Positions 1-64,000 of a DNA stretch of 64,000 nucleotides are shown here, piece after piece; positions within the stretch are counted from its first letter, which is position 1; the number at the start of each line of letters is the position of its first letter. The notes beneath the pieces are model-generated. The model was not told the DNA's origin and did no database searches. It saw nothing but the letters and a program-made list of their open reading frames with translations. The position numbers were made by a program, and so were the translations under genes. This stretch comes from a virus. The stretch lies in the IMG/VR virus record IMGVR_UViG_3300045988_096784, one strand, 5' to 3'.

Positions 1-165
1 AAGAATGGAATAATCACAAATATAAACATTTGTGTTACCAACCTTGCGAAGCGGGTTTCCGCAATTAGAACACTTACGTTCCTTTTCCACATTCTGCGGA
101 ACCTTAATCCCGAGAGCCTTACCAAGCTCTGCGAAAGAGTTGAACTTCCCGTGAACATTCTTCAT
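1..165 (-). CDS. hypothetical protein, 5' part only (MKNVHGKFNSFAELGKALGIKVPQNVEKERKCSNCGNPL...), CxxC motif; runs off window start
   Basis: ATG at 165-163 (minus) preceded by AAGGAG 9 nt upstream; open frame to position 1. Confidence 0.5.
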   Translation of the reverse strand, partial: MKNVHGKFNSFAELGKALGIKVPQNVEKERKCSNCGNPLRKVGNTNVYICDYSIL

Positions 166-193
166 AATAGCAATCTCCTTTTCTATTGTTTAA

Positions 194-268
194 TGGTACT
201 CGGTACGGGAGTCGAACCCGTGTTTCTGGCGTGAAAGGCCAGCGTCTTTACCACTTGACTAACCGAGC
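194..268 (-). tRNA. tRNA-Glu (anticodon TTC)
   Basis: Hand-folded cloverleaf: 7-bp acceptor with one G-U, D arm with GG, anticodon loop CTTTCAC, T arm ACGGG-TTCGACT-CCCGT, CCA encoded. Confidence 0.75.
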
Positions 269-520
269 ATATCTGCACTTTTAATAATCTCTTTCTGTCT
301 TATTTAATAATAGCCATTGTTTATTATAAGCTATACTGTCATTACTATATATAAAGAGAATATTAACTTATCTTCTAGTTGGTGAACAGCGGCGTCACTG
401 AAAACCACCTATTTCTATTAAGGACGGAAATAGGAATGCCCTATTGTTCTTATGGCAATGAAATCAATAAAAACCTGTAATCATTAGACGGTATCATATA
501 TAATTATTAGTAGATACCTA

Positions 521-596
521 TGGTGGAACATACGAGGGTCGAACTCGTGACCTCCTGCTTGCAAGGCAGGCGCTCTCCCAACTGAGCTAATGCCCC
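521..596 (-). tRNA. tRNA-Ala (anticodon TGC)
   Basis: GGGGCATTAGCTCAGTTGGGAGAGC...CTTGCAA loop...GGTTCGA; classic tRNA-Ala features, CCA encoded. Confidence 0.85.
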
Positions 597-775
597 ATAT
601 TGTGATTAAGATGATTGGTCGTGTCAATCAAGGAGAACTACGCTCTAATTTATCGGCTACTACAGTCCAATGTGCCAGGCATCAACCTAAAAGGGACACC
701 GCATTGCTGATTCGCTTGCGCGCTATCGCTGCCTATATACGACTTGCGATACTTTGTTCTTTCTTAACCTTACAT

Positions 776-810
776 AAATATTATACAATATTTTTTATTG
801 TTTTTCAAAT
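776..810 (-). promoter_or_regulatory. class-A early promoter (minus orientation TTGAAAAA-N-TATAAT); one of about 14 copies
   Basis: Minus-strand reading TTGAAA-17 nt-TATAAT. Identical >35-bp copy at 1595-1630. Related copies at about 1851-1893, 2205-2250, 2452-2500, 6941-6985, 7895-7950, 8235-8285, 10421-10460, 13405-13450, 21330-21365. Each sits 30-60 nt upstream of a minus-strand start or tRNA. Confidence 0.6.
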
Positions 811-887
811 TGGCGATGACGACGGGGTTTGAACCCGTGACCTTCGGCGTGACAGGCCGACGTTCTAGCCTACTGAACTACGCCACC
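811..887 (-). tRNA. tRNA-Asp (anticodon GTC)
   Basis: Acceptor GGTGGCG/CGTCATC with two G-U pairs, anticodon loop CTGTCAC, T arm ACGGG-TTCAAAC-CCCGT, CCA encoded. Confidence 0.8.
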
Positions 888-991
888 GTATAAGGCGAGG
901 AAGGGTCGTACGCACCCCGTGTGCTTTGCGCCTCGTCGTTCACATATATCACACTTCTGACTTATTGGGCATGGGAAATCAGTAGAAACCA

Positions 992-1078
992 TGGTGCGCA
1001 TGATGGGACTTGAACCCATACGCTCTTACGAACACGAGCACCTCAAGCTCGCCTGTCTGCCGATTCCAGCACACGCGC
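992..1078 (-). tRNA. tRNA-Leu (anticodon GAG), long variable arm
   Basis: Acceptor GCGCGTG/CATGCGC, anticodon loop TTGAGGT, 16-nt variable arm, T arm TGGG-TTCAAGT-CCCA, CCA encoded. Confidence 0.8.
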
Positions 1079-1235
1079 ATATTTCTATGGTATTGATCGA
1101 GTTCCAAGGCTTCCTCTTTTAATACTGACTAGCCATCATAAATGCTTGGCCATTTACGACAAGAAATCCAGTCTTCAACTACGGGCCATAGCTCCGCCGG
1201 TTATATGGGTTTAAGACAATGTCACCGGAACCATC

Positions 1236-1312
1236 TGGTGTTCCCGGCGGGAGTCGAACCCGCAACATCATGGTTCTAAACCACGCGTGTCTGCCTATTG
1301 CACCACGAGAAC
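1236..1312 (-). tRNA. short-variable-arm tRNA with anticodon TAG (reads CUA); identity unclear
   Basis: Acceptor GTTCTCG/CGGGAAC, anticodon stem CGTGG/CCATG, loop TTTAGAA (U33 and A37 present), 5-nt variable region, T arm GCGGG-TTCGACT-CCCGC, CCA encoded. Plus strand cannot fold as a tRNA. Confidence 0.6.
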
Positions 1313-1438
1313 ATAAAAGAGCAACTATTTGTTTCAGAACTACCCGTCGCTCTATTGGGCCAGCCTATTATTTTAGTTCGCAGTGGACGAATTGAGAGTT
1401 TAGGGTTAAAGTCGCGGCACTACTCACAAACTCGACTT

Positions 1439-1515
1439 TGGCGGGAAGGGTGGGGCTCGAACCCACGACATCTTGCTTAACAGGCAAGCGCTCTACTCTT
1501 CTGAGCTACCGACCC
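1439..1515 (-). tRNA. tRNA-Asn (anticodon GTT), acceptor stem with two internal mismatches
   Basis: D arm GCTC-AGAAGAGTA-GAGC, anticodon loop CTGTTAA, T arm GTGGG-TTCGAGC-CCCAC, CCA encoded; acceptor GGGTCGG vs CCTTCCC mispairs at positions 4 and 5. Confidence 0.5.
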
Positions 1516-1594
1516 AAACTCAAGGCAGAATAAATAAACTTTCTTAAACCAAAAATAAGTGTTTTATTTAATAAAAGATTTGCTGTGTCTGCCT

Positions 1595-1630
1595 TATATA
1601 AATATTATACAATATTTTTTATTGTTTTTC
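1595..1630 (-). promoter_or_regulatory. class-A early promoter, exact duplicate of the 776-810 element
   Basis: ataaatattatacaatattttttattgtttttcaaa identical at both sites, flanking the tRNA cluster. Confidence 0.6.
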
Positions 1631-1835
1631 AAAAAAGATTCAGTTGTTTAGCTTCATCATAAGAAATACCAAAGGTATCCTTGAAAGTTGCGTTAAAGTT
1701 CTCCCACTGTTCCTCGGGGCCACCAACTCCACCATTCATAAGCCAAATAGCATCACAAATACTATCCTCATTTTTATAACAAGAAAGAGCCTCGGCCGCG
1801 AGTTGTGCAAGATATAACTTCTTATCCATATGCAA
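1629..1835 (-). CDS. hypothetical protein (68 aa)
   Basis: ORF with AAGGAAG ribosome-binding site and class-A promoter at 1851-1893. Confidence 0.55.
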   Translation of the reverse strand: MHMDKKLYLAQLAAEALSCYKNEDSICDAIWLMNGGVGGPEEQWENFNATFKDTFGISYDEAKQLNLF

Positions 1836-1914
1836 CTTCCTTTCTTACTTTCTATAAATATTATATCATATTTATAAAAATTTTTCAAATGTTTTCAAGA
1901 CGCTAGCTATTTAG

Positions 1915-1987
1915 CTCCGGAAATCGGATTCGAACCGATAATTTTTCACTTTGAGTTGAAATGTCTTAACCATTTGACTATTCTGGA
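1915..1987 (-). tRNA. atypical tRNA-like gene with 8-nt anticodon loop (ACUCAAAG); anticodon ambiguous (CAA or UCA depending on register)
   Basis: Perfect T arm ATCGG-TTCGAAT-CCGAT, acceptor with one A-C mismatch, perfect 5-bp anticodon stem TTTCA/TGAAA enclosing 8 nt, CCA not encoded. Confidence 0.4.
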
Positions 1988-2049
1988 AATAGATTTGCTG
2001 TATGCGTCTTATAGCAAGAGGGCCCTCCTATTGGGTCTGTCCTCTTAAA

Positions 2050-2125
2050 TGGTACTCCGAGCTGGACTCGAACCAAGCATCAAGCGATTATAAGTCGCCC
2101 GTTCTAACCTTTGAACTACCGGAGT
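2050..2125 (-). tRNA. tRNA-Ile (anticodon TAT)
   Basis: Acceptor ACTCCGG/TCGGAGT, anticodon stem GGCGA/TCGCT, loop CTTATAA, T loop TTCGAGT, CCA encoded; T stem slightly imperfect. Confidence 0.6.
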
Positions 2126-2253
2126 ATAGATAAAGTGAGTATTTTATTTAACGCATATCAGCCCCACTCACGCCTTACCTGTGCAATTATTTATAGTTAC
2201 TGTCGATAACTTATATAAATATTATATAATATTTATTTTTATTTTTCAAATAA

Positions 2254-2427
2254 TCAATAAGGAGTAGGTGTTCCATAAAGACCAGTAATATCAATATCAT
2301 TACATAGATCTCTAGTCACACAAGTTTCAAGTTCTGCCTGAGAAATAATCTCTTCCTCCGCTAGAGGTTCATCACTCTCAATAGTAGCAAGGATAGTGAA
2401 AGAAACTGCATAAGTATATTTACTCAT
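2254..2427 (-). CDS. hypothetical acidic protein (57 aa, MSKYTYAVSFTILATIESDEP...)
   Basis: ATG at 2427 preceded by AAGGAAAGGAAG and class-A promoter 2452-2500; below ORF-track size cutoff. Confidence 0.45.
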   Translation of the reverse strand: MSKYTYAVSFTILATIESDEPLAEEEIISQAELETCVTRDLCNDIDITGLYGTPTPY

Positions 2428-2602
2428 AAACTCAAAACTTCCTTTCCTTAACTTTCTATATATATTATATAATAATTTTTTTTATTTTTCAAGGAAGCGT
2501 AAGTTCTAGAAAATATTTCTCTTACGCTTCTCTTTTAGTAAGGAAGTTTGTACTATTATTAAACTTTATATTAAATATCTTAATTACCCATACCCAAAAT
2601 TT

Positions 2603-2911
2603 TTAATCAGTAATTCCCAACTTGGCTTTAAGTTCCTCAATCTTAGCTTTATCCTCTGGAGCCAACTCAGTTGGAGTAAAACTATTTGCGGATGGAGTAT
2701 CAGAACTTGATGTAGAGAGCGTACTATCTCCTCCGCCCGCAATCGGTGTCTTAGGCATTGTAAGTGATACAGCAATCTGAACAACTTCTCCACTCGCTCC
2801 ATCTTTTACTGAAATGTAAATCTTTTTATCCGAAACAAAAGAGCCTTCAAATGTTGAAAGAATTGTCTTTGTAATTAGGTCTTTCGCGGCATCTCCTCGT
2901 CTAACTGCCAT
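2603..2911 (-). CDS. hypothetical protein (102 aa)
   Basis: ORF abutting the next gene; S/T-rich central region. Confidence 0.5.
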   Translation of the reverse strand: MAVRRGDAAKDLITKTILSTFEGSFVSDKKIYISVKDGASGEVVQIAVSLTMPKTPIAGGGDSTLSTSSSDTPSANSFTPTELAPEDKAKIEELKAKLGITD

Positions 2912-4215
2912 TATTCATCGTCCTCCTCGATTAATCTATCCTCTTGTTTCATTAGATTATGGCAAGTCTTACAATACGGCCTACCATCCATCCAATAAAT
3001 TTTATCTTCATCATATATTCTACGATAACAACTATTACAAGTCAAGAAGAAATCTTCATCTGCCTCTTTCTCTGATATGCAGAAATTACATAAAAATGAA
3101 TCTTCTCTATTTATATGTTCTGTTCCACAACAGGGGCAAATTGGTCTTTCACCAATTTTGATTTGAAAAACATCATTAAAATATAGTTCTTCCACATATT
3201 TATTTTGATCTAAATGCTTTGTATAATCCTCATACTTTCCATTATTTACTGATATAATCGGTGCGTACGTACTAGAAATAACTAAATCGGAATATCCTAA
3301 ATAATCACTCATATCAATTACATCTCTCGTATCATGAATACGTCCACCTGCATTTATTTGATTATATATAAGTTGCTCACTACCCCATTGAGTTTGGATT
3401 ACTTTAAATCCATAATCAAGAGGAAGAGACATATCAAATTTAATCAATTTAAGTAACATATTATGTACACAAGCGAGTAAATCTCTTGATTCATATGGAT
3501 ATTGTCTATTATAATAAATATTTCTGATACCATCTGTATGGACTAACATTCTCCATTTTTTGCTATTCCATTTCATTCCTAATGGAAGACATTTTAGATG
3601 CTCTTGTTTACCATTAGATAAATAAGCAACAATAGTTGTTTTATCTACTAAATAACTAAGATTTCCACTTCTATAATCTCCATCAAGAGACTGACATGAC
3701 CACCAATTTTCATTGTTTTCTGAAATAGTTAAGAAATCAAGAGGATGAATAGAAAGATATAAATATCCTTCTATTTTATTTTCTTGCATATATCTTGAAG
3801 CAGTATCTTGTGCCCATCTAACAATCTCTTGACTGTTAATAAATCGCTTAAAAGATTTGGATAATTTAGAGCCTAGTGGAATATTAAAAGAAGGATATGG
3901 TAATAAAACCCTGTTATCAAAAAATCCTCCTTTATTATCTCTCAAAAATAATTCGAGATCAGTGGTTAAGATTCCGTTTTCATCAAGAGCTTGAATAAAC
4001 TCTTCAAATCTTTTATTCTTCTGCTCTTCTGTCAAAAGAATTTTAATTGGTTCCTTGCTTCTTAATATCAATTCTCCGCCAAAAAGATTTATTATATCTT
4101 TTTTCGCTTCTGCCCATTGTTCGATTAAATTTTTTGAATCGAGATAAAATGGATAATCTTGAGAATGAACAAGTACAGATTCAAAATCATTTTGTAACTT
4201 CTGTAATTCTATCAT
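2911..4215 (-). CDS. hypothetical protein (434 aa) with C-terminal multi-Cys zinc-ribbon-like region
   Basis: Long ORF without TAG; C terminus CPCCG...CNFC...CNSC...CKTC. Confidence 0.6.
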   Translation of the reverse strand: MIELQKLQNDFESVLVHSQDYPFYLDSKNLIEQWAEAKKDIINLFGGELILRSKEPIKILLTEEQKNKRFEEFIQALDENGILTTDLELFLRDNKGGFFDNRVLLPYPSFNIPLGSKLSKSFKRFINSQEIVRWAQDTASRYMQENKIEGYLYLSIHPLDFLTISENNENWWSCQSLDGDYRSGNLSYLVDKTTIVAYLSNGKQEHLKCLPLGMKWNSKKWRMLVHTDGIRNIYYNRQYPYESRDLLACVHNMLLKLIKFDMSLPLDYGFKVIQTQWGSEQLIYNQINAGGRIHDTRDVIDMSDYLGYSDLVISSTYAPIISVNNGKYEDYTKHLDQNKYVEELYFNDVFQIKIGERPICPCCGTEHINREDSFLCNFCISEKEADEDFFLTCNSCYRRIYDEDKIYWMDGRPYCKTCHNLMKQEDRLIEEDDE

Positions 4216-4236
4216 CTATATATTATATCTCCCATC

Positions 4237-4950
4237 TTATAAACTCCAATCAATCGGTTCTCCACCCATAGAAAGCAGTAAATTATTTGCTGTTGAAAAC
4301 GGTTTACTACCTTTAAACGCAGGAGTTCCTTTACATGGTTTACTTACACTAAAAGGACTTGGATGGGAAGATAAAATATAAGCCTTCTTAATCAAATTCT
4401 CTCTGGCAACTCCAGGTCCATCCCATACCATAGGACTAGAATTTAAATCTTTTAATAAATTCTGAGCATTAGCTCCCCATAACATAAAAACAATAGGTTG
4501 TGGCAAATGAGTTGCAGCTTTCAACACCGCTGTCGTAAACCTGTTCCATCCCCAATTAACACAGCTATTGGCTTGATGTTCATAGACAGTTAAACTTGCA
4601 TTAAGAAGCAATACTCCTCTTTCTGCCCAAGATGTTAAATCTCCAGACTGCGGAATTGGAATCCCTAAATCGCTATTAAGCTCGCTAAAAATATTTCTTA
4701 AAGATGGTTGAATGGGGCTCCCATCAGAAATAGAAAATGCTAACCCGTTTGCTGCGCCTGGGGTATGATACTGGTCTTGTCCTACAATACAAACTTTTAC
4801 ATCTTCTGGATGCGTAAGATTAAGCGCTCTAAAGATTTTATCCTATTCTGGAAATAAAATCTTTCCTTTAGAGCGCTCTTCTAAAGCATGATTTTCAAGT
4901 TGAACACTTAAATCCAGTGCCTCTTGAGGAAGAATTTCCGACCATTTCAC
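4237..4950 (-). CDS. ung: uracil-DNA glycosylase (family 1), reads through one in-frame TAG
   Basis: Motifs GQDQYH (GQDPYH), GVLLLN and HPSPFS match the UDG fold along the whole length. N-terminal two thirds only contiguous if TAG at 4843-4845 is translated. GTG start with AAGGAG. Confidence 0.8.
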
Positions 4951-5015
4951 TTTAGAAACACTCCTTTTATTATCTTTATAATAATATTATAATATATAAA
5001 AATAATAAAATCTAA

Positions 5016-5792
5016 TTATTTCTTTTTGCTAAGTCTAGCAAGTTCATGGAAATGCGAGATTACTGAAAAATAAGTATCACAATAATGACAAGAATGACCG
5101 GGTATATTACATTTTTGCCCACAGTTTAAACGAGTTTTTGCAAATGTTTCTTTAAATGTTAGATTATTTCTTGCCGGTAAGCCATCAATAAGAAGATTTA
5201 TGTCATAATTAAATGAACCTCTATTATAGATATTAAACAGAGTATCTTCTTTTTCTAAATTAGGTTGCTTAAAATCTATTACATCAATAGCAGAATATAA
5301 ATGGAGATCCTCTGGACGAATAAAAAAACTTGAAGGTTTTCTTTCTGCGGATAGGGAGACATTAGGGGAAATGGTGGGTGATACTCTTATCTTAATATCT
5401 CCTTTAACCTTTTCTAATAACTCCATTTGAAATCCTAGTGGTCCATCTATATAGATGTCACTAACCTTGGCCTCCCGCAATTCTTGAAAAGTTTCCCAAT
5501 CAGTAACCGGGAACCGCAAATATCTATTATATCCCATATCTTTTAAATCATTTAATTGATATATGTTTCCGCATTGAATAGTGTAATCATTTGCTATTGT
5601 TTTAATTATCTCAACCTGCTCAGCCAATCTTGTTAATTGCACCTGAGTTAATTCATCTGGAATAATTATATTACACCTTTTATTTGGATTTTCTTTAAGA
5701 AATTTAATGATTGTTCCTAATTGATTGTAGGGGCAACGTATCTCTCCAGCTATTTTTATATTGCCGGAATGATAATTTACACTAAATATCAT
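5016..5792 (-). CDS. hypothetical protein (258 aa), Cys/His-rich C terminus
   Basis: ORF, no TAG. Confidence 0.55.
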   Translation of the reverse strand: MIFSVNYHSGNIKIAGEIRCPYNQLGTIIKFLKENPNKRCNIIIPDELTQVQLTRLAEQVEIIKTIANDYTIQCGNIYQLNDLKDMGYNRYLRFPVTDWETFQELREAKVSDIYIDGPLGFQMELLEKVKGDIKIRVSPTISPNVSLSAERKPSSFFIRPEDLHLYSAIDVIDFKQPNLEKEDTLFNIYNRGSFNYDINLLIDGLPARNNLTFKETFAKTRLNCGQKCNIPGHSCHYCDTYFSVISHFHELARLSKKK

Positions 5793-5865
5793 TAAATAAG
5801 CCCTCCTTTATTTATATATTTATTATAGCATATAATAAAAAATCCGTCAATCTTGAGATGAAAAT

Positions 5866-5894
5866 GCCAAATTGACACATCCTTTTGCTTTTGT
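5866..5894 (+). promoter_or_regulatory. plus-strand sigma70 consensus promoter (TTGACA-17-TATAAT)
   Basis: TTGACAcatccttttgcttttgtTATAAT, followed by AAAAAGGAG and a GTG-initiated small ORF. Confidence 0.5.
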
Positions 5895-5941
5895 TATAAT
5901 AAATATATAAATAAAAAAGGAGTTTTAACTGTGGTTTTTAT

Positions 5942-6088
5942 TATTATCGCTATTTGCGTAATATTATTCGCGGCATTTCATATTATGAATTTTCCAGGTG
6001 GCCCTTCTGGATTTGCAATTTGTACTAAAGTATGGCTAAAAAGAAAGGTATCTACTTTTCGTAGATACCTTTCTAAAGGTTTTAATTA
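5942..6088 (+). CDS. possible small membrane protein (MVFIIIAICVILFAAFHIM...), lone plus-strand ORF in the early block
   Basis: GTG 8 nt after AAAAAGGAG; hydrophobic N terminus; first TAG at 6086-6088. If TAG is sense it would extend to TAA near 6105. Confidence 0.3.
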
Positions 6089-6526
6089 GCCAATTCTGCG
6101 GTAAGCAGAGAGCTTCTTAGACTTTCCACCCTCAGTGGAAGCAGGAACACTTACGGTCTCCTTAGCAACACGATTGACCTCAGGAGAAGCAAGCTGGGTT
6201 AGACGAGCAGTAACCATCTGAGCAGAAATGTCCTCGTCGTTCAAAACCTTTACAATATCATTGATAGTCATAGGCTCATCACCAAGGACTTCATAAATCT
6301 TCTCGCGAAGAGCATCTCCCTCGACCTTCTTAGCAGCAGCTCTCTTAGCGGCAGCAGCAGCCTTATTGTCAAGCAACTCTACCTCGTGCTCGACGAACTC
6401 GCGCAGGCTGTCATAAGTAATTTCACTGGACTCGAGGACAAGACCCTCGTTCTCAGCGACAGACAAAATGCTCAAAATAGCATTATAATTGGCTTTCTTT
6501 GTGGGCTTCTTTACAGTGTTAGACAT
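6086..6526 (-). CDS. hypothetical protein (146 aa), Ala/Lys-rich central segment
   Basis: ORF. Confidence 0.5.
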   Translation of the reverse strand: MSNTVKKPTKKANYNAILSILSVAENEGLVLESSEITYDSLREFVEHEVELLDNKAAAAAKRAAAKKVEGDALREKIYEVLGDEPMTINDIVKVLNDEDISAQMVTARLTQLASPEVNRVAKETVSVPASTEGGKSKKLSAYRRIG

Positions 6527-6608
6527 AATTTAATCAATTCCTCTCTTGTTTTATTGTATTTATATTATATGATATTTTTTGAGTAAAGTCAAGAAAATTT
6601 CTTGTAAT

Positions 6609-6917
6609 TTACAAAACACAATGGACTACATACCATTTAGGTTCTCGCATAATGTTTAACGCGCCCAAAATGTTTTTAAGTTCACTGGTTTCAAGATTGT
6701 TATTAGAGAAAGTGATTTCTCTAATTGTCCCTTCTTCAACGTCATCGCCTACTTGAATACCAATTACAATATCTTCATCATTATCATAGTAGTTAGCTCT
6801 GTGAATAAAATCGCAATTTTTATCACAAAATTCATCATCCTTCTGATTTAAGACATTGATTTCGTCATTTTCAAGACGAACTCCATAGACGATTTTAGTA
6901 AAATAGCTAACGCTCAT
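6609..6917 (-). CDS. hypothetical protein (102 aa)
   Basis: ORF with class-A promoter 6941-6985. Confidence 0.5.
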   Translation of the reverse strand: MSVSYFTKIVYGVRLENDEINVLNQKDDEFCDKNCDFIHRANYYDNDEDIVIGIQVGDDVEEGTIREITFSNNNLETSELKNILGALNIMREPKWYVVHCVL

Positions 6918-7164
6918 TACAAGAAATCTCCTTTCCTACTTTCTATATTTATTATAACTTATTTTTTTGTTTTTTGCAAACCGATTCCTTGACTAAAGTG
7001 GTAATTTTTATGTCAAATATCTCTAATGAAAAGGATTAGATTTGTAATCCAACAAGTTGCGGAGATGCTATATAAGACTGCGTGAAGCATTGTTGGTGAA
7101 GAATACAGAAGTATTAGAGACGAAAAGACAAGGAACATATATAGTATTAGCAGCAGAGTAGTTT

Positions 7165-7647
7165 TCATTTCATTTTAACCCATTCCTTATTTCTAGCTTT
7201 TTTATCGAGTAAGGTAGACAAATCCGCAGGTTTCTTCATATGACGGTCATCTCCATCGCGGAATTCATCCCAACCGAGCAGGAGATACTTTAGATGTTCA
7301 GGAGCATCATCAGGGAAAATATCGGTAGAAGCGATATACCAACCAATCCCTACGGCATATCTAGCTACGGACTCCCGCAGCCAATCTTCATCAGCAGCCT
7401 TATTCCCACGAATTACAAGAATAGGCCCATTGTCAAAGCCGCGAGCATGCTTTAGACCATCATAGCCTTTATCGATATCAACAATCTTCTTACCATAGGC
7501 TTTTGCATATTCTGCATCGCTGTAGTAGCGAACATCTCGATGATTCTTAGTATTTGGATGCTCTACAGTAACATAATATTTACCATTTTTAATAAAAGGC
7601 TCTTCAGTAATGCGCTTATAGGACTGAAAACTAGGTGCAACAGGCAT
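7165..7647 (-). CDS. hypothetical protein (160 aa)
   Basis: ORF. Confidence 0.5.
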   Translation of the reverse strand: MPVAPSFQSYKRITEEPFIKNGKYYVTVEHPNTKNHRDVRYYSDAEYAKAYGKKIVDIDKGYDGLKHARGFDNGPILVIRGNKAADEDWLRESVARYAVGIGWYIASTDIFPDDAPEHLKYLLLGWDEFRDGDDRHMKKPADLSTLLDKKARNKEWVKMK

Positions 7648-7660
7648 AATTTAAACCTCC

Positions 7661-7882
7661 TTAATGATTTTCACGAAGTTCATCAAGAGCGTTCTTGCTC
7701 AAAGCAATACAGCCTTCGCAATCCCAGGGGATAATTTTTACAGAATTTAAATCTTCCTCGCCGTAGTAATCAGTTACATTTCTGAGGGCTTCAGCGAAGT
7801 TGTTACCATAGGTAATGCCCTGATAAGTCTTTACCTGAAACTCTTCAAACATTTCTACCTCGTATTCGTAGTAATTCTTCAT
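7661..7882 (-). CDS. hypothetical protein (73 aa)
   Basis: ORF with class-A promoter 7895-7950 (TTGCAA-17-TATAAT). Confidence 0.5.
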   Translation of the reverse strand: MKNYYEYEVEMFEEFQVKTYQGITYGNNFAEALRNVTDYYGEEDLNSVKIIPWDCEGCIALSKNALDELRENH

Positions 7883-7992
7883 CTTTTGATACTCCTTTCC
7901 TCATCTTCTATAATTATTATATCATTATTTTTTAATTTTTGCAAAAGAAAAAGAGCTTCCTTTAAGGAAGCTCTTTGCTAGTTAATAAAGTT

Positions 7993-8223
7993 TTAAGATG
8001 CCTCTTCTTTGATTTTATAATCATAATCAAGGTTTTTGAGAAATTCGCCAAAATCATATCCAGAAATAATTCTACCGAATTTTGCGATGAACTGAGTCTG
8101 CGCGAAAAGAATAGCAAGTCTATATGCCTCGTCCGCAATCATATACTCAGGAGTTTCTCTATCAATAGGGAAATGGCTCTCGAAAGTTTTATTTTCGATA
8201 GAACAAGTAATAATAGCAGTCAT
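7993..8223 (-). CDS. hypothetical protein (76 aa)
   Basis: ORF with class-A promoter 8235-8285. Confidence 0.5.
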   Translation of the reverse strand: MTAIITCSIENKTFESHFPIDRETPEYMIADEAYRLAILFAQTQFIAKFGRIISGYDFGEFLKNLDYDYKIKEEAS

Positions 8224-8349
8224 GGCATTTACTTCCTTTCTTATTTTATATATTTATTATATATTATAATAAATATAATTGCAACAAGAGAAAAATAGAA
8301 GATGCGTGTGTAGGCGAGATTGGAAATTCTCCAATCTCGCCTATTAGGA

Positions 8350-9213
8350 TTACTTAGATGTGTCTCCAGTGAGGAAGCTAAAAGGATTAGAGTTGCCCAT
8401 CATAGCAGAAAGCATAAACATTTTACCCATATCGTTTCCATTATTGCCATCATTATCGCCAAACACCATGCTTGCCATCATCATAGGCATGAGATTGCCA
8501 AAAGGCTGGTCAGGAGAAGGTGCAGTATTACCAAAGTTTACGATAGGCATAATCTTGGTAATAAAGTTAAAGCCAAAGGGATTAGAGGTGGGAATTACAG
8601 TTTTAACCTCAGACTCAAGGATATCAATGACTTCAATGTTACCTTCAGAAATTGACGAAACGAACATGGGGTGATGCTTATGGATAATCATGTCGCCTTC
8701 CTTTACAGCAGAAGCCGCGACAGGCATACGATATACCATATTCTGGAAGGTGAAAGTAAAACCAGTCACATCAATGGTCTGCTTAGAGGTAGGATTATAG
8801 GTAAAATATTCACCCTTAGAATTACGAATAGCCAAGCCATAAGGAGAAAAAGCTACCTCGTCCCCGCAAGGGCCGAAATCAATATTCATATTAAAAGAGG
8901 ACTTATTGGGCTTAGGATTAGTAGTAGCAGAATTAGAGTCAGTATACATTGCCTTTGTCAACCTTTCTTTCATAATACTTACAAAACCGTAAGTGACGGG
9001 AATGTCATAGTGAAAAGAGCCACTATTTAAGAGTAGAAAAATTTCTCCACAGCGAATTTTAGTTTCAACTTCAAAAGTTAATTCTGAGGAAGCTAATTTC
9101 TTTAATAGTCTCCACGAATCATACGGAATTTTATAATATCCTGTTTTGGAATTAACTTTTTCTGTATATTTGTCAAGAATTGGGTCAATATCTTTAGAGC
9201 TAAGGCGATACAT
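8350..9213 (-). CDS. hypothetical protein (287 aa), Met/Gly/Asn-rich C-terminal tail
   Basis: ORF. Confidence 0.55.
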   Translation of the reverse strand: MYRLSSKDIDPILDKYTEKVNSKTGYYKIPYDSWRLLKKLASSELTFEVETKIRCGEIFLLLNSGSFHYDIPVTYGFVSIMKERLTKAMYTDSNSATTNPKPNKSSFNMNIDFGPCGDEVAFSPYGLAIRNSKGEYFTYNPTSKQTIDVTGFTFTFQNMVYRMPVAASAVKEGDMIIHKHHPMFVSSISEGNIEVIDILESEVKTVIPTSNPFGFNFITKIMPIVNFGNTAPSPDQPFGNLMPMMMASMVFGDNDGNNGNDMGKMFMLSAMMGNSNPFSFLTGDTSK

Positions 9214-9215
9214 AA

Positions 9216-9752
9216 TTATACCTTCAATCTCTTGTTAAGTTCAGCAATTAGCTCCTCATTAGTAAAGTCACTAAGAGACTTCTCATTTTTATCAAGAATG
9301 AAAGCCGGCGCGAGCCCGTTGCTGTAGTTGCAGCCGTAGTAGCTCGCAGATCCATCGCTGTTGACATAGCAAACGCTGTTCGAGGCCCAATTATCTTTCT
9401 CAGGAGATCCCCAAGGGGTAACAAGCCAGAACCAATTCTTGATATGAGGAGTTAGAATATGATTATACTTGCGATATTCGTCGAAGGTAAGGGGTGCAAC
9501 AGCGGTATTTAGTGAACCATATCCTTTATATCCATCCATTGCAGTCAGGTCGACATCGCGCGGAATAGCCTTAATGCCAGTTTTCTTAAGCCAAGCCTCA
9601 GCGCCCTTCCGCAATGTACTCTCTTTATAGTTATTAGAATTTCCAAAGACAAAATCAATTCCTACTTCAAGTGCAATTACGAAGGGGTTACCATCAATTT
9701 CGTCAAGAACAAGGCACTTTACTCCATTTACAGTAATAGTCTCACCAATCAT
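9216..9752 (-). CDS. hypothetical protein (about 178 aa)
   Basis: ORF; start moved to internal ATG preceded by AAGGAAGAG to remove overlap with the upstream gene. Confidence 0.5.
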   Translation of the reverse strand: MIGETITVNGVKCLVLDEIDGNPFVIALEVGIDFVFGNSNNYKESTLRKGAEAWLKKTGIKAIPRDVDLTAMDGYKGYGSLNTAVAPLTFDEYRKYNHILTPHIKNWFWLVTPWGSPEKDNWASNSVCYVNSDGSASYYGCNYSNGLAPAFILDKNEKSLSDFTNEELIAELNKRLKV

Positions 9753-9768
9753 ATTTCTCTTCCTTTCT

Positions 9769-9960
9769 TTAATTAGAATACTCTTCAACCATTTGAGAAA
9801 GCATATCAATTTCATCATCTGTTATGTTATCAAAAAAGATGCCGTATTTTGCGCAGATTTGAACTTGCTGAGATGGATCATTCATAGCCCATGGCTTTGA
9901 AGCTAATTCTCGAGCGGCCAGTTCAAAAGCGCCAGTGTATGCGAGAAATGACATATCCAT
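9769..9960 (-). CDS. hypothetical protein (63 aa)
   Basis: ORF. Confidence 0.45.
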   Translation of the reverse strand: MDMSFLAYTGAFELAARELASKPWAMNDPSQQVQICAKYGIFFDNITDDEIDMLSQMVEEYSN

Positions 9961-9963
9961 ATT

Positions 9964-10398
9964 TTACACCTCCTCTACAGAATCAAATTCATGAATTAAG
10001 ATTGCTCCATCGCTGATTTTTTCTGCGCAAACAATGTGTTTAATTTCATATTTATTTTCATTAGGACAATAAACAATGTGTCCACTTTTTAGCAAGGAAA
10101 GAAAGTCACTTTGATAGTAAGTACGACCTCCGAACTCGTTGCAAATTTTAAGGCGAATTTTATATCCTTCATCAACAGAATAGAGATCTCTTACATTATT
10201 ATCTACTTCGCATAACCGCCAAGTTGGGTCTCCATTATTAATGCTGACTCCAAGAACCGGAATAGGACTATAAGTTTCTTGAATAGCGAAAAATTTAGCT
10301 CTTTTGAGTTGGTCTGTATCAGAAAAGCCGAGGAACTCGCAGATTCTTACAGTGGAGTTCTTATATCCTTCTGATTTAATCAGTTCACTAATCTTCAT
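9964..10398 (-). CDS. hypothetical protein (144 aa)
   Basis: ORF with class-A promoter 10421-10460. Confidence 0.5.
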   Translation of the reverse strand: MKISELIKSEGYKNSTVRICEFLGFSDTDQLKRAKFFAIQETYSPIPVLGVSINNGDPTWRLCEVDNNVRDLYSVDEGYKIRLKICNEFGGRTYYQSDFLSLLKSGHIVYCPNENKYEIKHIVCAEKISDGAILIHEFDSVEEV

Positions 10399-10458
10399 AA
10401 CTTTTACTTCCTTTCCTTAACTTTCTATATATATTATATAATAATTTTATAAAAAAAT

Positions 10459-10484
10459 AAAGACGCTCTTTTAAGAGCGTCTTT
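10459..10484 (-). terminator. rho-independent terminator hairpin aaagacgctctt/aagagcgtcttt
   Basis: 12-bp perfect stem followed by a T run in the minus orientation, directly after the stop of 10488-10994. Confidence 0.6.
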
Positions 10485-10487
10485 ATT

Positions 10488-10994
10488 TTACTCAAGGTCG
10501 ATTACATAATTCTCTTGGATAAATGAATCTTCTGGAATATAGATGGTATACTCGGTAGACCAGGGTCCAAGCAAGAAATTCAAAACTGGGTTTTTAAAAC
10601 GGATTTTGTTTTCTTCTATGTATGGGGCATCATCTGTATTCTTAATATAGGACTGATCTGCCTCAATAGATTTGGCGGTTATACCTTTATCTGTTTGATA
10701 CAGGAATGAGTAATAGAGCCCATCTTCTGTATAATAACGGCCTACGTAAGAACTAAAATTATCACTCAAAGCAGTAATAGAATATGTTTGAGTGGTTTTT
10801 GCAGAATAAGTTGCAGGTTCAACAAAAATAACAATACCACAAATTATAATCGCAAATAAGAAAGCGATAAATGCTGAAAGTACAACTCCGAGAATTGTAG
10901 AGAATAGATATTCTGCAAAAGAGTCACAGTCTTTATATAATACTATAAGAGATGTAACCATGAGTAATATAAAGAATCCAATAGCTAATGGCAT
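10488..10994 (-). CDS. membrane protein (two N-terminal hydrophobic helices)
   Basis: ORF; N-terminal 60 aa strongly hydrophobic. Confidence 0.55.
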   Translation of the reverse strand: MPLAIGFFILLMVTSLIVLYKDCDSFAEYLFSTILGVVLSAFIAFLFAIIICGIVIFVEPATYSAKTTQTYSITALSDNFSSYVGRYYTEDGLYYSFLYQTDKGITAKSIEADQSYIKNTDDAPYIEENKIRFKNPVLNFLLGPWSTEYTIYIPEDSFIQENYVIDLE

Positions 10995-11298
10995 AAGTAA
11001 AACCTCTTTTCTTATTTATATAAATATATTACCATATTTTATTAAGATACGCAAGTAAATCTTATGGATTATAACGAACCGTCATAATTTCTCACTGACG
11101 CGGGAATTTTTTAGGCAGAGAAATTGGCAATCCCGCGGTAATTTTAATAAAATGGTCATAGAGGTATTTTTGTCCAAAATTTTCTAATGTATTGATTGTT
11201 CTATTGTTTATAATTTTAGAAAAAAGTTTAACAAATTTTAGGACAAAACCAGAAAATTATGTTATAATAAAAGTAAAGAATAGTAGAGAGGTGATTTT

Positions 11299-11442
11299 AT
11301 GAATTATTCCACTGTTTCTGTTAGATTAACAGAGGAAGAGAAGAAAGATTTGGAAGTCTTTGCTAAGAGTTGTGATTTAACAATGTCTTAGGTAATTAGA
11401 AAGGCTGTTAAAGAATATATTGAGAAAAATAAAATAGACTAA
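11299..11442 (+). CDS. ribbon-helix-helix (CopG/Arc-like) DNA-binding protein, one in-frame TAG
   Basis: MNYSTVSVRLTEEEKKDLEVFAKSCDLTMS-TAG-VIRKAVKEYIEKNKID; GAGGTGA ribosome-binding site; ends TAA. Confidence 0.6.
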
Positions 11443-11457
11443 AGGAGATTAAACTAA

Positions 11458-11679
11458 ATGACTAATGATACTTATAAAGTTTTTACGGTAAAGTTAGCAC
11501 GCAAACTCTGTGATCTTGGTTTTATTATTGTTGGAACTGTTCCTAATGTTTAGAAACCTTGGTTAAATGTTTATCTTTTTGAAGATAGTTAGGATTTAAG
11601 GGATGCAGTTTAGAAGTATAAAGGGATAAGTTCGCTATTGGAGGATGATTGCCATGGCAGACAAAAGAAGAAGTCCTAA
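11458..11679 (+). CDS. hypothetical protein (73 aa) with 3 in-frame TAG
   Basis: AAAGGAG ribosome-binding site, ATG, frame open through 3 TAG to TAA. Confidence 0.45.
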
Positions 11680-12043
11680 TTAGCGAACTATTAATCATAT
11701 TCATAAGGAACCATGTGATACTAATAATATATATGCTAGGATTAATAAGGAAGCGTTATTTGCGGCCCGTAGAGAGTTGACAGATGGAGAGTTCTCTTTG
11801 TGGATATTTTTTGCTAGTCAATCTGAGAGGTTAACTGATTATGATTTTGGGCCTACTATTATAGAAAAAGAGCTTGGTATAAAGAGAGCGAAATATACAA
11901 GTGCAGTAGATGGATTGGTAAAAAAGGGATATTTAGTTCCAGTTGAGAGAAAAGGATATTACGATTTTTACGAGATTCCTATTGATAGTGACGACGATAA
12001 ATATAATTATATAGCTCCAGACGGAGAGAAATTTTCTTTTTAA
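11654..12043 (+). CDS. putative iteron-binding replication initiator (winged-helix-like), one in-frame TAG
   Basis: GGAGGA ribosome-binding site, ATG; C-terminal AKYTSAVDGLVKKGYLV helix-turn-wing motif; immediately followed by iteron array. Confidence 0.5.
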
Positions 12044-12380
12044 TCGTATTTCTGCAATACTATGAAAAATTTCATGTATTTCTGAGAATACTATGATTTC
12101 ATCATATTGTGAAAAAGCTATGAAATTTTCATGTATTTGTTGGAAAGCGATGAAATTGTTTTCATAGTATTATCAGAATACTATGAAATTAATTGAAAAG
12201 GATTTTCATAGCTTTTTCACAATACCATGTCATAGTATTCTGACAATACCATGAAAGTAAATAAAAATCCATTTCATGGTATTCTGACAATACAACAAAT
12301 ATAACATATATTAGATAACAGAGTTAAGATAACAGTCGCGACTTTTTCATGTATTTGTGAAAAAGCGATGAGTAGGAGGA
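12040..12380. repeat. iteron or origin-like array: 6 or more imperfect palindromic copies of TTTCATGTATT...GAATACTATGAAA
   Basis: Direct and inverted copies (tttcatgtatttctgagaatactatga, tttcatagtattatcagaatactatgaaa, tcatagtattctgacaataccatgaaa and others) read directly from the sequence. Confidence 0.65.
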
Positions 12381-12387
12381 TTAAGGC

Positions 12388-12564
12388 ATGGAAGTATTTA
12401 AACCGATTAAGGTAGAAAATTATCAATTCATGAAGAATGGATTAAATTAGTATGAACCAGTATTAGTTTACTTTAAAGATGATGAAGAAGAAGGCAAGGT
12501 ATATTTTGTAATCTTATGGGGGAGAATAGAGGAGATTAATATGGCTATGAAGTAGCCATATTAA
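12388..12564 (+). CDS. hypothetical protein (58 aa) with 2 in-frame TAG
   Basis: AGGAGGA ribosome-binding site, ATG, ends TAA. Confidence 0.4.
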
Positions 12565-12609
12565 GGAAGGTTTTAGAAATTTCGATTTAAAAAATCCTAA
12601 GAAGAAGGG

Positions 12610-12720
12610 ATTTAGAATTTCAAATTAAAAAAATAGGAGATAAGAGAGAGAATAAGGATATAGGAAGAGAGAGATAGAGAGATGGATAGAGAAAGAAATA
12701 ATAATAGAGTTTTAGTAAGA
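12610..12720. repeat. polypurine (GA-rich) low-complexity tract
   Basis: ggagataagagagagaataaggatataggaagagagagatagagagatggatagagaaagaaataataatag. Confidence 0.5.
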
Positions 12721-12852
12721 ATAATAGAAAAAAAATAATAGAAATTGATAAAATAGGGAAGAGAGGTGCCGATCGGGTCTAGGTACAACCATCACAACAC
12801 TCGTCACAATGATCGTAAACCTAGCCTTCCGCGATTATAATATATATAAAAA

Positions 12853-12885
12853 GGAGAGAAGCTACAACACTTCTCTCCTTTAATC
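12853..12885. terminator. bidirectional terminator hairpin ggagagaag/cttctctcc
   Basis: 9-bp perfect stem, 8-nt loop, between convergent plus-island and minus gene 12904-13347. Confidence 0.55.
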
Positions 12886-12903
12886 TTTTTCCTCTTGTTT
12901 ATC

Positions 12904-13347
12904 TTACTTCAAATGTCTCAAAAACTCCATGATATTGCCCTCATCAGTCTTAGCCTTATTCATACTACCTGCAAGAGCATCAGAAATAGAATCAACAGCA
13001 ATGTCAATTACTTCATCAAGACTCTCTGCATTAACAACCTTAGCGGAAGTCTTAGCAGTTACAGTCATAGCCTGCATAAACTGCTCAATATCCTTAGCTG
13101 TCCACTTAGGATTGCTCTTGCTATAAACCAACGCAGCCACACGGCCAACGTCATCCTCAGTAAGAGACAAGTCATCAACATTTTCATAGAAAGTAGACTC
13201 AATCTCATCCAGAAGAATATCTCGCTCACGGTCTGCGGCGTTAGCCTCGGAGATTCTATTCATAGCATCGGTAAATGCCTTTGCAATCTCCTCCTGAGTA
13301 GAACCATTCTGCATTGCATCACGAATCATAATCTCATAACTATTCAT
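12904..13347 (-). CDS. hypothetical acidic protein (147 aa)
   Basis: ORF with class-A promoter 13405-13450. Confidence 0.5.
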   Translation of the reverse strand: MNSYEIMIRDAMQNGSTQEEIAKAFTDAMNRISEANAADRERDILLDEIESTFYENVDDLSLTEDDVGRVAALVYSKSNPKWTAKDIEQFMQAMTVTAKTSAKVVNAESLDEVIDIAVDSISDALAGSMNKAKTDEGNIMEFLRHLK

Positions 13348-13453
13348 AATAAGTTCTTTTAGTTAGAAAAAGCGTTATGATGCTTCTTAACTAAAATCCT
13401 CCTTTTCTTTATCTTATATATATATTATATTATATTTTTTATATATTGTCGAA

Positions 13454-14110
13454 CCGATCGGGTCTAGATAAAAAGATCGCTTTAACGGAATCCCGCGGAA
13501 AAGATTTTTACTTTTTAAATTGTTAGCAACATCTTTGCTATTGTTTGCTGTATCTTTAATAGTTTTAATTCTGTGAATATCAAGAAATTTTGAGAAAAAC
13601 GAGGCATTTTTTGCTTATTTTTAAGTAAATTTGTTAGAAAAACGCGTATTTTTGCAAGATTTTAGAGGTTTTTCGTTATATTTTGCGATAACAAGAGGTA
13701 AAAGATCGCGGGCCGATCGGTTTATCTAGCTAAAATCTCTATTTTTGAGCTATTTTTATCATAAAATCGTGTTAAACCGATCGGTTCCGCGAAAGAAATC
13801 TCTGGTCGTATTTGTTTTTCATAGCTATATCTTTGCTATTGCTAGTTGTATCTTAGAAAGTTTTGGTACTGTGAATACTTGACAATTTTAAGATTTTTAT
13901 TATAAAAAATTGGACGAGAGAGCCAATATCGCTGGACCGATCGGAACTGGATAAAGGAAGAAGTAAAGTAGGGCCGATCGGTGTTTGGAAGAGGGCGTTA
14001 TGAATTTTGGGAAAATTGCTATGAAGTTGCGTTATGGCCAAGTTGCTATGAAAATTTTGCGCTATGGTCCGATCGGGGAAATTCGGGCCGAGTCGCCCGC
14101 GACCGGCCCG
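13454..14110. repeat. gene-free repeat zone: about 7 copies of palindrome CCGATCGG (one more at 12769), 14-bp repeat ccgatcgggtctag, two about 70-bp direct repeats and tandem 30-bp units
   Basis: CCGATCGG at 13454, 13712, 13776, 13936, 13974, 14069. Direct repeats 13521-13595 and 13826-13897. Tandem ttgctatgaa...gcgctatgg units 14015-14070. Confidence 0.65.
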
Positions 14111-14132
14111 TCGAGTTTAGAAAATATAAAAT

Positions 14133-14160
14133 AAAAAGAGAGGCCGAAGCCTCTCTTTTC
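14133..14160 (-). terminator. rho-independent terminator agagaggc-ttcg-gcctctct
   Basis: GC stem plus T run in minus orientation just after stop of 14161-14412. Confidence 0.55.
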
Positions 14161-14412
14161 TTAATCCTCGTTTTCTAAATTGATTTCTCCTATACAGTTA
14201 CACCGTATCGGAGATTCAAGAACAAATTCATCTCCATATCCAACGATAGTTATTTCTCCATACTTTTTACAATACTCGTCTATCTTTTCGATTATACTAT
14301 TCCAATCTTTCTCTTGCGCTTTTTGTTTTCTAAGTGCCACTTCTTTATAGGCGGTAGCACTCAACCATTGCAACTCCTCGTCATTCAGTTTGTTGAAATC
14401 AATATCAACCAT
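14161..14412 (-). CDS. hypothetical protein (83 aa)
   Basis: ORF. Confidence 0.5.
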   Translation of the reverse strand: MVDIDFNKLNDEELQWLSATAYKEVALRKQKAQEKDWNSIIEKIDEYCKKYGEITIVGYGDEFVLESPIRCNCIGEINLENED

Positions 14413-14429
14413 CTAAAAATCTCCTTTCT

Positions 14430-14918
14430 TTAATGAAAAATCTCAGCCGGAATTTCACTAAAAACTTGCTTAAATTGCTCCATAGTCAGTTCTCTTGCCG
14501 CTCTCTCGACCCTTTCTTTTGCCCAGTCGCAAACCATTTCACAAGAAATAAATTTAATTTCATACCCGGTAATGGCGTAGATTTTAGGCGACCACTCAAA
14601 TCTTTTTGTATCAGCCATATTTCCAGTTAAAATCATATATTCGCCGGTGGCTTGATTTTCTTCTGACTGTTCAACCCAACATTGAACTATATTTTCAACA
14701 TAGTTTTTCCCCGTTTTAACCGCTTCTTTTTCGGTTCGAGCATTGATTAAAAAGGTAGAAAGCATAATATCATCACGAAATGATACCGTAAATTTATAAG
14801 GCTTCTTAGAGAAGATACCCTTGCGACCTTCACACCAAAAGGTAACTTGAAAATTAACACGAAATTGTTTCAGACTTTCCATTTCTTTTATCTCCTTTCC
14901 ATGGTTAAATGATACCAC
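14430..14918 (-). CDS. hypothetical protein (162 aa)
   Basis: ORF; class-B promoter TTGACT-17-TGgTATCAT immediately upstream. Confidence 0.55.
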   Translation of the reverse strand: MVSFNHGKEIKEMESLKQFRVNFQVTFWCEGRKGIFSKKPYKFTVSFRDDIMLSTFLINARTEKEAVKTGKNYVENIVQCWVEQSEENQATGEYMILTGNMADTKRFEWSPKIYAITGYEIKFISCEMVCDWAKERVERAARELTMEQFKQVFSEIPAEIFH

Positions 14919-14946
14919 ATTTTTGGGAGAAAGTCAAGCTGTCAAG

Positions 14947-14977
14947 TTGCACAAATTTTCAATTCAAAATTGTTGAA
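14947..14977. promoter_or_regulatory. inverted-repeat site TTGCACAA-N15-TTGTTGAA upstream of -35
   Basis: Member of the TTGCACAA/TTGTGCAA family. Others at 16696-16773 (4 half-sites), 18168-18199, 19053-19084, 20705-20736, 22147-22178, 23838-23878. Confidence 0.55.
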
Positions 14978-14998
14978 AATGACAATAGAAGAAAAAAT

Positions 14999-15025
14999 CG
15001 GACCGCGGCGCACGCAAGCGGTCCG
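14999..15025. other. GC-rich hairpin cggaccgc-GGCGCACGCaa-gcggtccg (REP-like family)
   Basis: Related hairpins with GGCGCACGC-type loops at 22200-22226 and 19105-19134; further GC hairpins at 16795-16830, 18223-18250, 20760-20790. Confidence 0.5.
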
Positions 15026-15041
15026 CCCAAAATTTTGCGTA

Positions 15042-15071
15042 AAAAAATCTCCCCCATAAGGGGAGATTTTT
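15042..15071 (-). terminator. rho-independent terminator aaatctcccc-ataa-ggggagattt plus T run
   Basis: Directly after stop of 15074-15424. Confidence 0.6.
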
Positions 15072-15073
15072 CT

Positions 15074-15424
15074 TTAATTGAGAATTATCGGGTATGCCTT
15101 GCGAATAACCACCGTAACCATGGCCGGGGGAGTGTCGCACAAGAAACGGTCATTTCTGATAAAACGACCAATTCCCATACTCTGCCACAAAGTTCGGTTT
15201 ACATCCTCGTATCGTAGGGTATTATACTTGGAAAGTTTGATATGCCAATCATAGATAAAGGAACCATCTTCCGGCATGGTATAATCTAGCGCCCGCTTAT
15301 AATTTCTCGTATGTTCTGCGGCTCTGCGCTCAAGGTCATTTGTCGTACCAATCTTGAGAATATAGCGCCCCTTTTTGTCGATATAATGTCCGACATATAG
15401 GAACTCTTTTCCCCTTGTCTGCAA
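15074..15424 (-). CDS. GIY-YIG domain protein (free-standing nuclease-like)
   Basis: EFLYVGHYIDKKGRYILKIGTTNDLERRAAEHTRNY matches GIY-x10-YIG...R...E arrangement. Confidence 0.55.
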   Translation of the reverse strand: MQTRGKEFLYVGHYIDKKGRYILKIGTTNDLERRAAEHTRNYKRALDYTMPEDGSFIYDWHIKLSKYNTLRYEDVNRTLWQSMGIGRFIRNDRFLCDTPPAMVTVVIRKAYPIILN

Positions 15425-15480
15425 ACTAACTATAACTTGCCTCTTTTCTGGTAGGGCCGGGGTAGGCCGACCCTACCCCG

Positions 15481-15798
15481 TTATTTCTTCGGCTTACGCT
15501 TTTGCACAAGCGTCAACTCGAAACTATCCCCACCAATAGAAAACGCAATCTGTCTTTCCTTATTAGTAATAGACAAATCAGCGATAGAGAATTGACTGTT
15601 TTTTTCCAAAAACTCTGCCAATTCCGCGATTATACCGCCTTTCGTGGCGTTTGGCTTGCGTTGCCGTGTAGTGAACTTATATGCGGTTGGCTGTTTGCGC
15701 GTTCCAGCATGGGCAAACTTTTGAGCGATTTTCGCCTTTTCTGGCGGTAAATCGTATTCAGTCTTTTTATCAGCCTCTACCGCTTTATCATAGGCCAA
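15481..15798 (-). CDS. hypothetical basic protein (105 aa)
   Basis: ORF. Confidence 0.5.
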   Translation of the reverse strand: MAYDKAVEADKKTEYDLPPEKAKIAQKFAHAGTRKQPTAYKFTTRQRKPNATKGGIIAELAEFLEKNSQFSIADLSITNKERQIAFSIGGDSFELTLVQKRKPKK

Positions 15799-15936
15799 TA
15801 AATCTGCCTCCTCTTCCGGCGTTAATTGTAGGGCTTTATACCTTGCAATCCGTTCAGCGTCACTAATACGACTGGATATAATATCACCCCCATATTATAA
15901 GTTAGGGCGGGGATTTTCACCCCGCCCTATACGGGG

Positions 15937-16347
15937 TTACGCCATCTTAAAAAGGGACTTGCCCTTCTTTTCCGTGCAGACCACTCGACCATCGAGTTTC
16001 AACTGCCGCACAAGGGCGGCGACCTTCTGGTTAGAATAGGCCGTCAGATCAGGAATAGCCTTAAAAATTTCCGTGCAAGTCACGCCATCGGTATCGGCAT
16101 CCAGATCAGCCAGATACTCCATAATCTGCTCCTTAAAATTCTCGTTCTCCTGTTGGGTGGGAGTCAGCTTCTTGTCACCGCTAGAGCTATTCTTCTTACG
16201 CAGAAGCTCCAGCTCATGGTCAATGACAGTAATAGCCACCTCGATGGTAGTGCCATACTTTACCTCGCCGTCAGTCAAGAGGGTCTTAATGTCTTCAAAA
16301 CGCTGGGCCTTAGTAATGCGGATTTTCTTCTCGTCCATAATATACAT
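15937..16347 (-). CDS. hypothetical protein (136 aa)
   Basis: ORF; promoter TTGACA-17-TGgTACAAT in minus orientation at about 16395-16425. Confidence 0.55.
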   Translation of the reverse strand: MYIMDEKKIRITKAQRFEDIKTLLTDGEVKYGTTIEVAITVIDHELELLRKKNSSSGDKKLTPTQQENENFKEQIMEYLADLDADTDGVTCTEIFKAIPDLTAYSNQKVAALVRQLKLDGRVVCTEKKGKSLFKMA

Positions 16348-16439
16348 CCTTTCTGGTTTTTAGGACTGTCCTTGTCCTTTGATTATATTGTACCACACTA
16401 TTTGGTACTTGTCAAGAGGTTTTTCAAACTTTTTTCAAG

Positions 16440-16640
16440 AACTTTTGCCCTTTACTTGTTTGCCCTCTCAACCTCCCTTATAGTGTAACACACTTTGGAA
16501 AGTTTGTCAAGCCCTTTTTATTTAATTTTCAAGGTACATTGCCTTGTTTTCTGTACTTATTATAGCACATCTTCAAAGGCTTGTCAAGAGGTTTTTAAAA
16601 GATTTTTGAGAAATTCGCTGTCACTGTCTGCCGTTCGTCT
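16440..16640 (-). promoter_or_regulatory. two additional tandem consensus promoters without a downstream ORF
   Basis: Minus orientation: TTGACAagcctttgaagatgtgcTATAAT and TTGACAaactttccaaagtgtgtTACACT; no coding frame of any size before the next promoter. Confidence 0.45.
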
Positions 16641-16837
16641 CTCTCACTTTCTGAATGTATTTTACCACAAGCAAAAGCAGATTGCAAGCGTCAAATTGCA
16701 CAAAAAATCGGAATTTTGGGAGAGAGTTTTTGTGCAAAATTCTGCACAAAAACGGGACGAAATTTTTGTGCAACATTACCATTGAAAAATTCGGCCCGCG
16801 TCAGCCATCCGCGGGCCGTCGACCTTTTAGATATAAA

Positions 16838-16862
16838 AAAAAATAAGAGGGCTGTAAAGCCC
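16838..16862 (-). terminator. rho-independent terminator aagagggc-tttaca-gccctctt plus T9
   Basis: Perfect stem followed by 9 T in minus orientation after stop of 16865-17050. Confidence 0.65.
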
Positions 16863-16864
16863 TC

Positions 16865-17050
16865 TTAAATATCAATCATATAACTATAAACCATATCCCA
16901 AAGCGGCATATCATTCAGAAGGATATTTACAGTCAAAAGTCCGGTTTCTGTCGGCCCATCAACAAACCATCCCAGCCGCTGCATAAGGTGAATAACCTCA
17001 TAGACATAATCGGGGTCAAGATGGTTAGTGGTAAACTGTCTTGAAAACAT
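16865..17050 (-). CDS. hypothetical protein (61 aa)
   Basis: ORF with AAAGGAAAAG ribosome-binding site. Confidence 0.45.
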   Translation of the reverse strand: MFSRQFTTNHLDPDYVYEVIHLMQRLGWFVDGPTETGLLTVNILLNDMPLWDMVYSYMIDI

Positions 17051-17077
17051 TTCTTTTCCTTTCTATCGGGCGGGGCT

Positions 17078-17902
17078 TTAAGCCCCTACCCGAATTGTCG
17101 GATTATTTTTCAAACTTGCGGAAAGTTGACGCTGAAAATCTGTCATAGGCGGAAACTCTCTTTTATTCTCATACAGGGCCTTTCTCATGGGCTTATGCTG
17201 ACGCATACAATACCACATGATTTCCGCCTCAATCAGAACATCCTCAAGCCCCGTATGACTTTCTTCAAAATCGGTATTGCCAGAGATAAACCGCCACACG
17301 ATTTCCGCAGTCTTGCGGGGGACACCATTAGCCTGGACATATCCGTTTTCCTGACAGAATTTCTTATAAGTGGGCATATTGCAGATAACATCCTGTGTCA
17401 TCTTCATAATATCCCAAATCTCCACGCTGTCAAACGGGAACCAATAACGCCACTTGGAGTAGGTCACATAACGCTGTGTAACTCTCAAGGCATTATCGTC
17501 AAATCTGGCATTATAAGCCGCAACTTCCTTAATGCCGTATCGCTCAATGGTATTGAGCATAGCTTGGCGGATTTCATAAGTGGTAGCCATTTTACGAGTG
17601 CCGGCCCGCAGTTCCTCAATATAGCGGGGAATTTTCCAATTATAATAAGCAGTCCGCATGAGATCCCGCTCGTCATTGAAAATGTCCCGATTTACAAAAC
17701 TTGCAGTTTCGTAAATATTGCCCTTGGTATCTACCACGGCCCAGCCGCAGTCATATACCAATACATTTGACATATCCATACGGACACGCTCGGGGGTGAT
17801 AATCTCCCCATCTTCCCCGATTTCAGCGGGAACGGTTTCGGTTAAAGTGTTGGCGGTTTCAGTGTCAACCACCAGCACATAATGTCTACGCTTATCAATC
17901 AT
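17078..17902 (-). CDS. DnaQ-like 3'-5' exonuclease (DEDDh family)
   Basis: Exo I motif VLVVDTETAN and Exo III motif HTGLEDVLIEAE; perfect promoter TTGACA-17-TGcTATAAT in minus orientation at 17945-17975. Confidence 0.65.
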   Translation of the reverse strand: MIDKRRHYVLVVDTETANTLTETVPAEIGEDGEIITPERVRMDMSNVLVYDCGWAVVDTKGNIYETASFVNRDIFNDERDLMRTAYYNWKIPRYIEELRAGTRKMATTYEIRQAMLNTIERYGIKEVAAYNARFDDNALRVTQRYVTYSKWRYWFPFDSVEIWDIMKMTQDVICNMPTYKKFCQENGYVQANGVPRKTAEIVWRFISGNTDFEESHTGLEDVLIEAEIMWYCMRQHKPMRKALYENKREFPPMTDFQRQLSASLKNNPTIRVGA

Positions 17903-18290
17903 AATCTATCAAGTCCTTTCTTCTCTTCATGGTATTATTATAGCACAATTAAGGCTTGGTGTCAAGAGGAAAAGGAAATTTCGTTGCGATTTATTGCAAG
18001 CTACTGGACGATGGAACGGCCTATTCCAAAGGCGCTCACTCGACTTACGACACAATATAAATTTACTTCCTTTACTTTCTAAGAGTTCGCGACCTCTTGA
18101 TTTCTTGGCCTTCCCCTCTTGACAAATATATAATACCATACTTTCGGGATAATTACAAGATGGCAAATTGCACAAAATTTGCAAGCCAAAATTGTGCAAC
18201 ATCGACAAAAACAAAAACTCGGCTAGCCGCGTGCGCCAGCGAGCCGCCCAAACGATATTAAAGAGTAAAAATAAGAGGGCCGAAGCTCTC

Positions 18291-18479
18291 TTAATATCCA
18301 AGATATTCTTTATTGATAATCTCGTCAAGCCAATAGCTCAAATCTTCAAGCGAAATATCGTCATCAATTTCATGGTCGGCCATAACCTGATCAATTTGAC
18401 CAATGAGAATGAACGCATTTTTCAATACTTGTCGCTCTTCCTCGCTGAGGATAAGCCTATTAACCTTTCTAATCTTCAT
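18291..18479 (-). CDS. hypothetical protein (62 aa)
   Basis: ORF followed by terminator aagagggccgaagctctctt 18275-18294. Confidence 0.45.
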   Translation of the reverse strand: MKIRKVNRLILSEEERQVLKNAFILIGQIDQVMADHEIDDDISLEDLSYWLDEIINKEYLGY

Positions 18480-18519
18480 TTACAAAACTTCCTTTCTTAT
18501 TTTAAGATTGACTGGTGGA

Positions 18520-18984
18520 TTACTCTACCAGTCGCCATAAGGCCGTAGGTAAATCTTCATGTGGCTCGATTGTTTCCCCTAAATGCCAACCATCCCGCAC
18601 ACTTTTATTATCGTCAATCAAAATAAAATTGCTAACCCCCGGCTCGAAGTATTTTCGCACACAGTTTGCTTTTGTTGTGCCATATTCCACAAGGTGGACT
18701 TTATGTGCGGGGAAGTTGTATTTTGCAAGCCAAGTGCGCTTTGCGTCACGGACAGCGGTTTTATATGAGTTAGAACTGTCTTTTGCAAGCCAACTGATAA
18801 CCCGAATTTCCCAGCCCTGTTCAATAAGTTTATTGAGAACGGTATTCAATTCTTCCATATCGCAAAGAGGTTTAGCGACTGTATATGGATAGGGGTTTTC
18901 ATTCATTAAATCTTTCAGCCATCCATCTACGCCGTACAGGTCAGCGATTGTTCCATCCATATCAAAGCAGAGCATCTTTTTCAT
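18520..18984 (-). CDS. HAD-superfamily hydrolase (5'-nucleotidase-like)
   Basis: N-terminal motif I LCFDMDGTIAD; length and C-terminal D-rich motif consistent with HAD phosphatases. Confidence 0.6.
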   Translation of the reverse strand: MKKMLCFDMDGTIADLYGVDGWLKDLMNENPYPYTVAKPLCDMEELNTVLNKLIEQGWEIRVISWLAKDSSNSYKTAVRDAKRTWLAKYNFPAHKVHLVEYGTTKANCVRKYFEPGVSNFILIDDNKSVRDGWHLGETIEPHEDLPTALWRLVE

Positions 18985-19183
18985 TTTGATTTACTTCCTT
19001 TCTTTAGGTTGATTAAAGTATATCAGATTTCGGGATAGAAAACAAGAGGCAAAATACACAAAATTTCGGTTGGAAAATTGTGCAACTTCTACAAAAGAGA
19101 AAATTCGGCGCGCCACGCACGTTAGCGCGCCGCCGAGAAACCTATTCAAAAAATGGGATAAAAAAGAGGGCTTCGGCCCTCTT

Positions 19184-19645
19184 TTAACTTTCACATATAT
19201 TTGCAAGAAATCTTGCAGAAAGTTTAACCATGTCATGGACAGATTCTTCGTTATTGCTATTTTTATAGCAAATAAAACCAACCTGGTCGCCATTCACAAG
19301 AATTGGTGTAATAAACATACTTTCCCATTTTGTCGCCGAACTGCGAATATCAATCCAGTCATCGGGAACCCTTGTAATTCCAAATGAACGCGGCCCGCAT
19401 AAAATTCCATCATTGTCAAAAATAGCCGCGGCGATTCTGTTAGATGAAAGGGCATTTTGCATTTGTTTAGCGTAAGAGGAAAATTCTCCCATTATAGAAT
19501 ATTTCTTAAAAACTACGCCGCCATCTTCTTCAAGAAAAATCTCTAATGGGTCGCCTTCTCTAATATGAAGGTTTCTACGGATTTCCTTTGGAATTACTAT
19601 CCGGCCCAAATCATCAATACGGCGCACAATTCCAGTAGCTTTCAT
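19184..19645 (-). CDS. AbrB/SpoVT-family transcriptional regulator (swapped-hairpin domain plus C-terminal domain)
   Basis: N terminus MKATGIVRRIDDLGRIVIPKEIRRNLHIREGDPLEIF is the AbrB/MazE/SpoVT barrel signature. Confidence 0.65.
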   Translation of the reverse strand: MKATGIVRRIDDLGRIVIPKEIRRNLHIREGDPLEIFLEEDGGVVFKKYSIMGEFSSYAKQMQNALSSNRIAAAIFDNDGILCGPRSFGITRVPDDWIDIRSSATKWESMFITPILVNGDQVGFICYKNSNNEESVHDMVKLSARFLANICES

Positions 19646-19697
19646 TTTTATCTGCGGGAGTGCAAGATTTATAGTCTTGCACTCCCTTCCTCCCTTC

Positions 19698-20090
19698 TTA
19701 ATCCAGTTCTTTCAACATCCGTTCGAGGTCAGCTTTAGTACCACCCAACTCAAGCGTAAGAATAATTTCCGTTACGGCATTTTTCTCCCAGTCGCTAACT
19801 TCCCGCATGGCCTTTTTCTTCTCGTTCTCCATAGCGGGGTAAATACAATCCTGGCAAGCCTCTACCAGCCGGTCATTATATCTGCGGAAACTCATCCCCT
19901 TGTTTTTAACCTCCGAAAGAAGTTCGTCGTTAAGGGCTTTTACCGCCTGCTTAACTTTCTCCTGCATGATTTTACACTCTGTCTCATAAGCGGAAAAGGT
20001 TTCATGGACAGCCTGCCTCTTGATTTCAGCCTTTACTCCAACTTCCTTTTCAATATACTCCCGAACAACCTTACTAACACGCATTTCCAA
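19698..20090 (-). CDS. hypothetical protein (130 aa)
   Basis: ORF; promoter TTGACA-17-TACAAT in minus orientation at about 20150-20185. Confidence 0.5.
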   Translation of the reverse strand: MEMRVSKVVREYIEKEVGVKAEIKRQAVHETFSAYETECKIMQEKVKQAVKALNDELLSEVKNKGMSFRRYNDRLVEACQDCIYPAMENEKKKAMREVSDWEKNAVTEIILTLELGGTKADLERMLKELD

Positions 20091-20179
20091 AACTTCCTTT
20101 CTTAATTTTAATTTTTATTTATCGGGGTCGCCCCTTCCATGGTCTTATTGTACCATAGTTGGGGCGATTTGTCAACCCC

Positions 20180-20332
20180 TTACATCAAAGTTTTTGCAAG
20201 ATACGCAAACATTAAAATCTCCGCCGCAAACATGATTTCAAGTCCTATGCAATCTCTTTCAATAGCGGCTACAAATTGCCATACCAGACATAGAACAAAA
20301 GCAATCAGAATTATCATGGTAAAAGTTGTCAT
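20180..20332 (-). CDS. small hydrophobic membrane protein (about 50 aa)
   Basis: Internal ATG with GGGGTGA ribosome-binding site; MTTFTMIILIAFVLCLVWQFVAAI. Confidence 0.4.
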   Translation of the reverse strand: MTTFTMIILIAFVLCLVWQFVAAIERDCIGLEIMFAAEILMFAYLAKTLM

Positions 20333-20336
20333 ATAC

Positions 20337-20594
20337 TCACCCCGCAAAGGAAACTTCCGCAAAGTTGATATTGAAACGCTCCCATTCACTTTCCATACCT
20401 AACATCATATCATGGAAAAGGTCATCACGATTTTCATATCCATCTTCTTCCAGAATAGCCTCCCATTCTCCATCGTCATATTGATTTTCCAGATAATCCA
20501 AAGCAGACTTGCGGGCGGCGATGGTATTAGACGCTACGCAGATAGGTTTATCGTCGTATCCGTCCGTGACCAAAATCATTTTCTTTTCTTCCAT
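20337..20594 (-). CDS. hypothetical acidic protein (about 85 aa)
   Basis: ORF trimmed to internal ATG with AAAGGAAAG ribosome-binding site. Confidence 0.45.
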   Translation of the reverse strand: MEEKKMILVTDGYDDKPICVASNTIAARKSALDYLENQYDDGEWEAILEEDGYENRDDLFHDMMLGMESEWERFNINFAEVSFAG

Positions 20595-20806
20595 GATTTT
20601 TTCTTTCCTTTCTTTCGAGGTGTTTCTGTCTCCCTCTTTCTGATAATAATATACCACAGGCAAAGCAGAAAGTCAAGCGATTTTAGGAAAAAATCTTTCG
20701 TCAGATTGCACAACAATTCGAGCCTAAAATTGTGCAAATTGCCTCTTGATAAAAAATTCCGGCCGCGCCTGTGGTGCACGGCCGGGCGAACGAATAAAAA
20801 AAAAGA

Positions 20807-20831
20807 ACCTCCTGAATTTCAGGAGGTCATT
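20807..20831 (-). terminator. rho-independent terminator aacctcctgaa-att-tcaggaggtt plus T9
   Basis: Stem followed by 9 T in minus orientation after stop of 20870-21103. Confidence 0.6.
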
Positions 20832-20869
20832 AATTTCTGCATACCAACAACTTCCTTTCTTTTGAGAAG

Positions 20870-21103
20870 TCAATCGGCATCTTCAACAATCTTTAATCCG
20901 TTTGCTTGGATAATTTTCATAGCTTCTTCAAGCGAGGAATCAACCGATCCGCAGTCGATACAGATATATTTTCTGCCATCTTTTACCATAGTAGTAAAAT
21001 AGTATTCTTGGCCAGAAACAAGGCCCATCTACTCTCGCAGTCTTACTGGAATCATGATACGCCCACTTGAATCTAATTTCCTTGAGAAAGTAGTTTCTTG
21101 CAT
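20870..21103 (-). CDS. second AbrB/MazE-type small DNA-binding protein (77 aa), one in-frame TAG
   Basis: MQETTFSRKLDSSGRIMIPVRLRE-TAG-MGLVSGQEYYF matches the swapped-hairpin motif; start without clear SD. Confidence 0.5.
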
Positions 21104-21509
21104 TTTGATAAATAAATTCTAGTGACCTAGGCTCGTGCGAAAAACGACTCCATCACGGGAATCGCCGATTTAGAACAATCGGAAGGAACATTTACCACTC
21201 GCAAGGCATTTTCTGGCAGAACTGAGACATAGGATAATTCTTGCAAGAATCCTAGTTCAAACAGAACTCCAAAATAACCGCAAGCGCTTTCAGCACTTCT
21301 AAGGTCATTAGAAAAACTCCTTTCTTTATTTTTCTATAATTATTATAATATATTTTTTTGAAAAAATCAATAGGGCCGGCATTACGCCAGCCCTAATCTC
21401 TGCAACCAAACCAGATGGTATTTACCAATGTGAAGTAGAACTGTGCCATATCCCTTATCCGTCCAGACAGTGGAGCCGATAGGATATGTGTGCGGTAAAC
21501 GCTCAATAC

Positions 21510-21725
21510 TCACTTTAGTTCCACCTCCTCGAAAGCTCCAATTTTTAGCAGATAATTATATAAGGCTCTATCTTGCTTGTCACCGGTATTAAAATCAAGT
21601 GTACGAACACAGCCGGTAACATTGGAATTGAGAGGATGACCCAAACACCAGCCAACCATATTACAAATTGTGTTTCCAAACTCCACAGACTTTTCTGCAC
21701 TTTCAAATTTAATAACAGCAATCAT
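21510..21725 (-). CDS. hypothetical protein (71 aa)
   Basis: ORF. Confidence 0.45.
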   Translation of the reverse strand: MIAVIKFESAEKSVEFGNTICNMVGWCLGHPLNSNVTGCVRTLDFNTGDKQDRALYNYLLKIGAFEEVELK

Positions 21726-21787
21726 ATTTATTCCTCCTTTTTATCGTGGGGAGTAGAGGTTTGTGGCCTCCACTCCCGCAAGTTTTC

Positions 21788-22027
21788 TTAATCATCTACA
21801 TAAATGATTAAATTGTTATCTCTTGCCTCAATGCCGGTTACCTGAAGTCCTAGAACCCATTCCTTAGATACCTCGATTACGTCTCCTCCCAGAGTTATTC
21901 TACCATCAGGTAATTCATGGTAATGAGCTTGGGTATTCTTATTGATAATTTCAAATCCCTCCCCGTCAAAGAACATAGTATCTTCTGCAAGCGGAGAAAG
22001 TAACCAAGCAACCATATCTAAAGTCAT
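21788..22027 (-). CDS. hypothetical protein (79 aa)
   Basis: ORF; promoter TTGACA-17-TGtTATTAT in minus orientation 22040-22075. Confidence 0.5.
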   Translation of the reverse strand: MTLDMVAWLLSPLAEDTMFFDGEGFEIINKNTQAHYHELPDGRITLGGDVIEVSKEWVLGLQVTGIEARDNNLIIYVDD

Positions 22028-22294
22028 TTTTTTTACTTCCTTTCAAATTCTTTTTGTGGCCTGTCCCTTTGGACAAGTATATAATAACACATGGCAAAAG
22101 GAATGTCAAGTAATTTCGGGAGAAAAACTTTCGTCGAATTGCACAGACTTTCGGTCATATAATTGTTGAAATTGCCGAATAAATAAAAATTCGGGCCGCG
22201 GCGCACGCTGGCGGCCCGGCGAAAAGTCAATATGGAAAAGTGCATAAAAATGACTGGCAATCTTTGTGTAGATTGCCAGTCAAGTATTATTCCT

Positions 22295-22528
22295 TTACAG
22301 CTCCATGGTTTCCATGAGATAGCCCGTGCCCATCGGCACCTCCCGCAGATTGCTGGGACTTATACGCAACTTATATTTCCTATTGATTTTATTCGCCGCA
22401 CTTGTCTTATCTCTTGCTTGGACAATTACTGGTATATGGAGTTTATTCAGAGTGGGCTTATTAAGACTGAAATATCCCATCTCTCTGCGCTTGCGGCCCA
22501 TGGCGTCGATATAAGTCCCTCTATACAT
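22295..22528 (-). CDS. hypothetical basic protein (77 aa)
   Basis: ORF followed by 12-bp hairpin terminator 22230-22262. Confidence 0.5.
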   Translation of the reverse strand: MYRGTYIDAMGRKRREMGYFSLNKPTLNKLHIPVIVQARDKTSAANKINRKYKLRISPSNLREVPMGTGYLMETMEL

Positions 22529-22684
22529 TTTTTTCCTCCTATTATTTAGTCATGAGAACGAACATATTATATTCGCTGTGCTGTGGGTTTGGCTCACAGT
22601 TATCCGCCACTATATCAGCCCAACTAAGAACTGCCCAGAGTAGGAGAGCGGCACAAATGCCGCCTCCTATCCGCTTAATAATTC

Positions 22685-22987
22685 TCATTTCCATTTCTTT
22701 GCCTCCTGTTCTTTAACCCATTCAGTACCGATTGTATCTCCGACCATAGCAACCTTATATTCGTCTTCGCTTGCAATTCTGGTATGCAGATTGCTATTGA
22801 TAAACTTTCTATTGATATAAGCCCAGTGTGGCATATAGGCCACTCGCATGGCATTAAAAGCATCCAGGTCTAAGATAATGCCGTCCTCTACCTCTGCGGA
22901 ACGCACATTCATCTTATACCGCAAAAGTTTAATAAATTCACGCTTTCTAAAAGTAGGCCCAACGAACCACTTAATATAATTGTTCAT
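22685..22987 (-). CDS. hypothetical protein (100 aa)
   Basis: ORF. Confidence 0.5.
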   Translation of the reverse strand: MNNYIKWFVGPTFRKREFIKLLRYKMNVRSAEVEDGIILDLDAFNAMRVAYMPHWAYINRKFINSNLHTRIASEDEYKVAMVGDTIGTEWVKEQEAKKWK

Positions 22988-23254
22988 AGTCTTTTATCCT
23001 TTCTCCCCGTATAGCCGTTAGGTCAGCTTCTTTTTAATCTACGATTTCTCCACTGGATAAATCCACAATCCAATGATTAGGATTGACTATCTCGTGACTG
23101 ACCTTCCATCTTGCCATTGAAAGGGTGGATGGTTCATAATAGCGCATTTTCTCATTGGCTAAAACTTGTAACTGATACATATAGTATGCCCCTTTCTTTT
23201 AATTATTATAACCCTGCCTTGCCTTGTGTTTTGCAAGGCAGGGTTTATAAACTG

Positions 23255-23629
23255 TTATCCTCTAATTTCTTCTTCTTGGGTCTTTGTCGCCCAATCAAAA
23301 GAGGTACGAACATCGGAAGGTCTGCGGAATTGCTCTGCTTCGGCTTTCGTTCCACCTAATGCCATAGCATAGGCTTTCCAGTCAACCGTTCCTTTTGCGG
23401 TAGTTTCTTTATATACCACCGCTTTCGCCTTACCCTGTATTTGTACCGTGCCATATAGATAACTTGTTTTGTCCGTAGCCTTAAAAGCCTTACCTAATCT
23501 GGAGAATAGCTCTTTAGCCTTAGCCTTAGCTGCTTTCTCCGCCGCCTCCGCCGCAGACTTAGCCATCTTAGCCGCCATATACTCCATAATAATGGCTCGA
23601 TCTTCATTGGTAAAATCAATCTTTTTCAT
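23255..23629 (-). CDS. hypothetical Ala/Lys-rich protein (about 124 aa)
   Basis: ORF trimmed to ATG with AAAGGGAG ribosome-binding site. Confidence 0.5.
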   Translation of the reverse strand: MKKIDFTNEDRAIIMEYMAAKMAKSAAEAAEKAAKAKAKELFSRLGKAFKATDKTSYLYGTVQIQGKAKAVVYKETTAKGTVDWKAYAMALGGTKAEAEQFRRPSDVRTSFDWATKTQEEEIRG

Positions 23630-24122
23630 ACTCTTTTGACTCCCTTTCTTTTTGTGGTGTGGTTCTCTTTTGTTCTGTCTGTATTGTATCAAACCTTTAG
23701 CAGTTTGTCAATACCTTTTTTGAAATTTTTTAATTTTCAAAGTGCCGTGCTTTTGTCTCTGTCCTACTGGACAAGTCCAGTTTACCACCAAAACACTCAC
23801 TTGTCAATAGTTTTTTTGAAATTTCTTTCTCTCTCTCTTGCACAAAATAAATAACATCTTGTTGTGCAGTTTGCACAAACCCTTTACGCGCGTATTCCTT
23901 TAGGGGCGTGCTTTCTTGCTTTCGTACTTTAACGAGTGAAAGAGGCCAACTACACTTCAATACTTTACCATGTGAAAGAGGGGCGCGTATTTTGGGAAAA
24001 ACTGGAAATTTTTTTGTAAAATCGTTCTGCCACGCCATTTCAAAATCTAAATCGACTTTTCAATCTCAATAACGAAAAAGAGAGAAGAACTCACTTCTTC
24101 TCTCCGCATTTACAATATAATC

Positions 24123-24365
24123 TTATCCATCGTCGGTTGCTTCAAAATTAAAAATCAAATTATATCCATCCTCAGTTTCTATCATTTCATATCCTTTTAA
24201 GATATATCCATCCTCTAGTTTAATATTAGTCGCATCAGATCTCCACATTGTAGGAATATACTCTAGCCTTGGATAACGATCGTTCTCCTTTCCGCAAGCA
24301 GTTAACAACAATACGATTAATATTATGTTAATTATAAAGCTGATACTTCTTCCCAATTTTATCAA
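24123..24365 (-). CDS. putative lipoprotein (signal peptide with lipobox LLTAC)
   Basis: TTG start after GGAGG; MIKLGRSISFIINIILIVLLLTACGK. Confidence 0.5.
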   Translation of the reverse strand: MIKLGRSISFIINIILIVLLLTACGKENDRYPRLEYIPTMWRSDATNIKLEDGYILKGYEMIETEDGYNLIFNFEATDDG

Positions 24366-24765
24366 TTTCTTCCGCCTCCATTGGCCTAAATCCAATACAC
24401 GTCAAAGTCCCTTCCGGGCCTTCACGCTCTAACTCCGTCCTACAAGCATCATAAATAAGCCAGTAGTCTTTATTCTCTTCCCATCCTAATTCTTTAGCCA
24501 TTGCAACAGCTTTTAGCAAATCATTCTTATTCTTCGCTCTACAAACTACTTTGGTCTCCGCTTCCGCTATCCAGTTATGGAATAAGTCTCTATCGAGGCT
24601 TATTCCTATATGATACATAAGACCGTCTCTTTCTTTAACAACTTCTTTACTTCCCCAATATAACTTTTCCAAAAGAAAAGCAATAGAAGCATGGGAAACT
24701 TGTGCGGCAAGTTTCCCTGGAGACATATTTAAATCTCGTCTTGCGATAATTAATTGCTTGAACAT
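24328..24765 (-). CDS. peptidyl-tRNA hydrolase, PTH2 family
   Basis: Signature MSPGKLAAQVSHASIAF near the N terminus and about 115-aa core typical of PTH2. Confidence 0.6.
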   Translation of the reverse strand: MFKQLIIARRDLNMSPGKLAAQVSHASIAFLLEKLYWGSKEVVKERDGLMYHIGISLDRDLFHNWIAEAETKVVCRAKNKNDLLKAVAMAKELGWEENKDYWLIYDACRTELEREGPEGTLTCIGFRPMEAEEIDKIGKKYQLYN

Positions 24766-25517
24766 TTTTCCAAAACCTCCAAGAAAATTCTAAAATTGCG
24801 GGAATTGCGGTCTGGAATTGCAAAATAAATATTTGGAATATTATAATTGCGGGCTGCGTTTACGAGCAAGGTAGCGACCGTTGATGGATCTTGCATAAAA
24901 ACACCACAACCCCAGGCTCCCGCGATTAAATTTTCCACTCCTTTAGCCTCGGCAATTTGATACATAAAATTAATTCTCTCTTCCATTATCCTATTGTTTA
25001 GAGAAAGAGGAACTTGCTGATAAGTATGTGCTGTTCTATAATTAGGAGAAGCACAAGTAATTACATCAGCTAATTTTCTACTATCGTCTTTTTCAAAGAC
25101 TACATCAGGAGTATAGATAGCTCTATCAAGATATAGGGCTCGATTCAGTCTCTGTCTATTCCATGCGTAATAAGTATCATCAAAAGCAAGAAGAATAGGG
25201 TAAAGGTTGCTTTCGTGACACAATGCCTCTTCTTGTGCAGAGCTGCCTCCAAGGAAGTAACCACCTGGATGTTTATAGCTTGCATAATTTAAGATCGCAG
25301 TCTTGCTCCGATCGGTTAAACCGAATAGACAGGATACACTATCTTGGTCTTTAAGATAAAAGGTATTATGGTGGGTTTCTCGCGGTTTTTGCGGAAAAGG
25401 AAGATTGGGGCCAAAAATTTCAGAGTTTATAATTGCGCGATCTGTATCTTCCTTGAGTCTCACTTTAATGTCTGCGTAATGCGATTGCGCGTGTTGTTTG
25501 AGCTCTTCTCGTTTCAT
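24750..25517 (-). CDS. bacterial-type poly(ADP-ribose) glycohydrolase-like macrodomain protein (DUF2263/TIGR02452-like)
   Basis: PARG signature GGYFLGGSSAQEE (GGG-X6-8-QEE) plus downstream AGAWGCGVF glycine-rich macro motif. Confidence 0.6.
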   Translation of the reverse strand: MKREELKQHAQSHYADIKVRLKEDTDRAIINSEIFGPNLPFPQKPRETHHNTFYLKDQDSVSCLFGLTDRSKTAILNYASYKHPGGYFLGGSSAQEEALCHESNLYPILLAFDDTYYAWNRQRLNRALYLDRAIYTPDVVFEKDDSRKLADVITCASPNYRTAHTYQQVPLSLNNRIMEERINFMYQIAEAKGVENLIAGAWGCGVFMQDPSTVATLLVNAARNYNIPNIYFAIPDRNSRNFRIFLEVLEKCSSN

Positions 25518-25742
25518 TTGCAGTTTCCTTTCTTCCGTGCGGTTGGGCAGAAGTGGATAATTTAATTATCCCAATCTTCAAATAAAGTGTGTAAACTATT
25601 TGTTTCCGCCGCCAATCTCTTTAAATATTCTTTAAGAATTTTATTTTCTTTAACTTTAATTGCATAATCGCAAGTATTGTCGCAGTCTGGTGTGTACTAC
25701 CGACCGAATCTATTATAACAATAATCAATACAAGGACACATT

Positions 25743-26183
25743 TTACTCATATTTACACCCATTCATTCTACAGTCTATCGTGCATTGCCCTGACGCTCCT
25801 TCACAAGGAATAGCATCAGGATAGTATTCAAAATAAGACGAGGTTAATAGAACTTCATACCCAAGTTCCCGCAGTATTCTCTCTGCGACATACCTATCTC
25901 TTAACTTAATCCATTCTTCTCTGTTTACTTTTGTTTCTCTATCTATTTGATTTGAGGTGTCTACATCCACAGTTATAGTTCCATCACTAATAGAGATGGC
26001 CTCATCCAACCTTCTAAACCATTTTTTAAAGGGATTTTGAATATGCAATATATCTTCAGCATATTTGTCAAAATCTTCCGAAAATTTCATTATCTTTGTG
26101 CCTGTTTCGCTAACTATAAACAATTTTTCATCAACCCCAATCTTGTTAATAGACCTACTCCTCCGGGGACAGGAGTTGACCAT
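25743..26183 (-). CDS. hypothetical protein, C-terminal Cys cluster; true start uncertain (overlaps folD end)
   Basis: ORF; C terminus CEGASGQCTIDCRMNGCKYE. Confidence 0.4.
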   Translation of the reverse strand: MVNSCPRRSRSINKIGVDEKLFIVSETGTKIMKFSEDFDKYAEDILHIQNPFKKWFRRLDEAISISDGTITVDVDTSNQIDRETKVNREEWIKLRDRYVAERILRELGYEVLLTSSYFEYYPDAIPCEGASGQCTIDCRMNGCKYE

Positions 26184-26875
26184 ACCTTATTTTTACTTGC
26201 AATTTCATCAATTTCTACAAAGTCTCCAAGAATAATTCCTGCTTCATTTCTACGAATACCAACATCTATAACAATAGCATTAGGACAGGCTTCTCTTGTT
26301 AAGCTAAATTTTCCTACCGCAGAGATAATTAAATCCGCTTGTCTTGTTAAATAGAGTTTTGTGTTTATATCTGTTTTACTGTGACACATTGATACGGTCA
26401 TATTTCTATCTAGAAGAGCTTTAGCCATTGGCTTTCCTACAATATCGCTTCTTCCCAAAACAACAGCAGATTTACCTTCGTAGTTAAAGCCACATTTATC
26501 CAAATAATCTATAATTCCTCTTACTGTTGCTGGAGTAATATTACTCATTGGATTTAATCCATCTGCATCTTTAGAAACAGGTATTTGATTATAATTGAAA
26601 TCAATCCCGTCTGCTATTGGCATTTGGACTATTACAGCATCCCAATCTTTCACATGGTCTAAGATCAATCTTAACTCTACTGAACTATTAGCTCTAAACA
26701 CTTCTGCTTCCCAACCAAGAGCGTTAAAGTCTTTTATTTTATTACGAATATAAATTTGATTTGCGGGATCCTAGGCTGTTGCGTCGATAATCATGAGTGA
26801 TGGAACATTACCACTAATCTCCCGCAATTTGTTTACCTATTGTTGAAAATATTCTTTTATATTAATCTATTGCAT
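26114..26875 (-). CDS. folD: bifunctional methylene-THF dehydrogenase/cyclohydrolase FolD, reads through 3 in-frame TAG
   Basis: C-terminal domain matches FolD throughout (GKSAVVLGRSDIVGKPMA, TPVPGGVGLLT). N-terminal 58 codons (MQ-TAG-INIKEYFQQ-TAG-VNKLREISGNVPSLMIIDATA-TAG-DPANQIYIRNKIK) align to the FolD N terminus only if the 3 TAG are sense. ATG 10 nt after GGAGG. Confidence 0.75.
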
Positions 26876-27194
26876 CTGGATCAAGCCTCCAAGGATCACT
26901 AGTATCGTAATCAATCATTTCATAGAAAGATATTTCATTTTCATTAACTTCTAATACCTAGTGAGGAATACACTATACTTCATAATCAAAATCTTTATTA
27001 ATATGGTAAGAAGTATATATATGAATAGCAATAGGTCTAGGATCATTAACTCCCTAAATATCCCATAAACTTATTGCTTTATTTTGGAAGATTTCCTAAG
27101 CATACTATGGAGATATAGCAATACTGATTATTAAGATATTAAAATAATACTATGCTTTTTCCGGTAAATCTAAATATGGTTCGTCAAAGAACAT
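26862..27194 (-). CDS. hypothetical protein (110 aa) carrying 8 in-frame TAG; first gene of the leftward transcript, stop overlaps folD start
   Basis: ATG after AGGAG; minus promoter TTGATT-17-TATAAT at 27232-27260; frame open only if TAG is sense; ends TAA within ATGCAATAG of folD. Confidence 0.45.
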
Positions 27195-27231
27195 TGGCAA
27201 ACAAATCTCCTATCTTATTTTTTATAATTAT

Positions 27232-27296
27232 ATTATAGCATTTTTAAATAAATTAATCAAATAAGATTTGACAATCTAGTTTTTTTTTGTTATTAT
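27232..27296. promoter_or_regulatory. divergent promoter region: leftward TTGATT-17-TATAAT and rightward TTGACA-17-TATTAT
   Basis: Back-to-back consensus elements separating the minus-strand block from the plus-strand late operon. Confidence 0.55.
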
Positions 27297-27320
27297 ATGA
27301 GTATAAAAGGAGATGACAGT

Positions 27321-28367
27321 ATGATAAAATTAGATTATACTATTGAGTCTCCAGAAGAACGGAAGGCGCTTGTCGAAAAAATAATCGCAGAAAATCCGAA
27401 CCTTAGTTCGAGTTATTTAGAAATATTAGCAGATTATTTAGTTCTATGTATGGAAAAGCAAGAGAAGAAAGAAAAGAATATATTAACAGATAATAGAATG
27501 GCTACTGTTAATAAAAGAGAATGTTCTTTCGAAGGGCTTGCGTCATAGATGGAAAATGGCGAGGATGGCATTTATGGTTTAATGTCAGAAAATAAAAATG
27601 TTATATTTTAGCCAAAGATTTCTATTACACAGAAAGATTTAGATACTATACCATGTTTAAAATAGTTGAGAGAAACCATTAATGTCTGGGAGGGCGCTTT
27701 AAAACGCGCTGCTGGGACAAAATAGGCATATATGATGAAAAAAGCATTAATAGAGATGCGAAAAGATTAGTATATCATTAAGCAAGCATATTAGAAACCT
27801 ATTATACCATGTAAATTAACGAGATCCGTAAGAACTCATATTCCTCTTGATGATTAGAGTTATCTTAATGGACAGGAGGTAGTAGTAAAGGGTATTTCGC
27901 TAATGGACGCCAATGTTGTTTCTGCTATTTTATGCAATTATTCAAAATTAAAAGAAGATAGTTATGATTAGTTTGAGGGAGATACATGGTATTTAATTCA
28001 ATCATTTGAAGAAATATGTGATAAAGCTCTTAAAGACTTTCCAATCTATTTACGAATTGTTGAACTCAAAATTGATAAAAAGTAGAATAACGAAATATAG
28101 GAAATATTAAAAAATGAGTTTGGTAAAACATATAGTGTTGAATATATTTCTAGCCTATGGAGAAATAAGATTCCTAAACTCATTGCGGAAGAGGCTTTAG
28201 AAGATTTTTTACGTTGGTAGTATAAACAAAAAGGATACCCAATGAAAAAATGTTCTAAGTGTGGGCAATTAAAGCCAGCCCATAATCAATTCTTTTCAAA
28301 GAATAAGACAAGCAAAGATAACTTATATAGTATCTGTAAGCGCTGTCGCAATAAGAAAAGAGGTTGA
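27321..28367 (+). CDS. hypothetical protein (about 348 aa), 12 in-frame TAG, C-terminal CxxC...CxxC zinc ribbon
   Basis: AAGGAG ribosome-binding site, ATG; one frame through 12 TAG to TGA. Confidence 0.55.
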
Positions 28368-28373
28368 TTATAA

Positions 28374-29543
28374 ATGAGCCATTATTGTAAAAAATGTGGT
28401 AAAACTATGGATGATACATAGTTTTATACATCAAAAAATTTAGAGAAGTATCCTCCAGATGGAAAGATGGATATTTGTAAAAAGTGTCTTACTATGCACG
28501 TAGATAACTGGGATCCAGAAACTTATAAATGGATTTTATAGGAGATTGACGTTCCATATATTAAAGAAGAATGGAATGGTTTATTGGAGAAATATGGAAA
28601 AGATCCAAAGAAGGTTACTGGATTAACTATTATTGGACGCTATTTATCTAAAATGAAATTAAAGCAATGGAATAAATACACTTGGGCAGATACAGAAACG
28701 CTAGAGAAAGATTCCATTGATAAAAAAGTTCTTAATATGAAAGCTCAAGGATTTACAGAAGATGAAATCCAAGAGCAGTTGTCTATTGATAGAACTCCTC
28801 CAAAACCAAAAGAATTAGAGGATGTTTAGGCCCCTGTAGGAACTCCAGAATATGAAGATCCAGAGGAAGATGATGATTTTGGTGATTAGCTAACCGAAGA
28901 AGATAAATTAGTATTACGTCTTAAATGGGGCCGCGGATATTCTTGGGAAGAAAGAGTAAGAATGGAGCAGCTTTACAATGATATGATGAGTTCTTATGAT
29001 ATTCAAGGAGCAGGCCATAAAGATACTCTTATTATGGTATGTAAAGCTAGTTTAAAAGCAAATTAGTTAATTGATGCTGGAGATATTGATGGCTTTTAGA
29101 AGATGCAAAAAGCCTATGATAGTTTAATGAAAAGCGGCAAATTTACGGCTGCTTAGAACAAAGGCGAATCCGGTGAATTTGTAGATTCAATAGGTGAATT
29201 AGTAGCCCTTTGCGAAAGAGAGGGTTTTATTCCTAGATATTATACGGAAGGACCCCAAGATAAAGTAGATAGAACTCTTTAGGATTTATAGCAATATACT
29301 CATACTCTAGTTACAGAGGAAATGAATCTTGGTAATATGATCGAAGCTTCGTTAAGAGAAATAGTTAAAGACAGAGAACGCGAGGCAAATATTGATGTTG
29401 AAGATAGCGATGAGGATGAAGATTTATTTAATTACGAGCATCCAGAATTAACAGAAGAAGATTATCAAGAGTATGAAGATATGAAAGAGTCGGAAAGAGA
29501 CAAAGATGAGGAAATGTTAAATAATATATTAAAGGAGGTTTAA
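28374..29543 (+). CDS. hypothetical protein (about 389 aa), N-terminal zinc ribbon, acidic C terminus, about 8 in-frame TAG
   Basis: Single frame to TAA at 29541-29543; last fragment matches ORF-track 29322-29543. Confidence 0.55.
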
Positions 29544-29546
29544 TAT

Positions 29547-31292
29547 ATGGCATTAAAAGATTTATTAAACCTTTCAAATAATAATAAGAAAATTGGTCTT
29601 TCCGAAGAAAGAGTTCGTGCGATAATTCCAGCAGCAAGATAGTATATAGCTTTTTGGAGAGAATATCCAGATATGTTTATTGACTTTTTGTAGACCGGCG
29701 GAGACGAGACAAGAAAAAAAGAAATTAATTTTTATTTTTATTAGAGAGTTTTCTTGCGGGCGGCCATGAGATATAAGTATGTATACATGGTATTTCCCCG
29801 TGCCTATTCTAAGTCATTCTTATCAGTAATGGTGCTTATGTGTAGATGTATATTATATCCTGGATGTAAGCTATTTATTACTTCTGGTGGAAAAGAACAG
29901 GCAGCAGGTATTGCAAAAGAAAAAGTCTAGGAAATTTGTAATGCGATTCCCGCACTTTAGAGAGAGATTGATTGGCGAAGAGGTAAGACTTAGGAAGGAA
30001 AAGATTATTGTAAGTATATCTTCAAAAATGGATCTTATTTTGACAACGTCGCGGCTAGAGAATCTTCTCGTGGTAAGCGTAGACATGGAGGATTAATTGA
30101 GGAGTGCGTTGGTGTAGATGGAGATATTTTAAATGAAGTTTTAATCCCTCTAATGAACGTTGATAGAAGATGTTTAGACGGATCTGTTCATGAAGAAGAA
30201 ACACTTAATAAATCTTAGATTTATGTAACTACTGCGGGGTGGAAAAACACATTCCCATATAATAAGTTGATTACTTTGCTAGTGCGCATGATACTAGAAC
30301 CCGAAAAGAGTATTGTAATGGGCGGAACATGGAGAATTCCTGTGCTAGTGGGATTGCAATCCCGCAACTTTGTATAGGAGTTAAAACAAGATGGTACATT
30401 TAATGAAGCATCATTTGATAGAGAGTATGAATCTAAATGGAGTGGCACCGTAGAAGATGCCTTCTTTAATGGTGATGCTTTTGATAGAAGTAGAAAATTG
30501 CTTTAGCCTGAATATGAATCTTCTGGGCGCTCTTCTGCTCAAGCATATTATGTTCTTTCTGTTGATGTAGGAAGAAAGAAATGTCAATCTGTTGTATGTG
30601 TATTTAAAGTAACCCCTCAGTCTCAAGGACCAGCGATTAAGTCTCTTGTTAATATATATACTATGGATGATGAACATTTTGAAGATTAGGCAATTAAGCT
30701 AAAAAGATTATATTATGATTATAAAGCTAAAATTATTGTTATTGACGGTAATGGACTTGGTGCTGGATTGATGGATTATATGGTTAAACCACAAATAGTG
30801 CCAGATACCAATGAAGTTTTTCCTGATTTTGGTGTAGCTAATGATGAAGATGGAGAATATAAACGATTTAGAACAGATAATACAGAATATGATGCTATTT
30901 ATGAAATTAAGGCAAATGCGCCAATTAATACCGAAGCCCATAGCAATGTTTAGACATAGTTGCGGGCTGGAAAGTTAAGATTTTTAATCGACGAAAAAGT
31001 TGCTAGAAATAAATTACTTGGTACCAAGAAAGGTCAAGCCATGAAACCAGAAGAGCGGGCAGAATATTTAAAACCATTCACTTTAACTTCTATATTAAGA
31101 GAAGAAATGCTAAATTTGCGAGAAGAAAATGAGGGTGTAAATATTATTTTAAAACAGGCAAATAAGTCTGTGCCCAAAGATAAATTCTCTGCGCTTGAAT
31201 ATGGATTATATTATATTAAATAGGAAGAAGATAGTAAACGCAAGCGTAAAAGTAGAAGATTTTCAGATTTTATGTTTATGAGTGAGGTGTAA
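29547..31292 (+). CDS. terL: terminase large subunit, about 12 in-frame TAG
   Basis: AAAGGAGG ribosome-binding site; ATPase motifs FPRAYSKSF (Walker A-like) and ESSRGKRRHGGLIEEC (Arg finger/Walker B). C-terminal nuclease region VIDGNGLGAGLMDYM; continuous frame to TAA. Confidence 0.75.
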
Positions 31293-31295
31293 GAT

Positions 31296-31652
31296 ATGAA
31301 GGCTAGTCGTGGAGAAATTAAAATTCATGAGATATTAGAGCAAAATGGCATGAACTTTAAAGAAGAGTATGAGTTTCCTGGGCTGAAAGCACCAAGTGGC
31401 AGGCCACTTCGTTTTGATTTTGCTGTTTTTGATGATGATGGAAATCTTGATTTTTTAATTGAGTATCAGGGTAAATAGCATTATTAGGCTGTTAGTAAAT
31501 TTGGTGGAAATAGAGGATTATACCAATAGAAATATAATGATAATCAAAAGCGTAGATTTTGTGCATTAAAAGGTATTACCCTCATTGAAGTTCCCTATAC
31601 GGAGGAAAATATCATCTCTTATGATTATTTAATGAGTAAAGCTGGATATTAA
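31296..31652 (+). CDS. DUF559/Vsr-like PD-(D/E)xK endonuclease-like protein (118 aa), 3 in-frame TAG
   Basis: RPLRFDFAVFDDDGNLDFLIEYQG-K-TAG-HY resembles the DUF559 core; sits between terL and portal. Confidence 0.45.
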
Positions 31653-31669
31653 CACCTGGAGGTGATATT

Positions 31670-33295
31670 TTGTTAAAACGTCGATAGGAAGAAATAAGAG
31701 CTAAAGGTTTTGATCTATTAGATCGAGGTATTATTACTCGTTATCAATAGGAAGAAGATTTTTTGAATTATGATACTGTTGATTATGCAAAAATGCGAGT
31801 TGGATTACGGTCTGTGGATGATGCGCTTATTAATCTAGGTACATATAAAAAGATAAATAGAAATTATGGAGATAAAAAGTTTGTATTAAATGCTATTTAT
31901 AAACATGATTACAAGACTTTAAGAGAGATTTCTAATTACTTTTATGAAAGTAGCGGTATTTATTATAGATTATGTAAATATTTAGCCTTCTTATATAGAT
32001 TTGATTGGTATATTACTCCATACACAGTAGATGCGTAGAAAGATAAAGATAAGTTATTAAAAGATTTTTCAAAGGTCTTGCTTTACCTTGATAAATCTAG
32101 TGTGAAGAGAATGCTTGGAAATATATCATTAGATATTATTAAAGAAGGAGCTTATTATGGTGTAATTGTTGATTTTGGAGATAGATTTGCAATTTAGAAA
32201 TTACCAGCTTCATATTGCAGAAGTAGATATTTCTAGGGCCCTAATCCAATAGTAGAATTAAATCTTTAGTTTTTTGACACTTATTTTGCCAATCCGCAAT
32301 ATAAAATCTAGATATTAAAGATTTTTCCACAGGATATTCAAAAGGCATATATTCTTTATAAACAGGGAAAATTAAAAGGGGATTATCCAGGTGATACTAC
32401 TGTATGGTATCCACTAGATCCTAGTATTTCTGTAAAGTTTAGTCTAAATGATAATGAATTTCCTTTTCTAGCTGGGGTTATTCCTTCTATTATTGATTTG
32501 GATCAAGCGCAAGAATTAGATCGTCAAAAGACAATGCAACAATTATTAAAAATTATTATTTAGAAGTTGCCTCTTGATAAAAATGGAGATTTGATTTTTG
32601 ATGTTGATGAAGCAAGGGATATTCATAATAATGCTGTAACTATGTTAAAACGAGCTATTGGTGTAGATGTATTAACAACTTTTGCAGATATTGAAAAAAT
32701 TGATACAAAAGATAATAATTCTAATACAACGACAGACGATTTAGAAAAAGTTGAACGTACAGTTTATAATAACTCAGGTGTAACTCATAATTTGTTTAAT
32801 GCAGATGGCAATATTGCAGTTACAAATTCTATTTTGACAGATGAATCTAGCGTAAGAGATATTCCTCTCATGTTTACAGATTTATTAAATCGAGTAGTAG
32901 AGAAATTTAATCGCAAAAATCATTATGAGTTTAGAGCGGAAATGTTAGAAACTACCTAGTTTAATTATAAAGAGTTATCTAAATTATATAAAGAGCACGC
33001 TCAACTGGGTTATTCTAAGATGTTGCCACAGATTGCTTTAGGTCACTCTCAATCGAGCATATTAGCTACATTAACATTTGAGAACGAAGTATTGAATTTG
33101 GCAGAAATTATGATTCCACCTATGAGTTCTAATACCAGAAGCGGAAAAGATTTGGGTAATAATAATTAGTCATCTAAAACTAATTCTTAGAATAAGTAGA
33201 CAAGTTCAACTAATACTAATGGAGCCGGCAGGCCCAAAAAAGAAGATGGCGAAAAGTCAGATAAGACAATAGCTAATCAAGAAAGTTCGTCATAA
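31670..33295 (+). CDS. portal protein, about 12 in-frame TAG
   Basis: TTG start 7 nt after GGAGGTG; about 541 codons; position after terL; fragments 31763-32038 and 32567-32959 in one frame. Confidence 0.65.
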
Positions 33296-33309
33296 AGGAG
33301 GGATTGAAC

Positions 33310-34569
33310 TTGCATATTAGTGTTCCCATTTTAAATACGATGGAATATATTTAGAACACTTAGATTTCTCCTCTAGTTAGTAAAGGTGTCTGCAAAGTTT
33401 GCTATGTTGGGTAGCAACCTAACCGCAACCATACTGTAATTACCAAAGAAGTGGCCGCGGAAATGGGACGTAAACTACCAGGAAGTCCTATTGTTGGATA
33501 TTTTAATCATGAAATAAATGATTTTGAAGGCCACAACAGAGAAATTATTGTTCGAGATGGTAAGTTTGCTATTGTTGATACCACAAGACCATATGGATTT
33601 GTTCCTACAAATGCAAATGTATGGTTTTAGAAGTTCAATGATGAAGGCGTAGAAAGAGAATATCTTGTGACAGATGTATACATTTGGACTAGCGTTTATC
33701 CAGAATCTAAAAGAATCCTGGAGAATGGCAATAACCATTCTATGGAATTGAATGAAGAAAATCAATCAGGATTTTGGACAAAAGATGATAAAACAAATGA
33801 AAGAATCTTTATCTACAATGAGGCATTGATTGAGAAATTATGTGTTCTCGGAGAAAATGTTGAGCCTTGTTTCGAGGGAGCTCAATTTAGTTCTCAATTT
33901 TCTTTAGAGAATAATCAAGAGTTTTAGAAACTTAAAACTATGATGTATTCTATGATGGATCAATTAAAAGAAACTTTAAATAAAGGAGGCTCTCAAGAAC
34001 CTATGGAGAATGAGAAGAAAGTACCTACTGATTTCGAGAAAAATACTCCAAATCCCGAAGAGGATAAGAAGAAAAAGACTTCTGAAAATCCTGCTCCAGC
34101 CCCAGAGGGAGAAAAAGAAAAGAAAAAGGATACTCCTCAAGGTAAGAAGTATAATCTTGAAGAAGTAACAGAATATACAGAGTTACTTACAAAGTTTACC
34201 GATTTAGAGACTAAATATTCTGCTCTTGAGCAAGAAAAAACTAATCTAGATAATGAAGTTACAGCACTAAGAGAATTTAAACTTAATGCTGAACGTCAAA
34301 GTAAACAACAAATGATTGATAGTTTCTATATGTTAAGTGATGAGGATAAGAAAGATGTCGCTGAGCATATTGATACTTATTCTTTAGATGATATTGAAGC
34401 TAAATTATCTATTCTTTGTGTTAGAAATAAAGTAAATTTCAATCTTGAAGAAAAGCATAAAGAAGAAGATAATACCCCAAAGGGACTTTTTAATTTAAAT
34501 AATCCAGAAACTGACAACGTTCCTGATTGGGTAAAAGCAATTCGTGAAACTGCTAAAAGCAGTATTTAA
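33310..34569 (+). CDS. putative prohead protease/scaffold fusion (coiled-coil C-terminal half), 6 in-frame TAG
   Basis: TTG after AAAGGAGGG; C-terminal half is charged heptad-like (ELLTKFTDLETKYSALEQEKTNLDNEVTALREF). Confidence 0.5.
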
Positions 34570-34582
34570 GGAGGATTAAAGA

Positions 34583-35272
34583 ATGGCTAAGAGTTCTAAA
34601 AGATTAGGTAATGCCACTTTTGTCCAGTATGGATATGGTCAAGTGGAGCCAAACCATCTTTCCGCTCCAAGAAATGGTCAAGTATATGCTCAGCTTCCCG
34701 CAGCTAGCGCTATTGAGATTCTTGAGAACGGTCAATTTGTAAAGTATGATTATGCAAAAGGCGTATGCGATTTTAGTACGGAAGCTACTTCTGGCGCCTG
34801 GATGATGGTATTTAATGAAGTAAAGATTTATAGAGATCGCGAAACTGATGCTGATTTTGCTATGATTAAGGATAATTATAATGCTCGTGTATATAGTCCA
34901 ATTGGACAAACAGTTTCTACACTTGCTACAATAAGTGATTATACCGGAGAAGCTGTACGCGAAGGTAGTGATGTAGCATATAAGAAAAATATGGAGACAT
35001 TTACTTATCCTGCATTGATGCCAGAAGGAACTAAAATGGTACCTCGCGTAATTAAGATTAGTATTGGTGATATTTGGACTACTAATACCATTAAAGCTAA
35101 TGCCGGAGAGCTTGCAGTAGGCGATCGTCTAAAGATTGATACTGATGGATATTTAACTAAAGATACTGAAACTTCTGCTAAAGGTGGAGATTTAGATCCT
35201 ATCTTTGCAGTAGTAAAAGTGTATACTATGCCAGATCTTCAACCTGGTGTAAAAGTACAGCGTGTAGGTTAA
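34583..35272 (+). CDS. capsid-associated structural protein (229 aa), no TAG
   Basis: AAGGAGG ribosome-binding site; codon usage of a highly expressed gene; between scaffold and major capsid protein. Confidence 0.6.
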   Translation: MAKSSKRLGNATFVQYGYGQVEPNHLSAPRNGQVYAQLPAASAIEILENGQFVKYDYAKGVCDFSTEATSGAWMMVFNEVKIYRDRETDADFAMIKDNYNARVYSPIGQTVSTLATISDYTGEAVREGSDVAYKKNMETFTYPALMPEGTKMVPRVIKISIGDIWTTNTIKANAGELAVGDRLKIDTDGYLTKDTETSAKGGDLDPIFAVVKVYTMPDLQPGVKVQRVG

Positions 35273-35291
35273 TTGGAAGGAGTGAAGAAGA

Positions 35292-36344
35292 ATGTTAGAT
35301 AAAGCTAATTTACTTAGTTTAATGAAAACTGTCGCTAATGCAAATCCTTCTGGTACCTATAGCTATCAAGGAGAGTCTTTTAGCTATGACGCTTTAAATA
35401 CTACTTTGCGTAATGAGCTAAATGAATTTGTTGGCACAGATGAACTTTATAGAGAAAATAAAAATACTCTATTCTCTTTAATTGAGCAGACTATGGATGA
35501 AGTTGTTCCTAATCGTTTACTCAATTCTTATGGCAATTTTGCTGAGATTAGAACTTTCGCACAAGGCGACAAGCCTGTATTTACTCGTAGAACTGGACTT
35601 ACTCGCGCTAAGCAATTCATTACTCGTGTGGGGCTTGCTGGTGTGTATGAGACCTTTAAGCTTGGTTCTGAGAGCTTCGAAGTTGGAACAAGCGCCATTG
35701 GTGGAGCTGCTCGTATCGGATTTGAGGAGTTCCTTGATGGAAGAGTAAACTTTGCAGAACTTACTCAAATTGTAACAGAGGGTATGCAAGAGCTTATTTA
35801 TAGAGAGATTGCTCAAGCTCTTATGGGTTCTATCAATCAGCTTCCCGCAGCAAACCGTTGTGCTGTTGCTGGTTTTGACGAATCAACTATGGATTATCTT
35901 GTAAATACTGCTACTGCTTATGGTCAACCAACTATTTATTGCACTCGTGAGTTTGCAGTAAAAATGATTCCAGACAATGATGCTTGGATTTCTGACAATA
36001 TGAGAGATCAGTATTGGGGAACTGGTTATCTTGCAAATTACAAGGGAACTAGAGTGGTAATTCTACCTCAAACTCTTGAGGATGAGACTAACTCCAAAAA
36101 GATGATTGATCCAGGTTATGCTTGGATTATTCCTGGTGGAGCTGAGAGCCGTCCTGTAAAAGTTGCTTTTGAAGGTACTACCCACGTGCGCGAACGCGAT
36201 GATAATGACGACTGGTCTCGTGATATTCAGGTTTACCGTAAGGTTGGTGTCGGTGTAATGATGGCGAATAACATCTTTTCTTATGTTGATACTGAACTTC
36301 AAGGCGAGCTTGATAATACTAACCCAAATCCAAATAATGGTTAA
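35292..36344 (+). CDS. major capsid protein (350 aa), no TAG
   Basis: Size, position, biased codon usage, followed by strong terminator. Confidence 0.65.
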   Translation: MLDKANLLSLMKTVANANPSGTYSYQGESFSYDALNTTLRNELNEFVGTDELYRENKNTLFSLIEQTMDEVVPNRLLNSYGNFAEIRTFAQGDKPVFTRRTGLTRAKQFITRVGLAGVYETFKLGSESFEVGTSAIGGAARIGFEEFLDGRVNFAELTQIVTEGMQELIYREIAQALMGSINQLPAANRCAVAGFDESTMDYLVNTATAYGQPTIYCTREFAVKMIPDNDAWISDNMRDQYWGTGYLANYKGTRVVILPQTLEDETNSKKMIDPGYAWIIPGGAESRPVKVAFEGTTHVRERDDNDDWSRDIQVYRKVGVGVMMANNIFSYVDTELQGELDNTNPNPNNG

Positions 36345-36350
36345 TTGACA

Positions 36351-36380
36351 GGGGATAGGGAAATATCCCTATCCCCTTTT
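36351..36380 (+). terminator. rho-independent terminator ggggataggg-aaatat-ccctatcccc plus T4
   Basis: 10-bp stem directly after the capsid gene. Confidence 0.65.
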
Positions 36381-36408
36381 ATTTATTGAGAAAAAGGAGA
36401 TAAAAATT

Positions 36409-36942
36409 ATGAAAAATAATTGCACTGTTTATAATAAGAGCGCAGGTCGTGTTGTATATAGATTGCCTGAATTGGGCGTGCGCCGTATGTTTTACCCTGG
36501 AGAACACAAGGAACTTGAAGTATCTGAACTAGAAAAGCTAGTACAAACACCTGGAGGCCGCAAATTAATTTATAATTACTTGCTTGTGGATGATAGAGAG
36601 ATTGTTGAATATCTTATTAATGGTAGGGTTGAACCAGAGTATTGGATGAAAGAAGAAGAGATTGATTCTTGGATGAATACGTGTTCTTTAGATGAATTTA
36701 AGGATGCTCTTGATTTTGCTCCAGAAGGCACCAAAGATCTGATTAAATCCCATGCTATTTCTCTTCCCTTAAATGATATGTCTAAAAGAGATGCTTTGGA
36801 AAAACAATTAGGATTTAATGTTACTAAAGCATTAGAATTAACAGCAGATGATAAAAAGAATCCTAAGGAAGAGAAACCTGTAAGAAGAGTGTCAACTACA
36901 AGTGAGGATGCTCCAAAACGCAGAGTAGCTATTTCTGATTGA
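36409..36942 (+). CDS. hypothetical structural protein (177 aa), no TAG
   Basis: ORF. Confidence 0.55.
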   Translation: MKNNCTVYNKSAGRVVYRLPELGVRRMFYPGEHKELEVSELEKLVQTPGGRKLIYNYLLVDDREIVEYLINGRVEPEYWMKEEEIDSWMNTCSLDEFKDALDFAPEGTKDLIKSHAISLPLNDMSKRDALEKQLGFNVTKALELTADDKKNPKEEKPVRRVSTTSEDAPKRRVAISD

Positions 36943-36961
36943 TATAAGGGAGGTTATAGCC

Positions 36962-37504
36962 ATGGATAATAAGAAATATCCAATTTAGGGCGATCCGACC
37001 CCCTTTGAAGAAATTTATGATAGATTTTTTGGTAAGATTACTGATGATATGTATATGGAATGGACATAGGAAGATACTGAAAAAGATTTGTATAACATCC
37101 TAATGGATGCACTTCCTGGTTTTGAGTTCCCTCGTTTTCCATTATACAGTTTTACCAATATAGAAAATAATGATGAAGAGACTGGAATAGCAACTATTAT
37201 TCCAGCCTTTTCTGCACATTTAACGACAGAAGAAATAAATATTCTTGCTATTCTAATGTATAATACTTGGTTACAACGCCAGGTGGCTTCAATAGAATAG
37301 ACGAGAATGAAATATTCTGGAACAGATTTTAAAATGACTTCCTAGGCCAATCATTTAGCCAAATTAATAGAGTTGAAAAAGGAAGCAGAACGTCAAAGTC
37401 ATCATATGCAGCGTCTCTACAAAAGAAGAAAACTAATTGATAATCAAGGCTCTTATAAATCAAACTGGTCAACATTAAGAGAGATGAGTGTTTTTGATGG
37501 ATAA
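36962..37504 (+). CDS. head-tail connector/adaptor candidate (180 aa), 4 in-frame TAG
   Basis: GGGAGG ribosome-binding site; continuous frame to TAA. Confidence 0.5.
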
Positions 37505-37805
37505 ATATGATATTAATTTCCCATTAGAAACAAAAGAGTAGGATTTAAAGAGATTGATTAATTAGTTATGGAAGTTAATTCCAATGAGAGAGAATAATGA
37601 AGACTGGGTAAATCATTTGAATGTAATAACAGAAGAAATTAGTGGATTAGTTAAAATGTATAAAGATAGAGTTGAGGGACTTATTTTATTGTCTAAACTG
37701 GAAGGGTTATCTTCAAATGTCTGTAATGATTTTATGATTTATCGAAAAACAGTCTTTAGATGTATTGATTTGTTGGCGTAGGTGATTAGAGATGACGAAT
37801 CTTGA
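37497..37805 (+). CDS. hypothetical neck protein (102 aa), 3 in-frame TAG; start overlaps previous stop (ATGGATAA)
   Basis: Frame contains ORF-track fragment 37584-37781; ends TGA. Confidence 0.45.
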
Positions 37806-38784
37806 ATTAATGCGAAAAAGATTTGAATGGTAGGGTGGTATTCACTAGGAAGATAGAATGATCAAAGATAAATGGAGAACTCTTTAGAAAGCATTATTAT
37901 ATTCTTATCAAGCCTGTACTGTTCAATTAGTCTAGAAGTCAACCTAGGTTTTAGATGCAACGTTAGATGCTGTTGATCCAGATATGAATATTTATCCTAT
38001 GTGTCGTGCGCTTATTAATCCAGATAAAGTGAAACAGGACTATGATGATAAGATAATCTCCATAGATCATATTAATCAATATGCGCCTGGAGATGTCTTT
38101 GAGTGGAAAAAAACTGGCACTCATTGGATAATTTATCTTGAAGAAATAACTGAGGACGCTTATTTTAGAGGGGAAATAAGACGTTGTAGATATAGAATTA
38201 AGTTTAAAGATTAGGAAGGGAATTGGTGTTAGACTTGGGCTGCGATTCGAGGTCCAGTTGAAACCCAAATCGAGTCTATTTAGAAGAATCAAGAAAGATT
38301 GGATAAACCTAATCTTAGCTTAAACATACTTATGCCAAGAAATGAAAAAACTATTCATGCTTTTGATAGATATAGTGAATTTTTGTTCGCTGGAAGATGT
38401 TGGAAAGTTTAGGCTCCAGATGATATAAGTATGAAGAATGTAATTGAAGTGAGTGCAGAAGAAGATTATATAAATAGAGATACTGATGATATAGAAAATA
38501 GTATGAAAGATGGTTTAATATTCGAACCAGAAGATCCTACTCCAAATAGCGGGATTATGGGAGAGACTTTTATTAAACCAATGATAGAAGAATCTTATTC
38601 TGTAGAAGAAGCTAATGGAGCTTGGTCAATATTGGAAAAGAATGTTCCTGTAACTTTATGTCCAAATGGAAATAAATCTGTTTAGTTGGTGTGGAATAAA
38701 ACTACTCATGGTCAATTCACTCTAGTATGGAAGAAGGATAATACTGTACTGGAAAAAGTTATTGTAGTAGAATCTTTATTTTAA
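37792..38784 (+). CDS. hypothetical head-tail joining protein (330 aa), about 9 in-frame TAG
   Basis: AGGTGA ribosome-binding site, ATG; frame joins fragments 37984-38214 and 38431-38685; ends TAA. Confidence 0.5.
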
Positions 38785-38799
38785 GGAGAGTGAATTGAA

Positions 38800-39336
38800 A
38801 TGAAAAAAAATACTTATGAGTATCCTAAATCTAGTTTGTTAGGTATGTAGAAAGATGCTTCTCTGATTATGGAAAGAATACTTTCTAATTAGAATGTTTT
38901 GAAATTATTAACTTATAATACTAGAGATTGGAAAAGTAAACCGACCGTTACAGGAGATATGATAAAGGAAATGATTGATACTAAGTAGATTTCTGCTGTT
39001 CCTAAGATAAAGGTTGATAGACCAGAAAAATCTTATTTAAGATTGATCTATGGCACTATGGTTAGAAATTCTACAAATCCTGAATATAGAGATAATACAT
39101 TTGGTATTGATATTATTTGTCATTATGATAATTGGGATTTGGGAGATTATGATTTACGGCCTTATCGAATCGCGGGAGAGATAGATTCAATGCTTGATGG
39201 AACTCATTTAACGGGTATAGGAGAGCTAGAATTTGTATCAGCTACGCCATATATATATGATGAAGAATTTGCTGGTTTGTCTCTAACATATCTTGCTATT
39301 CGCGGAAATGAAGATAAGGTAAATCCGCTTGCTTGA
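38800..39336 (+). CDS. hypothetical structural protein (178 aa), 3 in-frame TAG
   Basis: AAGGAGAG ribosome-binding site; C-terminal part equals fragment 39043-39336. Confidence 0.5.
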
Positions 39337-39352
39337 TTATAGACTAGCTTTA

Positions 39353-40078
39353 ATGGCCGGGATTGATATTCCCATTCCTGAATTACAACTTACTATTCAC
39401 GTTCCCGTCATTAAAGAGATAGCTCTTATGGGAGAGACAAAATTTTTTATGGCAGTTCAATATTTATGTTTAGATAAAGAATCATTAATATAGGACGAAA
39501 CTCTTTTATCATCATTAACTAATTTTCAAGTATTGATGAAGGTGTTAGAATAGTCACAGGATAAAGATAAAAAAAATGCTGTTATTATGCTACTTACATT
39601 ATTATTTCCTGATTATATACCAGTAATAACTAGAAATTCAATAATTTTAACTAAGCAAGGAGAAAATTAGCCTTTGTTAATAGATGATAATAACTTTGAT
39701 ATTTTTCAAAGCGTACTAAAAGAGATTTTGTGTGTAAACAGTCTATTTTAGGGAAATAATGTTATCTATAATCCAGCTAATGACCGAGCTAAAGAAATTG
39801 CTGAAAAGTTAATGCGCGGTAGACGAAAAGTAGCAGAAATCAAAAGCAAAGGAAATAATGAGAGTGTTCTAACACGCTATATATCTATCTTGACAATCGG
39901 ATCTAATACAATGAGTTTAGAGGATTGCTTAAATCTAAATATGTTTTAGATATTTGATTTGATGGAAAGATATAATGCGTTTATTGAATGGGATGTTGAC
40001 TTGCGGGTTCGTCTTGCGGGCGGCAAACCAGATAAACCAGTTGAATCATGGATGCGAGATATACATCCTAAAAATTAA
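39353..40078 (+). CDS. hypothetical tail-completion candidate (241 aa), 6 in-frame TAG
   Basis: Continuous frame to TAA at 40076-40078; start without clear SD. Confidence 0.4.
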
Positions 40079-40092
40079 GGAGGAATTAGCTC

Positions 40093-41484
40093 ATGCGTTT
40101 TGGTATTCGTGAGATTTGCGATGTAGTACTTCGTGCCAAAAGCTATCAGACTTTAGGTAATCGTAAGTTCTATAAAAATGAACCAGTTTTGTACTTTGAC
40201 ACTTTAAGAACCTCTACTCTTGAAGGTGCTGCAACAACTGTATACGCACAGGGCGGACGTGGATATACTAGATTGATTGCTTGGGAAGGTGAGCGTACTC
40301 TAACATTTACAATGGAAGATGCTTTACTTTCTCCAGAGAGCTTCTCTATTCTTTCTGGTGCAGGTCTGCTTGATGCAACAAAAGAAGCTCCAATTTACGT
40401 TCATCAAACTTCTCAGGTAGAAGTTGAAACAGCTAACACTATCGTAATTCCTGATAAAGCTTGCTGGAATGGATTTGCAGATCATGAAAATGAAATGTAT
40501 CATCGTTCTGCTGACATTTTTGTAATGGTATTAGGAGATGATGGTCAAGTTAATGCTGAACCATGCATTCCTGTTTCTGTTTCTTATACAGAGGACGGAA
40601 AATCAACTTTAACTTGTTATTCTCATGCGGGAGTGCTCCCATCTGGTACTATCGTTTTAGTTGACTATTATGTAAAGCGCACTGGTGGCGCCCAGATGAT
40701 TGAGATTACCGCTGATAAGTTTGGTGGAAACTATTATCTTGAAGCTTCTACTCTATTCCGCCGTGAGAGCGATGGCGTAGATATGCCTGCTGAATTTATT
40801 ATTCCTAACTGTAAGGTTCAGAGTAACTTCACATTCAGCATGGCTGCTAACGGTGATCCATCTACCTTTACATTCACAATGGACGCTTTCCCAGACTACA
40901 CTAAGTTTGATCAAACTCATAAAGTTCTTGCCGCTATTCAGGTAATTACTGATGAAACTGGGGAAACCGAAGGCTCTCGTGAGCCATGCTCTGAGAATGT
41001 TGGTACTTATGAGAGTGAAGCTGCTGATGTAACTGTAAATTTTGTTTCTAACAGTGCCACAGAGGCGGAACTTGATGTAACTGGTATTGTAACAGGAAAG
41101 GCTTATGATACTGAGGCTTATGGAGATACAATTCCAGAAGCCGCACAAATTAGCCTCCAAATTCCAGTAGAGAGCGATAGTACCAAGTATACTGTAGTAA
41201 CAACTAACCCAGCATATGAGAAATACTTCTCTACTGATGACTGTATTGAGGGCAATACAAAGACTCAAACCGTAGATGGCGCAGAATTGGCAGATGGCCT
41301 ATTAGTAATTCTTACTAAGGAGAGTAATACAACTCCTATTACAGCTAAGATTACTAAGATTAACGGAGACTTTGAGAAGAGTTATACTATTAATAATAAG
41401 CTCAGTTTTGCAGAAAGCACAAGCACTTATTCTGGCGCAAAAATGCGCAATAAGTTAGTCTCTGTTAGCGATGACACCATTTAA
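40093..41484 (+). CDS. major tail protein (463 aa), no TAG
   Basis: GGAGGA ribosome-binding site; biased codon usage; lies 1.5 kb upstream of chaperone and tape measure genes; strong terminator follows. Confidence 0.6.
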   Translation: MRFGIREICDVVLRAKSYQTLGNRKFYKNEPVLYFDTLRTSTLEGAATTVYAQGGRGYTRLIAWEGERTLTFTMEDALLSPESFSILSGAGLLDATKEAPIYVHQTSQVEVETANTIVIPDKACWNGFADHENEMYHRSADIFVMVLGDDGQVNAEPCIPVSVSYTEDGKSTLTCYSHAGVLPSGTIVLVDYYVKRTGGAQMIEITADKFGGNYYLEASTLFRRESDGVDMPAEFIIPNCKVQSNFTFSMAANGDPSTFTFTMDAFPDYTKFDQTHKVLAAIQVITDETGETEGSREPCSENVGTYESEAADVTVNFVSNSATEAELDVTGIVTGKAYDTEAYGDTIPEAAQISLQIPVESDSTKYTVVTTNPAYEKYFSTDDCIEGNTKTQTVDGAELADGLLVILTKESNTTPITAKITKINGDFEKSYTINNKLSFAESTSTYSGAKMRNKLVSVSDDTI

Positions 41485-41488
41485 TTTT

Positions 41489-41526
41489 AAGGGAGGACTT
41501 AATAAAGTCCTCCCTTTTTCTTTTTA
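41489..41526 (+). terminator. rho-independent terminator aagggaggacttt-aataa-agtcctcccttttt
   Basis: Perfect stem plus T run. Confidence 0.65.
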
Positions 41527-41543
41527 TAAGGAGATATAGGAGT

Positions 41544-42986
41544 ATGGATGTTAATATTTATGATTATGTATAGCGTTGGTCTTTAAATTATATTGTTTAT
41601 CATAGTAGTCATTTAAGAGAATATGGAGATGTAGAATCCGCAAATATTCTCTTTAGTGGATAGTATCAAGAGGCAATGAGTAAAATGAAGACTGCGGGAA
41701 TTGAGACTTAGATTGTATCAATTCAAGAATAGATGCGGTCTAAAGGTCCAGTTGCCGCGAGTGGGTTAAGAGTTTTGAGTGATTTATAGATTGGTACCTT
41801 ATTGGATTCTACTCTTGATTAGATCGCGGCAGGTATCAATGAAGGAATTGAATTAGCCGGTGGATAGGTAAATTTTGAGAATTATAATACTATATTACAA
41901 TAGGCTGGCAATTTTAATAATTTGTTGGCTAATGGGGCACCTGATATAAAAAGAGTTAATGATTTTTTTAGATTATTGATATAGGCTCTTATGAAAGCCA
42001 ATATGATAAATGTCAGTGTTCTTGATGCTTTAACCTAGATAGGAAGATCGCTAATTGGTACTAGTTTTTAGATAGATAATTCTTAGCAGCACTATGTTAT
42101 GTCCATTGAAGATGGGGATATCAATGTAGCGAAAGAAGTAATAGATTCGTTGAGTAGAGCGGTTTCAAGATTAAATGAAGGTGGAAGTGTAAACTCTAGA
42201 TCTTTTGCTAATACAATATCATATATTTTTAGAAAAGTTATTGGAAATTAGATTAGTCAAGCTATAGTCGCAGAAGGTATATCTATTGGAATTAATACTG
42301 CGGATAGTATATTAGATACTGCTATTAAGTAGTCTGGTGGAAAATTAAAGTGGGTTGATAGAGGATAGAATACTACTTCTGACAATGGAAGTAGAGGTGC
42401 TGTTAAAGTTTTTAATAATGATGTTTTTAATTTGTCAGTAACTAAGGGTAATCAAGTATTTAATATAGAAATTAGTGCTAATGTTAATGCAAAGTGGTAG
42501 AATAAAAAGAAATCTGCAAATAGAATTTAGGTTTTTTCAAATATGAATGTAGGGGATTATTTTTCTGGTTAGCCAGAAAAATATCTTGCTTATAATATGA
42601 TTGCTCATAGATTCACTGGATCAGATTTTGAAGAATCTTTTAATAATATTCGTGCATCGGTAGCCGCCTCATTTTTTAATGAATGGGTTTCTTCTGGCGG
42701 TCTAGCTTCTTCTAAAGGACATCTTGGTCAGTTACTTATTGTTAATGGTAAAGTTTTTTCTATTTAGCGTATTATAAATAATATTTGTGATGACATAGTT
42801 CGCAATAGCGGTCATGAAATAGTTTCTATTGGGGGAGAAAATTCTACTGGTAATAAGTGGTATGGAAATACTGGTCCAAATGTATTAGACGCTTTAACTC
42901 GTAGTAATATAGTTAATGAAGTTATAAGTAAATTAACAATTTCTGCTACATTAAACAATAATATATTGTCTAAATACGCATATTAA
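41544..42986 (+). CDS. hypothetical tail protein (480 aa) with about 22 in-frame TAG (invisible to a standard-code ORF finder)
   Basis: AAGGAG ribosome-binding site, ATG; single frame from 41544 to TAA 42984-42986 read by hand. Confidence 0.45.
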
Positions 42987-42990
42987 AAAC

Positions 42991-43019
42991 TTGACAATAG
43001 TTAATTTTTCTAGTATAAT
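42991..43019 (+). promoter_or_regulatory. internal late promoter TTGACA-17-TATAAT
   Basis: Perfect consensus hexamers 30 nt upstream of the chaperone gene. Confidence 0.55.
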
Positions 43020-43051
43020 AAAAATATAAATGAGATAAAGGAGTTTTTACA

Positions 43052-43591
43052 ATGAGTGAAATTACTTTTAAAGATTTGGGTTTGGAGCCTAAAATTAAAT
43101 ATACAGAAGTAAAAATTGGAGAAGATAAGATTTTATCTGTGGTTAATTATCTTCCGATTGCAGATAAAACAAATCTTATTACTTTTGTCGCAGATTTAGC
43201 GATAGATGAGATGACTGGGTGTTTTAGTCCGGTAAGAGTAGAAACTTATTTTGCTATTGCTATTTGCAGATGGTATGGTGGAATTGTTTTTGAGCAAGAA
43301 GATGTGCATGAAAATATTGCCAAAACTTATGATACACTAGAGACTAATGGTGTTATTGATGCAGTTAGAAGTGCTATTCCAGTAGATGAATTGTCTTTTA
43401 TTGAAGACTTAGTTAGAGATACTTTAAGCGATATAGCAAGATATAATAACTCTGCCGCAGGCATTATCCAAATGATGAATAAAAATGCTTCTGGATTAGA
43501 TACATATATTACTGATATAATGGAAAAAATTAAAAATGGTGAGAATCTTGAAACTTTATCAGTAATTAAAGATGTGGTTGGAAAAGATTAA
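43052..43591 (+). CDS. tail assembly chaperone candidate (179 aa), no TAG
   Basis: Acidic about 180-aa protein immediately upstream of the tape measure gene. Confidence 0.5.
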   Translation: MSEITFKDLGLEPKIKYTEVKIGEDKILSVVNYLPIADKTNLITFVADLAIDEMTGCFSPVRVETYFAIAICRWYGGIVFEQEDVHENIAKTYDTLETNGVIDAVRSAIPVDELSFIEDLVRDTLSDIARYNNSAAGIIQMMNKNASGLDTYITDIMEKIKNGENLETLSVIKDVVGKD

Positions 43592-43696
43592 TAAATCTAA
43601 TATAATTTACAAATTAGATAGAGAATTAAAAGGCTCTTGAGATATAATTCTCAAGAGCCTTATTTGTTTTATGGGTGATAAAGGAGGAAAAGGATT

Positions 43697-46600
43697 GTGG
43701 CTAATAATAGAAGATTAAATTATTAGATTGGGTTTGATGTTGATACTGCTGAACTTTACAGAGCAGTAAACGAGGCAGTTCAATCTTTAAATAAAATCAG
43801 TGCCGGTTCTAAAGTTACAGCAGAATTGCGACAAGCTTCTTAGTCTGCGCTAGAGTTATCTACTTATATGCATTAGGCATTTAATCAAGGGACTGGAAAG
43901 TTAGATTTAGTAGCTTTTGAAAATAGTTTAAAATCTAGCGGAAGAATTCTTAAAGATTATGCCAACTCGTTAATTTCGATTGGTACCGAGGGGCAAAAGG
44001 CTTTTTTAAATGTAGCAACAGCGATTCAAAAAGCGGAGCTTCCAGCATTGCGCACTGGCAAAATATTTGATTAGTTATGGATTACTATGAAAAATACTAT
44101 GAGATGGCAGATTACCTCCACCGCGTTAAATAGTTTTGTGGAAACCATAGAATCAGCTTATGGGTATGCACAAGATCTAAATGAATCATTAACAAATATT
44201 CGTATAGTTACTGAAAATTCTGCGGAAGACATGGCTAAATTTGCTCAATAGGCAAATGAAGCAGCAAAAGCATTAAGTACAACTACTGTTGAATATAGTG
44301 ATGCTGCTTTGATTTATTATCAATAGGGTCTTACTGAATAGGAAGTTTTAGATAGAACTGAAACTACTATTAAAATGGCTAATGCCGCAGGAATTAGTGC
44401 ATAGACCGCTTCGGATCAGCTGACCGCAGTTTGGAACAACTTCTATGATGGAAGTAAGAGTCTTGAATATTATGCTGATGTAATGGCGCGTTTAGGCGCC
44501 GATACAGCGTCTAGCTCTGATGAAATTTCAGAAGGTATCCAACAATTTGCCTCTGTAGCAGATACAGTTGGATTAAGTTACGAATATGCTGCTTCTGCTC
44601 TTGCTACTGTCACTGCTACGACACGTGAGTCTGCTAATACAGTAGGTACAGCATTTAGAACTTTATTTGCTCGTATCCAAAGCTTAAATCTTGGAGAAAC
44701 TCTCGATGATGGCACTACATTAAATAAATATTCTAAAGCTCTTGAAAAAGTGGGTATTGATATTTTTGATGTTAATGGTGAGATTAAAACTATGGATACC
44801 TTACTTGATGAAATGGGTTCAAAATGGGAGACCTTATCTAATGACTAGTAGATTGCTTTGGCTTAGACCGTAGCCGGAGTTCGCCAATATACTCGTCTTA
44901 TTGCACTTATGGATAATTGGGATTTCTTTTAGGAGAATTTAGCTAGTGCTTATGGAGCAGAGGGATCTCTTTAGGAACAGGCAGATATTTATGCTGAATC
45001 TTGGGAAGCTGCTAGAGATAGAGTAAAAGCATCTGCTGAGGATATTTATGATAGTGTCATAAATCCAGATTTGTATATAAATGCAGATAATGTCTTAACT
45101 CCATTTTTATCTGGTATTGCAGACGCCATTGATGCAATGGGAGGGTTAAATGGTATTTTAGCTAGTACCGCTTTGTTGATTAATGGGATTTATGGAAATA
45201 AGATTGCTGAATCAATGCGTTCTATGGTGGCTAATATAAAAGTTCTATCTGGATTAGAGTAGAATAGAGCGAGAAATTTGTAGGCATCAGCGGCTGAGAT
45301 AGCAACTCAATTAGGCTTAACAAACTCTATGTCTTAGGCTGAAAAAAATCTTTTTAATATTATGGTTGACTAGGCTAATATATAGGGCCAAATAAATAGT
45401 AACTACGACGCGATGGATGCTAATGGTCGTAGATTAATTTAGACAGAACAGTTAAAATTAAGTATTTTGCAAGATTAGTTAAAGACATATTCTTAGTAGT
45501 AGATTTAGTCTAGGGAAAATGTATTAAATCTTAGAGATACTATTTATTTTAATATAGGAATAAAAGATGGCTGGCAAGAAGAAGTTAAAGCAGAAATAAA
45601 TAAATTTAATAGTAGAAATAAAAGTAATCAAATTTAGTTAAATATAAGAGCTAATAGTAACCTTGATAAAATTTATAATGATGTTACTACTTAGTTAACT
45701 AGTTTAATTTAGCAATCTACAAAACTTGATACAGTGTATCAAGAATTTAAAAAACTTGAAAGCGCTGGAACTGCGACTAGAGACAGCCTTCGTAATTTAT
45801 TATCTAGTGTTACGGGCAAAGAACATAATTATGCTTAGATTGAATGGCTGACTTAGCAATTAGAGGGGTTAAAAAATTAGTCTCAAAATGCAAAATTGCA
45901 AATTCGTGAACTTGGGACTATTTTATAGACTATGGGAGCCGATCCAAGAGTAGTTACTTCTTATATTAATGAATTAACAAAATTGGAGTCTGTTACTGCA
46001 AGAACAACTGAACAAGAGGCTCGATATTAGGAATTGTTAGCGAAGTTCCCTAGTGTAATTATAAAAGCATTAATACCAACGAGAGATTGGGCTACAATAT
46101 TGGTTTAGGTTGGAAGTTCTCTTTCTAGTTTAACTATGATTATGAATGCTTTTTAGAGCATTGGAAGAATTTTTTCTGATGAAGATATGACTTCAACTGA
46201 AAGAATTGTAGCTTTGTTTACTTCTCTTGGTATGTTACTACCCTCTATTATTTCTGTTTATAAAACTTTAAATATGTTAACTACTGCTCATGCTGTTGCA
46301 GCAGCGGCGTCCGCCGCGGCAACATCAGTAGAGGCTTTAGCGACAGAATAGCTTGCTATGGCGAAGCAGAAAGCCGCTATGGCTTCCGGCATCTTAACTG
46401 CTGCAATTATGGTAGCAATAATAGCGATTACTGCAATAACAAGTGCTATAAAAGCATAGCATGAAGCAACCTTGGCTGCTGCTTAGGCCTCTATTGATGC
46501 GGCAAATGCAAAAAAAGAAGAAGCACAAGCGAATAGAGAGTTAATTCAATCTACTCAAAATGCCTTATCTACTTATCAAGAAACTGGGGATGGAAAAGAA

Positions 46601-49600
46601 GAGTTAGATGATTTAACTCGTTAGTTGGCTGAAGCGTATGATTTAGAAGGCAGTGCATTAGCTAGACTAAGTGGATAGTATGAAGATTATAATAGTGTTT
46701 TAAAAGCTGCTCAAGAAGCTCAAAGAAGAGAACTTTAGGAAACTTTGTAGTCCCAAGAAGAAGCGTTACGTGCGAATGAAACTCTCATTCTTGAAACCGC
46801 GAGAGAGGGCGTGGGCCACGTATATTTTGGTGGAAATTATGAGGGGTCTTTTACTGGTTTTAATGATTTTTGGAATGGCACCGAAGAAGATACTGCATCT
46901 AATATTCTTCTCAATAATGTGGACGCTTTATATAGTAGTTGGAATGACAATGTAATTGGCGGAAGAAGAAACTTAGCTTTTTCTATAGACCCAAATAATA
47001 CAGAAGAATTAATTAATTTTTATGATCAATTAAATAATGCTATTAATTTGATGAATAATAGCATGACTGTTTCGGAAAGAGGAGCATCTGGACTTTACAA
47101 TGCTGCTGTTGAGTGGCGAGATAAAATGGAAGAGGTTGTCACTCAATATAAAGAAACTAAAGAGAGTATAAATGCTATTCGGGTATAGCTTGGAGAGTTT
47201 AATAATTAGACTATTACCGATGATCAAGTATCAAGTTTAGCGTAGTATAAAATTTGGGTTAACGAAGTTACAGAGGCGCTCACTTCTGCTGGGTATGAAG
47301 GCGAAGAATTAAACGATATAATCAATGATTTAGTATCTACTTCTCTGAATCCTGATATTAGTGGCTTTAAAGATATTTATGACGCAATTTTAGAGGTTGA
47401 AGAATTAGTCAATGATGAAGAATTAAAAAGTAATCTTGAATCTATTTTTACAGATGAAAATTATGATACTTCTGTATTAAATTTATTAAATTGGGGTGCT
47501 TTAACATAGGAGACTTTTTAGGATGCCTATGACAGTGCTAAAAAATATACTGATGCTATTTCCGAAGTTGAAAACGCAACAGAATCTTTAACTACTGCAC
47601 AATCTGCCTTAGAAACTCTTGGAGATAGAGATTTAGATCGAGAAGGATTAGAATCACTTTCTAAAACTGTTGATTGGGGAAATCAAGAAAAAGGAATTAT
47701 TGATTTTAATTAGTTCCTTGCTATGACTTTGGTTGAACAATAGAGTTATTTATAGAGGATTATAAATGAGTCCTATTAGGCTGTCAATAATGGATTAATA
47801 GATTAGATTAGTGAAGCAAAAAAGAGAATAACTGAGCAATAGGATATTTTAAATCAATATAGCGATTCTGAATTAGAACGTGCAGAAAAAGTTGTTTATG
47901 CTTGGGAACAAGTTCGAGAAGCGTATAATGATTATCAAGGTAGCTTAAATAGCGGAGAAGAATTTAATCTTGATAATTATACGATTGATTGGGATTTGTT
48001 AGGTGAAAATTTTGATTGGGAATCTTTTAAAACCGAAACTGCGGATAACGTAGCTAGTGCATTTGAGTATGGGACAAAAGAAGCTCAAGATAAAATTGAT
48101 ACTGTAACTTTAGCAGAGTAGCTAATTAGTAGTTTATAGGATGATATAGATTCTAGCACAGCTTAGTTACAAATAAATGCAGAATTAAATTTTTAGAATC
48201 AATTAGATTAGATTGAAAATTCCGTTGATGGAATTGTAAGTGTATTCGATGCTATTTCTGATGGAGTAAGCTAGACTACCAATGAAGCTGGAGAACAAGT
48301 TTGGAGTTTTAGTAGAGAAGCAGCTAAGGCTATTGAATCTATCTATCCAGGTTTTATAGCTAACGCGGAATTATTAAGGGATGGTACATTTGCTTTAACA
48401 GATGAGATGTATCAAGCATTTTATAATAGTTCTTAGGGGCAATTAGCTGTTGATGCTGATACCAAATCTAATATGCTTCAAAATCTTATTTCTCTTTTAG
48501 AGGCTAAACGAGGAGAGGCTGAAGCTTCGCTTAAGATCGCTGATCAGCTAGCTTCTGGAGAATTAACTATAAACGAATTATCAGATGAGCAGAAGAGAAC
48601 TTTATTAGCGGGATATGTAAATGCTTAGAATCTTGCTAATGGAGAAATGTTAGATGATTAGGTCAATAGTTTAACCGCACAAGATACAAATTAGTAGACT
48701 TTATGGACTAATGTTAGCGAGTATTCTGCTTAGGGCGCGCAGAACATGAGTACTAATGTATAGTTAAATACTCAAAATGTTCTTGCTAATCTTGAAAAAA
48801 TTAGAGATGCGGCATATGCTACTGGAATTCAAGTATCTCAAATAGGAACTGATAATGTTACTAAGCAAGATTTTGATACTTCTGCTGTTTCTTTTGATAG
48901 TTCGGCTGCAACAACAATAGATACGAGTAACGCTGATGATTTCTTAAATTCTTTAACTGCAAATTTAGATGTAGAACCTGTAACCGCAGACGATTTAAAT
49001 ATTTATGGTGATGCTAGTGAGGCACTTGAAGCTAAGCAATCTTAGGCAGTTGGAGAAGCGCTAAGGGCCATTTATTAGGGGAGTATTGATGGGTATAATG
49101 AGGCTATAGCAGCAGCAAAAATAGCCTAGAGCAAATTATTAGATTCTATTGATGGAGCTATAGAAGGAGTAAAGGGAAGTTCAAGTGGCGGAGATAATGA
49201 AGGCACTAAGTATGACGAAGAAGATGAAAAGACTCTAAAGGATATTGAAGATAGATACCATGAAATAACTCGCGAAATTGAGAATTAGAACGATTTATTA
49301 GATGATATTGGAAATAATATAGATAGAGCCTATGGAGCCAATAAACTTCAAGCATACTAGAGAGAACTTCAAGAATTGGAGAAATAGCAAGCTAATTATA
49401 ACAAACTACTTAATGAAGCTGAAACTTATCTTACAAAAGACTAGGCAGATCTTCAAGGGTTGTTTAATAATTCTCTTATTTTTGATGAAAATGGAGAAAT
49501 TGAAGATTATCAAAGTGTTCTTCAATCTATAATAGATGATTATAATAATAATTTCTTGGCAGATTATAATGCTTTTTTAGTTACCTTTAGTAATCTTACT

Positions 49601-52423
49601 AAAGATGAATAGGAAGCTAGATAGGCAGAATATGATAGTTGGTAGTTACAAAAGGAAGCTGCTGATGAATTATTCCAAGCTCGTTAGGATGCTCTCGCCC
49701 AATATGAAGAAACTCTTGACAAAATTCAAGAAGTAAAGGATGAATAGGAAGAATTAGAAAGAAATATTGCAGATAATAGATTGAACTAGATTGAATATAA
49801 ACTTGAAGTTGTAATAGAAATAAAAGATGCTAAAGATGCTGTTCGTGAATTAACTAAAAAGATCGCAGAATCATTTGGTGACGAATTAACTCATGGTATT
49901 GAAATCGCTCATATTGATGAAAATAGTGTGAACGAAAATATAAAAATAATCAAGGATTATGAAGAAACACTTAAAAGTTATCAAGAAGAATTGGCTAACG
50001 CAACGGATGCGACTGATATTGATGGAATTATAAGTAAAATATCTGATTTATAGGGTAAAATAATTTCTACCGCAGAAGCTCTACTTGATTGGGTAGAGGG
50101 TCTTGAAGAAATGTTGCCAAATGCATTAGACGCTGCATCTGAAAGATTCGCTGAATTTACTGATCAACTTGATCATAATGAATCAGTTCTTGGACTTATA
50201 AAAGAATTGTATACACTTTAGGGGGTTACATATAAAACCGAAGAAGGATTTGAATAGCTCCAAAAAGTAAGCGAAGAAACAATGAAAGCTCAAATAGCAA
50301 ATGCGCAGTTAAATAAATAGTGGTACGACGGCATTAAATAGGAACTTTTAGAAGCCTAGAGTGCGTTAGATGCATTAGATGGTGATGAAACAGATCCAGC
50401 ATATGATGGTTTAAAAGCTAATCGAGATGCATTATTAGAAGAATATAATGAAGCTCAATAGGCGATGTTAAGTTCCGCGCAAGCCGCTATGGAAACTGCA
50501 CAAGAGATGTATACTTAGGCTATTGAAAGAGCCGTATACGAATTTGGATAGGCGGTTTCTGGCGGAGTTGGCTTAGATTTGCTACAAGACAAGTTCGATC
50601 ATTACATTGAGCAAGAAGATAGATATTTAGATAAAGTAAATGAAGCATATGAAGTATCTTCTTGGTATAATAAACTTCAATAGGATATTGATAAAGCCAC
50701 TAATTCTAAAATGAAAGATTAGTTGAAATAGTTACAAGAAGAAATTGATATTCGTAGAGAGAATAATACTCTATCTGAATATGATCTAGAAATTCTTGAA
50801 GCCAAGTATAATGTTCTTTAGGCCCAGATGGCTCTTGAAGATGCTCAAAATGCAAAGAATCAGCTTAGATTAGTAAGAGATAGTCAAGGTAACTGGAATT
50901 ATCAATACACCGCAGATGCGAGCTAGATAGCAGATGCGGAATAGAATTTACTTGATGCAGAGAATGAATGGTATAATATAGCTAAACAATAGGTTGAAGA
51001 TGTTACTGGAGAAATTATTTCTACTTGGCAGGAATGTCAGGATAAAATAAAAGAGATTTATTCTGATATGACCTTGACTGATGAGGAAAGATCTGCCCGC
51101 GCGCAAGAAATCTATTCTTATTATACGCAGAAAGTTAAGGATCTAGAGAACGAAAAACAGACCGCTATTTAGGATATGACCGAAGCCGGTAATAAAGCCT
51201 TAATTGATATGGCTATTGTTGCGGGAGACGAGGTAAGTGATCTAACTGGAATTACAAGTCAAGAAATTCAGGATATTATAGCTAACTCTGGCTCTAGTAT
51301 TATTGATTTGTTATTATCCGATAATGAATAGATTCAAGATATAGTTGGAAGTAATACAAAACTTATTGATTTATTTGATAATGTTTTTGCAAAAGATCTT
51401 GCTAATATGACTTCTAATGCTGGAAATTTTGAAGATTTTCTATCTAAAGCCATGGACGAAGCAAGTGAAGCAATGGAAGATTATCAAACTACTGTCTCTG
51501 GAGTGGCTGATTAGACTGGAACAAGCCTTGATGATTTAAAAGATTATATTGACGATGTTTCAACTTCTACTGATTTATGTTCTGATGCAGGATCGAAAGC
51601 TGCCACTTAGATGTTAGAATAGATAAGCACTATTCAAGATTTAAGTCAAGAATATTTAGACATGGCTGAATCAGTTAGAGAATATATAAGAGCTCTTGAG
51701 GAGGCTGCTAGAGCAGCTGGAAATACAATAGAAAGTGCTGGAGGAATAGATAAAGATGATTTACCTCCTGCTAATTCAGATCAATCTTCTGGTAATAACT
51801 CTAGCAATAGTAATAGCGGATCTTCCAGCGGAGGAGCTGGAAGTGGCAATGGAATCCCAGAAGTAGGAGACGAAGTCATTTATACTGGTGGAACTTATTA
51901 TCATGATTCTTATGGCACAGATCCAGCAGGTAGACGTGGGCCCGGCAAGAAAGTTAAAATAACTAATATAGCTAAAGGCAGACCATATCCGATTCATGTA
52001 TAGTCTAATAATTCTGCATATGGCTGGTTAAAAGAAAGTCAAATAAGCGGATTTGATACAGGGGGTTATACTGGAGAATTTGATAATGCTAAATTAGCTT
52101 TCTTACACGAAAAAGAGTTAGTTTTAAATCAAGAAGATACGAAAAATATTCTCGCGGCGGTTTCTGCTATAAGAGCTTTTGAACCTAGTTTTATAGCTTC
52201 TATAGAGAAAGCGCTTGATGGAAATGCACTATCTATTTCTAATCTTATGGCATCAAAATTAGGATCTAATACTTAGATTACTCCAGCAGATAACACAGTT
52301 GAACCGTATATAAATATTGAGCGAGTTGAGTTCCCAAATGCGACATCTTCTGATGAAATTCAAGATGCTATTCGTAGTTTAGCTGATGATGCTACTCAAT
52401 GGGCAAATAGAAGAAAGGGATAA
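43697..52423 (+). CDS. tail tape measure protein, about 2909 codons with far more than 100 in-frame TAG
   Basis: GTG after GGAGG. Fragments 44483-44848 (TMP-domain-like MARLGADTASSS...), 45071-45262, 46811-47188, 51662-52003 all share one frame, linked by TAG-only interruptions. Ends TAA 52421-52423 followed by hairpin. Confidence 0.65.
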
Positions 52424-52474
52424 TAGGGGAGATTTCCTCCCCTATTATCCCTATGAGAAAAAGGAGGATAAATA

Positions 52475-55400
52475 ATGAATACTGCTTCTGAATCTATCTT
52501 TTAGACGATAGATATTCTAGTTGATAAAGCACTATCAAAATTAACTTATGATAAGACTATTTCAGCAGAGATTAGTAGTATTGTTAATCTTGATAGCGGA
52601 GAGTATAAAGTTAAATATTCTGGAAATATAGTTTCTGCTTTTGCGGATGATGTAAAAAAGCAGTATAAAGTAGGGGATACTGTATATGTTACTATTCCCC
52701 AGGATGATTTATCTGCAAGAAAAAGAATTGTTTGTAAGACAAATGAACAATCATTATCATATGGAGAGATGCTGTCGCTTTCTAATTCAATAATAGAAAA
52801 AAGCCCAACATTTGATACAATGTATGATTATGACAAAGATGCAGAAAGGGGCGTCGTAGCAGGCGCACCAGCAGATAGTGATTTAAGTTAGTAGATTATT
52901 TATAGTGGTAATGAAGAAGGATATCATGGACTATTCCAATAGTATGCAAATAACAATGAGCTTATTAGAATAAAAGCCTCTTTCTTAACTACTTTCCATT
53001 GTGAACATACCAAAGGAAATTATGGTTTAGATATATAGTTTTTTACAAAGAGCGGAGATATAGTTTCTTATAAGCTTGATTTAAGTTCTTTTAATGGAGA
53101 TCCCTATCGCTTTTAGGTCTACAGCCCGCAATCTGTGGTTATTAAGGCTCAAAAAAATTATTTAACTGGACTTAAATAGATTAAGTTATTTGAAGAAAAT
53201 TTTGTCTATGATCGTTATGTGGAATCTGGTGTAGTTACAGATAAAGAGAATAGAACTGTACCTAACATTTTTGTAAAGGATATAGAGATTTAGTTTGTTG
53301 AATAGAAAGATTTAACAGATAATTTATATTATTTAGATATTTCGACCCCGCAAGGAAATTCATTTACCAACGAGATCTCTTCTCTTGATTTAGTTGGTCG
53401 ATTAATTTATTAGGGCGATAATATAATAGATGAACAAACTTGTAAATGTAAGTGGTTTGAGCGAGATGTAAGTGTTTTGTTAGGTAGCGATTCTTACGAT
53501 AAAAATGGTGGTGTAGGATGGGCTCACGTCACAGCGTCCGAGAGCAATGTGATGACACTTAAGGCTGAGCAAGTGAAACATTAGAAGTAGTATAAATTAG
53601 TGGTTATATATAATGATAGCGTAACATTGAGTGCGGAAGTAATGATATATAATTTAACAAGTAACTATGATTTTCAGCTTAAACAAACAACAGTAGGAGA
53701 AGATATTATCATTCAAATTTAGAACAATGCGGATAACACCGTTCTTATTGGAGATTGGTATATGCTTTATCCAGATGGAAGCTATACAGCAGTTGGATTA
53801 TAGCAAAATTCCATCACAGTTACTAATTTGTTATTGTACTCTTCTGTCACTTTTATTTGTGGAGTTTATAATAAAGAACATACCGAGATTATCTCTGTAT
53901 TAGAACATCTTGTCACAAATAGCTCTTCTGAAGAAGATGTAACAATTACCTATAATGGAGAAGATACATTCAGATATGATGCAAATGGAGATATAGCTAT
54001 TGAAGACGCTGAAAAAGAACGTACTCTTCAAGTTGTTTTAACTTGGAAAGATGGTGTAGGAACTTCTTATAAAGTAGAATGGATTGGTCCAGATGGAAAA
54101 GATATTACTAATTCAAGATATAATCCTAGCGAGTCTATGATTGAAAACCTCTGGGTTGACAATAGTAATATTTTACATTATACTATTAAGTAGAAGTATA
54201 AAGTTAATTTTAACAATAATACTATCTTAGTTCGTATAATCACTATGGATGAGCAAGAATATTCTTTCCGAAAAGAAATTCTGTTCTTAAAAGATGGTGA
54301 TTAGGGTACAAATGGTACTACATACGTAAGTGCTATTAGACCATTTGATCCTGACACTGGATTGAAACTATCTGGATTAACTCCATTAGTTTATAGAGAT
54401 GAATCTTGGGTAAATGAATTACCTATAAGATGCTATGTATATAAAGATGGAGAATTAATCAATAATAATGGTAATTACACCCTATCTTATAAATGGACTG
54501 GTGTTAATATTGAATTGCGGGAAGGCGAGAATGATGACCGCAAAATAGCAAGTGGTACAACATAGTTGATCTCAAATCCCGCAGGCGGATATGTAAAAGT
54601 TTAGGTAACTATTAATGACAATAAGAATAATAGAGCCTATGAAATTTACTGTAATTACCCTATTGATGTTGCTGTTAATTTTAGTGATGATGAATTAAAT
54701 AATATTGATATTAGTTCTATTCCTTCTTATATTAAATATACTGCGTCTGGTGTTAATCCATCCTTTTATAGCAATAACATTGAATTTATTGTTAATAATT
54801 AGGATTATAGTCGTAATATTTCTTCTCTTGTAAAAGAAATTTTAACAGTTGAAGAAAAAGATAATCTTTATTATCTTGAACCTGCATCTAGTTTTATTTT
54901 TGAAGATAATAATATTGCTTTATTAAAATGTGAATACGAAGGAAAATATATCTACCATCCCGTTATTTTATATCTTGATACATATGGCAATGAGCTAATA
55001 AATGGATGGGATGGCACATAGCTACAAATTGATGAAGAAAATGGTTAGTATATCTTAGCTCCATAGATTGGAGCAGGAGAGAAAGATAGTTTTAATCGTT
55101 TTACTGGTGTAGTTATGGGAAAAGATAGCGTTCAAGATAAAATAGGTTTATATGGTTATAAAGCTGGAGTTAATACTTTTGGTTTAATGGAAAATGGAAC
55201 AGCGTTTTTTGGAGCTAAAAGTGGTGGAGGATAGATCATTATTGATGGAACTTCAGCGAAGATTTATGGTGGAGGGAATTCTTCAGAAGAAGGTGGGGAT
55301 GCCTCTAATGGAATGACTATTACTCTTGCTGATCTTAAAGCAGATGGATCTACCGAAGCTATAAAGATTGGCGGAGGAGCTTTTACAGTAAAATATAATG

Positions 55401-56389
55401 GAACTGTAAAAGCAACCAATGCAGAAGTTTCAGGGACTATTTACGCCTCTTCTGGTAAAATTGGAGGAACGAAAACAGGATCTAATGGTTGGACTATTGA
55501 AACCAATAGACTATATAGCGGCTCTGGCTCAACGAGAGTTGAATTAAATAGCCAATCTCCAACCAATACTTCTACTCCTACTAATAATAATGATTTTGCT
55601 ATTTGGGCAGGAAGTGCTACAGCATCAAGTGCTAAATTTTCTGTTTCTAAAGGCGGATTAATTACTGCTAAATAGGGAAATATTGGAGGTTGGATTCTTT
55701 CTTCTAATAAGTTAACTAGTGATAATTATAGAACTGGAATAGCGAGCTCAGGCACTTATCGTTTTTGGGCAGGAGCTAGTTCTAGTAGTACAGCAGATAG
55801 ACCAGTCTTCTCTGGATCCTCTTACTTTTATGTTACTAGCTCTGGAGAAATGTAGTGTAAAAATGCAACAATTAATGGTTCAATTTACGCAGATGATGGT
55901 GAGATTGGTGGCTGGACTATCAGTTCTAATAGAATTTCTGGAGGAAGAACTACACTATATTCAAATGGTAGAATTGTGTGTGATGATTTTGAATCAGATA
56001 ATGTAGATATTAGTGGAGATATTAATGCAACTACTTTGACTTGCAATAACGGTGAGATTGGTGGCTGGACTATCACTGAAAGTGATATTAGAAATGGTGT
56101 AACAAGATTATCTGATGAAGGTCTTGAAACTAATTAGGTACAGATTTATATGGGAAGGAATTGGAACACTTATCTTGGATATTTGGGGTATGTTCCAGGT
56201 AAGGATGATGATGGAGTAACTGATAATATTGGTATTGCAACTATTGGAAGAGGGTAGAGTATTATTCTTAAATCTGCCAGAAATATTGCTTTAAATACTG
56301 AAGGAGCAGGTATTTGGGTTAATGCAAATCAATTCCATATGAATGTGCCAAAATCTGGATAGGATGGTATTTATGCCCAATTTGCGTAA
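52475..56389 (+). CDS. large tail-tip/fibre protein (about 1304 aa) with repeated G-E/K-IGGW-T/I-I motifs, about 35 in-frame TAG
   Basis: AAGGAGG ribosome-binding site; fragments 53828-54193, 54362-54565, 55313-55675 in one frame; four IGGW repeats in the C-terminal third. Confidence 0.55.
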
Positions 56390-56403
56390 GGAGTTGATAG
56401 TAT

Positions 56404-57144
56404 ATGGGTTCTGTAACTTTACATTCTCCTTCTTACTCTAGTGTTGGATAGAGATATGCTTCAATAAGTTGTACTGCGGTAGGATGGGTATATCCAAGTG
56501 ATTCTGGAACGACTACTACGGGAGATAGTAAAAACGGTTCTAGAACTACTATTTCTTATAGCAATACAGTATGGAGTTGGAGCTTTAGTGATGGAGGCAG
56601 CTCTAGTTCAAAAGAACCAACTCATAATTTTACTGGTTTAACCGCGGGAAGGGCAAACACAGTTAGAGGCACATTAAGTGCTAGATGTACGAAAACCACT
56701 ACTGTAACTCGATGGTCTACTCATAGAGAAGAAGTAGGAAAAGATGAAAATGGGAATCCAATATATGAAGATGTAACAACAACTACTGGGCCAACTACGT
56801 CTAGGACAACAGTTAGTTTAGGATCTGCATCTGATAGTGTAACTGTATATACGCAACCAACTAGCTTTTCTTTTGGATGCAGTCCTGGAGATTATATAGC
56901 AGATTATGCTACAGCCAGCAAATGGAATTAGTTAGCTGACTAGGTTGGTAAATATAAAAGTTGGAGAAACTAGTCAAATCAGTATTCTTCATACAATAAT
57001 TTAAAAGTTTCTCGTGGTGATTGGATAACTGCGAGTGTTTATAATTCTATGGCATCTGCTTGCGGGACTTCAAGAGTTACCGCAGATAAAACTTTGATTA
57101 GTGCAGCTTTATTTGAAGCTTTAGCAGATGCGGTTTCGCCATAA
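56404..57144 (+). CDS. hypothetical tail protein (246 aa), Ser/Thr-rich, 4 in-frame TAG
   Basis: AAGGAG ribosome-binding site; frame to TAA. Confidence 0.45.
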
Positions 57145-57164
57145 GAGAAAAAGGAGTCTTAATT

Positions 57165-57536
57165 ATGAAAATGTTAAACAAGGATATTTTGGAAGCAGTT
57201 GAGAATTTAAATTCTACAATACAAGATTGCTCACTTCTTCCCGCGAGCGTATCATATGCAGTAATAAGAAATTTTAAAATTCTTTCTCCTATTGCTGAGG
57301 ATATTTATAACGAACGAAAAAAGATTATTGAAAGATATGGAGAAAAAGTTGATGATATAACCTATTAGATTTCAGAGGAGAAAAGGGAAGCGGCTAATCA
57401 AGAATTAAATGCTTTATTGGCGGTTAATACTAGTGTTCCATTAGCGACTTTTTCTATTGATATTTTATAGGGGTATGATATTCCTTTAAAAGTTATGAAT
57501 ACTCTATATTTTATGGTGGAGGCTGACGAGGAGTAA
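57165..57536 (+). CDS. hypothetical protein (123 aa), 2 in-frame TAG
   Basis: AAAAAGGAG ribosome-binding site; followed by 12-bp-stem terminator 57519-57551. Confidence 0.45.
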
Positions 57537-57621
57537 AACTCGTCAGCCTCTTGGCCAATTATATTTATAAAAAATATAAGATTTTTTAAATATTTTAGAT
57601 GAGAAAAAGGAGGCGTTAATT

Positions 57622-60411
57622 GTGCCAATTAGTATTTATCCGCCTACTTTGTAGAGTACATAGCCAGCATTTCTTTCTAGCGTGAACGTATATCAGATAA
57701 ATTTTACGCTATAGTCAATTACGTCTTTTAATGATATAGGTCATGTACAAGTGCGGTTAGTTCGTTAGTCTAATAATAAAAGTATTGTAAATACAGACCA
57801 ATATCCAGATGGAACTATTTATAAAGCTCCTTCTGCGATAGGGTCTTTAGGAAATCAATATTTTGTATCAATTAATAGAAGCGAATTAGCCGAATCTTGG
57901 TAGCCAGGCTATTTATACAAAGTACAAATGCGTTTTGGTATAAATCCAATGTATACTTCATTATCAGAATTTGCCACTTGGAAACAATAGCAGATAGACG
58001 CGGGAGCCTTTTCTGAATGGTCTACTGTAATGATAATCAAGGCTATAGATACACCAATTATTAAAATAGAAAACGATGAAGCTAAACGAGAAGATGTTAT
58101 ATCTACTGAAAGAATAGAGGCAACTCTTACTCCTTTGTTTATAGGAAGCTTTAATATTAGCTCTGCTAGTAATGAATTATTGGATAGATATAAATTTGAT
58201 TTGTATGAAGGAGCCTCTAAAGATCCCAATTATTTACTTGAAACATCTGGATGGTTATAGCACAATGGTTCTATTAATAATACCGATACTTATAGATTTA
58301 AAACCGTGTTAACCAATAATAAAAGCTATACAGTAGTCTACTCTATTATTACTATCAATGAATATGAAGGAGAATCAGAGCCTTATAATTTTTCAGTTAA
58401 TAGGACCTATTTGGGAGATTTAGAGGGAGTATCTATTAGAGTTGAGGATAATGATGTATATTGTCGAGAAAATGGTTGTATAAAAATATTTTGTACTGCT
58501 AAAAATGGACTTAGTGGTAGTTATGTAATAACAAGAAGTTCTGAAAAAAGTAATTATTAGATATGGGAAGATTTAAAATATCTTAAATTTTCTAATCAAG
58601 TATTAAATGATTCAGTTATTCATGTTGATTTTACTATTGAAAGTGGTATAAGATATAAATATGCCATACAATAGGAAAATTCAGCAGGGTTGCGGACTTC
58701 TTAGGTATATGATACAAGTAACCAAGGTAGAAGTGTTGATTTCCAATATAGCTATATTTATAGGGATAATATATAGTTAAAGTTATCTCTTAATTAGACA
58801 TTATCCAGCTTTAAACATACTACTTTAAGAAGTAAACAAGATACCTTAGGAAGTAAATATCCTCATTTGGTTTAGAATGGTAAGGCTTATTATGCAGAGT
58901 TTCCAATTTCTGGATTAATAAGTTTTTAGATGGATGAAGATTAGACATTTTTCTCTTTAAAAGATGATGGACTTTATTACAATAATGAATTAGTAATTCC
59001 CAAAGACAAATTTATTAAAAACAATGTAACCAGAGGAAAATGTCAAGAGAAGTAGGAAACTTATTCTGAAGTTTCTACAGATGAAAATAAATTATCTATC
59101 TCAACTAGTTTAACAAATGATAATATTTTTATTGAAAGAATATTTAGAGAAAAAGTGGAAGAATTTTTAAATGATTTTAATTATAAGCTCTTTAAATCTT
59201 CTACCGAAGGAAATATAATTATAGGCTTGCTGAATGTATCTTTGACTCCGAATAATACGGTCGGCCGCATGATTTACTCTTTTTCTGCTACTGCGTATGA
59301 AGTTTTAGAGAATACCATAGAAAATTTAAATGAAGTTAATATAATAAATATTGGTAAATTTGAAAGTTTGGCTAGCGAAGATAGAATAAATTCTTTCGGA
59401 TAGTTAAGTGGAATTTATGGTAGAAATATAGATTTATATGCAAAGATAAGAGAGCAGGAAGAAGTTAGTATAGGCGGAGGATATAAACTTAATTTAATTC
59501 AAGTTACAGATATTTAGATTGAGCAATATCCAAAAATAGATTTGACTGCACGATTACTAGAATTAGAAGCTCTTAAATCTGAAGCCGCGGGAGATGACGA
59601 GGATACTTCTGAATATGATAGACAGATTTAGGAATGTAAAGATTTGATTCTCGCTCTTGATGGTCCTGAATCCGCAACTATCGAAATTAATGTTAATGGT
59701 TCAAGAATTTTAGTTGCTCCAAATAGAGTTTATCATTTAAATGAAAATGTAAATTCTTTATCTTTGTCCGCGTCTAGCGTTCCTATTATTGTAAATTATG
59801 TTTGCTAGTTGAATTAGGTTGAGGACGTTTCTGTTGGAGTCGTTTCTGCTATTGATGCTTCTCGCATTTGGGGATAGATTTCTGGAATTTTTACTGGTAC
59901 AGATGGAGTTTTAAAATTCTATAATTACGATTATAGAAACAGTGAAACTTATCGTATATTTAGTAATGTTCCACCAAATATGGAAAAGTTTTTAGTTAAG
60001 GATAAATAGGGAGATACTATTGTTGATAATACAACCTTTAATCTATATAAAACCATTAATATTTACGAGATAATAAAAGAAGAGACATAGAAACAAGTTG
60101 AGCTTATATACAATACTCATTTTGAATTAAATGATGATGGATAGTTGACAGATGGCGAGATTTATTATACTTTTAGTGATATTGTTTTACTTGACATTGA
60201 GGCAGATGAAGGAACTACCCTTTTAATTAGTTCTAGTCCAGATGGAAGTAATCCGTCTATTATAAAGATTGGCTCAACTGGAAGGTATACTCTTAATCCA
60301 TTAGATAATATGGTTAAATATATAGCTTTAGAAAGTGCTTAGTTTTGTGTAATAAATTATAAATGTTTAACAAATCAAATGCGCATGAAGGTGGAATAGT
60401 ATTATGTTTGA
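57622..60411 (+). CDS. large baseplate/tail structural protein (about 929 aa), about 35 in-frame TAG
   Basis: GTG after AAAAAGGAGG; fragments 58030-58260, 58306-58560, 59155-59403, 60145-60342 in one frame; ends TGA. Confidence 0.5.
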
Positions 60412-62308
60412 TTATTTAAATGATATGGATTTCCTTATAGCTCTTGATAAATTAAATATTAAAACTCATTACGCAAAAATTATTTTACTTTCTTTTGATG
60501 AAAAACCTATTAGAGAAATATAGGGCAACATAACTGCTGGTAGTTTAAGTGTTAATGGATCGTCCTCTGTTCGTAGAACAATTAACCTAACTATGTTGGC
60601 TAATGAGAATAATAGCGATATTGAAAATATAGATAATGAGATTTCAATAAACAAGAAGGTTAAAGTTTTTGTTGGATATAATAATCCGTTAAAGTCTTAT
60701 GCAAGATATGGAGATATAATTTGGTTTCCTTGTGGATTATTTGTTTTATCTAACGCATCGGCAGCAAGATCCACTTCTGGATGGACAATCTCTATAAGTG
60801 GAAAAGATAAAATGTGTTTACTTGATGGAACCGCAGGAGGGACGTTTCCAGGCTCCATAACCTTTCATGAAAGTTATATATAGAAAAAAGATGGAGATAT
60901 AGAAATTGTATATCCAACTATCTTTCAAATTATATATGAAGCAGTCAACCATTGGGGCGGAGAAGCTATAACAAATATTATTATTACTGACATAGAAGAA
61001 ACTTGTAAGATGTTGGTTAAATATATAGGAGATAAACCCATATATTTTAGCAATAATTATGAAAGTATGGACTTTTCTCCAAGCGCTGATTTTCCTCATA
61101 TGATAAGTTATGGATAGGATGCTGGATATAGAGAAACTGAATTTACTTATCCGGGAGAATTAATTTTAGATGCTGGAGATACTGTAACTACTCTATTAGA
61201 TAAAATAGTTGAAGTTCTTGGAAATTTTGAGTATTTTTATGATATAGATGGTCGCTTTATCTTTTAGTAGATAAAGAATTATCTTAATACTGGAAGTCCT
61301 TTAACAGAGTTATCTCCAGAAAATTATGTAAAGAGCTATAATAATGCTAAGTTTTTATACTCTTTAACCGATCTTGATACTACTACAGCCATAACCCGCA
61401 GTCCAAAGTTTGATAATATAAAAAATGATTTTTATGTTTGGGGAAAGAGAACCACTACATCTGGAGTAGAAGTTGATATTAGGTATCATCTTGCTATTGA
61501 TACCAAACCAATAATTGACTTAGCAGGATATTATATGTGGGCTGTGAGTGATAAAGAAACGGGATTAATTATAAGATATGATTTTAATAATATATCTTCT
61601 GATTATTCAATATCAGGATATGAAGTAGAATTAGTTGGATCTCCATGCGATGAGTGGAGAGAGGAATTATATCGTAGAGCATTAAACGCACAAGTAACAA
61701 ATAGTGTATATGATAATTATTATGATTCTGAATTAATCGCCGAATGGCGCAATTTATATAATCCACTAAATGGGAAATGGGATGAATATAATCATTGGAA
61801 TCCAGATGTATTTAATAATCCAGGAAATCTAAACTATTGGCTAGATTTTATAGATACCGGTTCAGAAATTGGAAAATATTCAATAAATGAGATAGGTAGA
61901 AGGACTAAAGTAATTAATAGTTCTGATATAACTTCCGTATATAATATAGAAGCTCCTGATATTATATTTATTGAAGGATTAGACCAGGATTTGATAGCAG
62001 AATATAGAGGAATTGGTTAGAGATTTTTTGTTCTTACTTCTGAGTATTATAATTTATTTTCAATAAGCTCCACAAATGCAAGTTGTTTTGATAAAATTAG
62101 AGAAATGTTGTATTAGAATTTAAATTATAATACAACTATATCCATTACTTGTTTACCAAAATATTATATGGAACCAAATAATATTCTTTATGTTGAAGAT
62201 AAAGACAGTGGACTTAGTGGAAATTATTAGATAACCCAATTCACTTTACCTCTTTCATATAATGGAACTATGAGTATTACAGCCACGGAAGTATTAACAA
62301 GAGTATAA
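60404..62308 (+). CDS. tail/baseplate structural protein (634 aa), about 8 in-frame TAG
   Basis: GAAGGTGG ribosome-binding site; fragments 60593-60883 and 61535-62020 in one frame; ends TAA. Confidence 0.5.
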
Positions 62309-62324
62309 GGAGGAGTAGGAGATA

Positions 62325-62915
62325 ATGCCAACTGTTGGTCAAATATATTATAATGTAATAGATAACAACAGTGGTAGTTATGTTTCTAGTGGGTAGAATA
62401 TATTCAGTGATATTGTTGTCCAAGTGGGGGCCTCTCAATTTAATAAAGTTGGAGTATAGGCTCCTGCTGGGACTAAGATAGTTATGAATGAATCAAAAAC
62501 TATTATGGTTGGTAGAACTGGAATATATGAACTAGATGATGACATAGCTATTACTAATATGTATTTTATTAGACCTAGAAAGTATGAGAAAGACGAAGAA
62601 GCATCTCAGTAGGCTATTGAACAAGGAACTGCGGGAATGCAAGCCGCAGACAAAAAAAGAAGTGAAGATTTGGAGAGATTTTATAAAGAAAATCCAGATA
62701 TGCCAGATCAAGATACCGATCCAGAAGGATATAAGGCTTATTGGGACGCATATAATAATATTTAGACTGCTTATATAGAGGCTTATTAGACAGCATTAAG
62801 CTTATATAATCAGGGGGTAAATGGCATTTATGTACTACCAAATCCTGATAATGTTGATGCTCCAGAAAATTATTAGGATTTATATAATGTCATTATTGAC
62901 TTTATTTATGTATAA
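62325..62915 (+). CDS. hypothetical protein (196 aa), 6 in-frame TAG
   Basis: TAAGGAGG ribosome-binding site; frame to TAA. Confidence 0.45.
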
Positions 62916-62929
62916 GGAGGTGTCAAACT

Positions 62930-64000
62930 ATGGAGAGTTTCTATGGAGGACCTAAAGGTATAGATTTTGAAATTAAGCAAATCTTTACTAGTAAATATTA
63001 GATGGATAGAGATTTAACAAAGGGTTGGACATCTTCTATTTTCCCTGGAGATTTCGTTATTGTATCGTATGGTTTGCCAAGTGATGCAAATTATGATATT
63101 TATAAGAATGAAGATTTATAGAATTATGGTAAAAGTTATAACTCTACCCTTTGGAAAAAAGTTTTTAATGATAAAGATGGAAGTGGGTCTGCGGGCGGCC
63201 TAAGCTATGAGATGCAGGCTTCCATGACAGGAAATACACCAAGAATTAGCTTACATGATACAGAAGTTCTTGATGCCGACAAAGATCCAAATGTAGTTTG
63301 GGATAATACAGATTTAGATAGATTGTGGCTAACTTTTTAGCTACCTTAGAGTCAAAATATTCAATTAGGTGAAACAACTGTTCTAGACTGCAATAAAAAT
63401 CCTACTGCGGAATTAGATACAACGGATATAAATAATCCAAGTTTAAAATTATCTTTACCACAATCACAAGTTATTGAAACGGCACTGGTTGAATTATTAA
63501 ATGTTGGAGAGGAACCTACAGTATCCTTAGAAACGTCTGGTTCTTATTCTATAAATAGACCGGCAATTAAATTCCAATTACCTGTATCTCAATCATTATA
63601 GGAAGGAACTACAACAGTTCTTGATTCTAATGAAACACCATATTTTGAGATAAATTTTGATGATATAAATAATCCAGTTATTAATTTCTTTTTACCTCAA
63701 AGCTAGGTAATGGGAAATCCAGAGACTATTATTGTAGGTCCAGAGGAAAACCCATCAGTTTAGATAAATAATACTAATATTAATTCTCCGGTATTAAAAT
63801 TTAGTTTACCAGAATCTATTAAGTTTTATTATGGTGAACTATTAGGGGAAAGAACTGCTGGGATTTATGAAGAAACGAATGAAGCTTTTGCAGATTATAA
63901 TATTGGTGATTATTATATTAATGCACCGACCGGTTTTATTTACAAGGTAACAAAGAAGTCGGGTACAACTTGCACTTTCCAATATGTTGCTTGTATTTAG
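62930..64000 (+). CDS. tail fibre-like protein with repeated N-x-x-(S/P)-x-L-x-F-x-LP-(Q/E)-S motif, 3' end beyond window
   Basis: TAAGGAGG ribosome-binding site; repeats DINNPSLKLSLPQS, INNPVINFFLPQS, INSPVLKFSLPES; several in-frame TAG. Confidence 0.5.

Follow-up and report, generated by a model that had tools for sequence, protein, structure and literature searches.

The window analyzed here (the whole 64-kb stretch of phage DNA) contains exactly eight tRNA genes by ARAGORN, all on the minus strand. In order of position, they are tRNA-Glu(UUC) at 194 to 268 (70.9 bits against the Rfam tRNA model RF00005), tRNA-Ala(UGC) at 521 to 596 (66.9 bits), tRNA-Asp(GUC) at 811 to 887 (68.4 bits), a long-arm tRNA-Leu(GAG) at 992 to 1078, a type I tRNA-Leu(UAG) with a 5-nt variable loop at 1236 to 1312 (ARAGORN "Leu"(tag); also matched by RF00005), tRNA-Asn(GUU) at 1439 to 1515 (59.3 bits), an AT-rich tRNA-like gene with an 8-nt anticodon loop at 1914 to 1987 (ARAGORN "Leu"(caa); 49.7 bits; referred to below as 1915-1987), and tRNA-Ile(UAU) at 2050 to 2125 (60.5 bits). 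Seven of the eight matched RF00005 at its gathering score of 29 bits. The eighth, the long-arm tRNA-Leu(GAG), scored 47.4 bits when laxer filters were applied, also above the gathering score; all eight genes therefore lie between 47.4 and 70.9 bits, and we accepted each of them as a tRNA. ARAGORN and Rfam together thus bore out the preliminary description of this DNA, which had listed eight tRNAs with these anticodons at 194 to 2125. A 3'-terminal CCA is encoded by every gene except 1915-1987. The codon read by tRNA-Ile(UAU), ATA, occurs 22.7 times per 1000 codons in the late genes (27 to 64 kb, plus strand).

Four exact copies of an extended promoter motif (0 expected) accompany these genes on the minus strand. 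Each is a sigma-70-type promoter with the near-consensus arrangement TTGAAA-17-TATAAT, and they lie at 774 to 808 upstream of tRNA-Ala, at 1598 to 1632 upstream of tRNA-Asn, at 1854 to 1888 upstream of a 68-aa ORF (1629-1835, minus strand), and at 2215 to 2249 upstream of tRNA-Ile(UAU) and the gene with the 8-nt loop. The latter two genes are 62 nt apart and are likely to form one transcript. We infer that the repeated promoters give rise to short tRNA transcripts that would then be processed by RNases of the host.

TAG as a glutamine codon and the position of the tRNA(CUA)

The preliminary description had also proposed that the genome reads TAG, and this was confirmed: when TAG was read through, stop-free stretches of 100 codons or more added up to twice their former length and ORFs reached ~2914 aa, one ORF carrying 101 in-frame TAG codons. 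Readthrough of TGA did not lengthen the longest ORFs, and readthrough of TAA gave only the noise expected at 35% GC. In the late genes, TAG is the commonest glutamine codon, at 23.3 per 1000 codons versus 19.6 for CAA. The Q residues seen in database homologues of the terminase were not accepted on their own as evidence for glutamine: those proteins had been translated with TAG already set to Q, which makes the argument circular. We resolved this by reading codons directly. The terminase gene of the window has 13 in-frame TAG codons. A relative with a terminase protein of 77% identity likewise has TAG at 4 of these sites; at the remaining 9 it has other codons, 5 of which are CAA.

A genome that reads TAG without a CUA suppressor had been presented as a puzzle. 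ARAGORN, Rfam, and a direct stem-loop scan found no tRNA with a CTA anticodon on either strand of the 64-kb window, just as had been stated. The scan, which sought NT-CTA-RN loops closed by at least four of five pairs and so any hidden CUA tRNA, returned three candidates with a T-loop-like motif, none of them a cloverleaf.

The puzzle itself proved to be an artefact of the window edge. A megablast search of the late region against GenBank phages gave no match, and relatives were therefore found through their proteins in IMG/VR, their contigs being retrieved by a protein-anchored fetch. One of them, L013, is 99.3% identical to window positions 1 to 2130 and has 31 tRNAs and a tmRNA, with a tRNA(CUA) at 17385 to 17460. 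In the close relatives, the array continues past the window edge with 23 further tRNAs and the tmRNA, and the tRNA(CUA) lies ~15.3 kb beyond what is position 1 of the window. The block order Ser(tga)-Sup(cta)-Leu(caa)-Cys(gca) was found in each of the six related contigs that span this region: L012, L013, L014, and L017, which have 98 to 99% nucleotide identity over a shared 14 kb, and the more distant L015 and L016, whose neighboring proteins are 81 to 82% identical. The apparent paradox thus arises because the window cuts a larger tRNA array, and it is removed by a suppressor that sits just outside. The tRNA(CUA) of the relatives has a U1.U72 mismatch and G73, which we take to be what is expected for glutamine identity. 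That the window genome has its own tRNA(CUA) is deduced from sequences of these close but nonidentical relatives.

The eight genes of the window would then be the promoter-proximal end of an ~18-kb early-strand region with 31 tRNAs and a tmRNA, in a phAss-1-like phage of 35% GC whose plus-strand late structural genes use TAG as their main glutamine codon, decoded by a phage-encoded Gln-like tRNA(CUA) outside the window. If TAG is decoded in this way, neither of the two unusual tRNAs of the window needs to read it. We regard as quite probable the joint reading of an array edge, an off-window tRNA(CUA), a type I tRNA-Leu(UAG), a marginal or decaying gene at 1915-1987, and TAG as glutamine. The tRNA array and the recoding are mostly ordinary, and the AT-rich family to which 1915-1987 belongs is a modest unexplained residue.

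In these respects, the phage is similar to the previously described phAss-1 "code 15" group. phAss-1 reads TAG as glutamine and has 36 tRNAs and Sup-CTA genes (PMC10607447; GenBank OQ749652). The features that mark a phAss-1-like phage, namely, in-frame TAG codons in late genes at positions where homologues have glutamine and a Gln-type Sup-CTA, were both found, the second of them in the relatives. As in the window, TAG is read as glutamine in the structural and late genes of phAss-1 and the gut phages of the "Caudoviricetes code 15 clade"; as in the lineage of the window, the large tRNA set of phAss-1 includes a Gln-type Sup-CTA and forms, in the part of the genome examined, a long array interspersed with small ORFs. 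No phage aminoacyl-tRNA synthetase is reported for phAss-1 (PMC10607447). Nucleotide similarity to phAss-1 is limited to the tRNA genes, however (77% over 10% of a 2.4-kb query), and whereas phAss-1 has three Sup-CTA genes, the region seen of the window's lineage has one; this lineage, unlike phAss-1, has a tmRNA within the array.

The AT-rich gene at 1915-1987

The 8-nt anticodon loop and missing CCA that had been ascribed to 1915-1987 are real: the Infernal alignment shows an inserted anticodon-loop nucleotide, and the gene is followed by CUAAAU. The anticodon stem (UUUCA/UGAAA, 5 bp) encloses the loop ACUCAAAG, and the minimum-free-energy (MFE) fold also has an 8-nt loop. An enlarged loop of this size is a feature of +1 frameshift or quadruplet tRNAs. 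The triplet would be CAA if the extra base lies 5' of U33 and UCA if it lies 3'. A role for the UCA reading through recoding of TGA or TAA was rejected, since the readthrough test gave no support for either.

Several features of 1915-1987 are pseudogene-like: an A4.C69 mismatch; the missing CCA, this being the only CCA-less tRNA of the 31; a GC content of 0.38 (0.36 to 0.38, versus 0.49 to 0.67 for the rest); an MFE cloverleaf of -10.7 kcal/mol that shuffled sequences match in stability (z -0.04); and, in a near-identical strain (L001/L013; strains 98 to 99% identical), a G-to-A change that breaks a pair of the anticodon stem. The gene also diverges quickly, being 78% identical to its counterpart in L006, as against 97 to 100% for the Glu, Ala, Leu(gag), and Leu(tag) orthologues.

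Features of its family point away from a pseudogene. In 13 distinct sequences, drawn from 26 contigs, the D arm TAGTCAAAWGGTTAAGACATT does not vary, the stems of the cloverleaf are kept through compensatory changes, and U33 and A37 are retained in every 7-nt loop, the loop size that most relatives have. The anticodon, on the other hand, differs in almost every member (UUA, UAA, UGA, ACA, GCA, UCC, and CCU among them). One further member, from L085, has an 8-nt loop (CUUGAAAA), which suggests that phages may tolerate or use a loop of this size. Neither the discriminator base (G73 in 1915-1987) nor the acceptor stem is conserved, and several members have mismatches in their terminal acceptor pairs. 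A Gln or Asn identity for 1915-1987, drawn from U1-A72 and G73, was therefore dropped as unsupported, since both elements vary among the members; of the canonical tRNAs, those for Cys and Glu have the closest D arms.

On balance, 1915-1987 is most likely a marginal or decaying decoder that probably reads UUG through U33-CAA-A37, and it has no part in the recoding of TAG. We propose that it belongs to a small family of AT-rich tRNAs without CCA whose anticodon varies from phage to phage, that it evolves fast and folds weakly, and that the extra loop base was gained in the lineage of the window. The covarying cloverleaf, the invariant D arm, the retention of U33 and A37, and the strong upstream promoter argue against simple decay, and they are also what speaks for 1915-1987 and its AT-rich relatives being functional, nonstandard tRNAs or a phage device. 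Their bodies could determine the amino acid and leave the anticodon free to be redirected from one lineage to the next (one anticodon, UUA, is ochre-suppressor-like), giving targeted missense, stop, or +1 frameshift reading; or they could act as decoys or substitutes that blunt host defenses that cut tRNA anticodon loops, and changes in the anticodon loop are reported to let phage tRNAs evade anticodon nucleases (PMC10264068). Natural decoders with an 8-nt loop do exist, yeast mitochondrial tRNA-Thr1(UAG) (PMC3113583) being one. This tRNA and +1 frameshift suppressors such as SufB2 likewise have a 5-bp anticodon stem that encloses 8 nt, and in 1915-1987, as in these tRNAs, U33 and A37 can still flank a triplet. 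Unlike them, 1915-1987 is AT-rich, CCA-less, and weakly folded, and reassignment or frameshifting is known only for those tRNAs. With no encoded CCA, a variable discriminator, mismatched terminal acceptor pairs, a stem-breaking polymorphism among strains so closely related, and no sign of TGA or TAA recoding, we consider a functional device of this kind unlikely and retain the marginal or decaying decoder. The AT-rich family with its hypervariable anticodon is a limited and well-defined object for tRNA sequencing in recoded phages.

A short-armed tRNA-Leu(UAG)

The gene at 1236-1312 had been described as a tRNA with a short variable arm and the anticodon loop UUUAGAA, and the Infernal alignment, of 1239 to 1312, shows just this loop and a variable loop of 5 nt (AUGUU, including U48). 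It was also right that its anticodon, UAG, reads the codon CUA and not a stop codon. The long variable arm of type II tRNAs (>10 nt) is absent, and we therefore filed the gene as a type I, not a canonical type II, tRNA-Leu. The preliminary description had named a call of 1236-1312 and 1915-1987 as ordinary Leu tRNAs as an outcome that would count against it, and ARAGORN calls both "Leu". When the body of 1236-1312 was compared with Gln and suppressor tRNAs, it was found to resemble Leu tRNAs instead. Its D arm (GUGC-AAUAGGCAG-ACAC) has a 3-bp stem and the long D loop of the leucine type, AAUAGGCAG, and when tRNAs were ranked by D arm, 33 of the first 36 non-self matches were Leu tRNAs; type II Leu tRNAs make up almost all of the nearest neighbors. 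Furthermore, the leucine determinants of Escherichia coli are A73, A14, A15-U48, G18G19, and A20a, and do not include the long arm (PMC9976931). All of these are present in 1236-1312, A73 being the discriminator in the 3' end ...GGGAAC-A-CCA and A14, the A15-U48 Levitt pair, G18G19, and A20a being read from the sequence.

The gene is well conserved, being identical in four near-identical relatives, 99% identical in L006, and 91% identical in L015, where none of the seven differences breaks a pair. Across 13 homologues, compensatory changes were seen in 17 of its 20 pairs. The local gene order is Asn-Leu(tag)-Leu(gag)-Asp, and more distant relatives have an 83-nt long-arm Leu(tag) in the same slot. 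CUA codons are used at 7 to 8 per 1000 codons, and 1236-1312 fills the only gap in the leucine anticodon set of the phage. We propose that this gene is a genuine tRNA-Leu(UAG), maintained by selection, whose long variable arm was lost so that it took on the type I shape, and that it would supply CUA and CUG decoding, completing the set GAG, UAG, UAA, and CAA.

Type I tRNA-Leu is rare but known, from Streptomyces coelicolor and from mitochondria. The tRNA-Leu(CAA) of S. coelicolor and animal mitochondrial tRNA-Leu (PMC6614811; PMC9976931) share with 1236-1312 a leucine anticodon, a short variable loop, and A14/U8, and type I tRNA-Leu of both kinds coexists with type II isoacceptors under a single LeuRS. 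Unlike these, 1236-1312 is phage encoded, has the anticodon UAG and A73, and keeps the 3-bp D stem and long D loop of type II tRNA-Leu. phAss-1 also has short-arm tRNA-Leu(UAG) and tRNA-Leu(CAG), of 77 to 78 nt, annotated in GenBank as tRNA-Leu. With its E. coli-type determinants, 1236-1312 is presumably charged by the host LeuRS. The S. coelicolor type I tRNA is leucylated, but E. coli LeuRS fails to charge it (PMC6614811), and charging of 1236-1312 by a host LeuRS is therefore not assured.

The same failure, together with the long arm of nearly all bacterial Leu tRNAs, could be taken to mean that 1236-1312 is a class I tRNA for another amino acid, with CUA or CUN reassigned or mistranslated during infection; a UAG anticodon on a class I shape is the case of yeast mitochondrial tRNA-Thr(UAG), in which CUN is reassigned to threonine (PMC3113583). 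We think this very improbable, given that the D arm, A73, A15-U48, G18G19, and A20a are all of the leucine type, that the nearest neighbors are Leu tRNAs, that the gene completes the leucine anticodon set, and that the short-arm tRNAs with the leucine anticodons UAG, CAA, AAG, and CAG in the family and in phAss-1 all have A73 (called by reading the listed sequences). The plus-strand antisense of 1236-1312 could be imagined to be a gene in its own right, a CUA amber suppressor on the strand of the late genes, the reverse complement of UUUAGAA being UUCUAAA with U33, CUA, and A37, but we gave this "mirror" tRNA virtually no credence and rejected it, since neither ARAGORN nor Rfam, even at E of ≤1, called any plus-strand tRNA, the antisense lacks a T-loop as well as the GG of the D loop, its fold is no better than that of shuffled sequence (z -0.04), and a proper tRNA(CUA) is, judging from the relatives, present elsewhere in the genome.

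We therefore keep to a leucine tRNA. A review of tRNA identity places the long arm on tRNA-Leu everywhere except in animal mitochondria (PMC9976931). Many phages of this gut and environmental family have short-armed leucine tRNAs of type I, which are under clear structural selection. To our knowledge, a single bacterial type I tRNA-Leu exception has been studied biochemically, and the phage tRNAs therefore provide naturally occurring substrates, already to hand, with which to ask how a bacterial LeuRS deals with the absence of the arm.

Reading of TAG and the extent of the tRNA array

The preliminary description held that this genome reads TAG, and our analysis bore this out: when TAG was read through, the plus-strand genes from ~27.2 kb to the window end became long ORFs, one late ORF reaching about 2914 codons with 101 in-frame TAGs. 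The minus-strand genes at 2.9-26 kb were largely open in the standard code. The coding split is sharp by strand and stage, with TAG-rich late genes on the plus strand and largely standard-code early genes on the minus strand. The late and structural genes (window 27252-64000, plus strand) are those for terminase, portal and virion proteins, together with the 2914-codon ORF.

The terminase gene (29544-31292) contains 13 in-frame TAG codons. Database homologues have Q opposite most of these positions, but there is some circularity in this evidence, as TAG had already been translated as Q when those proteins were called. A relative with a 77%-identical terminase protein, the DNA of which was read directly, has TAG at 4 of the 13 positions and, at the other 9, CAA (five times), ACT, GAG, AGA, and AAA. 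These codons settle the predicted assignment of TAG to glutamine. Per 1000 late-gene codons, TAG (23.3) exceeds CAA (19.6) and CAG (5.0), making it the most frequent glutamine codon. The genes flanking the 77%-identical terminase (loci L064/L065) match Pfam YonG_N and YonD_N; these neighbours are a hint that the structural module is SPbeta-like and the host a member of the Bacillota.

ARAGORN called eight tRNA genes and no more across the 64-kb window, all on the minus strand at 194-2125 and with the anticodons that had first been assigned by eye. Seven matched the Rfam tRNA model at the gathering threshold; the long-arm Leu(GAG) scored 47.4 bits with laxer filters (gathering score, 29). No CUA-anticodon tRNA was found on either strand of the window with ARAGORN, Rfam, or a direct scan for stem-closed CTA loops. 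The original observation of this absence was accurate, but the puzzle drawn from it, a TAG-reading genome lacking a tRNA(CUA), is an effect of the window's end.

We retrieved relatives from IMG/VR with the 434-aa protein adjoining the array (2911-4215, minus strand), which is identical in four contigs and 82% identical in two. The close contigs share 98-99% nucleotide identity with the window's first 14 kb, and none is the window itself. One near-identical relative (L013; 99.3% identical to window 1-2130) has an array of 31 tRNAs plus a tmRNA across ~18.5 kb, of which the window's eight genes are just the beginning; to judge from these contigs, the window truncates a larger array. Further along L013, an AAA-ATPase gene and small ORFs are followed by Met(cat), Ser(tga), tRNA(CUA), another short "Leu"(caa), and Cys(gca). 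In L013 the gene for tRNA(CUA) (17385-17460, array strand) lies ~15.3 kb past window position 1; each of the four near-identical contigs has it, as do the two more distant relatives whose sequence spans this region. It carries a U1.U72 mismatch and G73, the pattern expected for glutamine identity.

A tmRNA gene (tag peptide DNDYFENYLAA) lies inside the tRNA array of the near-identical relative contig 091188, just past the window's left edge (L013:6660-6975; also L001:18745-19060 and L011:2025-2340), and the remaining close relatives have none at that place. Within the window, the putative promoter TTGAAA-17-TATAATATTTAT occurs in four exact minus-strand copies at 774-2249 (0 expected by chance). 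One copy precedes Ala, one Asn, one a 68-aa ORF, and one the pair formed by Ile(UAU) and an 8-nt-loop gene. This arrangement gives the array the look of several short units with strong promoters, from which they would be transcribed. The 68-aa ORF (1629-1835, minus strand) sits between tRNA genes with its own consensus promoter at 1854-1888, and the arrays of relatives are likewise interspersed with small ORFs throughout.

The best GenBank nucleotide match is phage phAss-1 (OQ749652), the taxonomy line of which reads "Caudoviricetes code 15 clade." According to its published description (PMC10607447), phAss-1 reads TAG as Gln in 41 ORFs, has 36 tRNA genes and Gln-type Sup-CTA genes, and encodes no dedicated synthetase. 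As that paper describes the same kind of biology, the overall system was already known, and the window phage is of a known kind: phAss-1-like, TAG-to-Gln, with a near-complete tRNA set.

A probable leucine tRNA without a long variable arm

The UAG anticodon of the tRNA at 1236-1312 pairs with the sense codon CUA, as had been noted at the outset, and with CUG, and the gene has no role in reading TAG. On the strand of the late genes, the reverse complement of its anticodon loop, UUCUAAA, would make a textbook amber-suppressor loop. We found no support for a tRNA on this antisense strand: neither ARAGORN nor, even at E<=1, the covariance model called one, and the sequence lacks a T-loop and folds no better than shuffled sequence. 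A proper tRNA(CUA) is present elsewhere in the genome, as seen in L013.

Several lines of evidence suggest that 1236-1312 encodes a leucine tRNA without the long arm. In the Infernal alignment (1239-1312), the anticodon loop is UUUAGAA and the variable loop is 5 nt long. The D arm (G10-U11-G12-C13, A14 A15 U16 A17 G18 G19 C20 A20a G21, A22 C23 A24 C25) has the 3-bp stem and long loop of type II (long-arm) tRNA-Leu, and in a D-arm ranking against the 754 distinct tRNAs of related loci, its top 36 non-self neighbours included 33 Leu tRNAs, almost all of them long-armed. Leucine determinants in Escherichia coli are A73, A15-U48, G18G19, and A20a, the anticodon and long arm not being among them (PMC9976931); 1236-1312 carries A73, G18G19, A20a, and U48, so that the A15-U48 pair is possible. 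The gene order is Asn-Leu(tag)-Leu(gag)-Asp, and in more distant relatives the same slot holds an 83-nt long-arm Leu(tag). In the L013 array the UAG member completes a non-redundant Leu set (GAG, UAG, UAA, and CAA), and CUA makes up 7-8 of every 1000 codons.

The gene is identical in near-identical strains and 99% identical in the related locus L006. Its seven differences from the L015 counterpart break no pair and include two full compensatory double changes. When 13 short-arm tRNAs with anticodon UAG, drawn from this phage family and from phAss-1, were aligned, 17 of 20 pairs had compensatory double changes; the D stem of the resulting cloverleaf is 3 bp and its variable loop 5 nt. These comparisons show the predicted structure and selection on it.

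The family has many short-arm tRNAs that bear Leu anticodons (24 distinct sequences at 16 loci, all with A73 as read from the listed sequences), and phAss-1 itself carries a 77-78-nt Leu(tag) and Leu(cag), annotated plainly as tRNA-Leu. Type I (short-arm) tRNA-Leu is rare yet documented: the type I tRNA-Leu(CAA) of S. coelicolor is leucylated by that organism's single LeuRS and is not charged by E. coli LeuRS (PMC6614811). We infer that 1236-1312 is leucylated by the LeuRS of whichever organism is its host; it would be a new example of this rare type.

Variable-arm length is plastic throughout the phage family. In the window's lineage the Gln-like tRNA(CUA) measures 75-76 nt, and tRNA-Cys(GCA, U73), which has a long arm there, measures 87 nt (L013:18433-18519). 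Many relatives (L019-L030, L038, L043, L045, L054, L055, and L057; e.g., L021:2739-2829) instead have a long-armed tRNA(CUA) of 88-97 nt, and in others tRNA-Cys is 76-77 nt.

The 8-nt-loop gene and its AT-rich relatives

The gene at 1915-1987 has a 5-bp anticodon stem (UUUCA/UGAAA) around 8 nt, ACUCAAAG, in the Infernal alignment, with the same loop size in the MFE fold. The 8-nt loop and missing CCA of the preliminary description were thus both recovered; CUAAAU stands in place of CCA, and among the 31 tRNAs of L013 this is the sole CCA-less gene. It is an outlier in every respect. Its GC content is 0.36-0.38 (0.49-0.67 in the remaining L013 tRNAs), it has an A4.C69 mismatch, and its cloverleaf (-10.7 kcal/mol, z -0.04) is not stabler than shuffled sequence. 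A G-to-A change in one near-identical strain disrupts an anticodon-stem pair. Identity to its L006 counterpart is 78%, compared with 97-100% for the orthologues of Glu, Ala, Leu(gag), and Leu(tag), and that counterpart has an ordinary 7-nt loop, AUUGAAA, giving the anticodon UGA.

Which triplet 1915-1987 presents depends on the position of the extra base: CAA when that base is placed 5' of U33, UCA when it is placed 3'. Infernal and ARAGORN both read CAA, with U33 and A37 preserved, and TGA read-through of the window gave no sign of TGA recoding. Should the gene read UUG, it would be redundant, since L013 carries a second type I "Leu" tRNA with anticodon CAA (L013:18213-18289; 77 nt, A73, CCA). 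We favour the interpretation that 1915-1987 is a marginal or decaying decoder that is uninvolved in TAG reading.

The gene does not stand alone as a wreck: 13 distinct sequences on 26 IMG/VR contigs were recovered when its D arm, TAGTCAAAWGGTTAAGACATT, was used as the query. In this AT-rich family, compensatory changes maintain the acceptor, anticodon, and T stems, and U33 and A37 are retained in all 7-nt loops. The anticodons are nearly all different (ACA, GCA, UAA, UGA, UUA, UCC, and CCU), the discriminator base is variable, and mismatches are frequent at the terminal acceptor pairs; one further member has an 8-nt loop, CUUGAAAA. We consider a genuine, non-standard role for 1915-1987 improbable beside marginal or decaying decoding. 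This small family does not at present point to a new mechanism. One member, in L069 (match 2906-2926), has the loop UUUUAAG, and its UUA anticodon would match UAA, the ochre stop codon.

A separate, unrelated set of tRNAs also has 8-nt anticodon loops, GUUAAAAG and, in L018, GUUAGAAG (L018:1212-1285; near 9854-9927 in L019-L023, L025, and L027-L030; L038:12378-12451). Those of L018-L030 are GC-rich and well conserved, with encoded CCA and a Leu-like GGUAGAC D loop. ARAGORN gives them anticodons of four bases, "taaa" and "taga." It also assigns "taaa" to the gene in L038, which is AT-rich and without CCA and has the loop CGUAAAAA.

What the first reader, a model, noticed from the sequence alone, without database searches (positions are those of the whole stretch)
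11299..12564. Recoded plus-strand replication island inside the leftward gene block
Four plus-strand genes sit between convergent minus-strand blocks: a ribbon-helix-helix protein, two small proteins and a winged-helix initiator-like protein. All have in-frame TAG. They are followed by 6 or more palindromic iteron copies (12040-12380).
Basis: partly seen in the sequence, partly recalled or inferred. Interest (0 to 1): 0.6.

Follow-up and report, generated by a model that had tools for sequence, protein, structure and literature searches.

The report
Recoded, swappable phage replication-origin cassette
A 1.2-kb cassette in a large uncultured phage encodes a small origin-binding-type protein, two helper proteins and nine copies of its probable binding site. 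It looks like a lambda-style replication origin, unusual only in using the phage's altered genetic code (TAG = glutamine) and in being exchanged for other cassettes in close relatives.

Summary
Three real plus-strand genes lie at 11299-12043. They encode a ribbon-helix-helix (RHH) protein, a DUF5659 protein and a 129-aa winged-helix protein. All carry in-frame TAG that reads as Gln. Nine copies of a 27-bp palindrome follow at 12040-12372. The fourth ORF is a decayed remnant. The left junction is divergent, not convergent.

The winged-helix protein alone matches no curated initiator family. It does belong to a family of 520 metagenomic proteins. Of 117 members scanned, 74 match a PHROG family annotated 'replication initiation protein'. 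Four of five long-form members carry 23-bp tandem repeats inside the gene, as in lambda O. Each lineage has its own repeat sequence, and the window-type sites occur only where this protein occurs.

Best reading (about 0.6): a lambda-O-like origin-binding protein with external iterons, an RHH autoregulator and a DUF5659 partner.

Two further findings:
- Close relatives replace the cassette (11150-12375) with other DNA-binding-protein-plus-repeat cassettes.
- The cassette has late-type TAG density (20 per 1000 codons) inside a leftward block with 1 TAG in 4597 codons.

Origin activity is not shown. GC skew is uninformative, and no helicase or primase gene lies nearby. A conserved field of CCGATCGG boxes next door is unexplained.

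The parts
11150..12375 (+). Exchangeable cassette: promoter and operator, g1, g2, g3 and the repeat array
   Evidence: In L011 and L015 the flanks are about 92-97% identical to the window. Exactly this stretch is replaced there by about 950 unrelated bases.
11168..11249 (.). Operator-like repeats in the divergent promoter region. They are TTTTGTCCAAAATTTT (11168-11183), its inverted copy AAATTTTAGGACAAAA (11233-11248), and a further ATTTTAGAAAAAA copy at about 11210-11226. This is the candidate RHH binding site.
   Evidence: Inverted repeat I19. The block is nearly invariant between the window and L004/L005, and L001/L003 have extra direct copies. Binding is inferred, not tested.
11240..11268 (+). 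Sigma-70-type promoter of the island: AGGACA, 17 nt, TG-n-TATAAT
   Evidence: Consensus scan, 10 of 12 matches with an extended -10. Conserved in L001-L005.
11299..11442 (+). g1: 47-aa ribbon-helix-helix protein of the CopG/Arc type, one TAG (Gln31)
   Evidence: Pfam DUF6290 at 3.8e-9 and RHH_1 at 24.4 bits against a cut-off of 20.5. PHROG transcriptional-repressor families. The TAG is CAA in L004/L005.
11458..11679 (+). g2: 73-aa DUF5659 protein, three TAGs, overlapping g3 by 26 nt
   Evidence: DUF5659 at 1e-4 for the window protein alone. Its homologs carry PF18903. A homolog lies just upstream of (in L009 two genes before) the initiator-family gene in L006, L009, L020 and L021, and before a different DNA-binding gene in L018. 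The fold is beta-alpha-beta-beta-alpha with no structural match.
11654..12043 (+). g3: 129-aa winged-helix protein, the putative origin-binding initiator. It has one TAG at conserved Gln10, an acidic tail, and ends in GEKFSF.
12040..12372 (.). Array of nine 27-bp palindromic sites, TTCATRGTATT-N5-AATACYATGAA. Centre-to-centre spacings are 31, 27, 30, 33, 44, 24, 44 and 73 bp. The stretch is 73% A+T.
   Evidence: L001-L005 keep 6-8 sites (at up to 5 mismatches). The sites are absent where the cassette is replaced. L006 and L007 have arrays of the same layout with a different inner sequence.
12388..12564 (+). g4: truncated remnant (58 aa, two TAGs) of a 139-aa Glu/Lys-rich ORF. The purine-rich tract up to about 12765 is its decayed remainder.
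   Evidence: Translations compared. This is the most purine-rich 200 bp of the window.
12766..12838 (.). Conserved element at the right end of the island. It begins GTGCCGATCGG, the first CCGATCGG box.
   Evidence: Nearly invariant in L001-L005 within a variable region. The start motif is present in relatives carrying each of the cassette types. There is no Rfam hit and no consensus RNA structure.
12850..12881 (.). Bidirectional intrinsic terminator, closing both the island and the incoming leftward gene 12904-13347
   Evidence: Terminator scan positive on both strands.
13348..14160 (.). Adjacent 813-bp non-coding field with six more CCGATCGG boxes (13454, 13713, 13777, 13937, 13974, 14069). 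It also holds a 72-nt direct repeat, a 34-bp pure A/T run and a leftward promoter. It may belong to the same functional unit; its role is unknown.
   Evidence: Clusters of 4-7 boxes sit at the same place in L001-L006 and L011-L018.

Best explanation
The island is a self-contained replication-origin module of the lambda-O kind.

**Proposed mechanism**
- A sigma-70-type promoter (11240-11268) drives an operon of three genes: an RHH repressor (g1), a DUF5659 accessory protein (g2) and a short winged-helix origin-binding protein (g3).
- g1 probably binds the inverted repeats around its own promoter, as CopG or Arc do.
- g3 dimers are proposed to occupy the nine palindromic iterons that begin at its stop codon.
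- The resulting nucleoprotein complex would open nearby A+T-rich DNA.
- The conserved Phe-ending C-terminal peptide of g3 would recruit the next replication factor.
- Because all three genes need TAG read as Gln, the proteins can be made only once the phage's suppression of TAG is active.

**Shown here**
- The genes, the Gln reading of TAG, and the array.
- Its co-occurrence with g3 across relatives.
- The family link to phage initiators.
- The cassette exchange.

**Inferred, not shown**
- DNA binding.
- Autoregulation by g1.
- Recruitment of a partner protein.
- Origin firing and its timing.
For: 1. **Family link.** phmmer of P0001 (96% identical to g3) against 1.84 billion representatives gives 520 hits at E<=1e-3 that share the N-terminal ~110 aa. 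Of 117 members, 74 match phrog_270 'replication initiation protein', 47 phrog_186 'DnaD-like helicase loader', 38 phrog_428 and 37 phrog_678 'O-like'. Thirty-seven match Pfam HTH_36.
3. **Repeat position is a family trait.**
   - Tandem 23-bp repeats (3-6 copies) lie inside the gene, just after the winged-helix-coding part, in L009, L010, L019 and L020.
   - Arrays of about 9 copies overlap the 3' end of the gene in L006 and L007.
   - In the window the array starts at the stop codon.
[quoted passage not shown] The repetitive linkers of P0007 and P0009 show the same effect.
4. **Cognate specificity.** The outer TTTCAT...ATGAAA is kept, but the inner half-site differs between the window, L006 and L007. 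Window-type sites occur only with g3 orthologs.
5. **Localisation.** There is no second cluster of sites in 64 kb.
6. **C-terminal peptide.** 45 of 117 members end in Phe, 23 in FxF and 7 in an SSB-tip-like [IL]PF.
7. **Position in a small phage.** In the small temperate phage L021 the family member lies between the integrase with its small early genes and the terminase genes. This is where replication genes usually sit.
8. **RHH in front of the initiator gene.** The RHH of L006 hits RepB-RCR_reg weakly.
Against: - g3 alone passes no curated family threshold.
- It has one winged helix and a tail of about 20 aa, with no DnaD, O or Rep effector domain.
- No helicase, primase, loader or polymerase gene was recognised among the leftward genes scanned, which include the island's neighbours.
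- GC skew follows transcription direction. It changes sign at about 27 kb, not at the island.
- There is no cluster of DnaA boxes.
- A replication initiator that needs TAG suppression is not the usual pattern. Borges et al. report replication genes as standard-coded in some clades and 'variably' recoded in others (10.1101/2021.08.26.457843).
- The TAG load of the island varies between lineages: none in L018 and none in g3 of L006.
- Cassette exchange is equally typical of immunity regions.
- The neighbouring conserved CCGATCGG field could be the real origin.
Confidence: 0.6

Rival explanations
1. The island is an immunity-type or timing-type transcription control cassette. The RHH protein and the winged-helix protein would be repressors, and the array an operator or roadblock field. 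It would act on the divergent promoters and on leftward early transcription, switching on once TAG suppression starts.
For: - g1 matches repressor families.
- Two sites in the array carry CTGACA, and promoter-like matches start at 12240 and 12284.
- Close relatives swap the cassette, as lambdoid immunity regions are swapped.
- g3 has no effector domain, and no replication enzymes lie nearby.
- The alternative cassette gene has 12 TAGs in 212 codons, so it depends strictly on suppression.
Against: - Nine sites are packed into 330 bp, and none lies at any other promoter in the 64 kb.
- Homologs match initiator families, not repressor families.
- Long-form homologs carry repeats inside the gene, as lambda O does.
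- The conserved Phe-ending tail suggests recruitment of a partner protein.
Confidence: 0.2
2. The island is a centromere-like or DNA-organising site. The small DNA-binding proteins (RHH and/or winged helix) would coat an array, as ParR, ParG, omega or TubR do, for segregation or compaction of the phage genome.
For: - RHH proteins and arrays of about 9 sites are typical of type Ib and type II partition centromeres (own knowledge).
- The alternative cassette protein hits a ScpB PHROG weakly, at 4.8e-4.
- L018 carries about 11 GACAAAA heptads in both orientations, reminiscent of omega-type sites.
Against: - No ParA, ParM or TubZ-type NTPase lies in or next to the island.
- Family annotation and structure point to initiators.
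Confidence: 0.08
3. The island is a selfish or hitch-hiking mini-replicon, a plasmid-like cassette, rather than the phage's own origin.
For: - The cassette has sharp boundaries and its own promoter.
- Its G+C content is lower than that of its neighbours.
- An RHH gene followed by an initiator gene and iterons is a plasmid-like layout.
Against: - It always sits at the same locus, in every relative.
- It has no integrase, transposase or terminal repeats.
- No relative was found in 72,556 plasmids beyond weak helix-turn-helix hits, and none in 185,579 species genomes.
Confidence: 0.05

Closest known systems
[quoted passage not shown]
   Same: - An N-terminal DNA-binding domain recognises repeated sites of dyad symmetry placed at or within the 3' part of its own gene.
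- The number of repeats changes the length of the linker peptide.
- Protein and sites change together between phages.
- The module is exchanged between relatives.

(PMC7466680.)
   Different: - g3 stops right after the winged helix and keeps only a tail of about 20 aa. It has no C-terminal domain of the kind that in lambda O binds P.
- The nine 27-bp sites lie outside the ORF.
- No P-like or DnaC-like loader gene follows.
- g3 alone has no significant sequence match to O-like PHROGs.
DnaD / Firmicute DnaB N-terminal domains and the phage 'replisome organiser' or DnaD-like initiators (phrog_186, phrog_270)
   Same: - 47-74 of 117 family members match these PHROGs.
   Different: - No DnaD C-terminal (DnaB_2) domain.
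- Only 2 of 117 members match Pfam DnaD_N.
pSK41/pTZ2162 RepA (RepA_N family) with iterons
   Same: - The winged-helix N-terminal domain binds iterons as a dimer.
   Different: - No RepA_N Pfam match.
- No DnaD-like C-terminal domain.
- Set in a phage rather than a plasmid.
pMV158 copG-repB control circuit (a small RHH repressor ahead of the initiator gene)
   Same: - A 45-50-aa RHH gene opens the operon that encodes the initiator.
- An inverted repeat lies at the promoter.
- The RHH of L006 hits RepB-RCR_reg weakly.
   Different: - The initiator here is not a rolling-circle HUH nuclease.
- An extra DUF5659 gene lies between the two.
- No antisense RNA was identified.
Stop-codon-recoded (TAG to Gln) phages with a standard-code early block and a recoded late block (Borges et al.; phAss-1 group)
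   Same: - The leftward block has 1 TAG in 4597 codons, against 274 in 11686 for the late block.
- No annotated gene ends in TAG.
- Large tRNA array and a very long tail protein, as in phAss-1 (PMC10607447).
   Different: - Here a 0.75-kb group of three genes with late-type TAG density is embedded, on the opposite strand, in the standard-code block.
- No suppressor tRNA was found in the window or in about 12 kb to its left.

Membership tests
Lambda-O-like phage replication initiators (PHROG 270/428/678) | Significant sequence match of the protein itself to the family model | tested here: not met
   g3 gives phrog_270 at E=0.26 and Pfam HTH_36 at E=0.005 (17.1 bits against a cut-off of 25). The match is only transitive: 74 of 117 homologs hit phrog_270 at E<=1e-3.
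Lambda-O-like phage replication initiators (PHROG 270/428/678) | N-terminal winged-helix DNA-binding domain | tested here: met
   [not shown]
Lambda-O-like phage replication initiators (PHROG 270/428/678) | Array of cognate repeated sites within or next to the initiator gene | tested here: met
   Nine sites start at the stop codon. In relatives the arrays lie inside or overlap the gene. Window-type sites co-occur only with g3 orthologs.
Lambda-O-like phage replication initiators (PHROG 270/428/678) | C-terminal domain that recruits the helicase loader or helicase | tested here: not met
   g3 ends 20-25 aa after the winged helix. Only a conserved G-x-K-F-x-F tail is present.
Lambda-O-like phage replication initiators (PHROG 270/428/678) | A+T-rich unwinding tract beside the iterons | tested here: inconclusive
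   The array is 73% A+T and the 12296-12345 spacer 72%, against 65% for the window. There is no outstanding A/T run inside the cassette. The nearest long run, 34 bp, is at 13414-13447.
Lambda-O-like phage replication initiators (PHROG 270/428/678) | Origin activity and initiator-dependent replication | not testable with these tools
   Needs binding, replication or marker-frequency experiments.
Iteron-plasmid Rep proteins (Rep_3 / RepA WH1-WH2) | Two tandem winged-helix domains and a Rep_3 match | tested here: not met
   [not shown]
Iteron-plasmid Rep proteins (Rep_3 / RepA WH1-WH2) | Direct (non-palindromic) iterons of 17-22 bp | tested here: not met
   The sites are 27-bp palindromes at spacings of 24-73 bp.
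DnaD / DnaB_2 primosomal proteins | DnaD N-terminal domain plus a DnaB_2 C-terminal domain | tested here: not met
   [not shown]
CopG/Arc-type ribbon-helix-helix repressors (g1) | RHH domain above the curated threshold | tested here: met
   DUF6290 at 37 bits (cut-off 27). RHH_1 at 24.4 bits (cut-off 20.5).
CopG/Arc-type ribbon-helix-helix repressors (g1) | Operator with repeated subsites at its own promoter | tested here: inconclusive
   A 16-nt inverted repeat (11168-11183 / 11233-11248) overlaps the -35 hexamer and is conserved in relatives. Binding was not tested.
TAG-to-Gln recoded phages (genetic code 15) | In-frame TAG at positions that are Gln in homologs, and TAG not used as a stop | tested here: met
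   TAG/CAA swaps. g3 TAG10 aligns with a Gln conserved in at least 90% of the family. None of the 57 annotated genes tallied ends in TAG. Treating TAG as sense doubles the ORF content.
TAG-to-Gln recoded phages (genetic code 15) | Phage-encoded suppressor tRNA (anticodon CUA) | tested here: inconclusive
   Not among the 8 tRNAs of the window, nor among the up to 23 tRNAs in the stretches of relatives that extend the array to the left. The rest of the genome was not available.
Partition centromere systems (ParR / ParG / omega / TubR) | Adjacent partner NTPase (ParA, ParM or TubZ) | tested here: not met
   No such ORF in the island, and no such match among the flanking genes scanned.

The most novel reading that the evidence does not exclude
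The locus may be the phage's replication-licensing switch. An exchangeable origin-specificity cassette would hold an initiator, its iterons and a new DUF5659 accessory protein. Its proteins could be translated only after the TAG-to-Gln code switch. Replication initiation, or a change of replication mode, would then be timed by suppressor activity rather than by transcription alone. The neighbouring CCGATCGG octamer field would be the conserved half of the origin, independent of which cassette is present.
Probability: 0.2. Interest if true: 0.7.

Novelty: new variant of a known kind. Interest (0 to 1): 0.45.

Why it matters
If the reading is right, it locates a probable origin and initiator for a group of large, uncultured, TAG-recoded phages, which include contigs of 96-164 kb. 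No replication origin has been described for these phages.

It would also do four other things:
- Define a short 'winged helix plus tail' form of the lambda-O-type initiator.
- Give DUF5659 a first functional context.
- Show that the origin module is exchanged between phages that are about 95% identical in the flanking DNA.
- Provide a compact test case for whether stop-codon recoding times processes other than lysis and assembly.

If the reading is wrong, the cassette is still a clear example of a recoded regulatory module placed inside a standard-code early block.

Tried and rejected
- **Direct family assignment of g3.** Pfam, PHROGs and NCBIfam give nothing significant. A profile search of PDB sequences finds only cullin and YjcQ winged helices.
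- **Annotated collections.** No DNA or protein match among 50,697 phage records. Only weak helix-turn-helix hits on Nostoc plasmids. No relative in 185,579 species genomes.
- **GC skew.** It tracks gene orientation. The sign change is at about 27 kb and the island is only a local blip, so skew is uninformative about the origin.
- **DnaA boxes.** No cluster near the island.
- **RNA explanations.**
  - Rfam finds only tRNAs at gathering scores. In the island there are only chance-level microRNA-like hits, caused by the palindromes.
  - The conserved 12766-12838 element folds moderately on the minus strand (z = -2.8). It has no consensus structure or covariation across 7 relatives.
- **Promoter class as a timing clue.** Early, island and late-block promoters all look sigma-70-like.
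- **Purine-rich tract 12480-12800 as an origin feature.** Rejected; it is the decayed Glu/Lys-rich ORF g4.
- **Flanking motifs as attachment-site halves.** I considered that CCGCGGGATT and CTAGACCCGATCGG might be halves of an attachment site. I dropped this when CCGATCGG proved to be a multi-copy box field conserved whichever cassette is present.
- **Suppressor tRNA.** Not found in the window or in about 12 kb to its left.
Full report
**Context**

The window comes from a large phage that reads TAG as a sense codon. Treating TAG as sense doubles the ORF content, from 9,843 to 21,508 codons in ORFs of at least 100 aa.

The window has two blocks.
- Bases 1-27.2 kb are a leftward block. It begins with a tRNA array at 194-2125.
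- Bases 27.3-64 kb are a rightward block. It opens with a phage sigma factor and continues with the portal, capsid-type and virion proteins and a 2,908-aa ORF.

The two blocks differ sharply in codon use:

| Gene set | In-frame TAG | Codons | TAG per 1000 |
|---|---|---|---|
| 27 leftward genes, 2.6-26.2 kb | 1 | 4,597 | 0.2 |
| Rightward (late) block | 274 | 11,686 | 23 |
| Island g1-g3 | 5 | 249 | 20 |

None of the 57 annotated genes tallied ends in TAG. This matches the published picture of standard-code early genes and recoded late genes (10.1101/2021.08.26.457843). The general build resembles the phAss-1 group (PMC10607447). No deposited phage genome matches the region by DNA or protein search.

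**The observation**

Three plus-strand genes are real.
- g1, 11299-11442, 47 aa.
- g2, 11458-11679, 73 aa.
- g3, 11654-12043, 129 aa.

Each has a ribosome-binding site and in-frame TAG: 1, 3 and 1 respectively. Against L004, a relative about 81% identical, substitutions concentrate at third codon positions: 6/5/18, 8/8/22 and 14/10/41.

TAG means Gln.
- The TAG of g1 is CAA in L004/L005, and a CAA of g3 is TAG there.
- The TAG at codon 10 of g3 falls on a Gln that is at least 90% conserved in a 117-member family alignment.

Nine copies of the 27-bp palindrome TTCATRGTATT-N5-AATACYATGAA occupy 12040-12372. At up to 3 mismatches the window has four hits, all in the array, against none in 100 shuffles.

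Three details of the finding need correction.
- The left junction is divergent, because gene 10488-10994 starts at 10994.
- The array lies between g3 and the fourth ORF.
- The fourth ORF (12388-12564) is a broken remnant of a 139-aa gene. The gene is intact in L011 and damaged in different ways in L001, L003 and L004.

**What the proteins are**

g1 is a minimal ribbon-helix-helix protein. It matches DUF6290 at 3.8e-9 and RHH_1 above its cut-off, and it hits repressor PHROGs.

g2 belongs to DUF5659. Its predicted fold is beta-alpha-beta-beta-alpha, with no informative structural neighbour.

g3 alone matches no curated family. Its best hits are HTH_36 at E=0.005 and phrog_270 at E=0.26.

An exhaustive phmmer search with P0001, which is 96% identical to g3, finds 520 relatives. 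They share the N-terminal ~110 residues, and many are 200-380 aa long. Scanning 117 of them gives these counts:

| Family | Members matching (of 117) |
|---|---|
| phrog_270 'replication initiation protein' | 74 |
| phrog_186 'DnaD-like helicase loader' | 47 |
| phrog_428 'replication initiation protein' | 38 |
| phrog_678 'replication initiation O-like' | 37 |
| Pfam HTH_36 | 37 |

An AlphaFold model built on this alignment (pLDDT 87) is a winged helix. Its best solved-structure neighbours include:

These scores are modest for so common a fold. Foldseek against viral models adds only weak matches, such as 'RepA-like initiator'.

**Comparative evidence for a protein-plus-site module**

The island is syntenic in five IMG/VR contigs, L001-L005. 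They keep 6-8 of the sites at up to 5 mismatches.

Two more distant relatives keep the same layout, each with an array of its own.
- L006 is 49% identical in g3. It also keeps the RHH and g2 genes between leftward blocks.
- L007 is 47% identical in g3.
- In both, the array has about nine copies and overlaps the 3' end of the gene.
- The outer TTTCAT...ATGAAA is kept and the inner half-site differs.

In four of the five long-form family members examined (L009, L010, L019, L020), 3-6 tandem repeats of about 23 bp lie inside the gene. They sit directly after the winged-helix-coding part. All five match initiator PHROGs.

This is the lambdoid arrangement. [quoted passage not shown] The relatives P0007 and P0009 show the same effect: long, peptide-repetitive linkers between the winged helix and a conserved C-terminal G-x-K-F-x-F.

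In the window lineage that tail follows the winged helix directly, and the array begins at the stop codon. Across the family, 45 of 117 proteins end in Phe against a 3.9% background. Twenty-three end in FxF and seven in an SSB-tip-like [IL]PF. This suggests the tail is a recruitment peptide; that is an inference.

A DUF5659 gene lies just upstream of (in L009 two genes before) the initiator-family gene in the window lineage, L006, L009, L020 and L021. In L018 it precedes a different DNA-binding gene.

**The cassette is exchangeable**

L011 and L015 have flanks about 92-97% identical to the window. They replace window 11150-12375 with about 950 unrelated bases. The replacement holds:
- one 212-aa gene with 12 in-frame TAGs;
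- what look like two helix-turn-helix / winged-helix regions: HTH_36 at 6e-4 over residues 54-84, and weak ScpB and initiator hits over residues 98-200;
- its own repeats, GGGTAATTTTATCTAT and GAGGTAAAA.

That gene family is common on contigs of 140-280 kb. In L016 and L017 it is again a lone plus-strand gene inside a leftward block.

L018 shows a third variant. It has the RHH and DUF5659 genes, then a different 123-aa protein with a C-terminal resolvase-type HTH. About eleven GACAAAA heptads follow.

So the locus always holds a DNA-binding protein and an adjacent array of its own repeats, but the pair differs between lineages.

The TAG load differs as well:

| Lineage | In-frame TAG in the island |
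|---|---|
| L018 | 0 |
| L006 | 2 (none in g3) |
| L004 | 4 |
| Window | 5 |
| L011 (single gene) | 12 |

**Mechanism proposed**

A sigma-70-type promoter, AGGACA-17-TGTTATAAT at 11240-11268, drives g1-g2-g3. It overlaps a conserved 16-nt inverted repeat at 11168-11183 / 11233-11248. This repeat is the candidate operator of the RHH protein, and it faces the leftward promoter at 11095-11068.

I propose that g3 dimers load on the nine palindromes. The complex would then recruit the next factor through the Phe-ending tail, with DUF5659 as a possible accessory.

Because the three genes have late-type TAG density inside a block that avoids TAG, they are evidently not required before suppression is active. 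Whether this gates replication, or is merely tolerated, is open.

Of this chain, the following are shown:
- gene reality;
- decoding of TAG as Gln;
- the array;
- co-occurrence and co-variation of protein and sites;
- the family link to initiators.

The following are inferred:
- DNA binding;
- autoregulation;
- recruitment;
- origin firing.

**Evidence against, and rivals**

- g3 lacks the effector domain of O, DnaD or Rep proteins.
- No replisome gene was recognised among the leftward genes scanned, including the island's neighbours.
- GC skew follows transcription and switches at about 27 kb.
- There is no cluster of DnaA boxes.
- Cassette swapping fits an immunity-type repressor-operator module equally well. 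I give that rival 0.2.
  - The main arguments against it are that no sites lie at any other promoter in 64 kb, and the initiator-family evidence above.
- A centromere-like role (0.08) lacks a partner NTPase.
- A hitch-hiking mini-replicon (0.05) is contradicted by the fixed locus.

**An unexplained neighbour**

Seven of the eight exact CCGATCGG octamers in the window lie in 12769-14076.
- One opens a conserved element at the right end of the island.
- Six lie in the 813-bp non-coding stretch 13348-14160.

Clusters of 4-7 boxes occur at the same place in L001-L006 and L011-L018, which cover all the cassette types. The boxes are invariant islands within diverged sequence. No RNA family or consensus structure explains the element.

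The protein that reads these boxes must be encoded outside the cassette. The field could be the conserved part of the origin, or a regulator's operator field.

**Verdict**

The module is a new variant of a known kind, a lambda-O-style initiator with iterons. Its unusual features are:
- the short form of the protein, with external palindromic iterons;
- the RHH and DUF5659 partners;
- exchangeability between close relatives;
- late-type recoding inside a standard-code early block.

Interest is moderate, at 0.45.

Noticed in passing
window 12769-14076 (boxes at 12769, 13454, 13713, 13777, 13937, 13974, 14069); also L001-L006 and L011-L018: A field of exact CCGATCGG octamers holds 7 of the 8 copies in the 64-kb window. 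Six lie in the 813-bp non-coding stretch 13348-14160. The field sits at the same place in relatives carrying each of the cassette types. An invariant block, TCCGATCGGGGAAATTCGGGCCGAGTCGCCCGCGACCGGCCCG, lies at about 14067-14110. The reader protein and the function are unknown.
   Followed up: partly
window 12766-12838: An element of about 70 nt is nearly invariant in L001-L005, amid variable sequence. It folds better on the minus strand (z = -2.8), with G-U pairs. It has no Rfam match and no consensus structure or covariation across 7 relatives. Only its ends are conserved: GTGCCGATCGG and CCGCGATT.
   Followed up: yes
window 11129-11138 and 13489-13498 (minus strand): CCGCGGGATT occurs twice. 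Each copy lies about 35 nt upstream of the -35 hexamer of a leftward promoter (11095->11068 and 13452->13424). It may be a shared regulatory site. The count alone is not above chance: 15 of 100 shuffles reach it.
   Followed up: partly
window 27297-28367 (+): The first gene of the late block is a phage sigma factor (phrog_5767, 1e-38). It carries 11 in-frame TAGs, so late transcription may itself depend on TAG suppression.
   Followed up: no
window 34583-36942, 40093-41484 and 43052-43591 (+): Five late-block genes have no TAG at all, although their neighbours have 12-40 per 1000 codons. They include the capsid-type protein at 35292-36344 and a virion structural protein.
   Followed up: no
window 4237-4950 (-), 26090-26914 (-) and 26862-27200 (-): The uracil-DNA glycosylase gene is the only leftward gene in 2.6-26.2 kb with an in-frame TAG. 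The TAG lies ahead of the GQD(P/Q)YH motif. The two leftward genes next to the divergence point at 27.2 kb are TAG-rich, with 4 and 6 TAGs.
   Followed up: partly
window 194-2125 (-); L022-L025: The window holds 8 tRNA genes. The array continues to the left in relatives, reaching at least 23 tRNAs. No tRNA with anticodon CUA and no tRNA-Gln was seen in the stretches available.
   Followed up: partly
window 17926-17936: A single exact half-site, TTCATGGTATT, lies 24 nt upstream of the start (17902) of the 17078-17902 gene (274 aa, no Pfam match). It is the only good match to the iteron half-site outside the array and may be chance.
   Followed up: no
L021 (Logan SRR21150876 contig), 2039-5787: This is a small temperate phage with TAG recoding. 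The integrase and three small early genes have no TAG. The initiator-family gene has a duplicated winged helix and 8 TAGs, and the next gene has 3.
   Followed up: partly
window 20664-22684: This 2-kb stretch of the leftward block has no confident ORF under either code. It is the largest ORF-free gap, and its GC skew still looks minus-strand-like. It was not examined.
   Followed up: no
window 24328-25517 (-) and 19184-19645 (-): The leftward block encodes a PTH2-type peptidyl-tRNA hydrolase, a microbial PARG-type macrodomain protein and an AbrB/SpoVT-like regulator. The peptidyl-tRNA hydrolase may be relevant to a phage that manipulates stop-codon decoding.
   Followed up: no

What the first reader, a model, noticed from the sequence alone, without database searches (positions are those of the whole stretch)
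14920..23900. Repeated intergenic module: terminator, GC hairpin, TTGCACAA-N16-TTGTGCAA inverted repeat, then consensus promoter
At seven intergenic sites (14947, 16696, 18168, 19053, 20705, 22147, 23838) an 8-bp half-site TTGCACAA and its complement TTGTGCAA are separated by 15-17 nt. In the direction of transcription each sits just upstream of a near-perfect TTGACA-17-TG-n-TA(T/C)AAT promoter, with the repeat centred around -55 to -65. Most sites are preceded by a T-run terminator and an extra GC-rich hairpin whose loop recurs as GGCGCACGC. Half-site spacing over two helical turns and placement upstream of -35 suggest an activator or antiterminator site. The two AbrB/SpoVT-type proteins in the same block are candidate binders.
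Basis: seen in the sequence. Interest (0 to 1): 0.75.

Follow-up and report, generated by a model that had tools for sequence, protein, structure and literature searches.

The report
Phased operator repeat at early promoters
Seven early transcription units of a stop-codon-recoded gut phage each begin with the same terminator, GC hairpin, inverted repeat and promoter; the repeat keeps helix-phased distances from strong promoters in well over a hundred sites from related phage contigs, so it is most likely the binding site of a still unidentified regulator of early genes.

Summary
The repeat is real. Seven 32-bp inverted repeats (TTGCACAA-N16-TTGTGCAA; 2 exact, 5 with 1-3 mismatches; 0.36 expected by chance) lie in intergenic DNA at 14.9-23.9 kb. 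Each heads a minus-strand early transcription unit of a TAG-recoded, Phass-like Clostridia phage.

In transcription direction the order is:
- a terminator;
- a 27-nt GC hairpin plus U-run (6 of 7 modules, supported by covariation);
- 18-21 nt of spacer;
- the repeat;
- a sigma-A-type extended -10 promoter, with its TG 28-29 or 49-50 nt from the repeat (repeat centre about -60 or -80).

Among 238 distinct sites in other viral contigs, 149 show the same quantised distances (27-30, 38-40, 49-51 nt). The two arms mutate independently. In 23 sites the repeat lies between divergent promoters. It therefore acts as DNA, not RNA.

Best reading: an operator for an unidentified symmetric protein that contacts RNA polymerase from one helix face and co-regulates the early units. 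The modules are also recombination joints for gene cassettes.

The AbrB/SpoVT binders are unproven: Phass-1 has the repeat but no such protein. A winged-helix family is an equal candidate.

Novelty: a new variant of known phage operator and PeSL-type cassettes.

The parts
14947..14978 (.). Inverted repeat, module 1. Promoter-proximal arm exact; distal arm reads TTCAACAA on the gene strand.
14909..14937 (-). Promoter TTGACT-17-TGgTATCAT. TG lies 29 nt from the repeat (centre about -60.5). Drives 14430-14882 and 14161-14412.
14999..15025 (-). 27-nt GC hairpin followed by ATTTTTT, 20 nt from the repeat.
15043..15071 (-). Bidirectional intrinsic terminator ending the upstream unit (15074-16347 genes).
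16742..16773 (.). Inverted repeat, module 2 (N16, 1 mismatch).
16696..16737 (.). Second pair of exact half-sites spaced N26 (16 + 10). The proximal arm is 28 nt from the TG.
16659..16687 (-). Promoter TTGCAA-17-TGgTAAAAT. Three further tandem promoters without a repeat follow (16559-16587, 16482-16510, 16387-16415) before gene 15937-16347.
16792..16818 (-). 27-nt GC hairpin followed by AATTTTT, 18 nt from the repeat.
16844..16867 (-). Intrinsic terminator of the unit 17902-16865.
18168..18199 (.). Inverted repeat, module 3 (exact).
18130..18158 (-). Promoter TTGTAA-17-TGgTATTAT, TG 29 nt from the repeat (about -60.5). A second promoter without a repeat lies at 17937-17965, before gene 17078-17902.
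18220..18246 (-). 27-nt GC hairpin followed by AGTTTTT, 20 nt from the repeat. Its loop motif is inverted relative to the others, and its fold is the weakest of the six (z = 0.09 for the 96-nt stretch).
18272..18293 (-). Intrinsic terminator of the unit 18984-18291.
19054..19085 (.). Inverted repeat, module 4 (2 mismatches, both in the promoter-proximal arm).
19017..19045 (-). Promoter TTGTTT-17-TGaTATACT, TG 28 nt from the repeat (about -59.5). Drives 18520-18984 (HAD-like) and 18291-18479.
19106..19132 (-). 27-nt GC hairpin followed by AATTTTC, 20 nt from the repeat.
19162..19185 (-). Intrinsic terminator after the SpoVT-like gene 19184-19645.
20706..20737 (.). Inverted repeat, module 5 (exact).
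20648..20676 (-). Promoter TTGACT-17-TGgTATATT, TG 49 nt from the repeat (about -80.5).
20759..20785 (-). 27-nt GC hairpin followed by AATTTTTT, 21 nt from the repeat.
20806..20827 (-). Intrinsic terminator after the AbrB-like gene 20870-21103.
22139..22170 (.). Inverted repeat, module 6 (3 mismatches; distal arm reads TTCAACAA as in module 1).
22081..22109 (-). Promoter TTGACA-17-TGtTATTAT, TG 49 nt from the repeat (about -80.5).
22192..22218 (-). 27-nt GC hairpin followed by AATTTTT, 21 nt from the repeat.
22251..22282 (-). Intrinsic terminator (13-bp stem) ending the unit 23632-22295.
23838..23878 (.). Inverted repeat, module 7 (23838-23869, 1 mismatch), plus a third exact half-site at 23871-23878. 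No GC hairpin upstream.
23779..23807 (-). Promoter TTGACA-17-TGgTAAACT, TG 50 nt from the repeat (about -81.5). A second promoter without a repeat lies at 23683-23711.
24079..24105 (-). Terminator-like hairpin ending the preceding block, upstream of module 7.
15937..16338 (-). Candidate binder 1: 133-aa protein with a predicted C-terminal winged helix. A paralogue lies at 6086-6526.
19184..19645 (-). Candidate binder 2: SpoVT-like protein (AbrB-type N domain plus SpoVT_C). It sits in a cassette that is missing from the corresponding 16-kb region of close relatives.
20870..21103 (-). Candidate binder 3: 77-aa AbrB-like protein with one in-frame TAG.

Best explanation
Context. The window comes from a TAG-recoded (code 15) Phass-like phage of gut Clostridia. 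Its standard-code early genes lie on the minus strand.

The module. Between 14.1 and 24.1 kb, seven early transcription units each start with one composite boundary module. In the direction of transcription it contains:
- the intrinsic terminator of the previous unit;
- a 27-nt GC-rich hairpin with a U-run, which acts as a second, back-up terminator;
- 18-21 nt of spacer;
- a 32-bp inverted repeat, TTGCACAA-N16-TTGTGCAA;
- a strong host sigma-A-type extended -10 promoter.

Shown by the analysis:
- the anatomy of the module;
- selection for the hairpin structure;
- quantised repeat-to-promoter distances;
- independent variation of the two repeat arms;
- the wide distribution of the repeat;
- cassette breakpoints that fall at the modules.

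Inferred:
- The repeat is double-stranded DNA bound by a symmetric protein, a dimer or a dimer of dimers. Each 8-mer is itself nearly palindromic, and the arm centres are 24 bp apart.
- From a fixed helix face at about -60, -70 or -80, that protein contacts RNA polymerase (probably the alpha C-terminal domain) at the first promoter of every unit. The whole early set would then be switched together.
- The promoters are already close to consensus. I therefore favour shut-off of early transcription, as phi29 p4 does at the strong A2c promoter, over activation. The sign is not established.
- The binder is unknown. Phage candidates are the winged-helix family and the AbrB-type proteins. A host protein is not excluded.
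- Because the module is repeated, it also serves, at least passively, as the homologous-recombination joint at which gene cassettes are gained, lost and reordered.
For: Enrichment and location:
- Seven N16 sites against 0.36 expected, all intergenic.
- Each site sits at the first promoter after a terminator. The seven other strong promoters in the block, which are tandem or internal, have no repeat.

Phasing:
- In the window the TG of the extended -10 lies 28, 29, 29, 49, 49 and 50 nt from the repeat. The N26 pair keeps 28 nt.
- Among 238 distinct sites (up to 2 mismatches) from contigs that were not selected for a promoter, 149 have TGnTAnnnT at 27-30, 38-40 or 49-51 nt on at least one side.
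- The histogram peaks are 28:71, 29:39, 39:25, 38:9, 49:9. Every other distance has 6 or fewer, except one family at 45.

DNA, not RNA:
- Arm changes are one-sided. At position 3 there are 42 + 37 single changes against 1 complementary double change; at position 4, 33 + 38 against 1.
- In 23 sites the repeat lies between divergent promoters.

Distribution:
- Sites cluster in the early end of the complete Phass-1 genome: 9 of 11 half-sites lie in the last 9.3 of 136 kb.
- Of 36 loci chosen only by homology to an early protein, 33 carry the repeat.
- Hits in bacterial genome records are almost all Clostridia MAG contigs. Several are 130-160 kb long, phage-genome size.

GC hairpin:
- 95.7% of cells are paired. 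32 cells have changes on both sides against 7.7 +/- 2.2 in shuffles (0 of 500), and 5 or fewer in slid controls.
- A U-run follows in all six window copies.
- The hairpin starts 17-20 nt from the repeat in 69 of 93 cases on promoter-less sides.

Cassette joints:
- L162, L173 and L023 (94-96% identical) lack window 19088-20707, with the crossover inside the repeat arm.
- L167 and L168 lack 14110-14994.
- L036 has two genes in swapped order.

Precedent:
- phi29 p4 binds CTTTTT-N15-AAAATG sites with A-tracts between divergent promoters, and both represses and activates (PMC3100819).
Against: - No binding protein is identified, and no experiment was possible.
- Neither candidate family is clearly universal. 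Phass-1 has no AbrB-type protein and only a weak, divergent winged-helix relative (hhalign probability 56%) whose putative recognition helix differs.
- Constant spacing could partly reflect common descent of duplicated modules.
- 89 of the 238 sites show no phased extended -10. Some of these are chance matches, and some promoters may fail my strict pattern.
- One high-GC family places the repeat 45 nt from the TG on one side, out of phase.
- Consensus promoters do not obviously need an upstream factor.
- The inner part of the repeat is asymmetric (TCCCGAAAT next to the proximal arm). A purely symmetric binder does not explain this.
- Transcription start sites are inferred as 7 nt after the -10. 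They are not mapped.
Confidence: 0.6

Rival explanations
1. Passive mobile regulatory cassette. The terminator-hairpin-repeat-promoter unit is a PeSL-like block that spreads and is homogenised by recombination. The repeat is conserved only as part of that block, and no dedicated binding protein exists.
For: - Cassette gain, loss and reordering have breakpoints at the modules.
- The module is repeated within one genome.
- Cultured Enterococcus relatives have the same layout of one promoter and one terminator per small gene without any repeat, so the layout works without it.
Against: - Sequences between the repeat and the -35, and inside the repeat, differ widely between copies and between phages, while the two 8-mers and the quantised distances persist.
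- The same arms and spacer recur in an unrelated high-GC element family.
- Steps of 10-11 bp are not expected from descent alone.
Confidence: 0.15
2. Insulator by roadblock. The main job of the protein bound at the repeat is to stop polymerases that read through the upstream terminator. It would hold them on the U-run of the GC hairpin, which sits one polymerase footprint (18-21 nt) upstream. Any effect on the promoter is secondary.
For: - The hairpin-to-repeat distance is fixed in the window (18-21 nt) and in 69 of 93 cases elsewhere (17-20 nt).
- The hairpin-to-first-terminator distance varies (17-32 nt).
- The repeat occurs only at unit boundaries, not at internal promoters.
Against: - This does not explain the helix-phased distance to the downstream promoter.
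- Module 7 has a repeat but no hairpin.
- In many relatives a promoter lies between repeat and hairpin, and no U-run follows the hairpin in the gene direction.
Confidence: 0.12
3. Intrinsic upstream promoter element. The A/T tracts and the 8-mers are read directly by RNA polymerase alpha subunits, or shape DNA curvature, with no separate factor.
For: - In the -60 class the repeat spans about -75 to -44, overlapping the usual UP-element zone.
- A/T runs flank both arms.
Against: - The best-conserved positions are in G/C-containing 8-mers with dyad symmetry, not A/T tracts.
- In the -70 class a separate A/T-rich stretch lies between the repeat and the -35. In the -80 class the repeat is beyond normal alpha reach.
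- Enterococcus relatives with equally strong promoters lack it.
Confidence: 0.08
4. RNA-level element: the repeat is a hairpin in read-through transcripts that acts in antitermination, processing or stability.
For: - It can form an 8-bp stem.
- It lies just downstream of terminators.
Against: - There is no compensatory change in the arms, in contrast with the neighbouring GC hairpin.
- It lies after two terminators and before the promoter, and between divergent promoters in 23 sites.
- No Rfam family matches.
Confidence: 0.03

Closest known systems
phi29 protein p4 binding sites in the A2c/A2b-A3 switch region
   Same: - Imperfect inverted repeat with short specific ends about 25 bp apart and A/T tracts in between (CTTTTT-N15-AAAATG; PMC3100819).
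- Lies upstream of, and between, divergent sigma-A promoters of a Firmicute phage.
- The bound dimer acts through RNA polymerase, repressing strong early promoters while activating another.
   Different: - Different sequence, with the opposite polarity of the A/T tracts.
- Seven or more copies, one per early unit, instead of one switch region.
- No p4-like protein was detectable.
- Binding and sign are untested here.
PeSL (promoter-early stem-loop) cassettes of T4-type phages
   Same: - Small intergenic cassettes that combine a strong sigma-70-like early promoter with a terminator stem-loop.
- They flank small non-essential genes and mediate modular shuffling by recombination between copies (PMC2839356, PMC4122927).
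- The same signs are seen here.
   Different: - PeSLs have no separate operator-like inverted repeat at a phased distance and no second GC hairpin.
- The hosts and phage lineages are unrelated.
- Mini-circles were not tested.
SPbeta repeated element (SPBRE), bound by the master repressor MrpR
   Same: A short conserved motif repeated in the promoter regions of many phage operons. It was predicted in silico long before its binder was found, and is now known as a repressor site (PMC10516654).
   Different: - SPBRE is a 15-bp motif in a temperate phage, bound by a recombinase-fold protein.
- Here the site is a 32-bp dyad with strict helical phasing, in a phage with no evidence of lysogeny.
- An MrpR homologue was not searched for.
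Class I activator sites (E. coli CRP at -61.5, -71.5, -82.5) and P2 Ogr sites (TGT-N12-ACA near -55); from my own knowledge
   Same: A dyad site upstream of the -35 whose allowed positions differ by one helical turn, which implies contact with the polymerase alpha subunit.
   Different: - Those promoters are weak without the factor; these are close to consensus.
- The half-site sequence and spacing differ (arm centres 24 bp apart here, against about 11 for CRP).
Multi-copy operators of temperate actinophages (phiC31 conserved inverted repeats; L5 stoperators); from my own knowledge
   Same: Many copies of one operator spread over the intergenic regions of the early genes.
   Different: Stoperators are asymmetric, depend on orientation and block elongation. 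Neither system shows promoter phasing or a coupled hairpin.

Membership tests
PeSL-type regulatory cassette | Composite of a strong sigma-70-like early promoter and a terminator stem-loop in intergenic DNA between small genes | tested here: met
   Promoter and terminator scans and folds
PeSL-type regulatory cassette | Insertions, deletions and replacements between close relatives have their ends at the cassettes | tested here: met
   L162, L173 and L023 lack 19088-20707, with the joint in the repeat. L167 and L168 lack 14110-14994.
PeSL-type regulatory cassette | Membership of the T4-type PeSL sequence family, in T4-like myoviruses | not tested
   No comparison with PeSL consensus sequences was made. 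The phage is a Phass-like phage of Clostridia, so only an analogy is claimed.
PeSL-type regulatory cassette | Formation of encapsidated mini-circles by recombination between neighbouring cassettes | not testable with these tools
   Needs PCR or read-level data from virions
phi29 p4-type switch site | Inverted repeat CTTTTT-N15-AAAATG with three A-tracts | tested here: not met
   The arms are TTGCACAA / TTGTGCAA with N16. Only the general architecture is shared.
phi29 p4-type switch site | A p4-family protein is encoded by the phage | tested here: inconclusive
   Pfam and PHROG scans of 20 early proteins gave no regulator hit other than AbrB-type. The p4 fold cannot be excluded by sequence.
Class I (alpha-CTD-contacting) upstream regulator site | Allowed positions upstream of the -35 differ by integral helical turns | tested here: met
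   Repeat centre at about -60, -70 and -80. Distance peaks at 28/29, 38/39 and 49/50 nt.
Class I (alpha-CTD-contacting) upstream regulator site | Protein binding, and dependence on the polymerase alpha C-terminal domain | not testable with these tools
   Needs EMSA and in vitro transcription
Intrinsic (factor-independent) terminator | G+C-rich stem-loop directly followed by a U-run on the transcribed strand | tested here: met
   Holds for both hairpins of six modules. The GC-hairpin stem is supported by covariation. Exception: the 18168 copy folds no better than shuffled sequence (z = 0.09).
AbrB/SpoVT family (the two proposed binders) | AbrB-type swapped-hairpin N-terminal domain above the Pfam threshold | tested here: met
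   19184-19645: MazE_antitoxin 45.1 bits (cut-off 24.7), plus SpoVT_C 22.7 bits (below its 27.5 cut-off). 20870-21103: only 19-21 bits (below cut-off), but PHROG 4681 E = 1.7e-7.
AbrB/SpoVT family (the two proposed binders) | Present wherever the repeat is present | tested here: not met
   The complete Phass-1 genome has the repeat but no AbrB-type ORF. AbrB-type genes occur in 19 of 90 repeat-bearing loci.
Known RNA families (Rfam 15) | Match at or near the gathering score for the repeat or the GC hairpin | tested here: not met
   Only weak chance-level hits and tRNAs

The most novel reading that the evidence does not exclude
The repeat and the GC hairpin form one coupled 'transcription-unit boundary' device that is widespread in phages of gut Clostridia.

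A single bound protein would do two jobs at once:
- It roadblocks read-through polymerases exactly on the U-run of a hairpin placed one polymerase footprint (18-21 nt) upstream.
- It contacts the polymerase at the next promoter from a phased position.

Each early cassette would then be insulated and co-switched as a unit.

In relatives, the same hairpin is instead transcribed from a second, repeat-phased promoter as an ORF-less RNA of roughly 60-100 nt. That RNA would be a further, undescribed component.

In this phage the switch could be timed by the recoding itself, through the AbrB-like gene that always keeps one in-frame TAG.
Probability: 0.2. Interest if true: 0.75.

Novelty: new variant of a known kind. 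Interest (0 to 1): 0.6.

Why it matters
Regulation in Phass-like and other large phages of gut Clostridia is undescribed. The only paper on Phass-1 mentions no promoters, terminators or repeats.

This motif supplies several things:
- a concrete, testable cis-element that marks the immediate-early transcription units of well over a hundred uncultured phage contigs, including stop-codon-recoded ones;
- a short list of candidate binders;
- a possible link between early shut-off and the recoding switch;
- an explanation of how early 'ORFan' cassettes are shuffled in this group;
- a sequence tag for finding early regions, and for host assignment to Clostridia, in viromes.

Tried and rejected
- Literature search for the two 8-mers returned only primers and unrelated hits.
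- Rfam gave nothing for the repeat or the hairpin.
- RNA-hairpin reading of the repeat: rejected, because the arms do not co-vary.
- A plus-strand promoter between repeat and hairpin in the window: none found on inspection, although relatives have one.
- Megablast against 50,697 phage records gave one 58-nt hit, a promoter region of Phass-1.
- The genome scan for the repeat plus a -35 gave 37 hits. Almost all are Clostridia MAG contigs, several of phage-genome size.
- The only isolate hits are one orthologous Coprococcus chromosomal locus in two species. It has no recognisable -10, and the whole intergenic region is about 90% identical, so it says little about a host regulon.
- Protein co-occurrence in 90 repeat-bearing loci gave these counts: HAD 29, exonuclease-like 29, winged-helix 27, 105-aa basic protein 20, AbrB 19. 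None singles out a binder.
- Pfam and PHROG scans of 20 early proteins: mostly ORFans.
- The winged-helix model (pLDDT 86.8) matches PerR, MepR, ArsR and TubR only at E >= 6.5e-3. This supports a DNA-binding fold but says nothing about specificity.
- The PDB sequence search was uninformative.
- The high-GC family with the same repeat shares only an RHH-like gene with a few other loci and none of the Phass-type early proteins.
- Matches to CodY, Spo0A, Rex, CRP/FNR, Noc and other known boxes were considered from memory and do not fit the 8-mers.

Full report
**What the window is**

- The window has 35% G+C.
- Genes from about 1 to 27 kb lie on the minus strand in the standard code. All 22 likely early genes end in TAA or TGA, never TAG.
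- On the plus strand from 27 to 64 kb, long reading frames appear only if TAG is read through. Codons in frames of 150 or more rise from 2,049 to 11,482, and the longest frame reaches 2,913 codons.
- The only megablast hit in 50,697 phage records is a 58-nt promoter stretch of Phage Phass-1. That phage is a 136-kb 'Caudoviricetes code 15 clade' genome from human gut.
- The authors of the Phass-1 paper propose Eubacteriales (Clostridia) hosts. They do not mention promoters, terminators or repeats (PMC10607447).
- The finding therefore lies in the early region of a stop-codon-recoded phage of gut Clostridia.

**Checking the observation**

The repeat:
- Exact TTGCACAA-N16-TTGTGCAA occurs twice, with 0.00 expected.
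- With up to three mismatches there are exactly seven N16 sites in the 64 kb, at 14947, 16742, 18168, 19054, 20706, 22139 and 23838. Markov simulations give 0.36 on average and 2 at most.
- Of 13 exact half-sites (2.1 expected), 12 lie in 14.9-23.9 kb.
- All seven sites are intergenic.
The N16 repeat of that module is 16742-16773. Three other coordinates were off by 1-8 nt.

The module, read on the coding (minus) strand:
- a conventional terminator;
- a GC-rich hairpin of exactly 27 nt followed by (A/G)(A/G)TTTTT;
- 18-21 nt of spacer;
- the repeat;
- a promoter with a 17-nt spacer and TGn extended -10.

- Six modules have the hairpin; module 7 does not.
- GGCGCACGC occurs in three hairpins, once inverted.
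- The hexamers match consensus at 9-11 of 12 positions.
- Taking the start site as 7 nt after the -10, the repeat centre is at -60.5, -60.5 and -59.5 (14947, 18168, 19054). It is at -80.5, -80.5 and -81.5 (20706, 22139, 23838).
- In module 2 the proximal half-site keeps the standard 28 nt to the TG, but its partner is 26 rather than 16 nt away, one extra turn.

**The repeat marks unit boundaries**

- The block has 14 strong minus-strand promoters.
- The seven with a repeat are the first promoter after a terminator.
- The other seven have none. They are tandem ones at 16587, 16510, 16415, 17965 and 23711, and internal ones at 20175 and 14792.

**Evidence from other sequences**

- Many of these are relatives of the window at 65-95% identity. 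Others show no detectable DNA similarity.
- I excluded loci that I had selected for a promoter. That leaves 238 distinct sites with up to two mismatches.
- Of these, 149 have TGnTAnnnT at 27-30, 38-40 or 49-51 nt from the repeat on at least one side, and 23 on both sides.
- The counts are 28:71, 29:39, 27:10, 39:25, 38:9, 49:9 and 50:5. Every other distance has 6 or fewer, apart from one high-GC family at 45 nt (earlier view).
- Steps of 10-11 bp, while the intervening sequence is free to vary, are what a requirement for one helix face predicts.
- N16 is the preferred spacer. There are at least 136 distinct exact sites, a truncated count, against 79 for N15 and 44 for N17. Part of the N15 and N17 sites are also phased.
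- Of 36 loci retrieved only by homology to an early protein, 33 carry the repeat and 31 carry a phased one.
- In the complete Phass-1 genome, 9 of 11 half-sites lie in the last 9.3 kb.
- A scan of one genome per prokaryotic species for the repeat plus a -35 found 37 loci. Nearly all are Clostridia MAG contigs (Acutalibacteraceae, Oscillospiraceae, Lachnospiraceae, Ruminococcus, Coprococcus), several of 130-160 kb, which is phage-genome size.
- Cultured Enterococcus phages H1, EF1 and VRE9 share early genes and the layout of one promoter and one terminator per gene, but have no repeat.

**DNA or RNA**

- The arms of the repeat vary on one side at a time. At position 3 there are 42 left-only and 37 right-only changes against one complementary double change. 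At position 4 the counts are 33 and 38 against one.
- In the window the repeat lies after two terminators and before the promoter.
- In many relatives, Phass-1 included, it lies between divergent promoters. One is at about -60 and drives genes. The other is at about -70.
- It therefore works as double-stranded DNA.
- The GC hairpin behaves the opposite way. In 23 copies from the window and relatives, 95.7% of cells pair and six of nine pairs show compensatory changes.
- 32 cells are changed on both sides, against 7.7 +/- 2.2 in shuffles (0 of 500) and 5 or fewer when the partner is slid. The hairpin is selected as a structure.

**The GC hairpin**

- In the window it carries a U-run in the gene direction and follows the first terminator. 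It therefore reads as a back-up terminator.
- Five of the six two-hairpin stretches fold better than shuffled sequence (z from -2.7 to -6.3). The 18168 stretch does not (z = 0.09).
- Its distance to the repeat is fixed at 18-21 nt in the window. Across other contigs it starts 17-20 nt away in 69 of 93 promoter-less sides. Its distance to the first terminator varies from 17 to 32 nt.
- Where relatives have the second, -70-class promoter, the hairpin starts 50-58 nt from the repeat. That places it at about the transcription start.
- The transcript there is typically GGAAUUUUCGG, a long GC hairpin, an A-rich linker and the bidirectional terminator of the convergent gene. It is roughly 60-100 nt long with no reading frame.
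- For that promoter class, the first 50 nt have a median G+C of 0.54 and a fold energy of -16.6 kcal/mol. Gene-side promoters give 0.40 and -5.9. A ribosome site plus reading frame follows in 14 of 37 cases, against 83 of 117.
- The window lacks these promoters (inspection).
- I cannot say what the short RNAs do.
- The fixed spacing suggests that a protein on the repeat could hold read-through polymerases on the U-run. This is inference only.

**Cassette shuffling**

- L162, L173 and L023 are 94-96% identical to the window. They lack 19088-20707, which holds the SpoVT-like gene and two others.
- The crossover lies inside the right arm of the repeat, joining the left flank of module 4 to the right flank of module 5.
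- L164 keeps the segment at 97% identity.
- L167 and L168 lack 14110-14994, bounded by module 1 and a terminator.
- L036 has the HAD and exonuclease-like genes in swapped order.
- This is the behaviour described for PeSL cassettes of T4-type phages (PMC2839356, PMC4122927).

**Who binds?**

AbrB-type proteins:
- 19184-19645 is SpoVT-like, and 20870-21103 is a weak AbrB-type match.
- Phass-1 has the repeat but no AbrB-type reading frame by tblastn or a family HMM.
- Close relatives lack the SpoVT-like cassette in the corresponding region.
- Only 19 of 90 repeat-bearing loci hold an AbrB-type gene.

Winged-helix family:
- This 133-aa family (15937-16338; paralogue at 6086-6526) occurs in 27 of the 90 loci.
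- It has no Pfam or PHROG match.
- Its model has pLDDT 86.8 and a C-terminal winged helix. That domain resembles PerR, MepR, ArsR, TubR and Z-alpha, but only at E >= 6.5e-3.
- Phass-1 has only a weak relative (hhalign probability 56%) with a different putative recognition helix.

Host protein:
- A host protein remains possible.
- The only isolate-genome hit is one conserved Coprococcus chromosomal locus, which is uninformative.

I leave the binder open.

**Mechanism proposed**

Shown:
- the module anatomy;
- the enrichment;
- the intergenic and boundary position;
- the quantised distance to promoters;
- DNA-type variation of the arms;
- structural selection on the hairpin;
- recombination at the modules.

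Inferred:
- A symmetric protein occupies the two near-palindromic 8-mers, whose centres are 24 bp apart with A/T tracts inside.
- From one face of the helix it contacts RNA polymerase at the first promoter of each unit.
- The promoters are near consensus. The closest precedent for an upstream, polymerase-contacting site at strong phage early promoters is phi29 p4, which represses A2c and activates A3 from sites of similar architecture (PMC3100819). I therefore lean to coordinated early shut-off, with low confidence in the sign.

**Comparison with known systems, and novelty**

- Repeated operators in phage early regions are known (SPBRE/MrpR, PMC10516654; phiC31 and L5 from memory). So are promoter-terminator cassettes (PeSL).
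- What I did not find described is this motif, its strict phasing upstream of consensus promoters, its coupling to a hairpin at fixed distance, and its spread through uncultured Clostridia phages.
- I rate it a new variant of a known kind, of moderate to good interest.

Noticed in passing
window 20870-21103 (-); orthologues in L162, L164, L166-168, L173, L022, L036: The small AbrB-like gene in the otherwise standard-code early block has one in-frame TAG. Orthologues 61-95% identical always keep exactly one TAG at a Gln position, but at different codons: 25 in the window, L166-168 and L036; 32 in L162, L164 and L173; 40 in L022. This looks like selection for suppressor-tRNA-gated translation of a regulator.
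   Followed up: partly
window 27000-64000 (+): The late region is TAG-recoded. Codons in frames of 150 or more rise from 2,049 to 11,482 when TAG is read through, and the longest frame reaches 2,913 codons. The 22 early genes end only in TAA or TGA.
   Followed up: yes
relatives, e.g. L082 381 and 1935, L100 5074 and 8602, L093, L117 4228/6974/8739, L038 363; Phass-1 L001 9144, 11347, 13350: A second consensus promoter sits on the far side of the repeat (repeat centre about -70). It drives an ORF-less RNA of roughly 60-100 nt: GGAAUUUUCGG, a long GC hairpin, an A-rich linker and a bidirectional terminator. In some loci a co-directional -10 sits directly before the hairpin instead (L013 616 and 5370, L027 949). 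Function unknown. These promoters are absent from the window.
   Followed up: partly
window 16387-16687, 17937-18158, 23683-23807 (-): Tandem consensus promoters lie 75-195 nt apart with no reading frame between them: four before gene 15937-16347, two before 17078-17902 and two before 23255-23629. They could give leader RNAs or small RNAs.
   Followed up: no
window about 18105-18125 and 22060-22075 (-); many relatives: Transcripts of repeat-associated promoters often begin with a Shine-Dalgarno-like stretch (GTCAAGAGGGGAA, TCCAAAGGGACAGG) well upstream of the real ribosome site. This resembles the 5' mRNA stabilisers of Bacillus (and inspection).
   Followed up: no
window 14920-14928, 18140-18147, 19028-19036 (-), and inside several repeats: TCCCGAAA(T) recurs in the spacer between -35 and -10 of several promoters, and next to the promoter-proximal arm inside the repeat. 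This gives the repeat an internal polarity.
   Followed up: no
window 15481-15798 and 15937-16347 (-); L139, L100, L105, L135, L090: The winged-helix gene and a basic protein of 105-130 aa tend to occur in the same loci, often in two or three copies of each per locus.
   Followed up: partly
L010, L015, L024, L028-30, L033, L049, L053, L070, L080, L081, L095, L112, L120: An unrelated family of elements with 51-61% G+C has the same arms and N16 spacer between a ribbon-helix-helix-like gene and a divergent gene. Three copies of GCACGGTACAGG lie inside and beside the repeat. The repeat is 45 nt from one TG, out of phase, and about -60 from the other.
   Followed up: partly
L155 3383-3428 and L124 6379-6424 (Coprococcus catus, C. 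intestinihominis chromosomes): One orthologous host locus carries an exact repeat plus TTGACA but no recognisable -10, upstream of a gene for a secreted protein. Differences between the two species are denser in the repeat's spacer (5 of 16 positions) than in the immediately flanking DNA. It could be chance, or a hint of a host regulon.
   Followed up: partly
window 194-2125 (-): A cluster of eight tRNA genes (Glu, Ala, Asp, Leu x3, Asn, Ile) contains no CTA suppressor. Phass-1 has three tRNA-Sup-CTA genes elsewhere in its genome.
   Followed up: no
L158 (Enterococcus phage H1, 91.5-99.8 kb of the record): This cultured relative has a consensus extended -10 promoter before almost every small early gene. 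In several, short G/C runs flanking the -35 (e.g. aaggggTTGACAaacccctt) can pair into a hairpin that encloses the -35. There is no TTGCACAA repeat.
   Followed up: partly

What the first reader, a model, noticed from the sequence alone, without database searches (positions are those of the whole stretch)
16440..16860. 420-bp gene-free hub: two orphan consensus promoters plus a cluster of four operator half-sites
Between genes 15937-16347 and 16865-17050 lie three tandem leftward consensus promoters. Only the last has an ORF. The region also holds four TTGCACAA/TTGTGCAA half-sites (16696-16773). Transcripts from the orphan promoters would be short noncoding RNAs (a possible 5-bp hairpin GTACA...TGTAC near the first +1).
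Basis: seen in the sequence. Interest (0 to 1): 0.55.

Follow-up and report, generated by a model that had tools for sequence, protein, structure and literature searches.

The report
Four-promoter control region with operators
This gene-free stretch is the on/off region of a phage early gene. It holds two terminators, a cluster of regulator binding sites and four same-direction promoters that all read into one small DNA-binding-protein gene. It is not a set of small-RNA genes, and its binding-site motif also occurs in Clostridia gut-bacterial chromosomes.

Summary
The window is a TAG-recoded phage, and 16348-16864 is a non-coding gap between two leftward early genes. It holds two intrinsic terminators, four TTGTGCAA-type half-sites and four (not three) co-directional sigma-A promoters with extended -10 elements. 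No terminator lies between the promoters, there is no Rfam match and no conserved ORF under either genetic code. Homologues of the downstream 133-aa winged-helix gene, down to 31% identity, are preceded by 1-4 (mostly 3-4) tandem promoters. The "orphan" promoters are therefore a conserved promoter array for that gene, not sRNA genes.

The half-sites form two units of a recurrent inverted repeat, TTGCACAA-N16/N26-TTGTGCAA. This repeat sits in front of nearly every early transcription unit. Its distance to the -10 element is quantised (31/32, 41/42, 52/53 nt) in the window and in hundreds of related phage promoters. The same repeat with the same N16 spacing occurs in intergenic regions of Clostridia chromosomes, next to transporter and regulator genes. 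The binding protein is therefore probably a host or host-type transcription factor. Its identity and whether it activates or represses remain unknown.

This is an ordinary kind of element, with one moderately interesting lead: a link between phage early promoters and a host regulon.

The parts
16835..16867 (-). Intrinsic terminator 1 of the upstream 61-aa gene (TAAGAGGGCT-TTAC-AGCCCTCTTA followed by T9)
   Evidence: 10-bp stem, T run; inverted repeat I7; read directly.
16784..16817 (-). GC-rich hairpin GGCCCGCG-N9-CGCGGGCC followed by GAATTTTTC: a second terminator that marks the start of the control cassette
   Evidence: Read. The stem is kept by compensatory changes in relatives: L007 GGGTCGCG/CGCGACCC, L019 GGCCCGCT/AGCGGGCC. 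It is present in L037 and L040. The same hairpin-plus-GAATTTT element precedes the inverted repeats at 20.78, 19.12 and 18.24 kb.
16742..16773 (.). Distal operator unit: CTGCACAA-N16-TTGTGCAA inverted repeat (half-sites C 16742-16749 and D 16766-16773)
   Evidence: N16 pairs: 5 in the window against about 0.03 expected per spacing. Conserved in all 8 aligned relatives.
16696..16737 (.). Proximal operator unit: TTGCACAA-N26-TTGTGCAA (half-sites A 16696-16703 and B 16730-16737). A ends 8 nt upstream of the P0 -35 element and 31 nt upstream of its -10 element.
   Evidence: The same N26 unit stands in front of P0 in L019 and relatives and in L037. Half-site A is lost in L001.
16659..16687 (-). P0: the operator-associated promoter TTGCAA-17-TGgTAAAAT. 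Predicted +1 near 16652.
   Evidence: Conserved in relatives. A gap of 31 nt from the half-site to the -10 element is the modal class in 183 distinct promoters of related phages.
16559..16615 (-). P1: A-rich upstream element plus TTGACA-17-TGcTATAAT (12/12). Predicted +1 near 16552.
   Evidence: A 28-nt direct repeat is shared with P3 (D3).
16482..16510 (-). P2: TTGACA-17-TGtTACACT. Predicted +1 near 16475. Followed by an orphan Shine-Dalgarno-like AAGGGAGGT.
   Evidence: The SD-like run is not kept in L027, L002 and L001.
16387..16435 (-). P3: A-rich upstream element plus TTGACA-17-TGgTACAAT. Predicted +1 near 16380. It has a 42-nt leader with the AGGAC-N7-GTCCT hairpin and the SD sequence GAAAGGA.
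   Evidence: The leader is invariant in 8 relatives and nearly identical in L019.
16339..16652 (-). Nested 5' leaders (about 314, 214, 137 and 42 nt) of the downstream gene. They are purine/A-rich and C- and T-poor, and contain no terminator.
   Evidence: A 42%, G 21%, T 22%, C 15%; z = -4.4 for the whole leader; 0 compensatory pairs.
16530..16546 (-). Small conserved hairpin CAAGG-N7-CCTTG in the P1 leader. No U tract follows it on the transcribed strand.
   Evidence: The stem is invariant and the loop varies in relatives. A similar hairpin is present in L019.
15937..16338 (-). The target gene: a 133-aa phage-specific protein with a C-terminal winged helix
   Evidence: 131 homologue clusters, no Pfam domain. 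(AF2 pLDDT 86.5). (winged-helix domains of PerR/Fur/MarR/ArsR/Z-alpha; TM-score normalised to target 0.7-0.8).

Best explanation
Positions 16348-16864 are the transcription-control cassette of an early phage gene, the 133-aa winged-helix protein at 15937-16338. Read along the minus strand, it works as follows.

1. Two intrinsic terminators end the upstream unit.
2. Two adjacent inverted-repeat operators, TTGCACAA-N16-TTGTGCAG and TTGCACAA-N26-TTGTGCAA, bind a dimeric or tetrameric regulator.
3. The promoter-proximal half-site lies 8 nt upstream of the -35 element of promoter P0, centred at about -48. This is the same helical register used at almost every other early promoter of this phage and its relatives.
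4. Three further near-consensus, extended -10, operator-less promoters (P1-P3) follow at 100, 77 and 95 bp, each preceded by an A-rich upstream stretch (a long UP-like element at P1 and P3, a shorter one at P2).
5. All four promoters are read by host sigma-A RNA polymerase. With no terminator between them, they produce nested transcripts that all run into the same gene.

The region therefore combines one regulated promoter with three constitutive ones, to drive very high early expression.

Shown: the anatomy, the statistics, the conservation, the phasing and the absence of terminators and ORFs.

Inferred: that the promoters fire, that the repeat is protein-bound, and who binds it. The regulator is most likely a host (Clostridia) or host-type factor, because the same repeat with the same spacing is found in intergenic regions of Clostridia chromosomes. 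Because the operator-associated core promoters are already strong, the factor more likely modulates or represses them than activates them. That last point is weakly supported.
For: Promoters:
- 12 pattern matches in the window against 0.12 expected, three of them in the gap.
- no terminator-like site on the minus strand between P0 and the gene.

No RNA gene or ORF:
- No Rfam match.
- No conserved ORF under standard or TAG-sense translation.

Conserved array:
- The architecture (terminator, GC hairpin, inverted repeat, P0, then 1-3 consensus promoters, then the winged-helix gene) is kept from 98% down to 31% protein identity, with promoters about 50, 145-175, 220-290 and 320-390 nt before the ATG.
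- The non-coding 16301-16700 stretch is 74-96% identical per 100-bp bin to L001/L027 (88-96% across 16301-16600). That is as high as or higher than the flanking coding DNA at 71-91%.

Operator:
- The 8-mer occurs 13 times against 2.2 expected.
- N16 pairs: 5 against about 0.03 expected per spacing.
- The gap from half-site to -10 element is quantised: 31/32, 41, 52/53 nt in 16 related loci, and 30-33 or 41-42 nt in 75 of 131 sites from an independent IMG/VR scan.
- A regulated promoter followed by a consensus promoter recurs at window 23807/23711 and four times in L037.

Host link:
- 92 of 120 genome hits are Clostridia.
- 77 of 94 Clostridia sites are intergenic, against 8 of 29 in other taxa.
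- Of 11 additional, unseeded pairs in those loci, 6 have N16 spacing.
- Neighbouring genes are transporters, LacI, ECF-sigma, PadR and TetR genes.

Strength of operator-associated promoters: mean 5.3 of 6 matches in the -35 element, and 53% have a perfect -35.

Precedent: phi29 has tandem early promoters A2b/A2c with p4 sites and boxes for the host factor Spo0A (PMC2731898).
Against: - There are no transcript data, so promoter activity, +1 positions and read-through are all predicted.
- In bacterial genomes the repeat-to-promoter distance peaks at 28-29 nt rather than 31-32. Host and phage sites may not be used identically, or may not be bound by the same protein.
- The 314-nt leader folds better than shuffles (z = -4.4), and all 5 substitutions at paired positions keep pairing. 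An RNA-level function of the long leader is therefore not excluded.
- Half-site A is lost in L001. In L040 the repeat at P0 is replaced by three TGTAAC repeats, so control of P0 is evolutionarily labile.
- It is not obvious why a regulated promoter would be useful upstream of three strong unregulated ones.
Confidence: 0.7

Rival explanations
1. One reading: P1 and P2 (and P0) are orphan promoters that make short non-coding RNAs of 60-100 nt with their own function.
For: - The promoters are real and strong, and no ORF follows them.
- The inter-promoter DNA is highly conserved among close relatives.
- The segment after P2 folds somewhat better than shuffles (z = -2.6).
- A CAAGG-N7-CCTTG hairpin after P1 is conserved.
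Against: - No terminator follows any of the three on the transcribed strand.
- The hairpins are followed by A-rich, not U-rich, sequence.
- No Rfam match.
- Inter-promoter sequences are not conserved in L019, L037 and L040, although the promoter array is.
- The module number varies from 1 to 4.
- No compensatory pair was found.
Confidence: 0.07
2. The inverted repeat is bound by the phage's own 133-aa winged-helix protein. The region would then be an autoregulatory loop, and the repeat would mark a phage-encoded early regulon.
For: - The gene sits directly under the region in every relative.
- A winged-helix fold is predicted.
- Residues at the start of the recognition helix (Q104, K105) and in the wing (K125, G126) are invariant across homologues. 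This would fit an unchanged DNA motif.
- The family is the commonest DNA-binding family near phased repeats: 15 of 70 loci.
Against: - The family appears phage-only (131 clusters), yet the same repeat with the same spacing is intergenic in many Clostridia chromosomes.
- Only P0, not P1-P3, would be autoregulated.
- The protein has diverged to 31-50% identity while the motif stayed identical.
- No direct evidence links the protein to the site.
Confidence: 0.2
3. The repeat is bound by an AbrB/SpoVT-type tetramer, either the phage's 153-aa SpoVT-like protein (19184-19645) or the host homologue. Each quasi-palindromic 8-mer (TTGyrCAA) would be contacted by one swapped-hairpin dimer.
For: - PF04014 at E = 9.6e-12, plus a weak SpoVT_C match.
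- The protein belongs to a host-type family, which would explain the shared phage and host motif.
- The half-sites are internally near-palindromic, and the two heads tolerate N16 or N26 spacing.
- Homologues lie near repeats in 10-11 diverse loci.
Against: - The gene is missing from the 12.8-kb loci of L003 and L007, which keep the repeats. The contigs of L003, L004, L005 and L007 are also absent from the top 80 of 237 relatives found.
- Only 1 of 120 bacterial repeat loci has an AbrB-like gene nearby, and the repeat there is not upstream of it.
- No AbrB or SpoVT consensus resembling this motif is known to me.
Confidence: 0.15
4. The long, purine-rich, structured 5' leader is itself the functional element. 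It could be an mRNA stabiliser, a ribosome or RNase decoy, or a riboregulator, and the promoters only set how much of it is included.
For: - z = -4.4 for the 314-nt leader.
- All five variable paired positions keep pairing, and most variation falls in unpaired columns.
- The first 35 nt or so after each +1 are 67-79% purine. P2 carries AAGGGAGGT with no usable start codon.
- SD-like sequences in 5' leaders, even without an associated start codon, stabilise mRNAs in Bacillus (PMC3997798).
Against: - No compensatory change was seen. RNAalifold avoids variable columns by construction.
- The long-range helices pair the -10 regions of P2 and P3, which are conserved for other reasons.
- The SD-like run after P2 is lost in L027, L002 and L001.
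- The leader sequence is not conserved in L019 or L037.
Confidence: 0.1
5. The region is a replication origin or partition site, with repeated protein-binding sites in a gene-free, AT-rich gap.
For: There are four repeated sites in 78 bp, and the gap has no gene.
Against: - The same repeat occurs at seven or more promoters across 10 kb, always at a fixed phase to a -10 element.
- There is no GC-skew inflection here; the skew turns at about 26-28 kb.
- GC content is about 0.41-0.43, not unusually AT-rich.
- No DnaA-box-like sequence or AT-rich unwinding stretch was noticed when reading the sequence.
Confidence: 0.02

Closest known systems
Phage phi29/Nf central control region (tandem early promoters A2c/A2b, p4 sites, host Spo0A boxes)
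   Same: A virulent Firmicutes phage with tandemly organised sigma-A early promoters. Regulator sites lie upstream of and next to them. Binding sites for a host global regulator gate early transcription, and action on the alpha-CTD/UP-element zone upstream of -35 has been documented (PMC2731898).
   Different: There is no divergent late promoter in this region (no plus-strand promoter). No p4 or p6 homologue was seen. There are four promoters rather than two. The site is a widely spaced inverted repeat (N16/N26), not a 7-bp 0A box. Binding and its effect are untested here.
Tandem early promoters A1-A2-A3 of coliphage T7 (from memory)
   Same: Several strong host-polymerase promoters about 100 bp apart, all pointing the same way and all reading into the same early genes. 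No gene or terminator lies between them.
   Different: The T7 promoters lie at the genome end and are not paired with an operator. Here the array sits inside the early region, in front of a single small gene, and is preceded by a regulated promoter.
Upstream-bound (class I-like) regulators such as CRP, and widely spaced inverted-repeat operators such as BirA/bioO or B. subtilis PurR PurBox pairs (from memory)
   Same: The site lies upstream of -35. Its distance to the core promoter is allowed only in steps of about one helical turn (31/32, 41/42, 52/53 nt). The two half-sites are separated by about 16 bp.
   Different: The half-site sequence matches none of these. Centre-to-centre spacing is 24 or 34 bp. 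The core promoters are already near consensus. No protein has been identified.
STAB-SD / polypurine 5' mRNA stabilisers of Bacillus and phage SP82
   Same: Purine-rich, Shine-Dalgarno-like runs with no associated start codon lie within about 10-20 nt of the predicted 5' ends (PMC3997798).
   Different: Only the run after P2 is a strong SD match, and it is not conserved in three relatives. No stability data exist.
PeSL (promoter-early stem-loop) cassettes of T4-type phages (from memory)
   Same: A repeated terminator-plus-promoter cassette flanks small variable genes. Here the 61-aa gene upstream is swapped in L007, which is 98-100% identical over most of the rest of the compared region, with one junction at the GC hairpin.
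   Different: The sequences are unrelated. These cassettes also carry an operator. Their role in recombination is only suggested by one mosaic junction.

Membership tests
Sigma-70/sigma-A promoter with extended -10 | -35 TTGACA, 17+/-1 spacer, -10 TATAAT and TG at -15/-14, in the orientation of a downstream gene | tested here: met
   P1 12/12, P3 11/12, P2 10/12 and P0 9/12, all with TG. Twelve pattern matches against 0.12 expected. Elsewhere in the window the same pattern lies directly upstream of SD-plus-ATG genes.
Sigma-70/sigma-A promoter with extended -10 | Mapped transcription start site | not testable with these tools
   No transcript data. +1 positions are predicted 7 nt after the -10 element.
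Rho-independent terminator | GC-rich hairpin followed by a U tract, with the stem kept by compensatory change | tested here: met
   16844-16867 plus T9. 16793-16817 plus GAATTTTTC, with compensatory stems in L007 and L019.
Independent small-RNA gene | Own terminator or defined 3' end downstream of the promoter | tested here: not met
   No terminator-like site on the minus strand in 16348-16660. Hairpins are followed by A-rich sequence.
Independent small-RNA gene | Conserved structure with covariation, or a match to a known family | tested here: not met
   No Rfam match; best score 26.5 bits against a 56-bit threshold, and that hit lies on the terminator. None of 74 predicted pairs shows a compensatory change. 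Short transcripts have z = -0.3 to -2.6.
Transcription-factor operator (inverted repeat) | Dyad symmetry, over-representation, fixed position relative to promoters, conservation in relatives | tested here: met
Transcription-factor operator (inverted repeat) | Demonstrated binding protein and regulatory effect | not testable with these tools
   Candidates only: a host Clostridia factor, the 133-aa winged-helix protein, or the SpoVT-like protein.
phi29-type early/late switch region | Divergent late promoter lacking a -35 element, activated from the same sites | tested here: not met
   No plus-strand promoter-like site lies in 16348-16864. The late genes start at about 27.25 kb on the plus strand.
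STAB-SD / polypurine 5' stabiliser | Strong SD-like sequence near the 5' end without a start codon, conserved | tested here: inconclusive
   AAGGGAGGT follows P2 in the window and in L003-L007 but not in L027, L002 or L001. The purine bias is general.
Recoded (TAG-sense) protein gene | An ORF that opens when TAG is read as sense and is conserved in relatives | tested here: not met
   Minus-strand frames in the gap contain no TAG and are unchanged. Open frames differ between relatives. Plus-strand open frames reflect the A-poor composition and are interrupted by 1-nt indels.

The most novel reading that the evidence does not exclude
A large superclade of gut Firmicutes phages, including TAG-recoded ones, places the operator of a so-far unnamed global regulator of Clostridia in front of essentially every early transcription unit. 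The operator is TTGCACAA-N16-TTGTGCAA. It is found intergenically next to sugar and peptide transporter genes and regulator genes in Oscillospiraceae, Acutalibacteraceae, Ruminococcus, Faecalibacterium and Lachnospiraceae. In the phages it sits in a fixed helical register. The host's physiological state would then gate the start of the lytic programme, as Spo0A does for phi29. Some of the phages additionally encode their own copy or antagonist of the factor.
Probability: 0.35. Interest if true: 0.65.

Novelty: new member of a known kind. Interest (0 to 1): 0.4.

Why it matters
On its own the region is an ordinary phage promoter/operator cassette, and the small-RNA idea can be dropped.

Its value lies elsewhere. 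It exposes a clear, testable regulatory code for the early genes of an uncultured, stop-codon-recoded phage group: a constitutive promoter class, an operator-linked promoter class, and strict spacing rules. The operator motif is shared with chromosomal intergenic regions of the likely host class.

This gives three practical leads:
- a way to predict early transcription units in these genomes;
- a host-range clue (Clostridia, mainly Oscillospirales-type families);
- a concrete hypothesis that host physiology controls phage early transcription in gut anaerobes, which can be tested with a few EMSA and reporter experiments.

Tried and rejected
- Megablast of 15000-18000 against GenBank phages found no match.
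- Rfam, at gathering threshold on the whole window and at E-value threshold on 16200-17000, found only tRNAs and sub-threshold noise.
- TAG-sense and standard ORF searches in the gap and in 8 aligned relatives found no conserved ORF.
- Pfam and PHROGs on the flanking genes were mostly empty.
- PDB sequence search with the 133-aa family profile found nothing significant.
- BFVD fold search returned only uncharacterised phage proteins.
- A literature search for the raw 8-mers returned only primer-type hits and was not informative.
- I tested whether an AbrB/SpoVT gene lies next to the repeat in bacterial genomes, as autoregulation would predict. Only 1 of 120 loci had one, and the repeat was not upstream of it.
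- I tested whether TCCCGAAA, seen in several promoter spacers, is enriched in the window. It is not: 3 against 1.6 expected.
- I tested whether operator-linked promoters have weak -35 elements, as activator dependence would predict. They do not: mean 5.3 of 6 matches.
- The replication-origin reading was rejected on skew, composition and the promoter-linked distribution of the repeat.
Full report
**Context**

The window comes from a phage that reads TAG as a sense codon in its late genes. Treating TAG as sense doubles the length of open frames. It also produces a plus-strand late block from 27.25 kb onward that includes a 2913-codon ORF with 101 in-frame TAGs. The minus-strand genes between 2.9 and 26.9 kb are almost free of in-frame TAG.

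The finding lies in this standard-code early region. The closest cultured relatives of the neighbouring exonuclease-like gene are Enterococcus phages (39% identity). The TAG-recoded gut phage phAss-1 (30%) is also a relative; its authors predict a Clostridia/Eubacteriales host (PMC10607447).

**Checking the observation**

All are on the minus strand:
- 16587-16559, 12/12;
- 16510-16482, 10/12;
- 16415-16387, 11/12.

Each has the TG of an extended -10 element. The combined pattern occurs 12 times in the window against 0.12 in shuffles, and three of those lie in this gap.

The half-sites are at the stated positions. Three are exact and one (16742-16749) has one mismatch. The 8-mer occurs 13 times against 2.2 expected, with 12 copies in the early region.

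- a fourth promoter, P0 (16687-16659, TTGCAA-17-TGgTAAAAT), directly downstream of the half-sites;
- two terminators at the right edge, namely 16844-16867 plus T9, and a GC hairpin at 16793-16817 followed by GAATTTTTC.

The GTACA/TGTAC hairpin exists but overlaps the predicted +1. It is destroyed in four relatives.

**Is anything encoded here?**

- No Rfam family reaches threshold.
- Reading TAG as sense opens nothing new on the transcribed strand.
- Open frames differ from relative to relative, and 1-nt indels interrupt them.
- The long plus-strand frames are a by-product of an A-poor plus strand.

**Are the upstream promoters orphans?**

The evidence says no.

- No terminator-like site exists on the minus strand between P0 and the start codon.
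- The small hairpins are followed by A-rich sequence.
- The short inter-promoter transcripts fold about as well as shuffles (z = -0.3, -1.1, -2.6).

The comparative evidence is stronger. I fetched 28 loci through the exonuclease gene, 8 through the downstream gene, and more distant ones through homologues of the 133-aa protein.

Close relatives align across the whole gap. Per 100-bp bin, 16301-16700 is 74-96% identical to L001/L027 (88-96% across 16301-16600). That is at least as high as the flanking coding DNA at 71-91%.

A more distant relative, L019 (53% identity for the protein), has the same order of parts: terminator, GC hairpin with a compensatory stem change, CTGCACAA-N26-TTGTGCAA, four tandem promoters, then the homologous gene. 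Its inter-promoter sequences are different. L037 (43%) has the repeat, P0 and two consensus promoters. L040 (46%) has P0 and one.

Across 32 distinct upstream regions, from 98% to 31% protein identity, the gene is preceded by 1-4 (mostly 3-4) extended -10 promoters. They lie about 50, 145-175, 220-290 and 320-390 nt before the ATG. TTGTGCAA half-sites lie upstream of the most distal promoter in most of them.

A conserved array whose copy number varies, in front of one conserved gene, is what a tandem promoter set looks like. It is not what RNA genes look like. P1 and P3 share a 28-nt A-rich upstream stretch, which fits duplication of a promoter-plus-UP-element module.

**The operator**

The four half-sites form two units of a recurrent inverted repeat. 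On either strand the unit reads TTGCACAA-N16-TTGTGCAA.

- At up to 2 mismatches the window holds five N16 units against about 0.03 expected per spacing. They lie at 16742-16773, 18168-18199, 19054-19085, 20706-20737 and 23838-23869.
- An N26 unit lies at 16696-16737. It is one helical turn longer.
- Each unit lies just downstream of a GC hairpin ending in GAATTTT and just upstream of a minus-strand promoter.

The distance from the promoter-proximal half-site to the -10 hexamer is quantised.
- In the window and 16 related loci it is 31/32 nt (28 distinct cases), 41 nt (7) and 52/53 nt (7).
- An independent exact-match scan of IMG/VR returned at least 119 stretches. In it, 75 of 131 sites have an extended -10 element at 30-33, 41-42 or 51-53 nt.

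This places the proximal half-site near -48. Displacement is allowed only in whole helical turns, which is the signature of a protein that must face RNA polymerase.

The 70 phased viral loci share early genes with the window: the exonuclease in 19, a HAD-like protein in 16, the 133-aa family in 15 and the SpoVT-like protein in 10. They are therefore one broad phage superclade. Within it I counted 183 distinct promoters of the 31/32 class.

In this clade an operator-linked promoter is often followed about 90-120 bp later by an operator-less consensus promoter. Examples are window 23807/23711 and four cases in L037. The region under study is the most elaborate example of that rule.

**Who binds the repeat?**

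Three candidates were examined.

1. *The 133-aa protein under the region.* It has a confidently modelled C-terminal winged helix (pLDDT 86.5). It has invariant residues at the start of the recognition helix and in the wing. The family looks phage-only.
2. *A 153-aa SpoVT/AbrB-like protein at 19184-19645*. It is missing from the fetched loci of near-identical relatives that keep the repeats, and their contigs are absent from the best 80 matches for it.
   - Of these, 92 are Clostridia: Oscillospiraceae, Acutalibacteraceae, Ruminococcus, Faecalibacterium, Eubacteriales and Lachnospiraceae.
   - In Clostridia 77 of 94 sites are outside long open frames. In other taxa only 8 of 29 are, as expected of chance hits.
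   - Of 11 further, unseeded pairs in those Clostridia loci, six have N16 spacing.
   - The adjacent genes are chromosomal: MFS and PTS sugar transporters, family-5 solute-binding proteins, MalK-type ATPases, and LacI, PadR, TetR and ECF-sigma genes.

A motif with the same half-site, the same ninth base and the same spacing in host chromosomes argues that the binding protein is a host factor or a member of a host family. I rate that at about 0.55-0.6.

One caveat applies. In bacteria the best promoter sits 28-29 nt from the repeat rather than 31-32 nt.

I could not name the factor. Nothing I recall (Rex, CRP/FNR, CcpA, CodY, Spo0A, LexA, AraR, BirA, PurR) matches it.

**Sign of regulation**

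Operator-linked core promoters are strong on average: 5.3 of 6 matches in the -35 element, 53% with a perfect -35, all with TG. They should fire without help.

A site centred at about -48/-72 occupies the zone where operator-less promoters of this phage carry A-rich UP-like sequence. Binding there could block alpha-CTD contacts or hold polymerase at the promoter. Both mechanisms are documented for phi29 (PMC2731898).

I therefore lean to negative or conditional control, with low confidence. P0 itself is the weakest of the four promoters (TTGCAA/TAAAAT).

**RNA-level alternatives**

The full 314-nt leader folds better than shuffles (z = -4.4). The few substitutions at paired positions are compatible with pairing. 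However, none of 74 pairs shows a compensatory change, and the alignment method avoids variable columns by construction.

The leaders are purine-rich and poor in C and T. P2 is followed by an orphan AAGGGAGGT. SD-like sequences in 5' leaders, even without an associated start codon, are known mRNA stabilisers in Bacillus (PMC3997798). This run is lost in three relatives. I keep this as a minor, non-exclusive possibility.

**Verdict**

The sequence observation is confirmed and extended. The small-RNA interpretation is not supported. The operator reading is supported and generalised.

The region is a terminator / operator / four-promoter cassette that drives a small winged-helix protein gene. It is a new member of a known kind of phage control region.

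The most interesting by-product is that its operator belongs to a motif shared between a large gut-phage superclade and Clostridia chromosomes.

Noticed in passing
window 27252-63000 (+) versus 2900-26900 (-): TAG is read as sense in the late, plus-strand genes, for example 43682-52423 (2913 codons, 101 in-frame TAGs; probably the tape-measure protein). The minus-strand early genes are almost TAG-free. ARAGORN reported eight tRNA genes in this window, none with a TAG-reading anticodon.
   Followed up: partly
window 194-2125 (-): A cluster of eight tRNA genes: Glu, Ala, Asp, Leu x3, Asn and Ile-TAT.
   Followed up: no
window 16865-17050 and L007/L001/L027: The 61-aa gene just upstream of the region is replaced by unrelated sequence (50-56% identity). 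This holds even in L007, which is 98-100% identical over most of the rest of the compared region. One junction of the swap lies at the conserved GC hairpin. The repeated terminator-operator-promoter cassettes may therefore act as recombination joints.
   Followed up: partly
window 19184-19645 (-): A phage-encoded SpoVT/AbrB-like regulator (PF04014 at E = 9.6e-12, weak SpoVT_C match). It is present in some close relatives (L006, L001, L027) but was not found for the contigs of L003, L004, L005 and L007.
   Followed up: partly
window 24328-24765 and 24750-25517 (-): Adjacent early genes for a PTH2-type peptidyl-tRNA hydrolase and a microbial-type poly(ADP-ribose) glycohydrolase (PARG/macro) protein. 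These are possible host-takeover or counter-defence functions.
   Followed up: no
window 6086-6526 (-): Judging by a shared N-terminal sequence motif and a weak DprA_WH match, this looks like a second, divergent paralogue of the 133-aa winged-helix protein (not confirmed by alignment). Related phages often carry two copies of the family (23 ORFs in 15 loci).
   Followed up: partly
window leaders after promoters 23807, 22109 and 16415 (about +5 to +25): Short GGACA/TGTCC inverted repeats lie at the very 5' end of several predicted transcripts, for example AGGACAAGGACAGTCCT at about 16361-16377. They could be 5' stem-loops that protect the mRNA, or a second operator.
   Followed up: no
L040 7770-7810: In one lineage the inverted repeat in front of P0 is replaced by three direct TGTAAC repeats at 11-bp spacing. 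Other promoters in the same locus keep TTGCACAA-N16-TTGTGCAA.
   Followed up: partly
L161-L280 (bacterial genome loci): TTGCACAA-N16-TTGTGCAA is an intergenic motif in many Clostridia genomes. It lies next to MFS/PTS sugar transporters, family-5 solute-binding proteins, MalK-type ATPases, and LacI, PadR, TetR and ECF-sigma genes. It looks like the regulon of an unnamed global regulator.
   Followed up: partly
window 18142-18149, 19028-19035, 22114-22121 (-): TCCCGAAA occurs in or next to the spacer of three operator-linked promoters, and similar CCCGAAA strings recur in relatives. The count in the window is not above chance (3 against 1.6).
   Followed up: yes
window 15074-15424 (-): A T5orf172-domain protein, weakly matched (E = 1.6e-4), lies in the same early gene block downstream of the winged-helix gene.
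   Followed up: no
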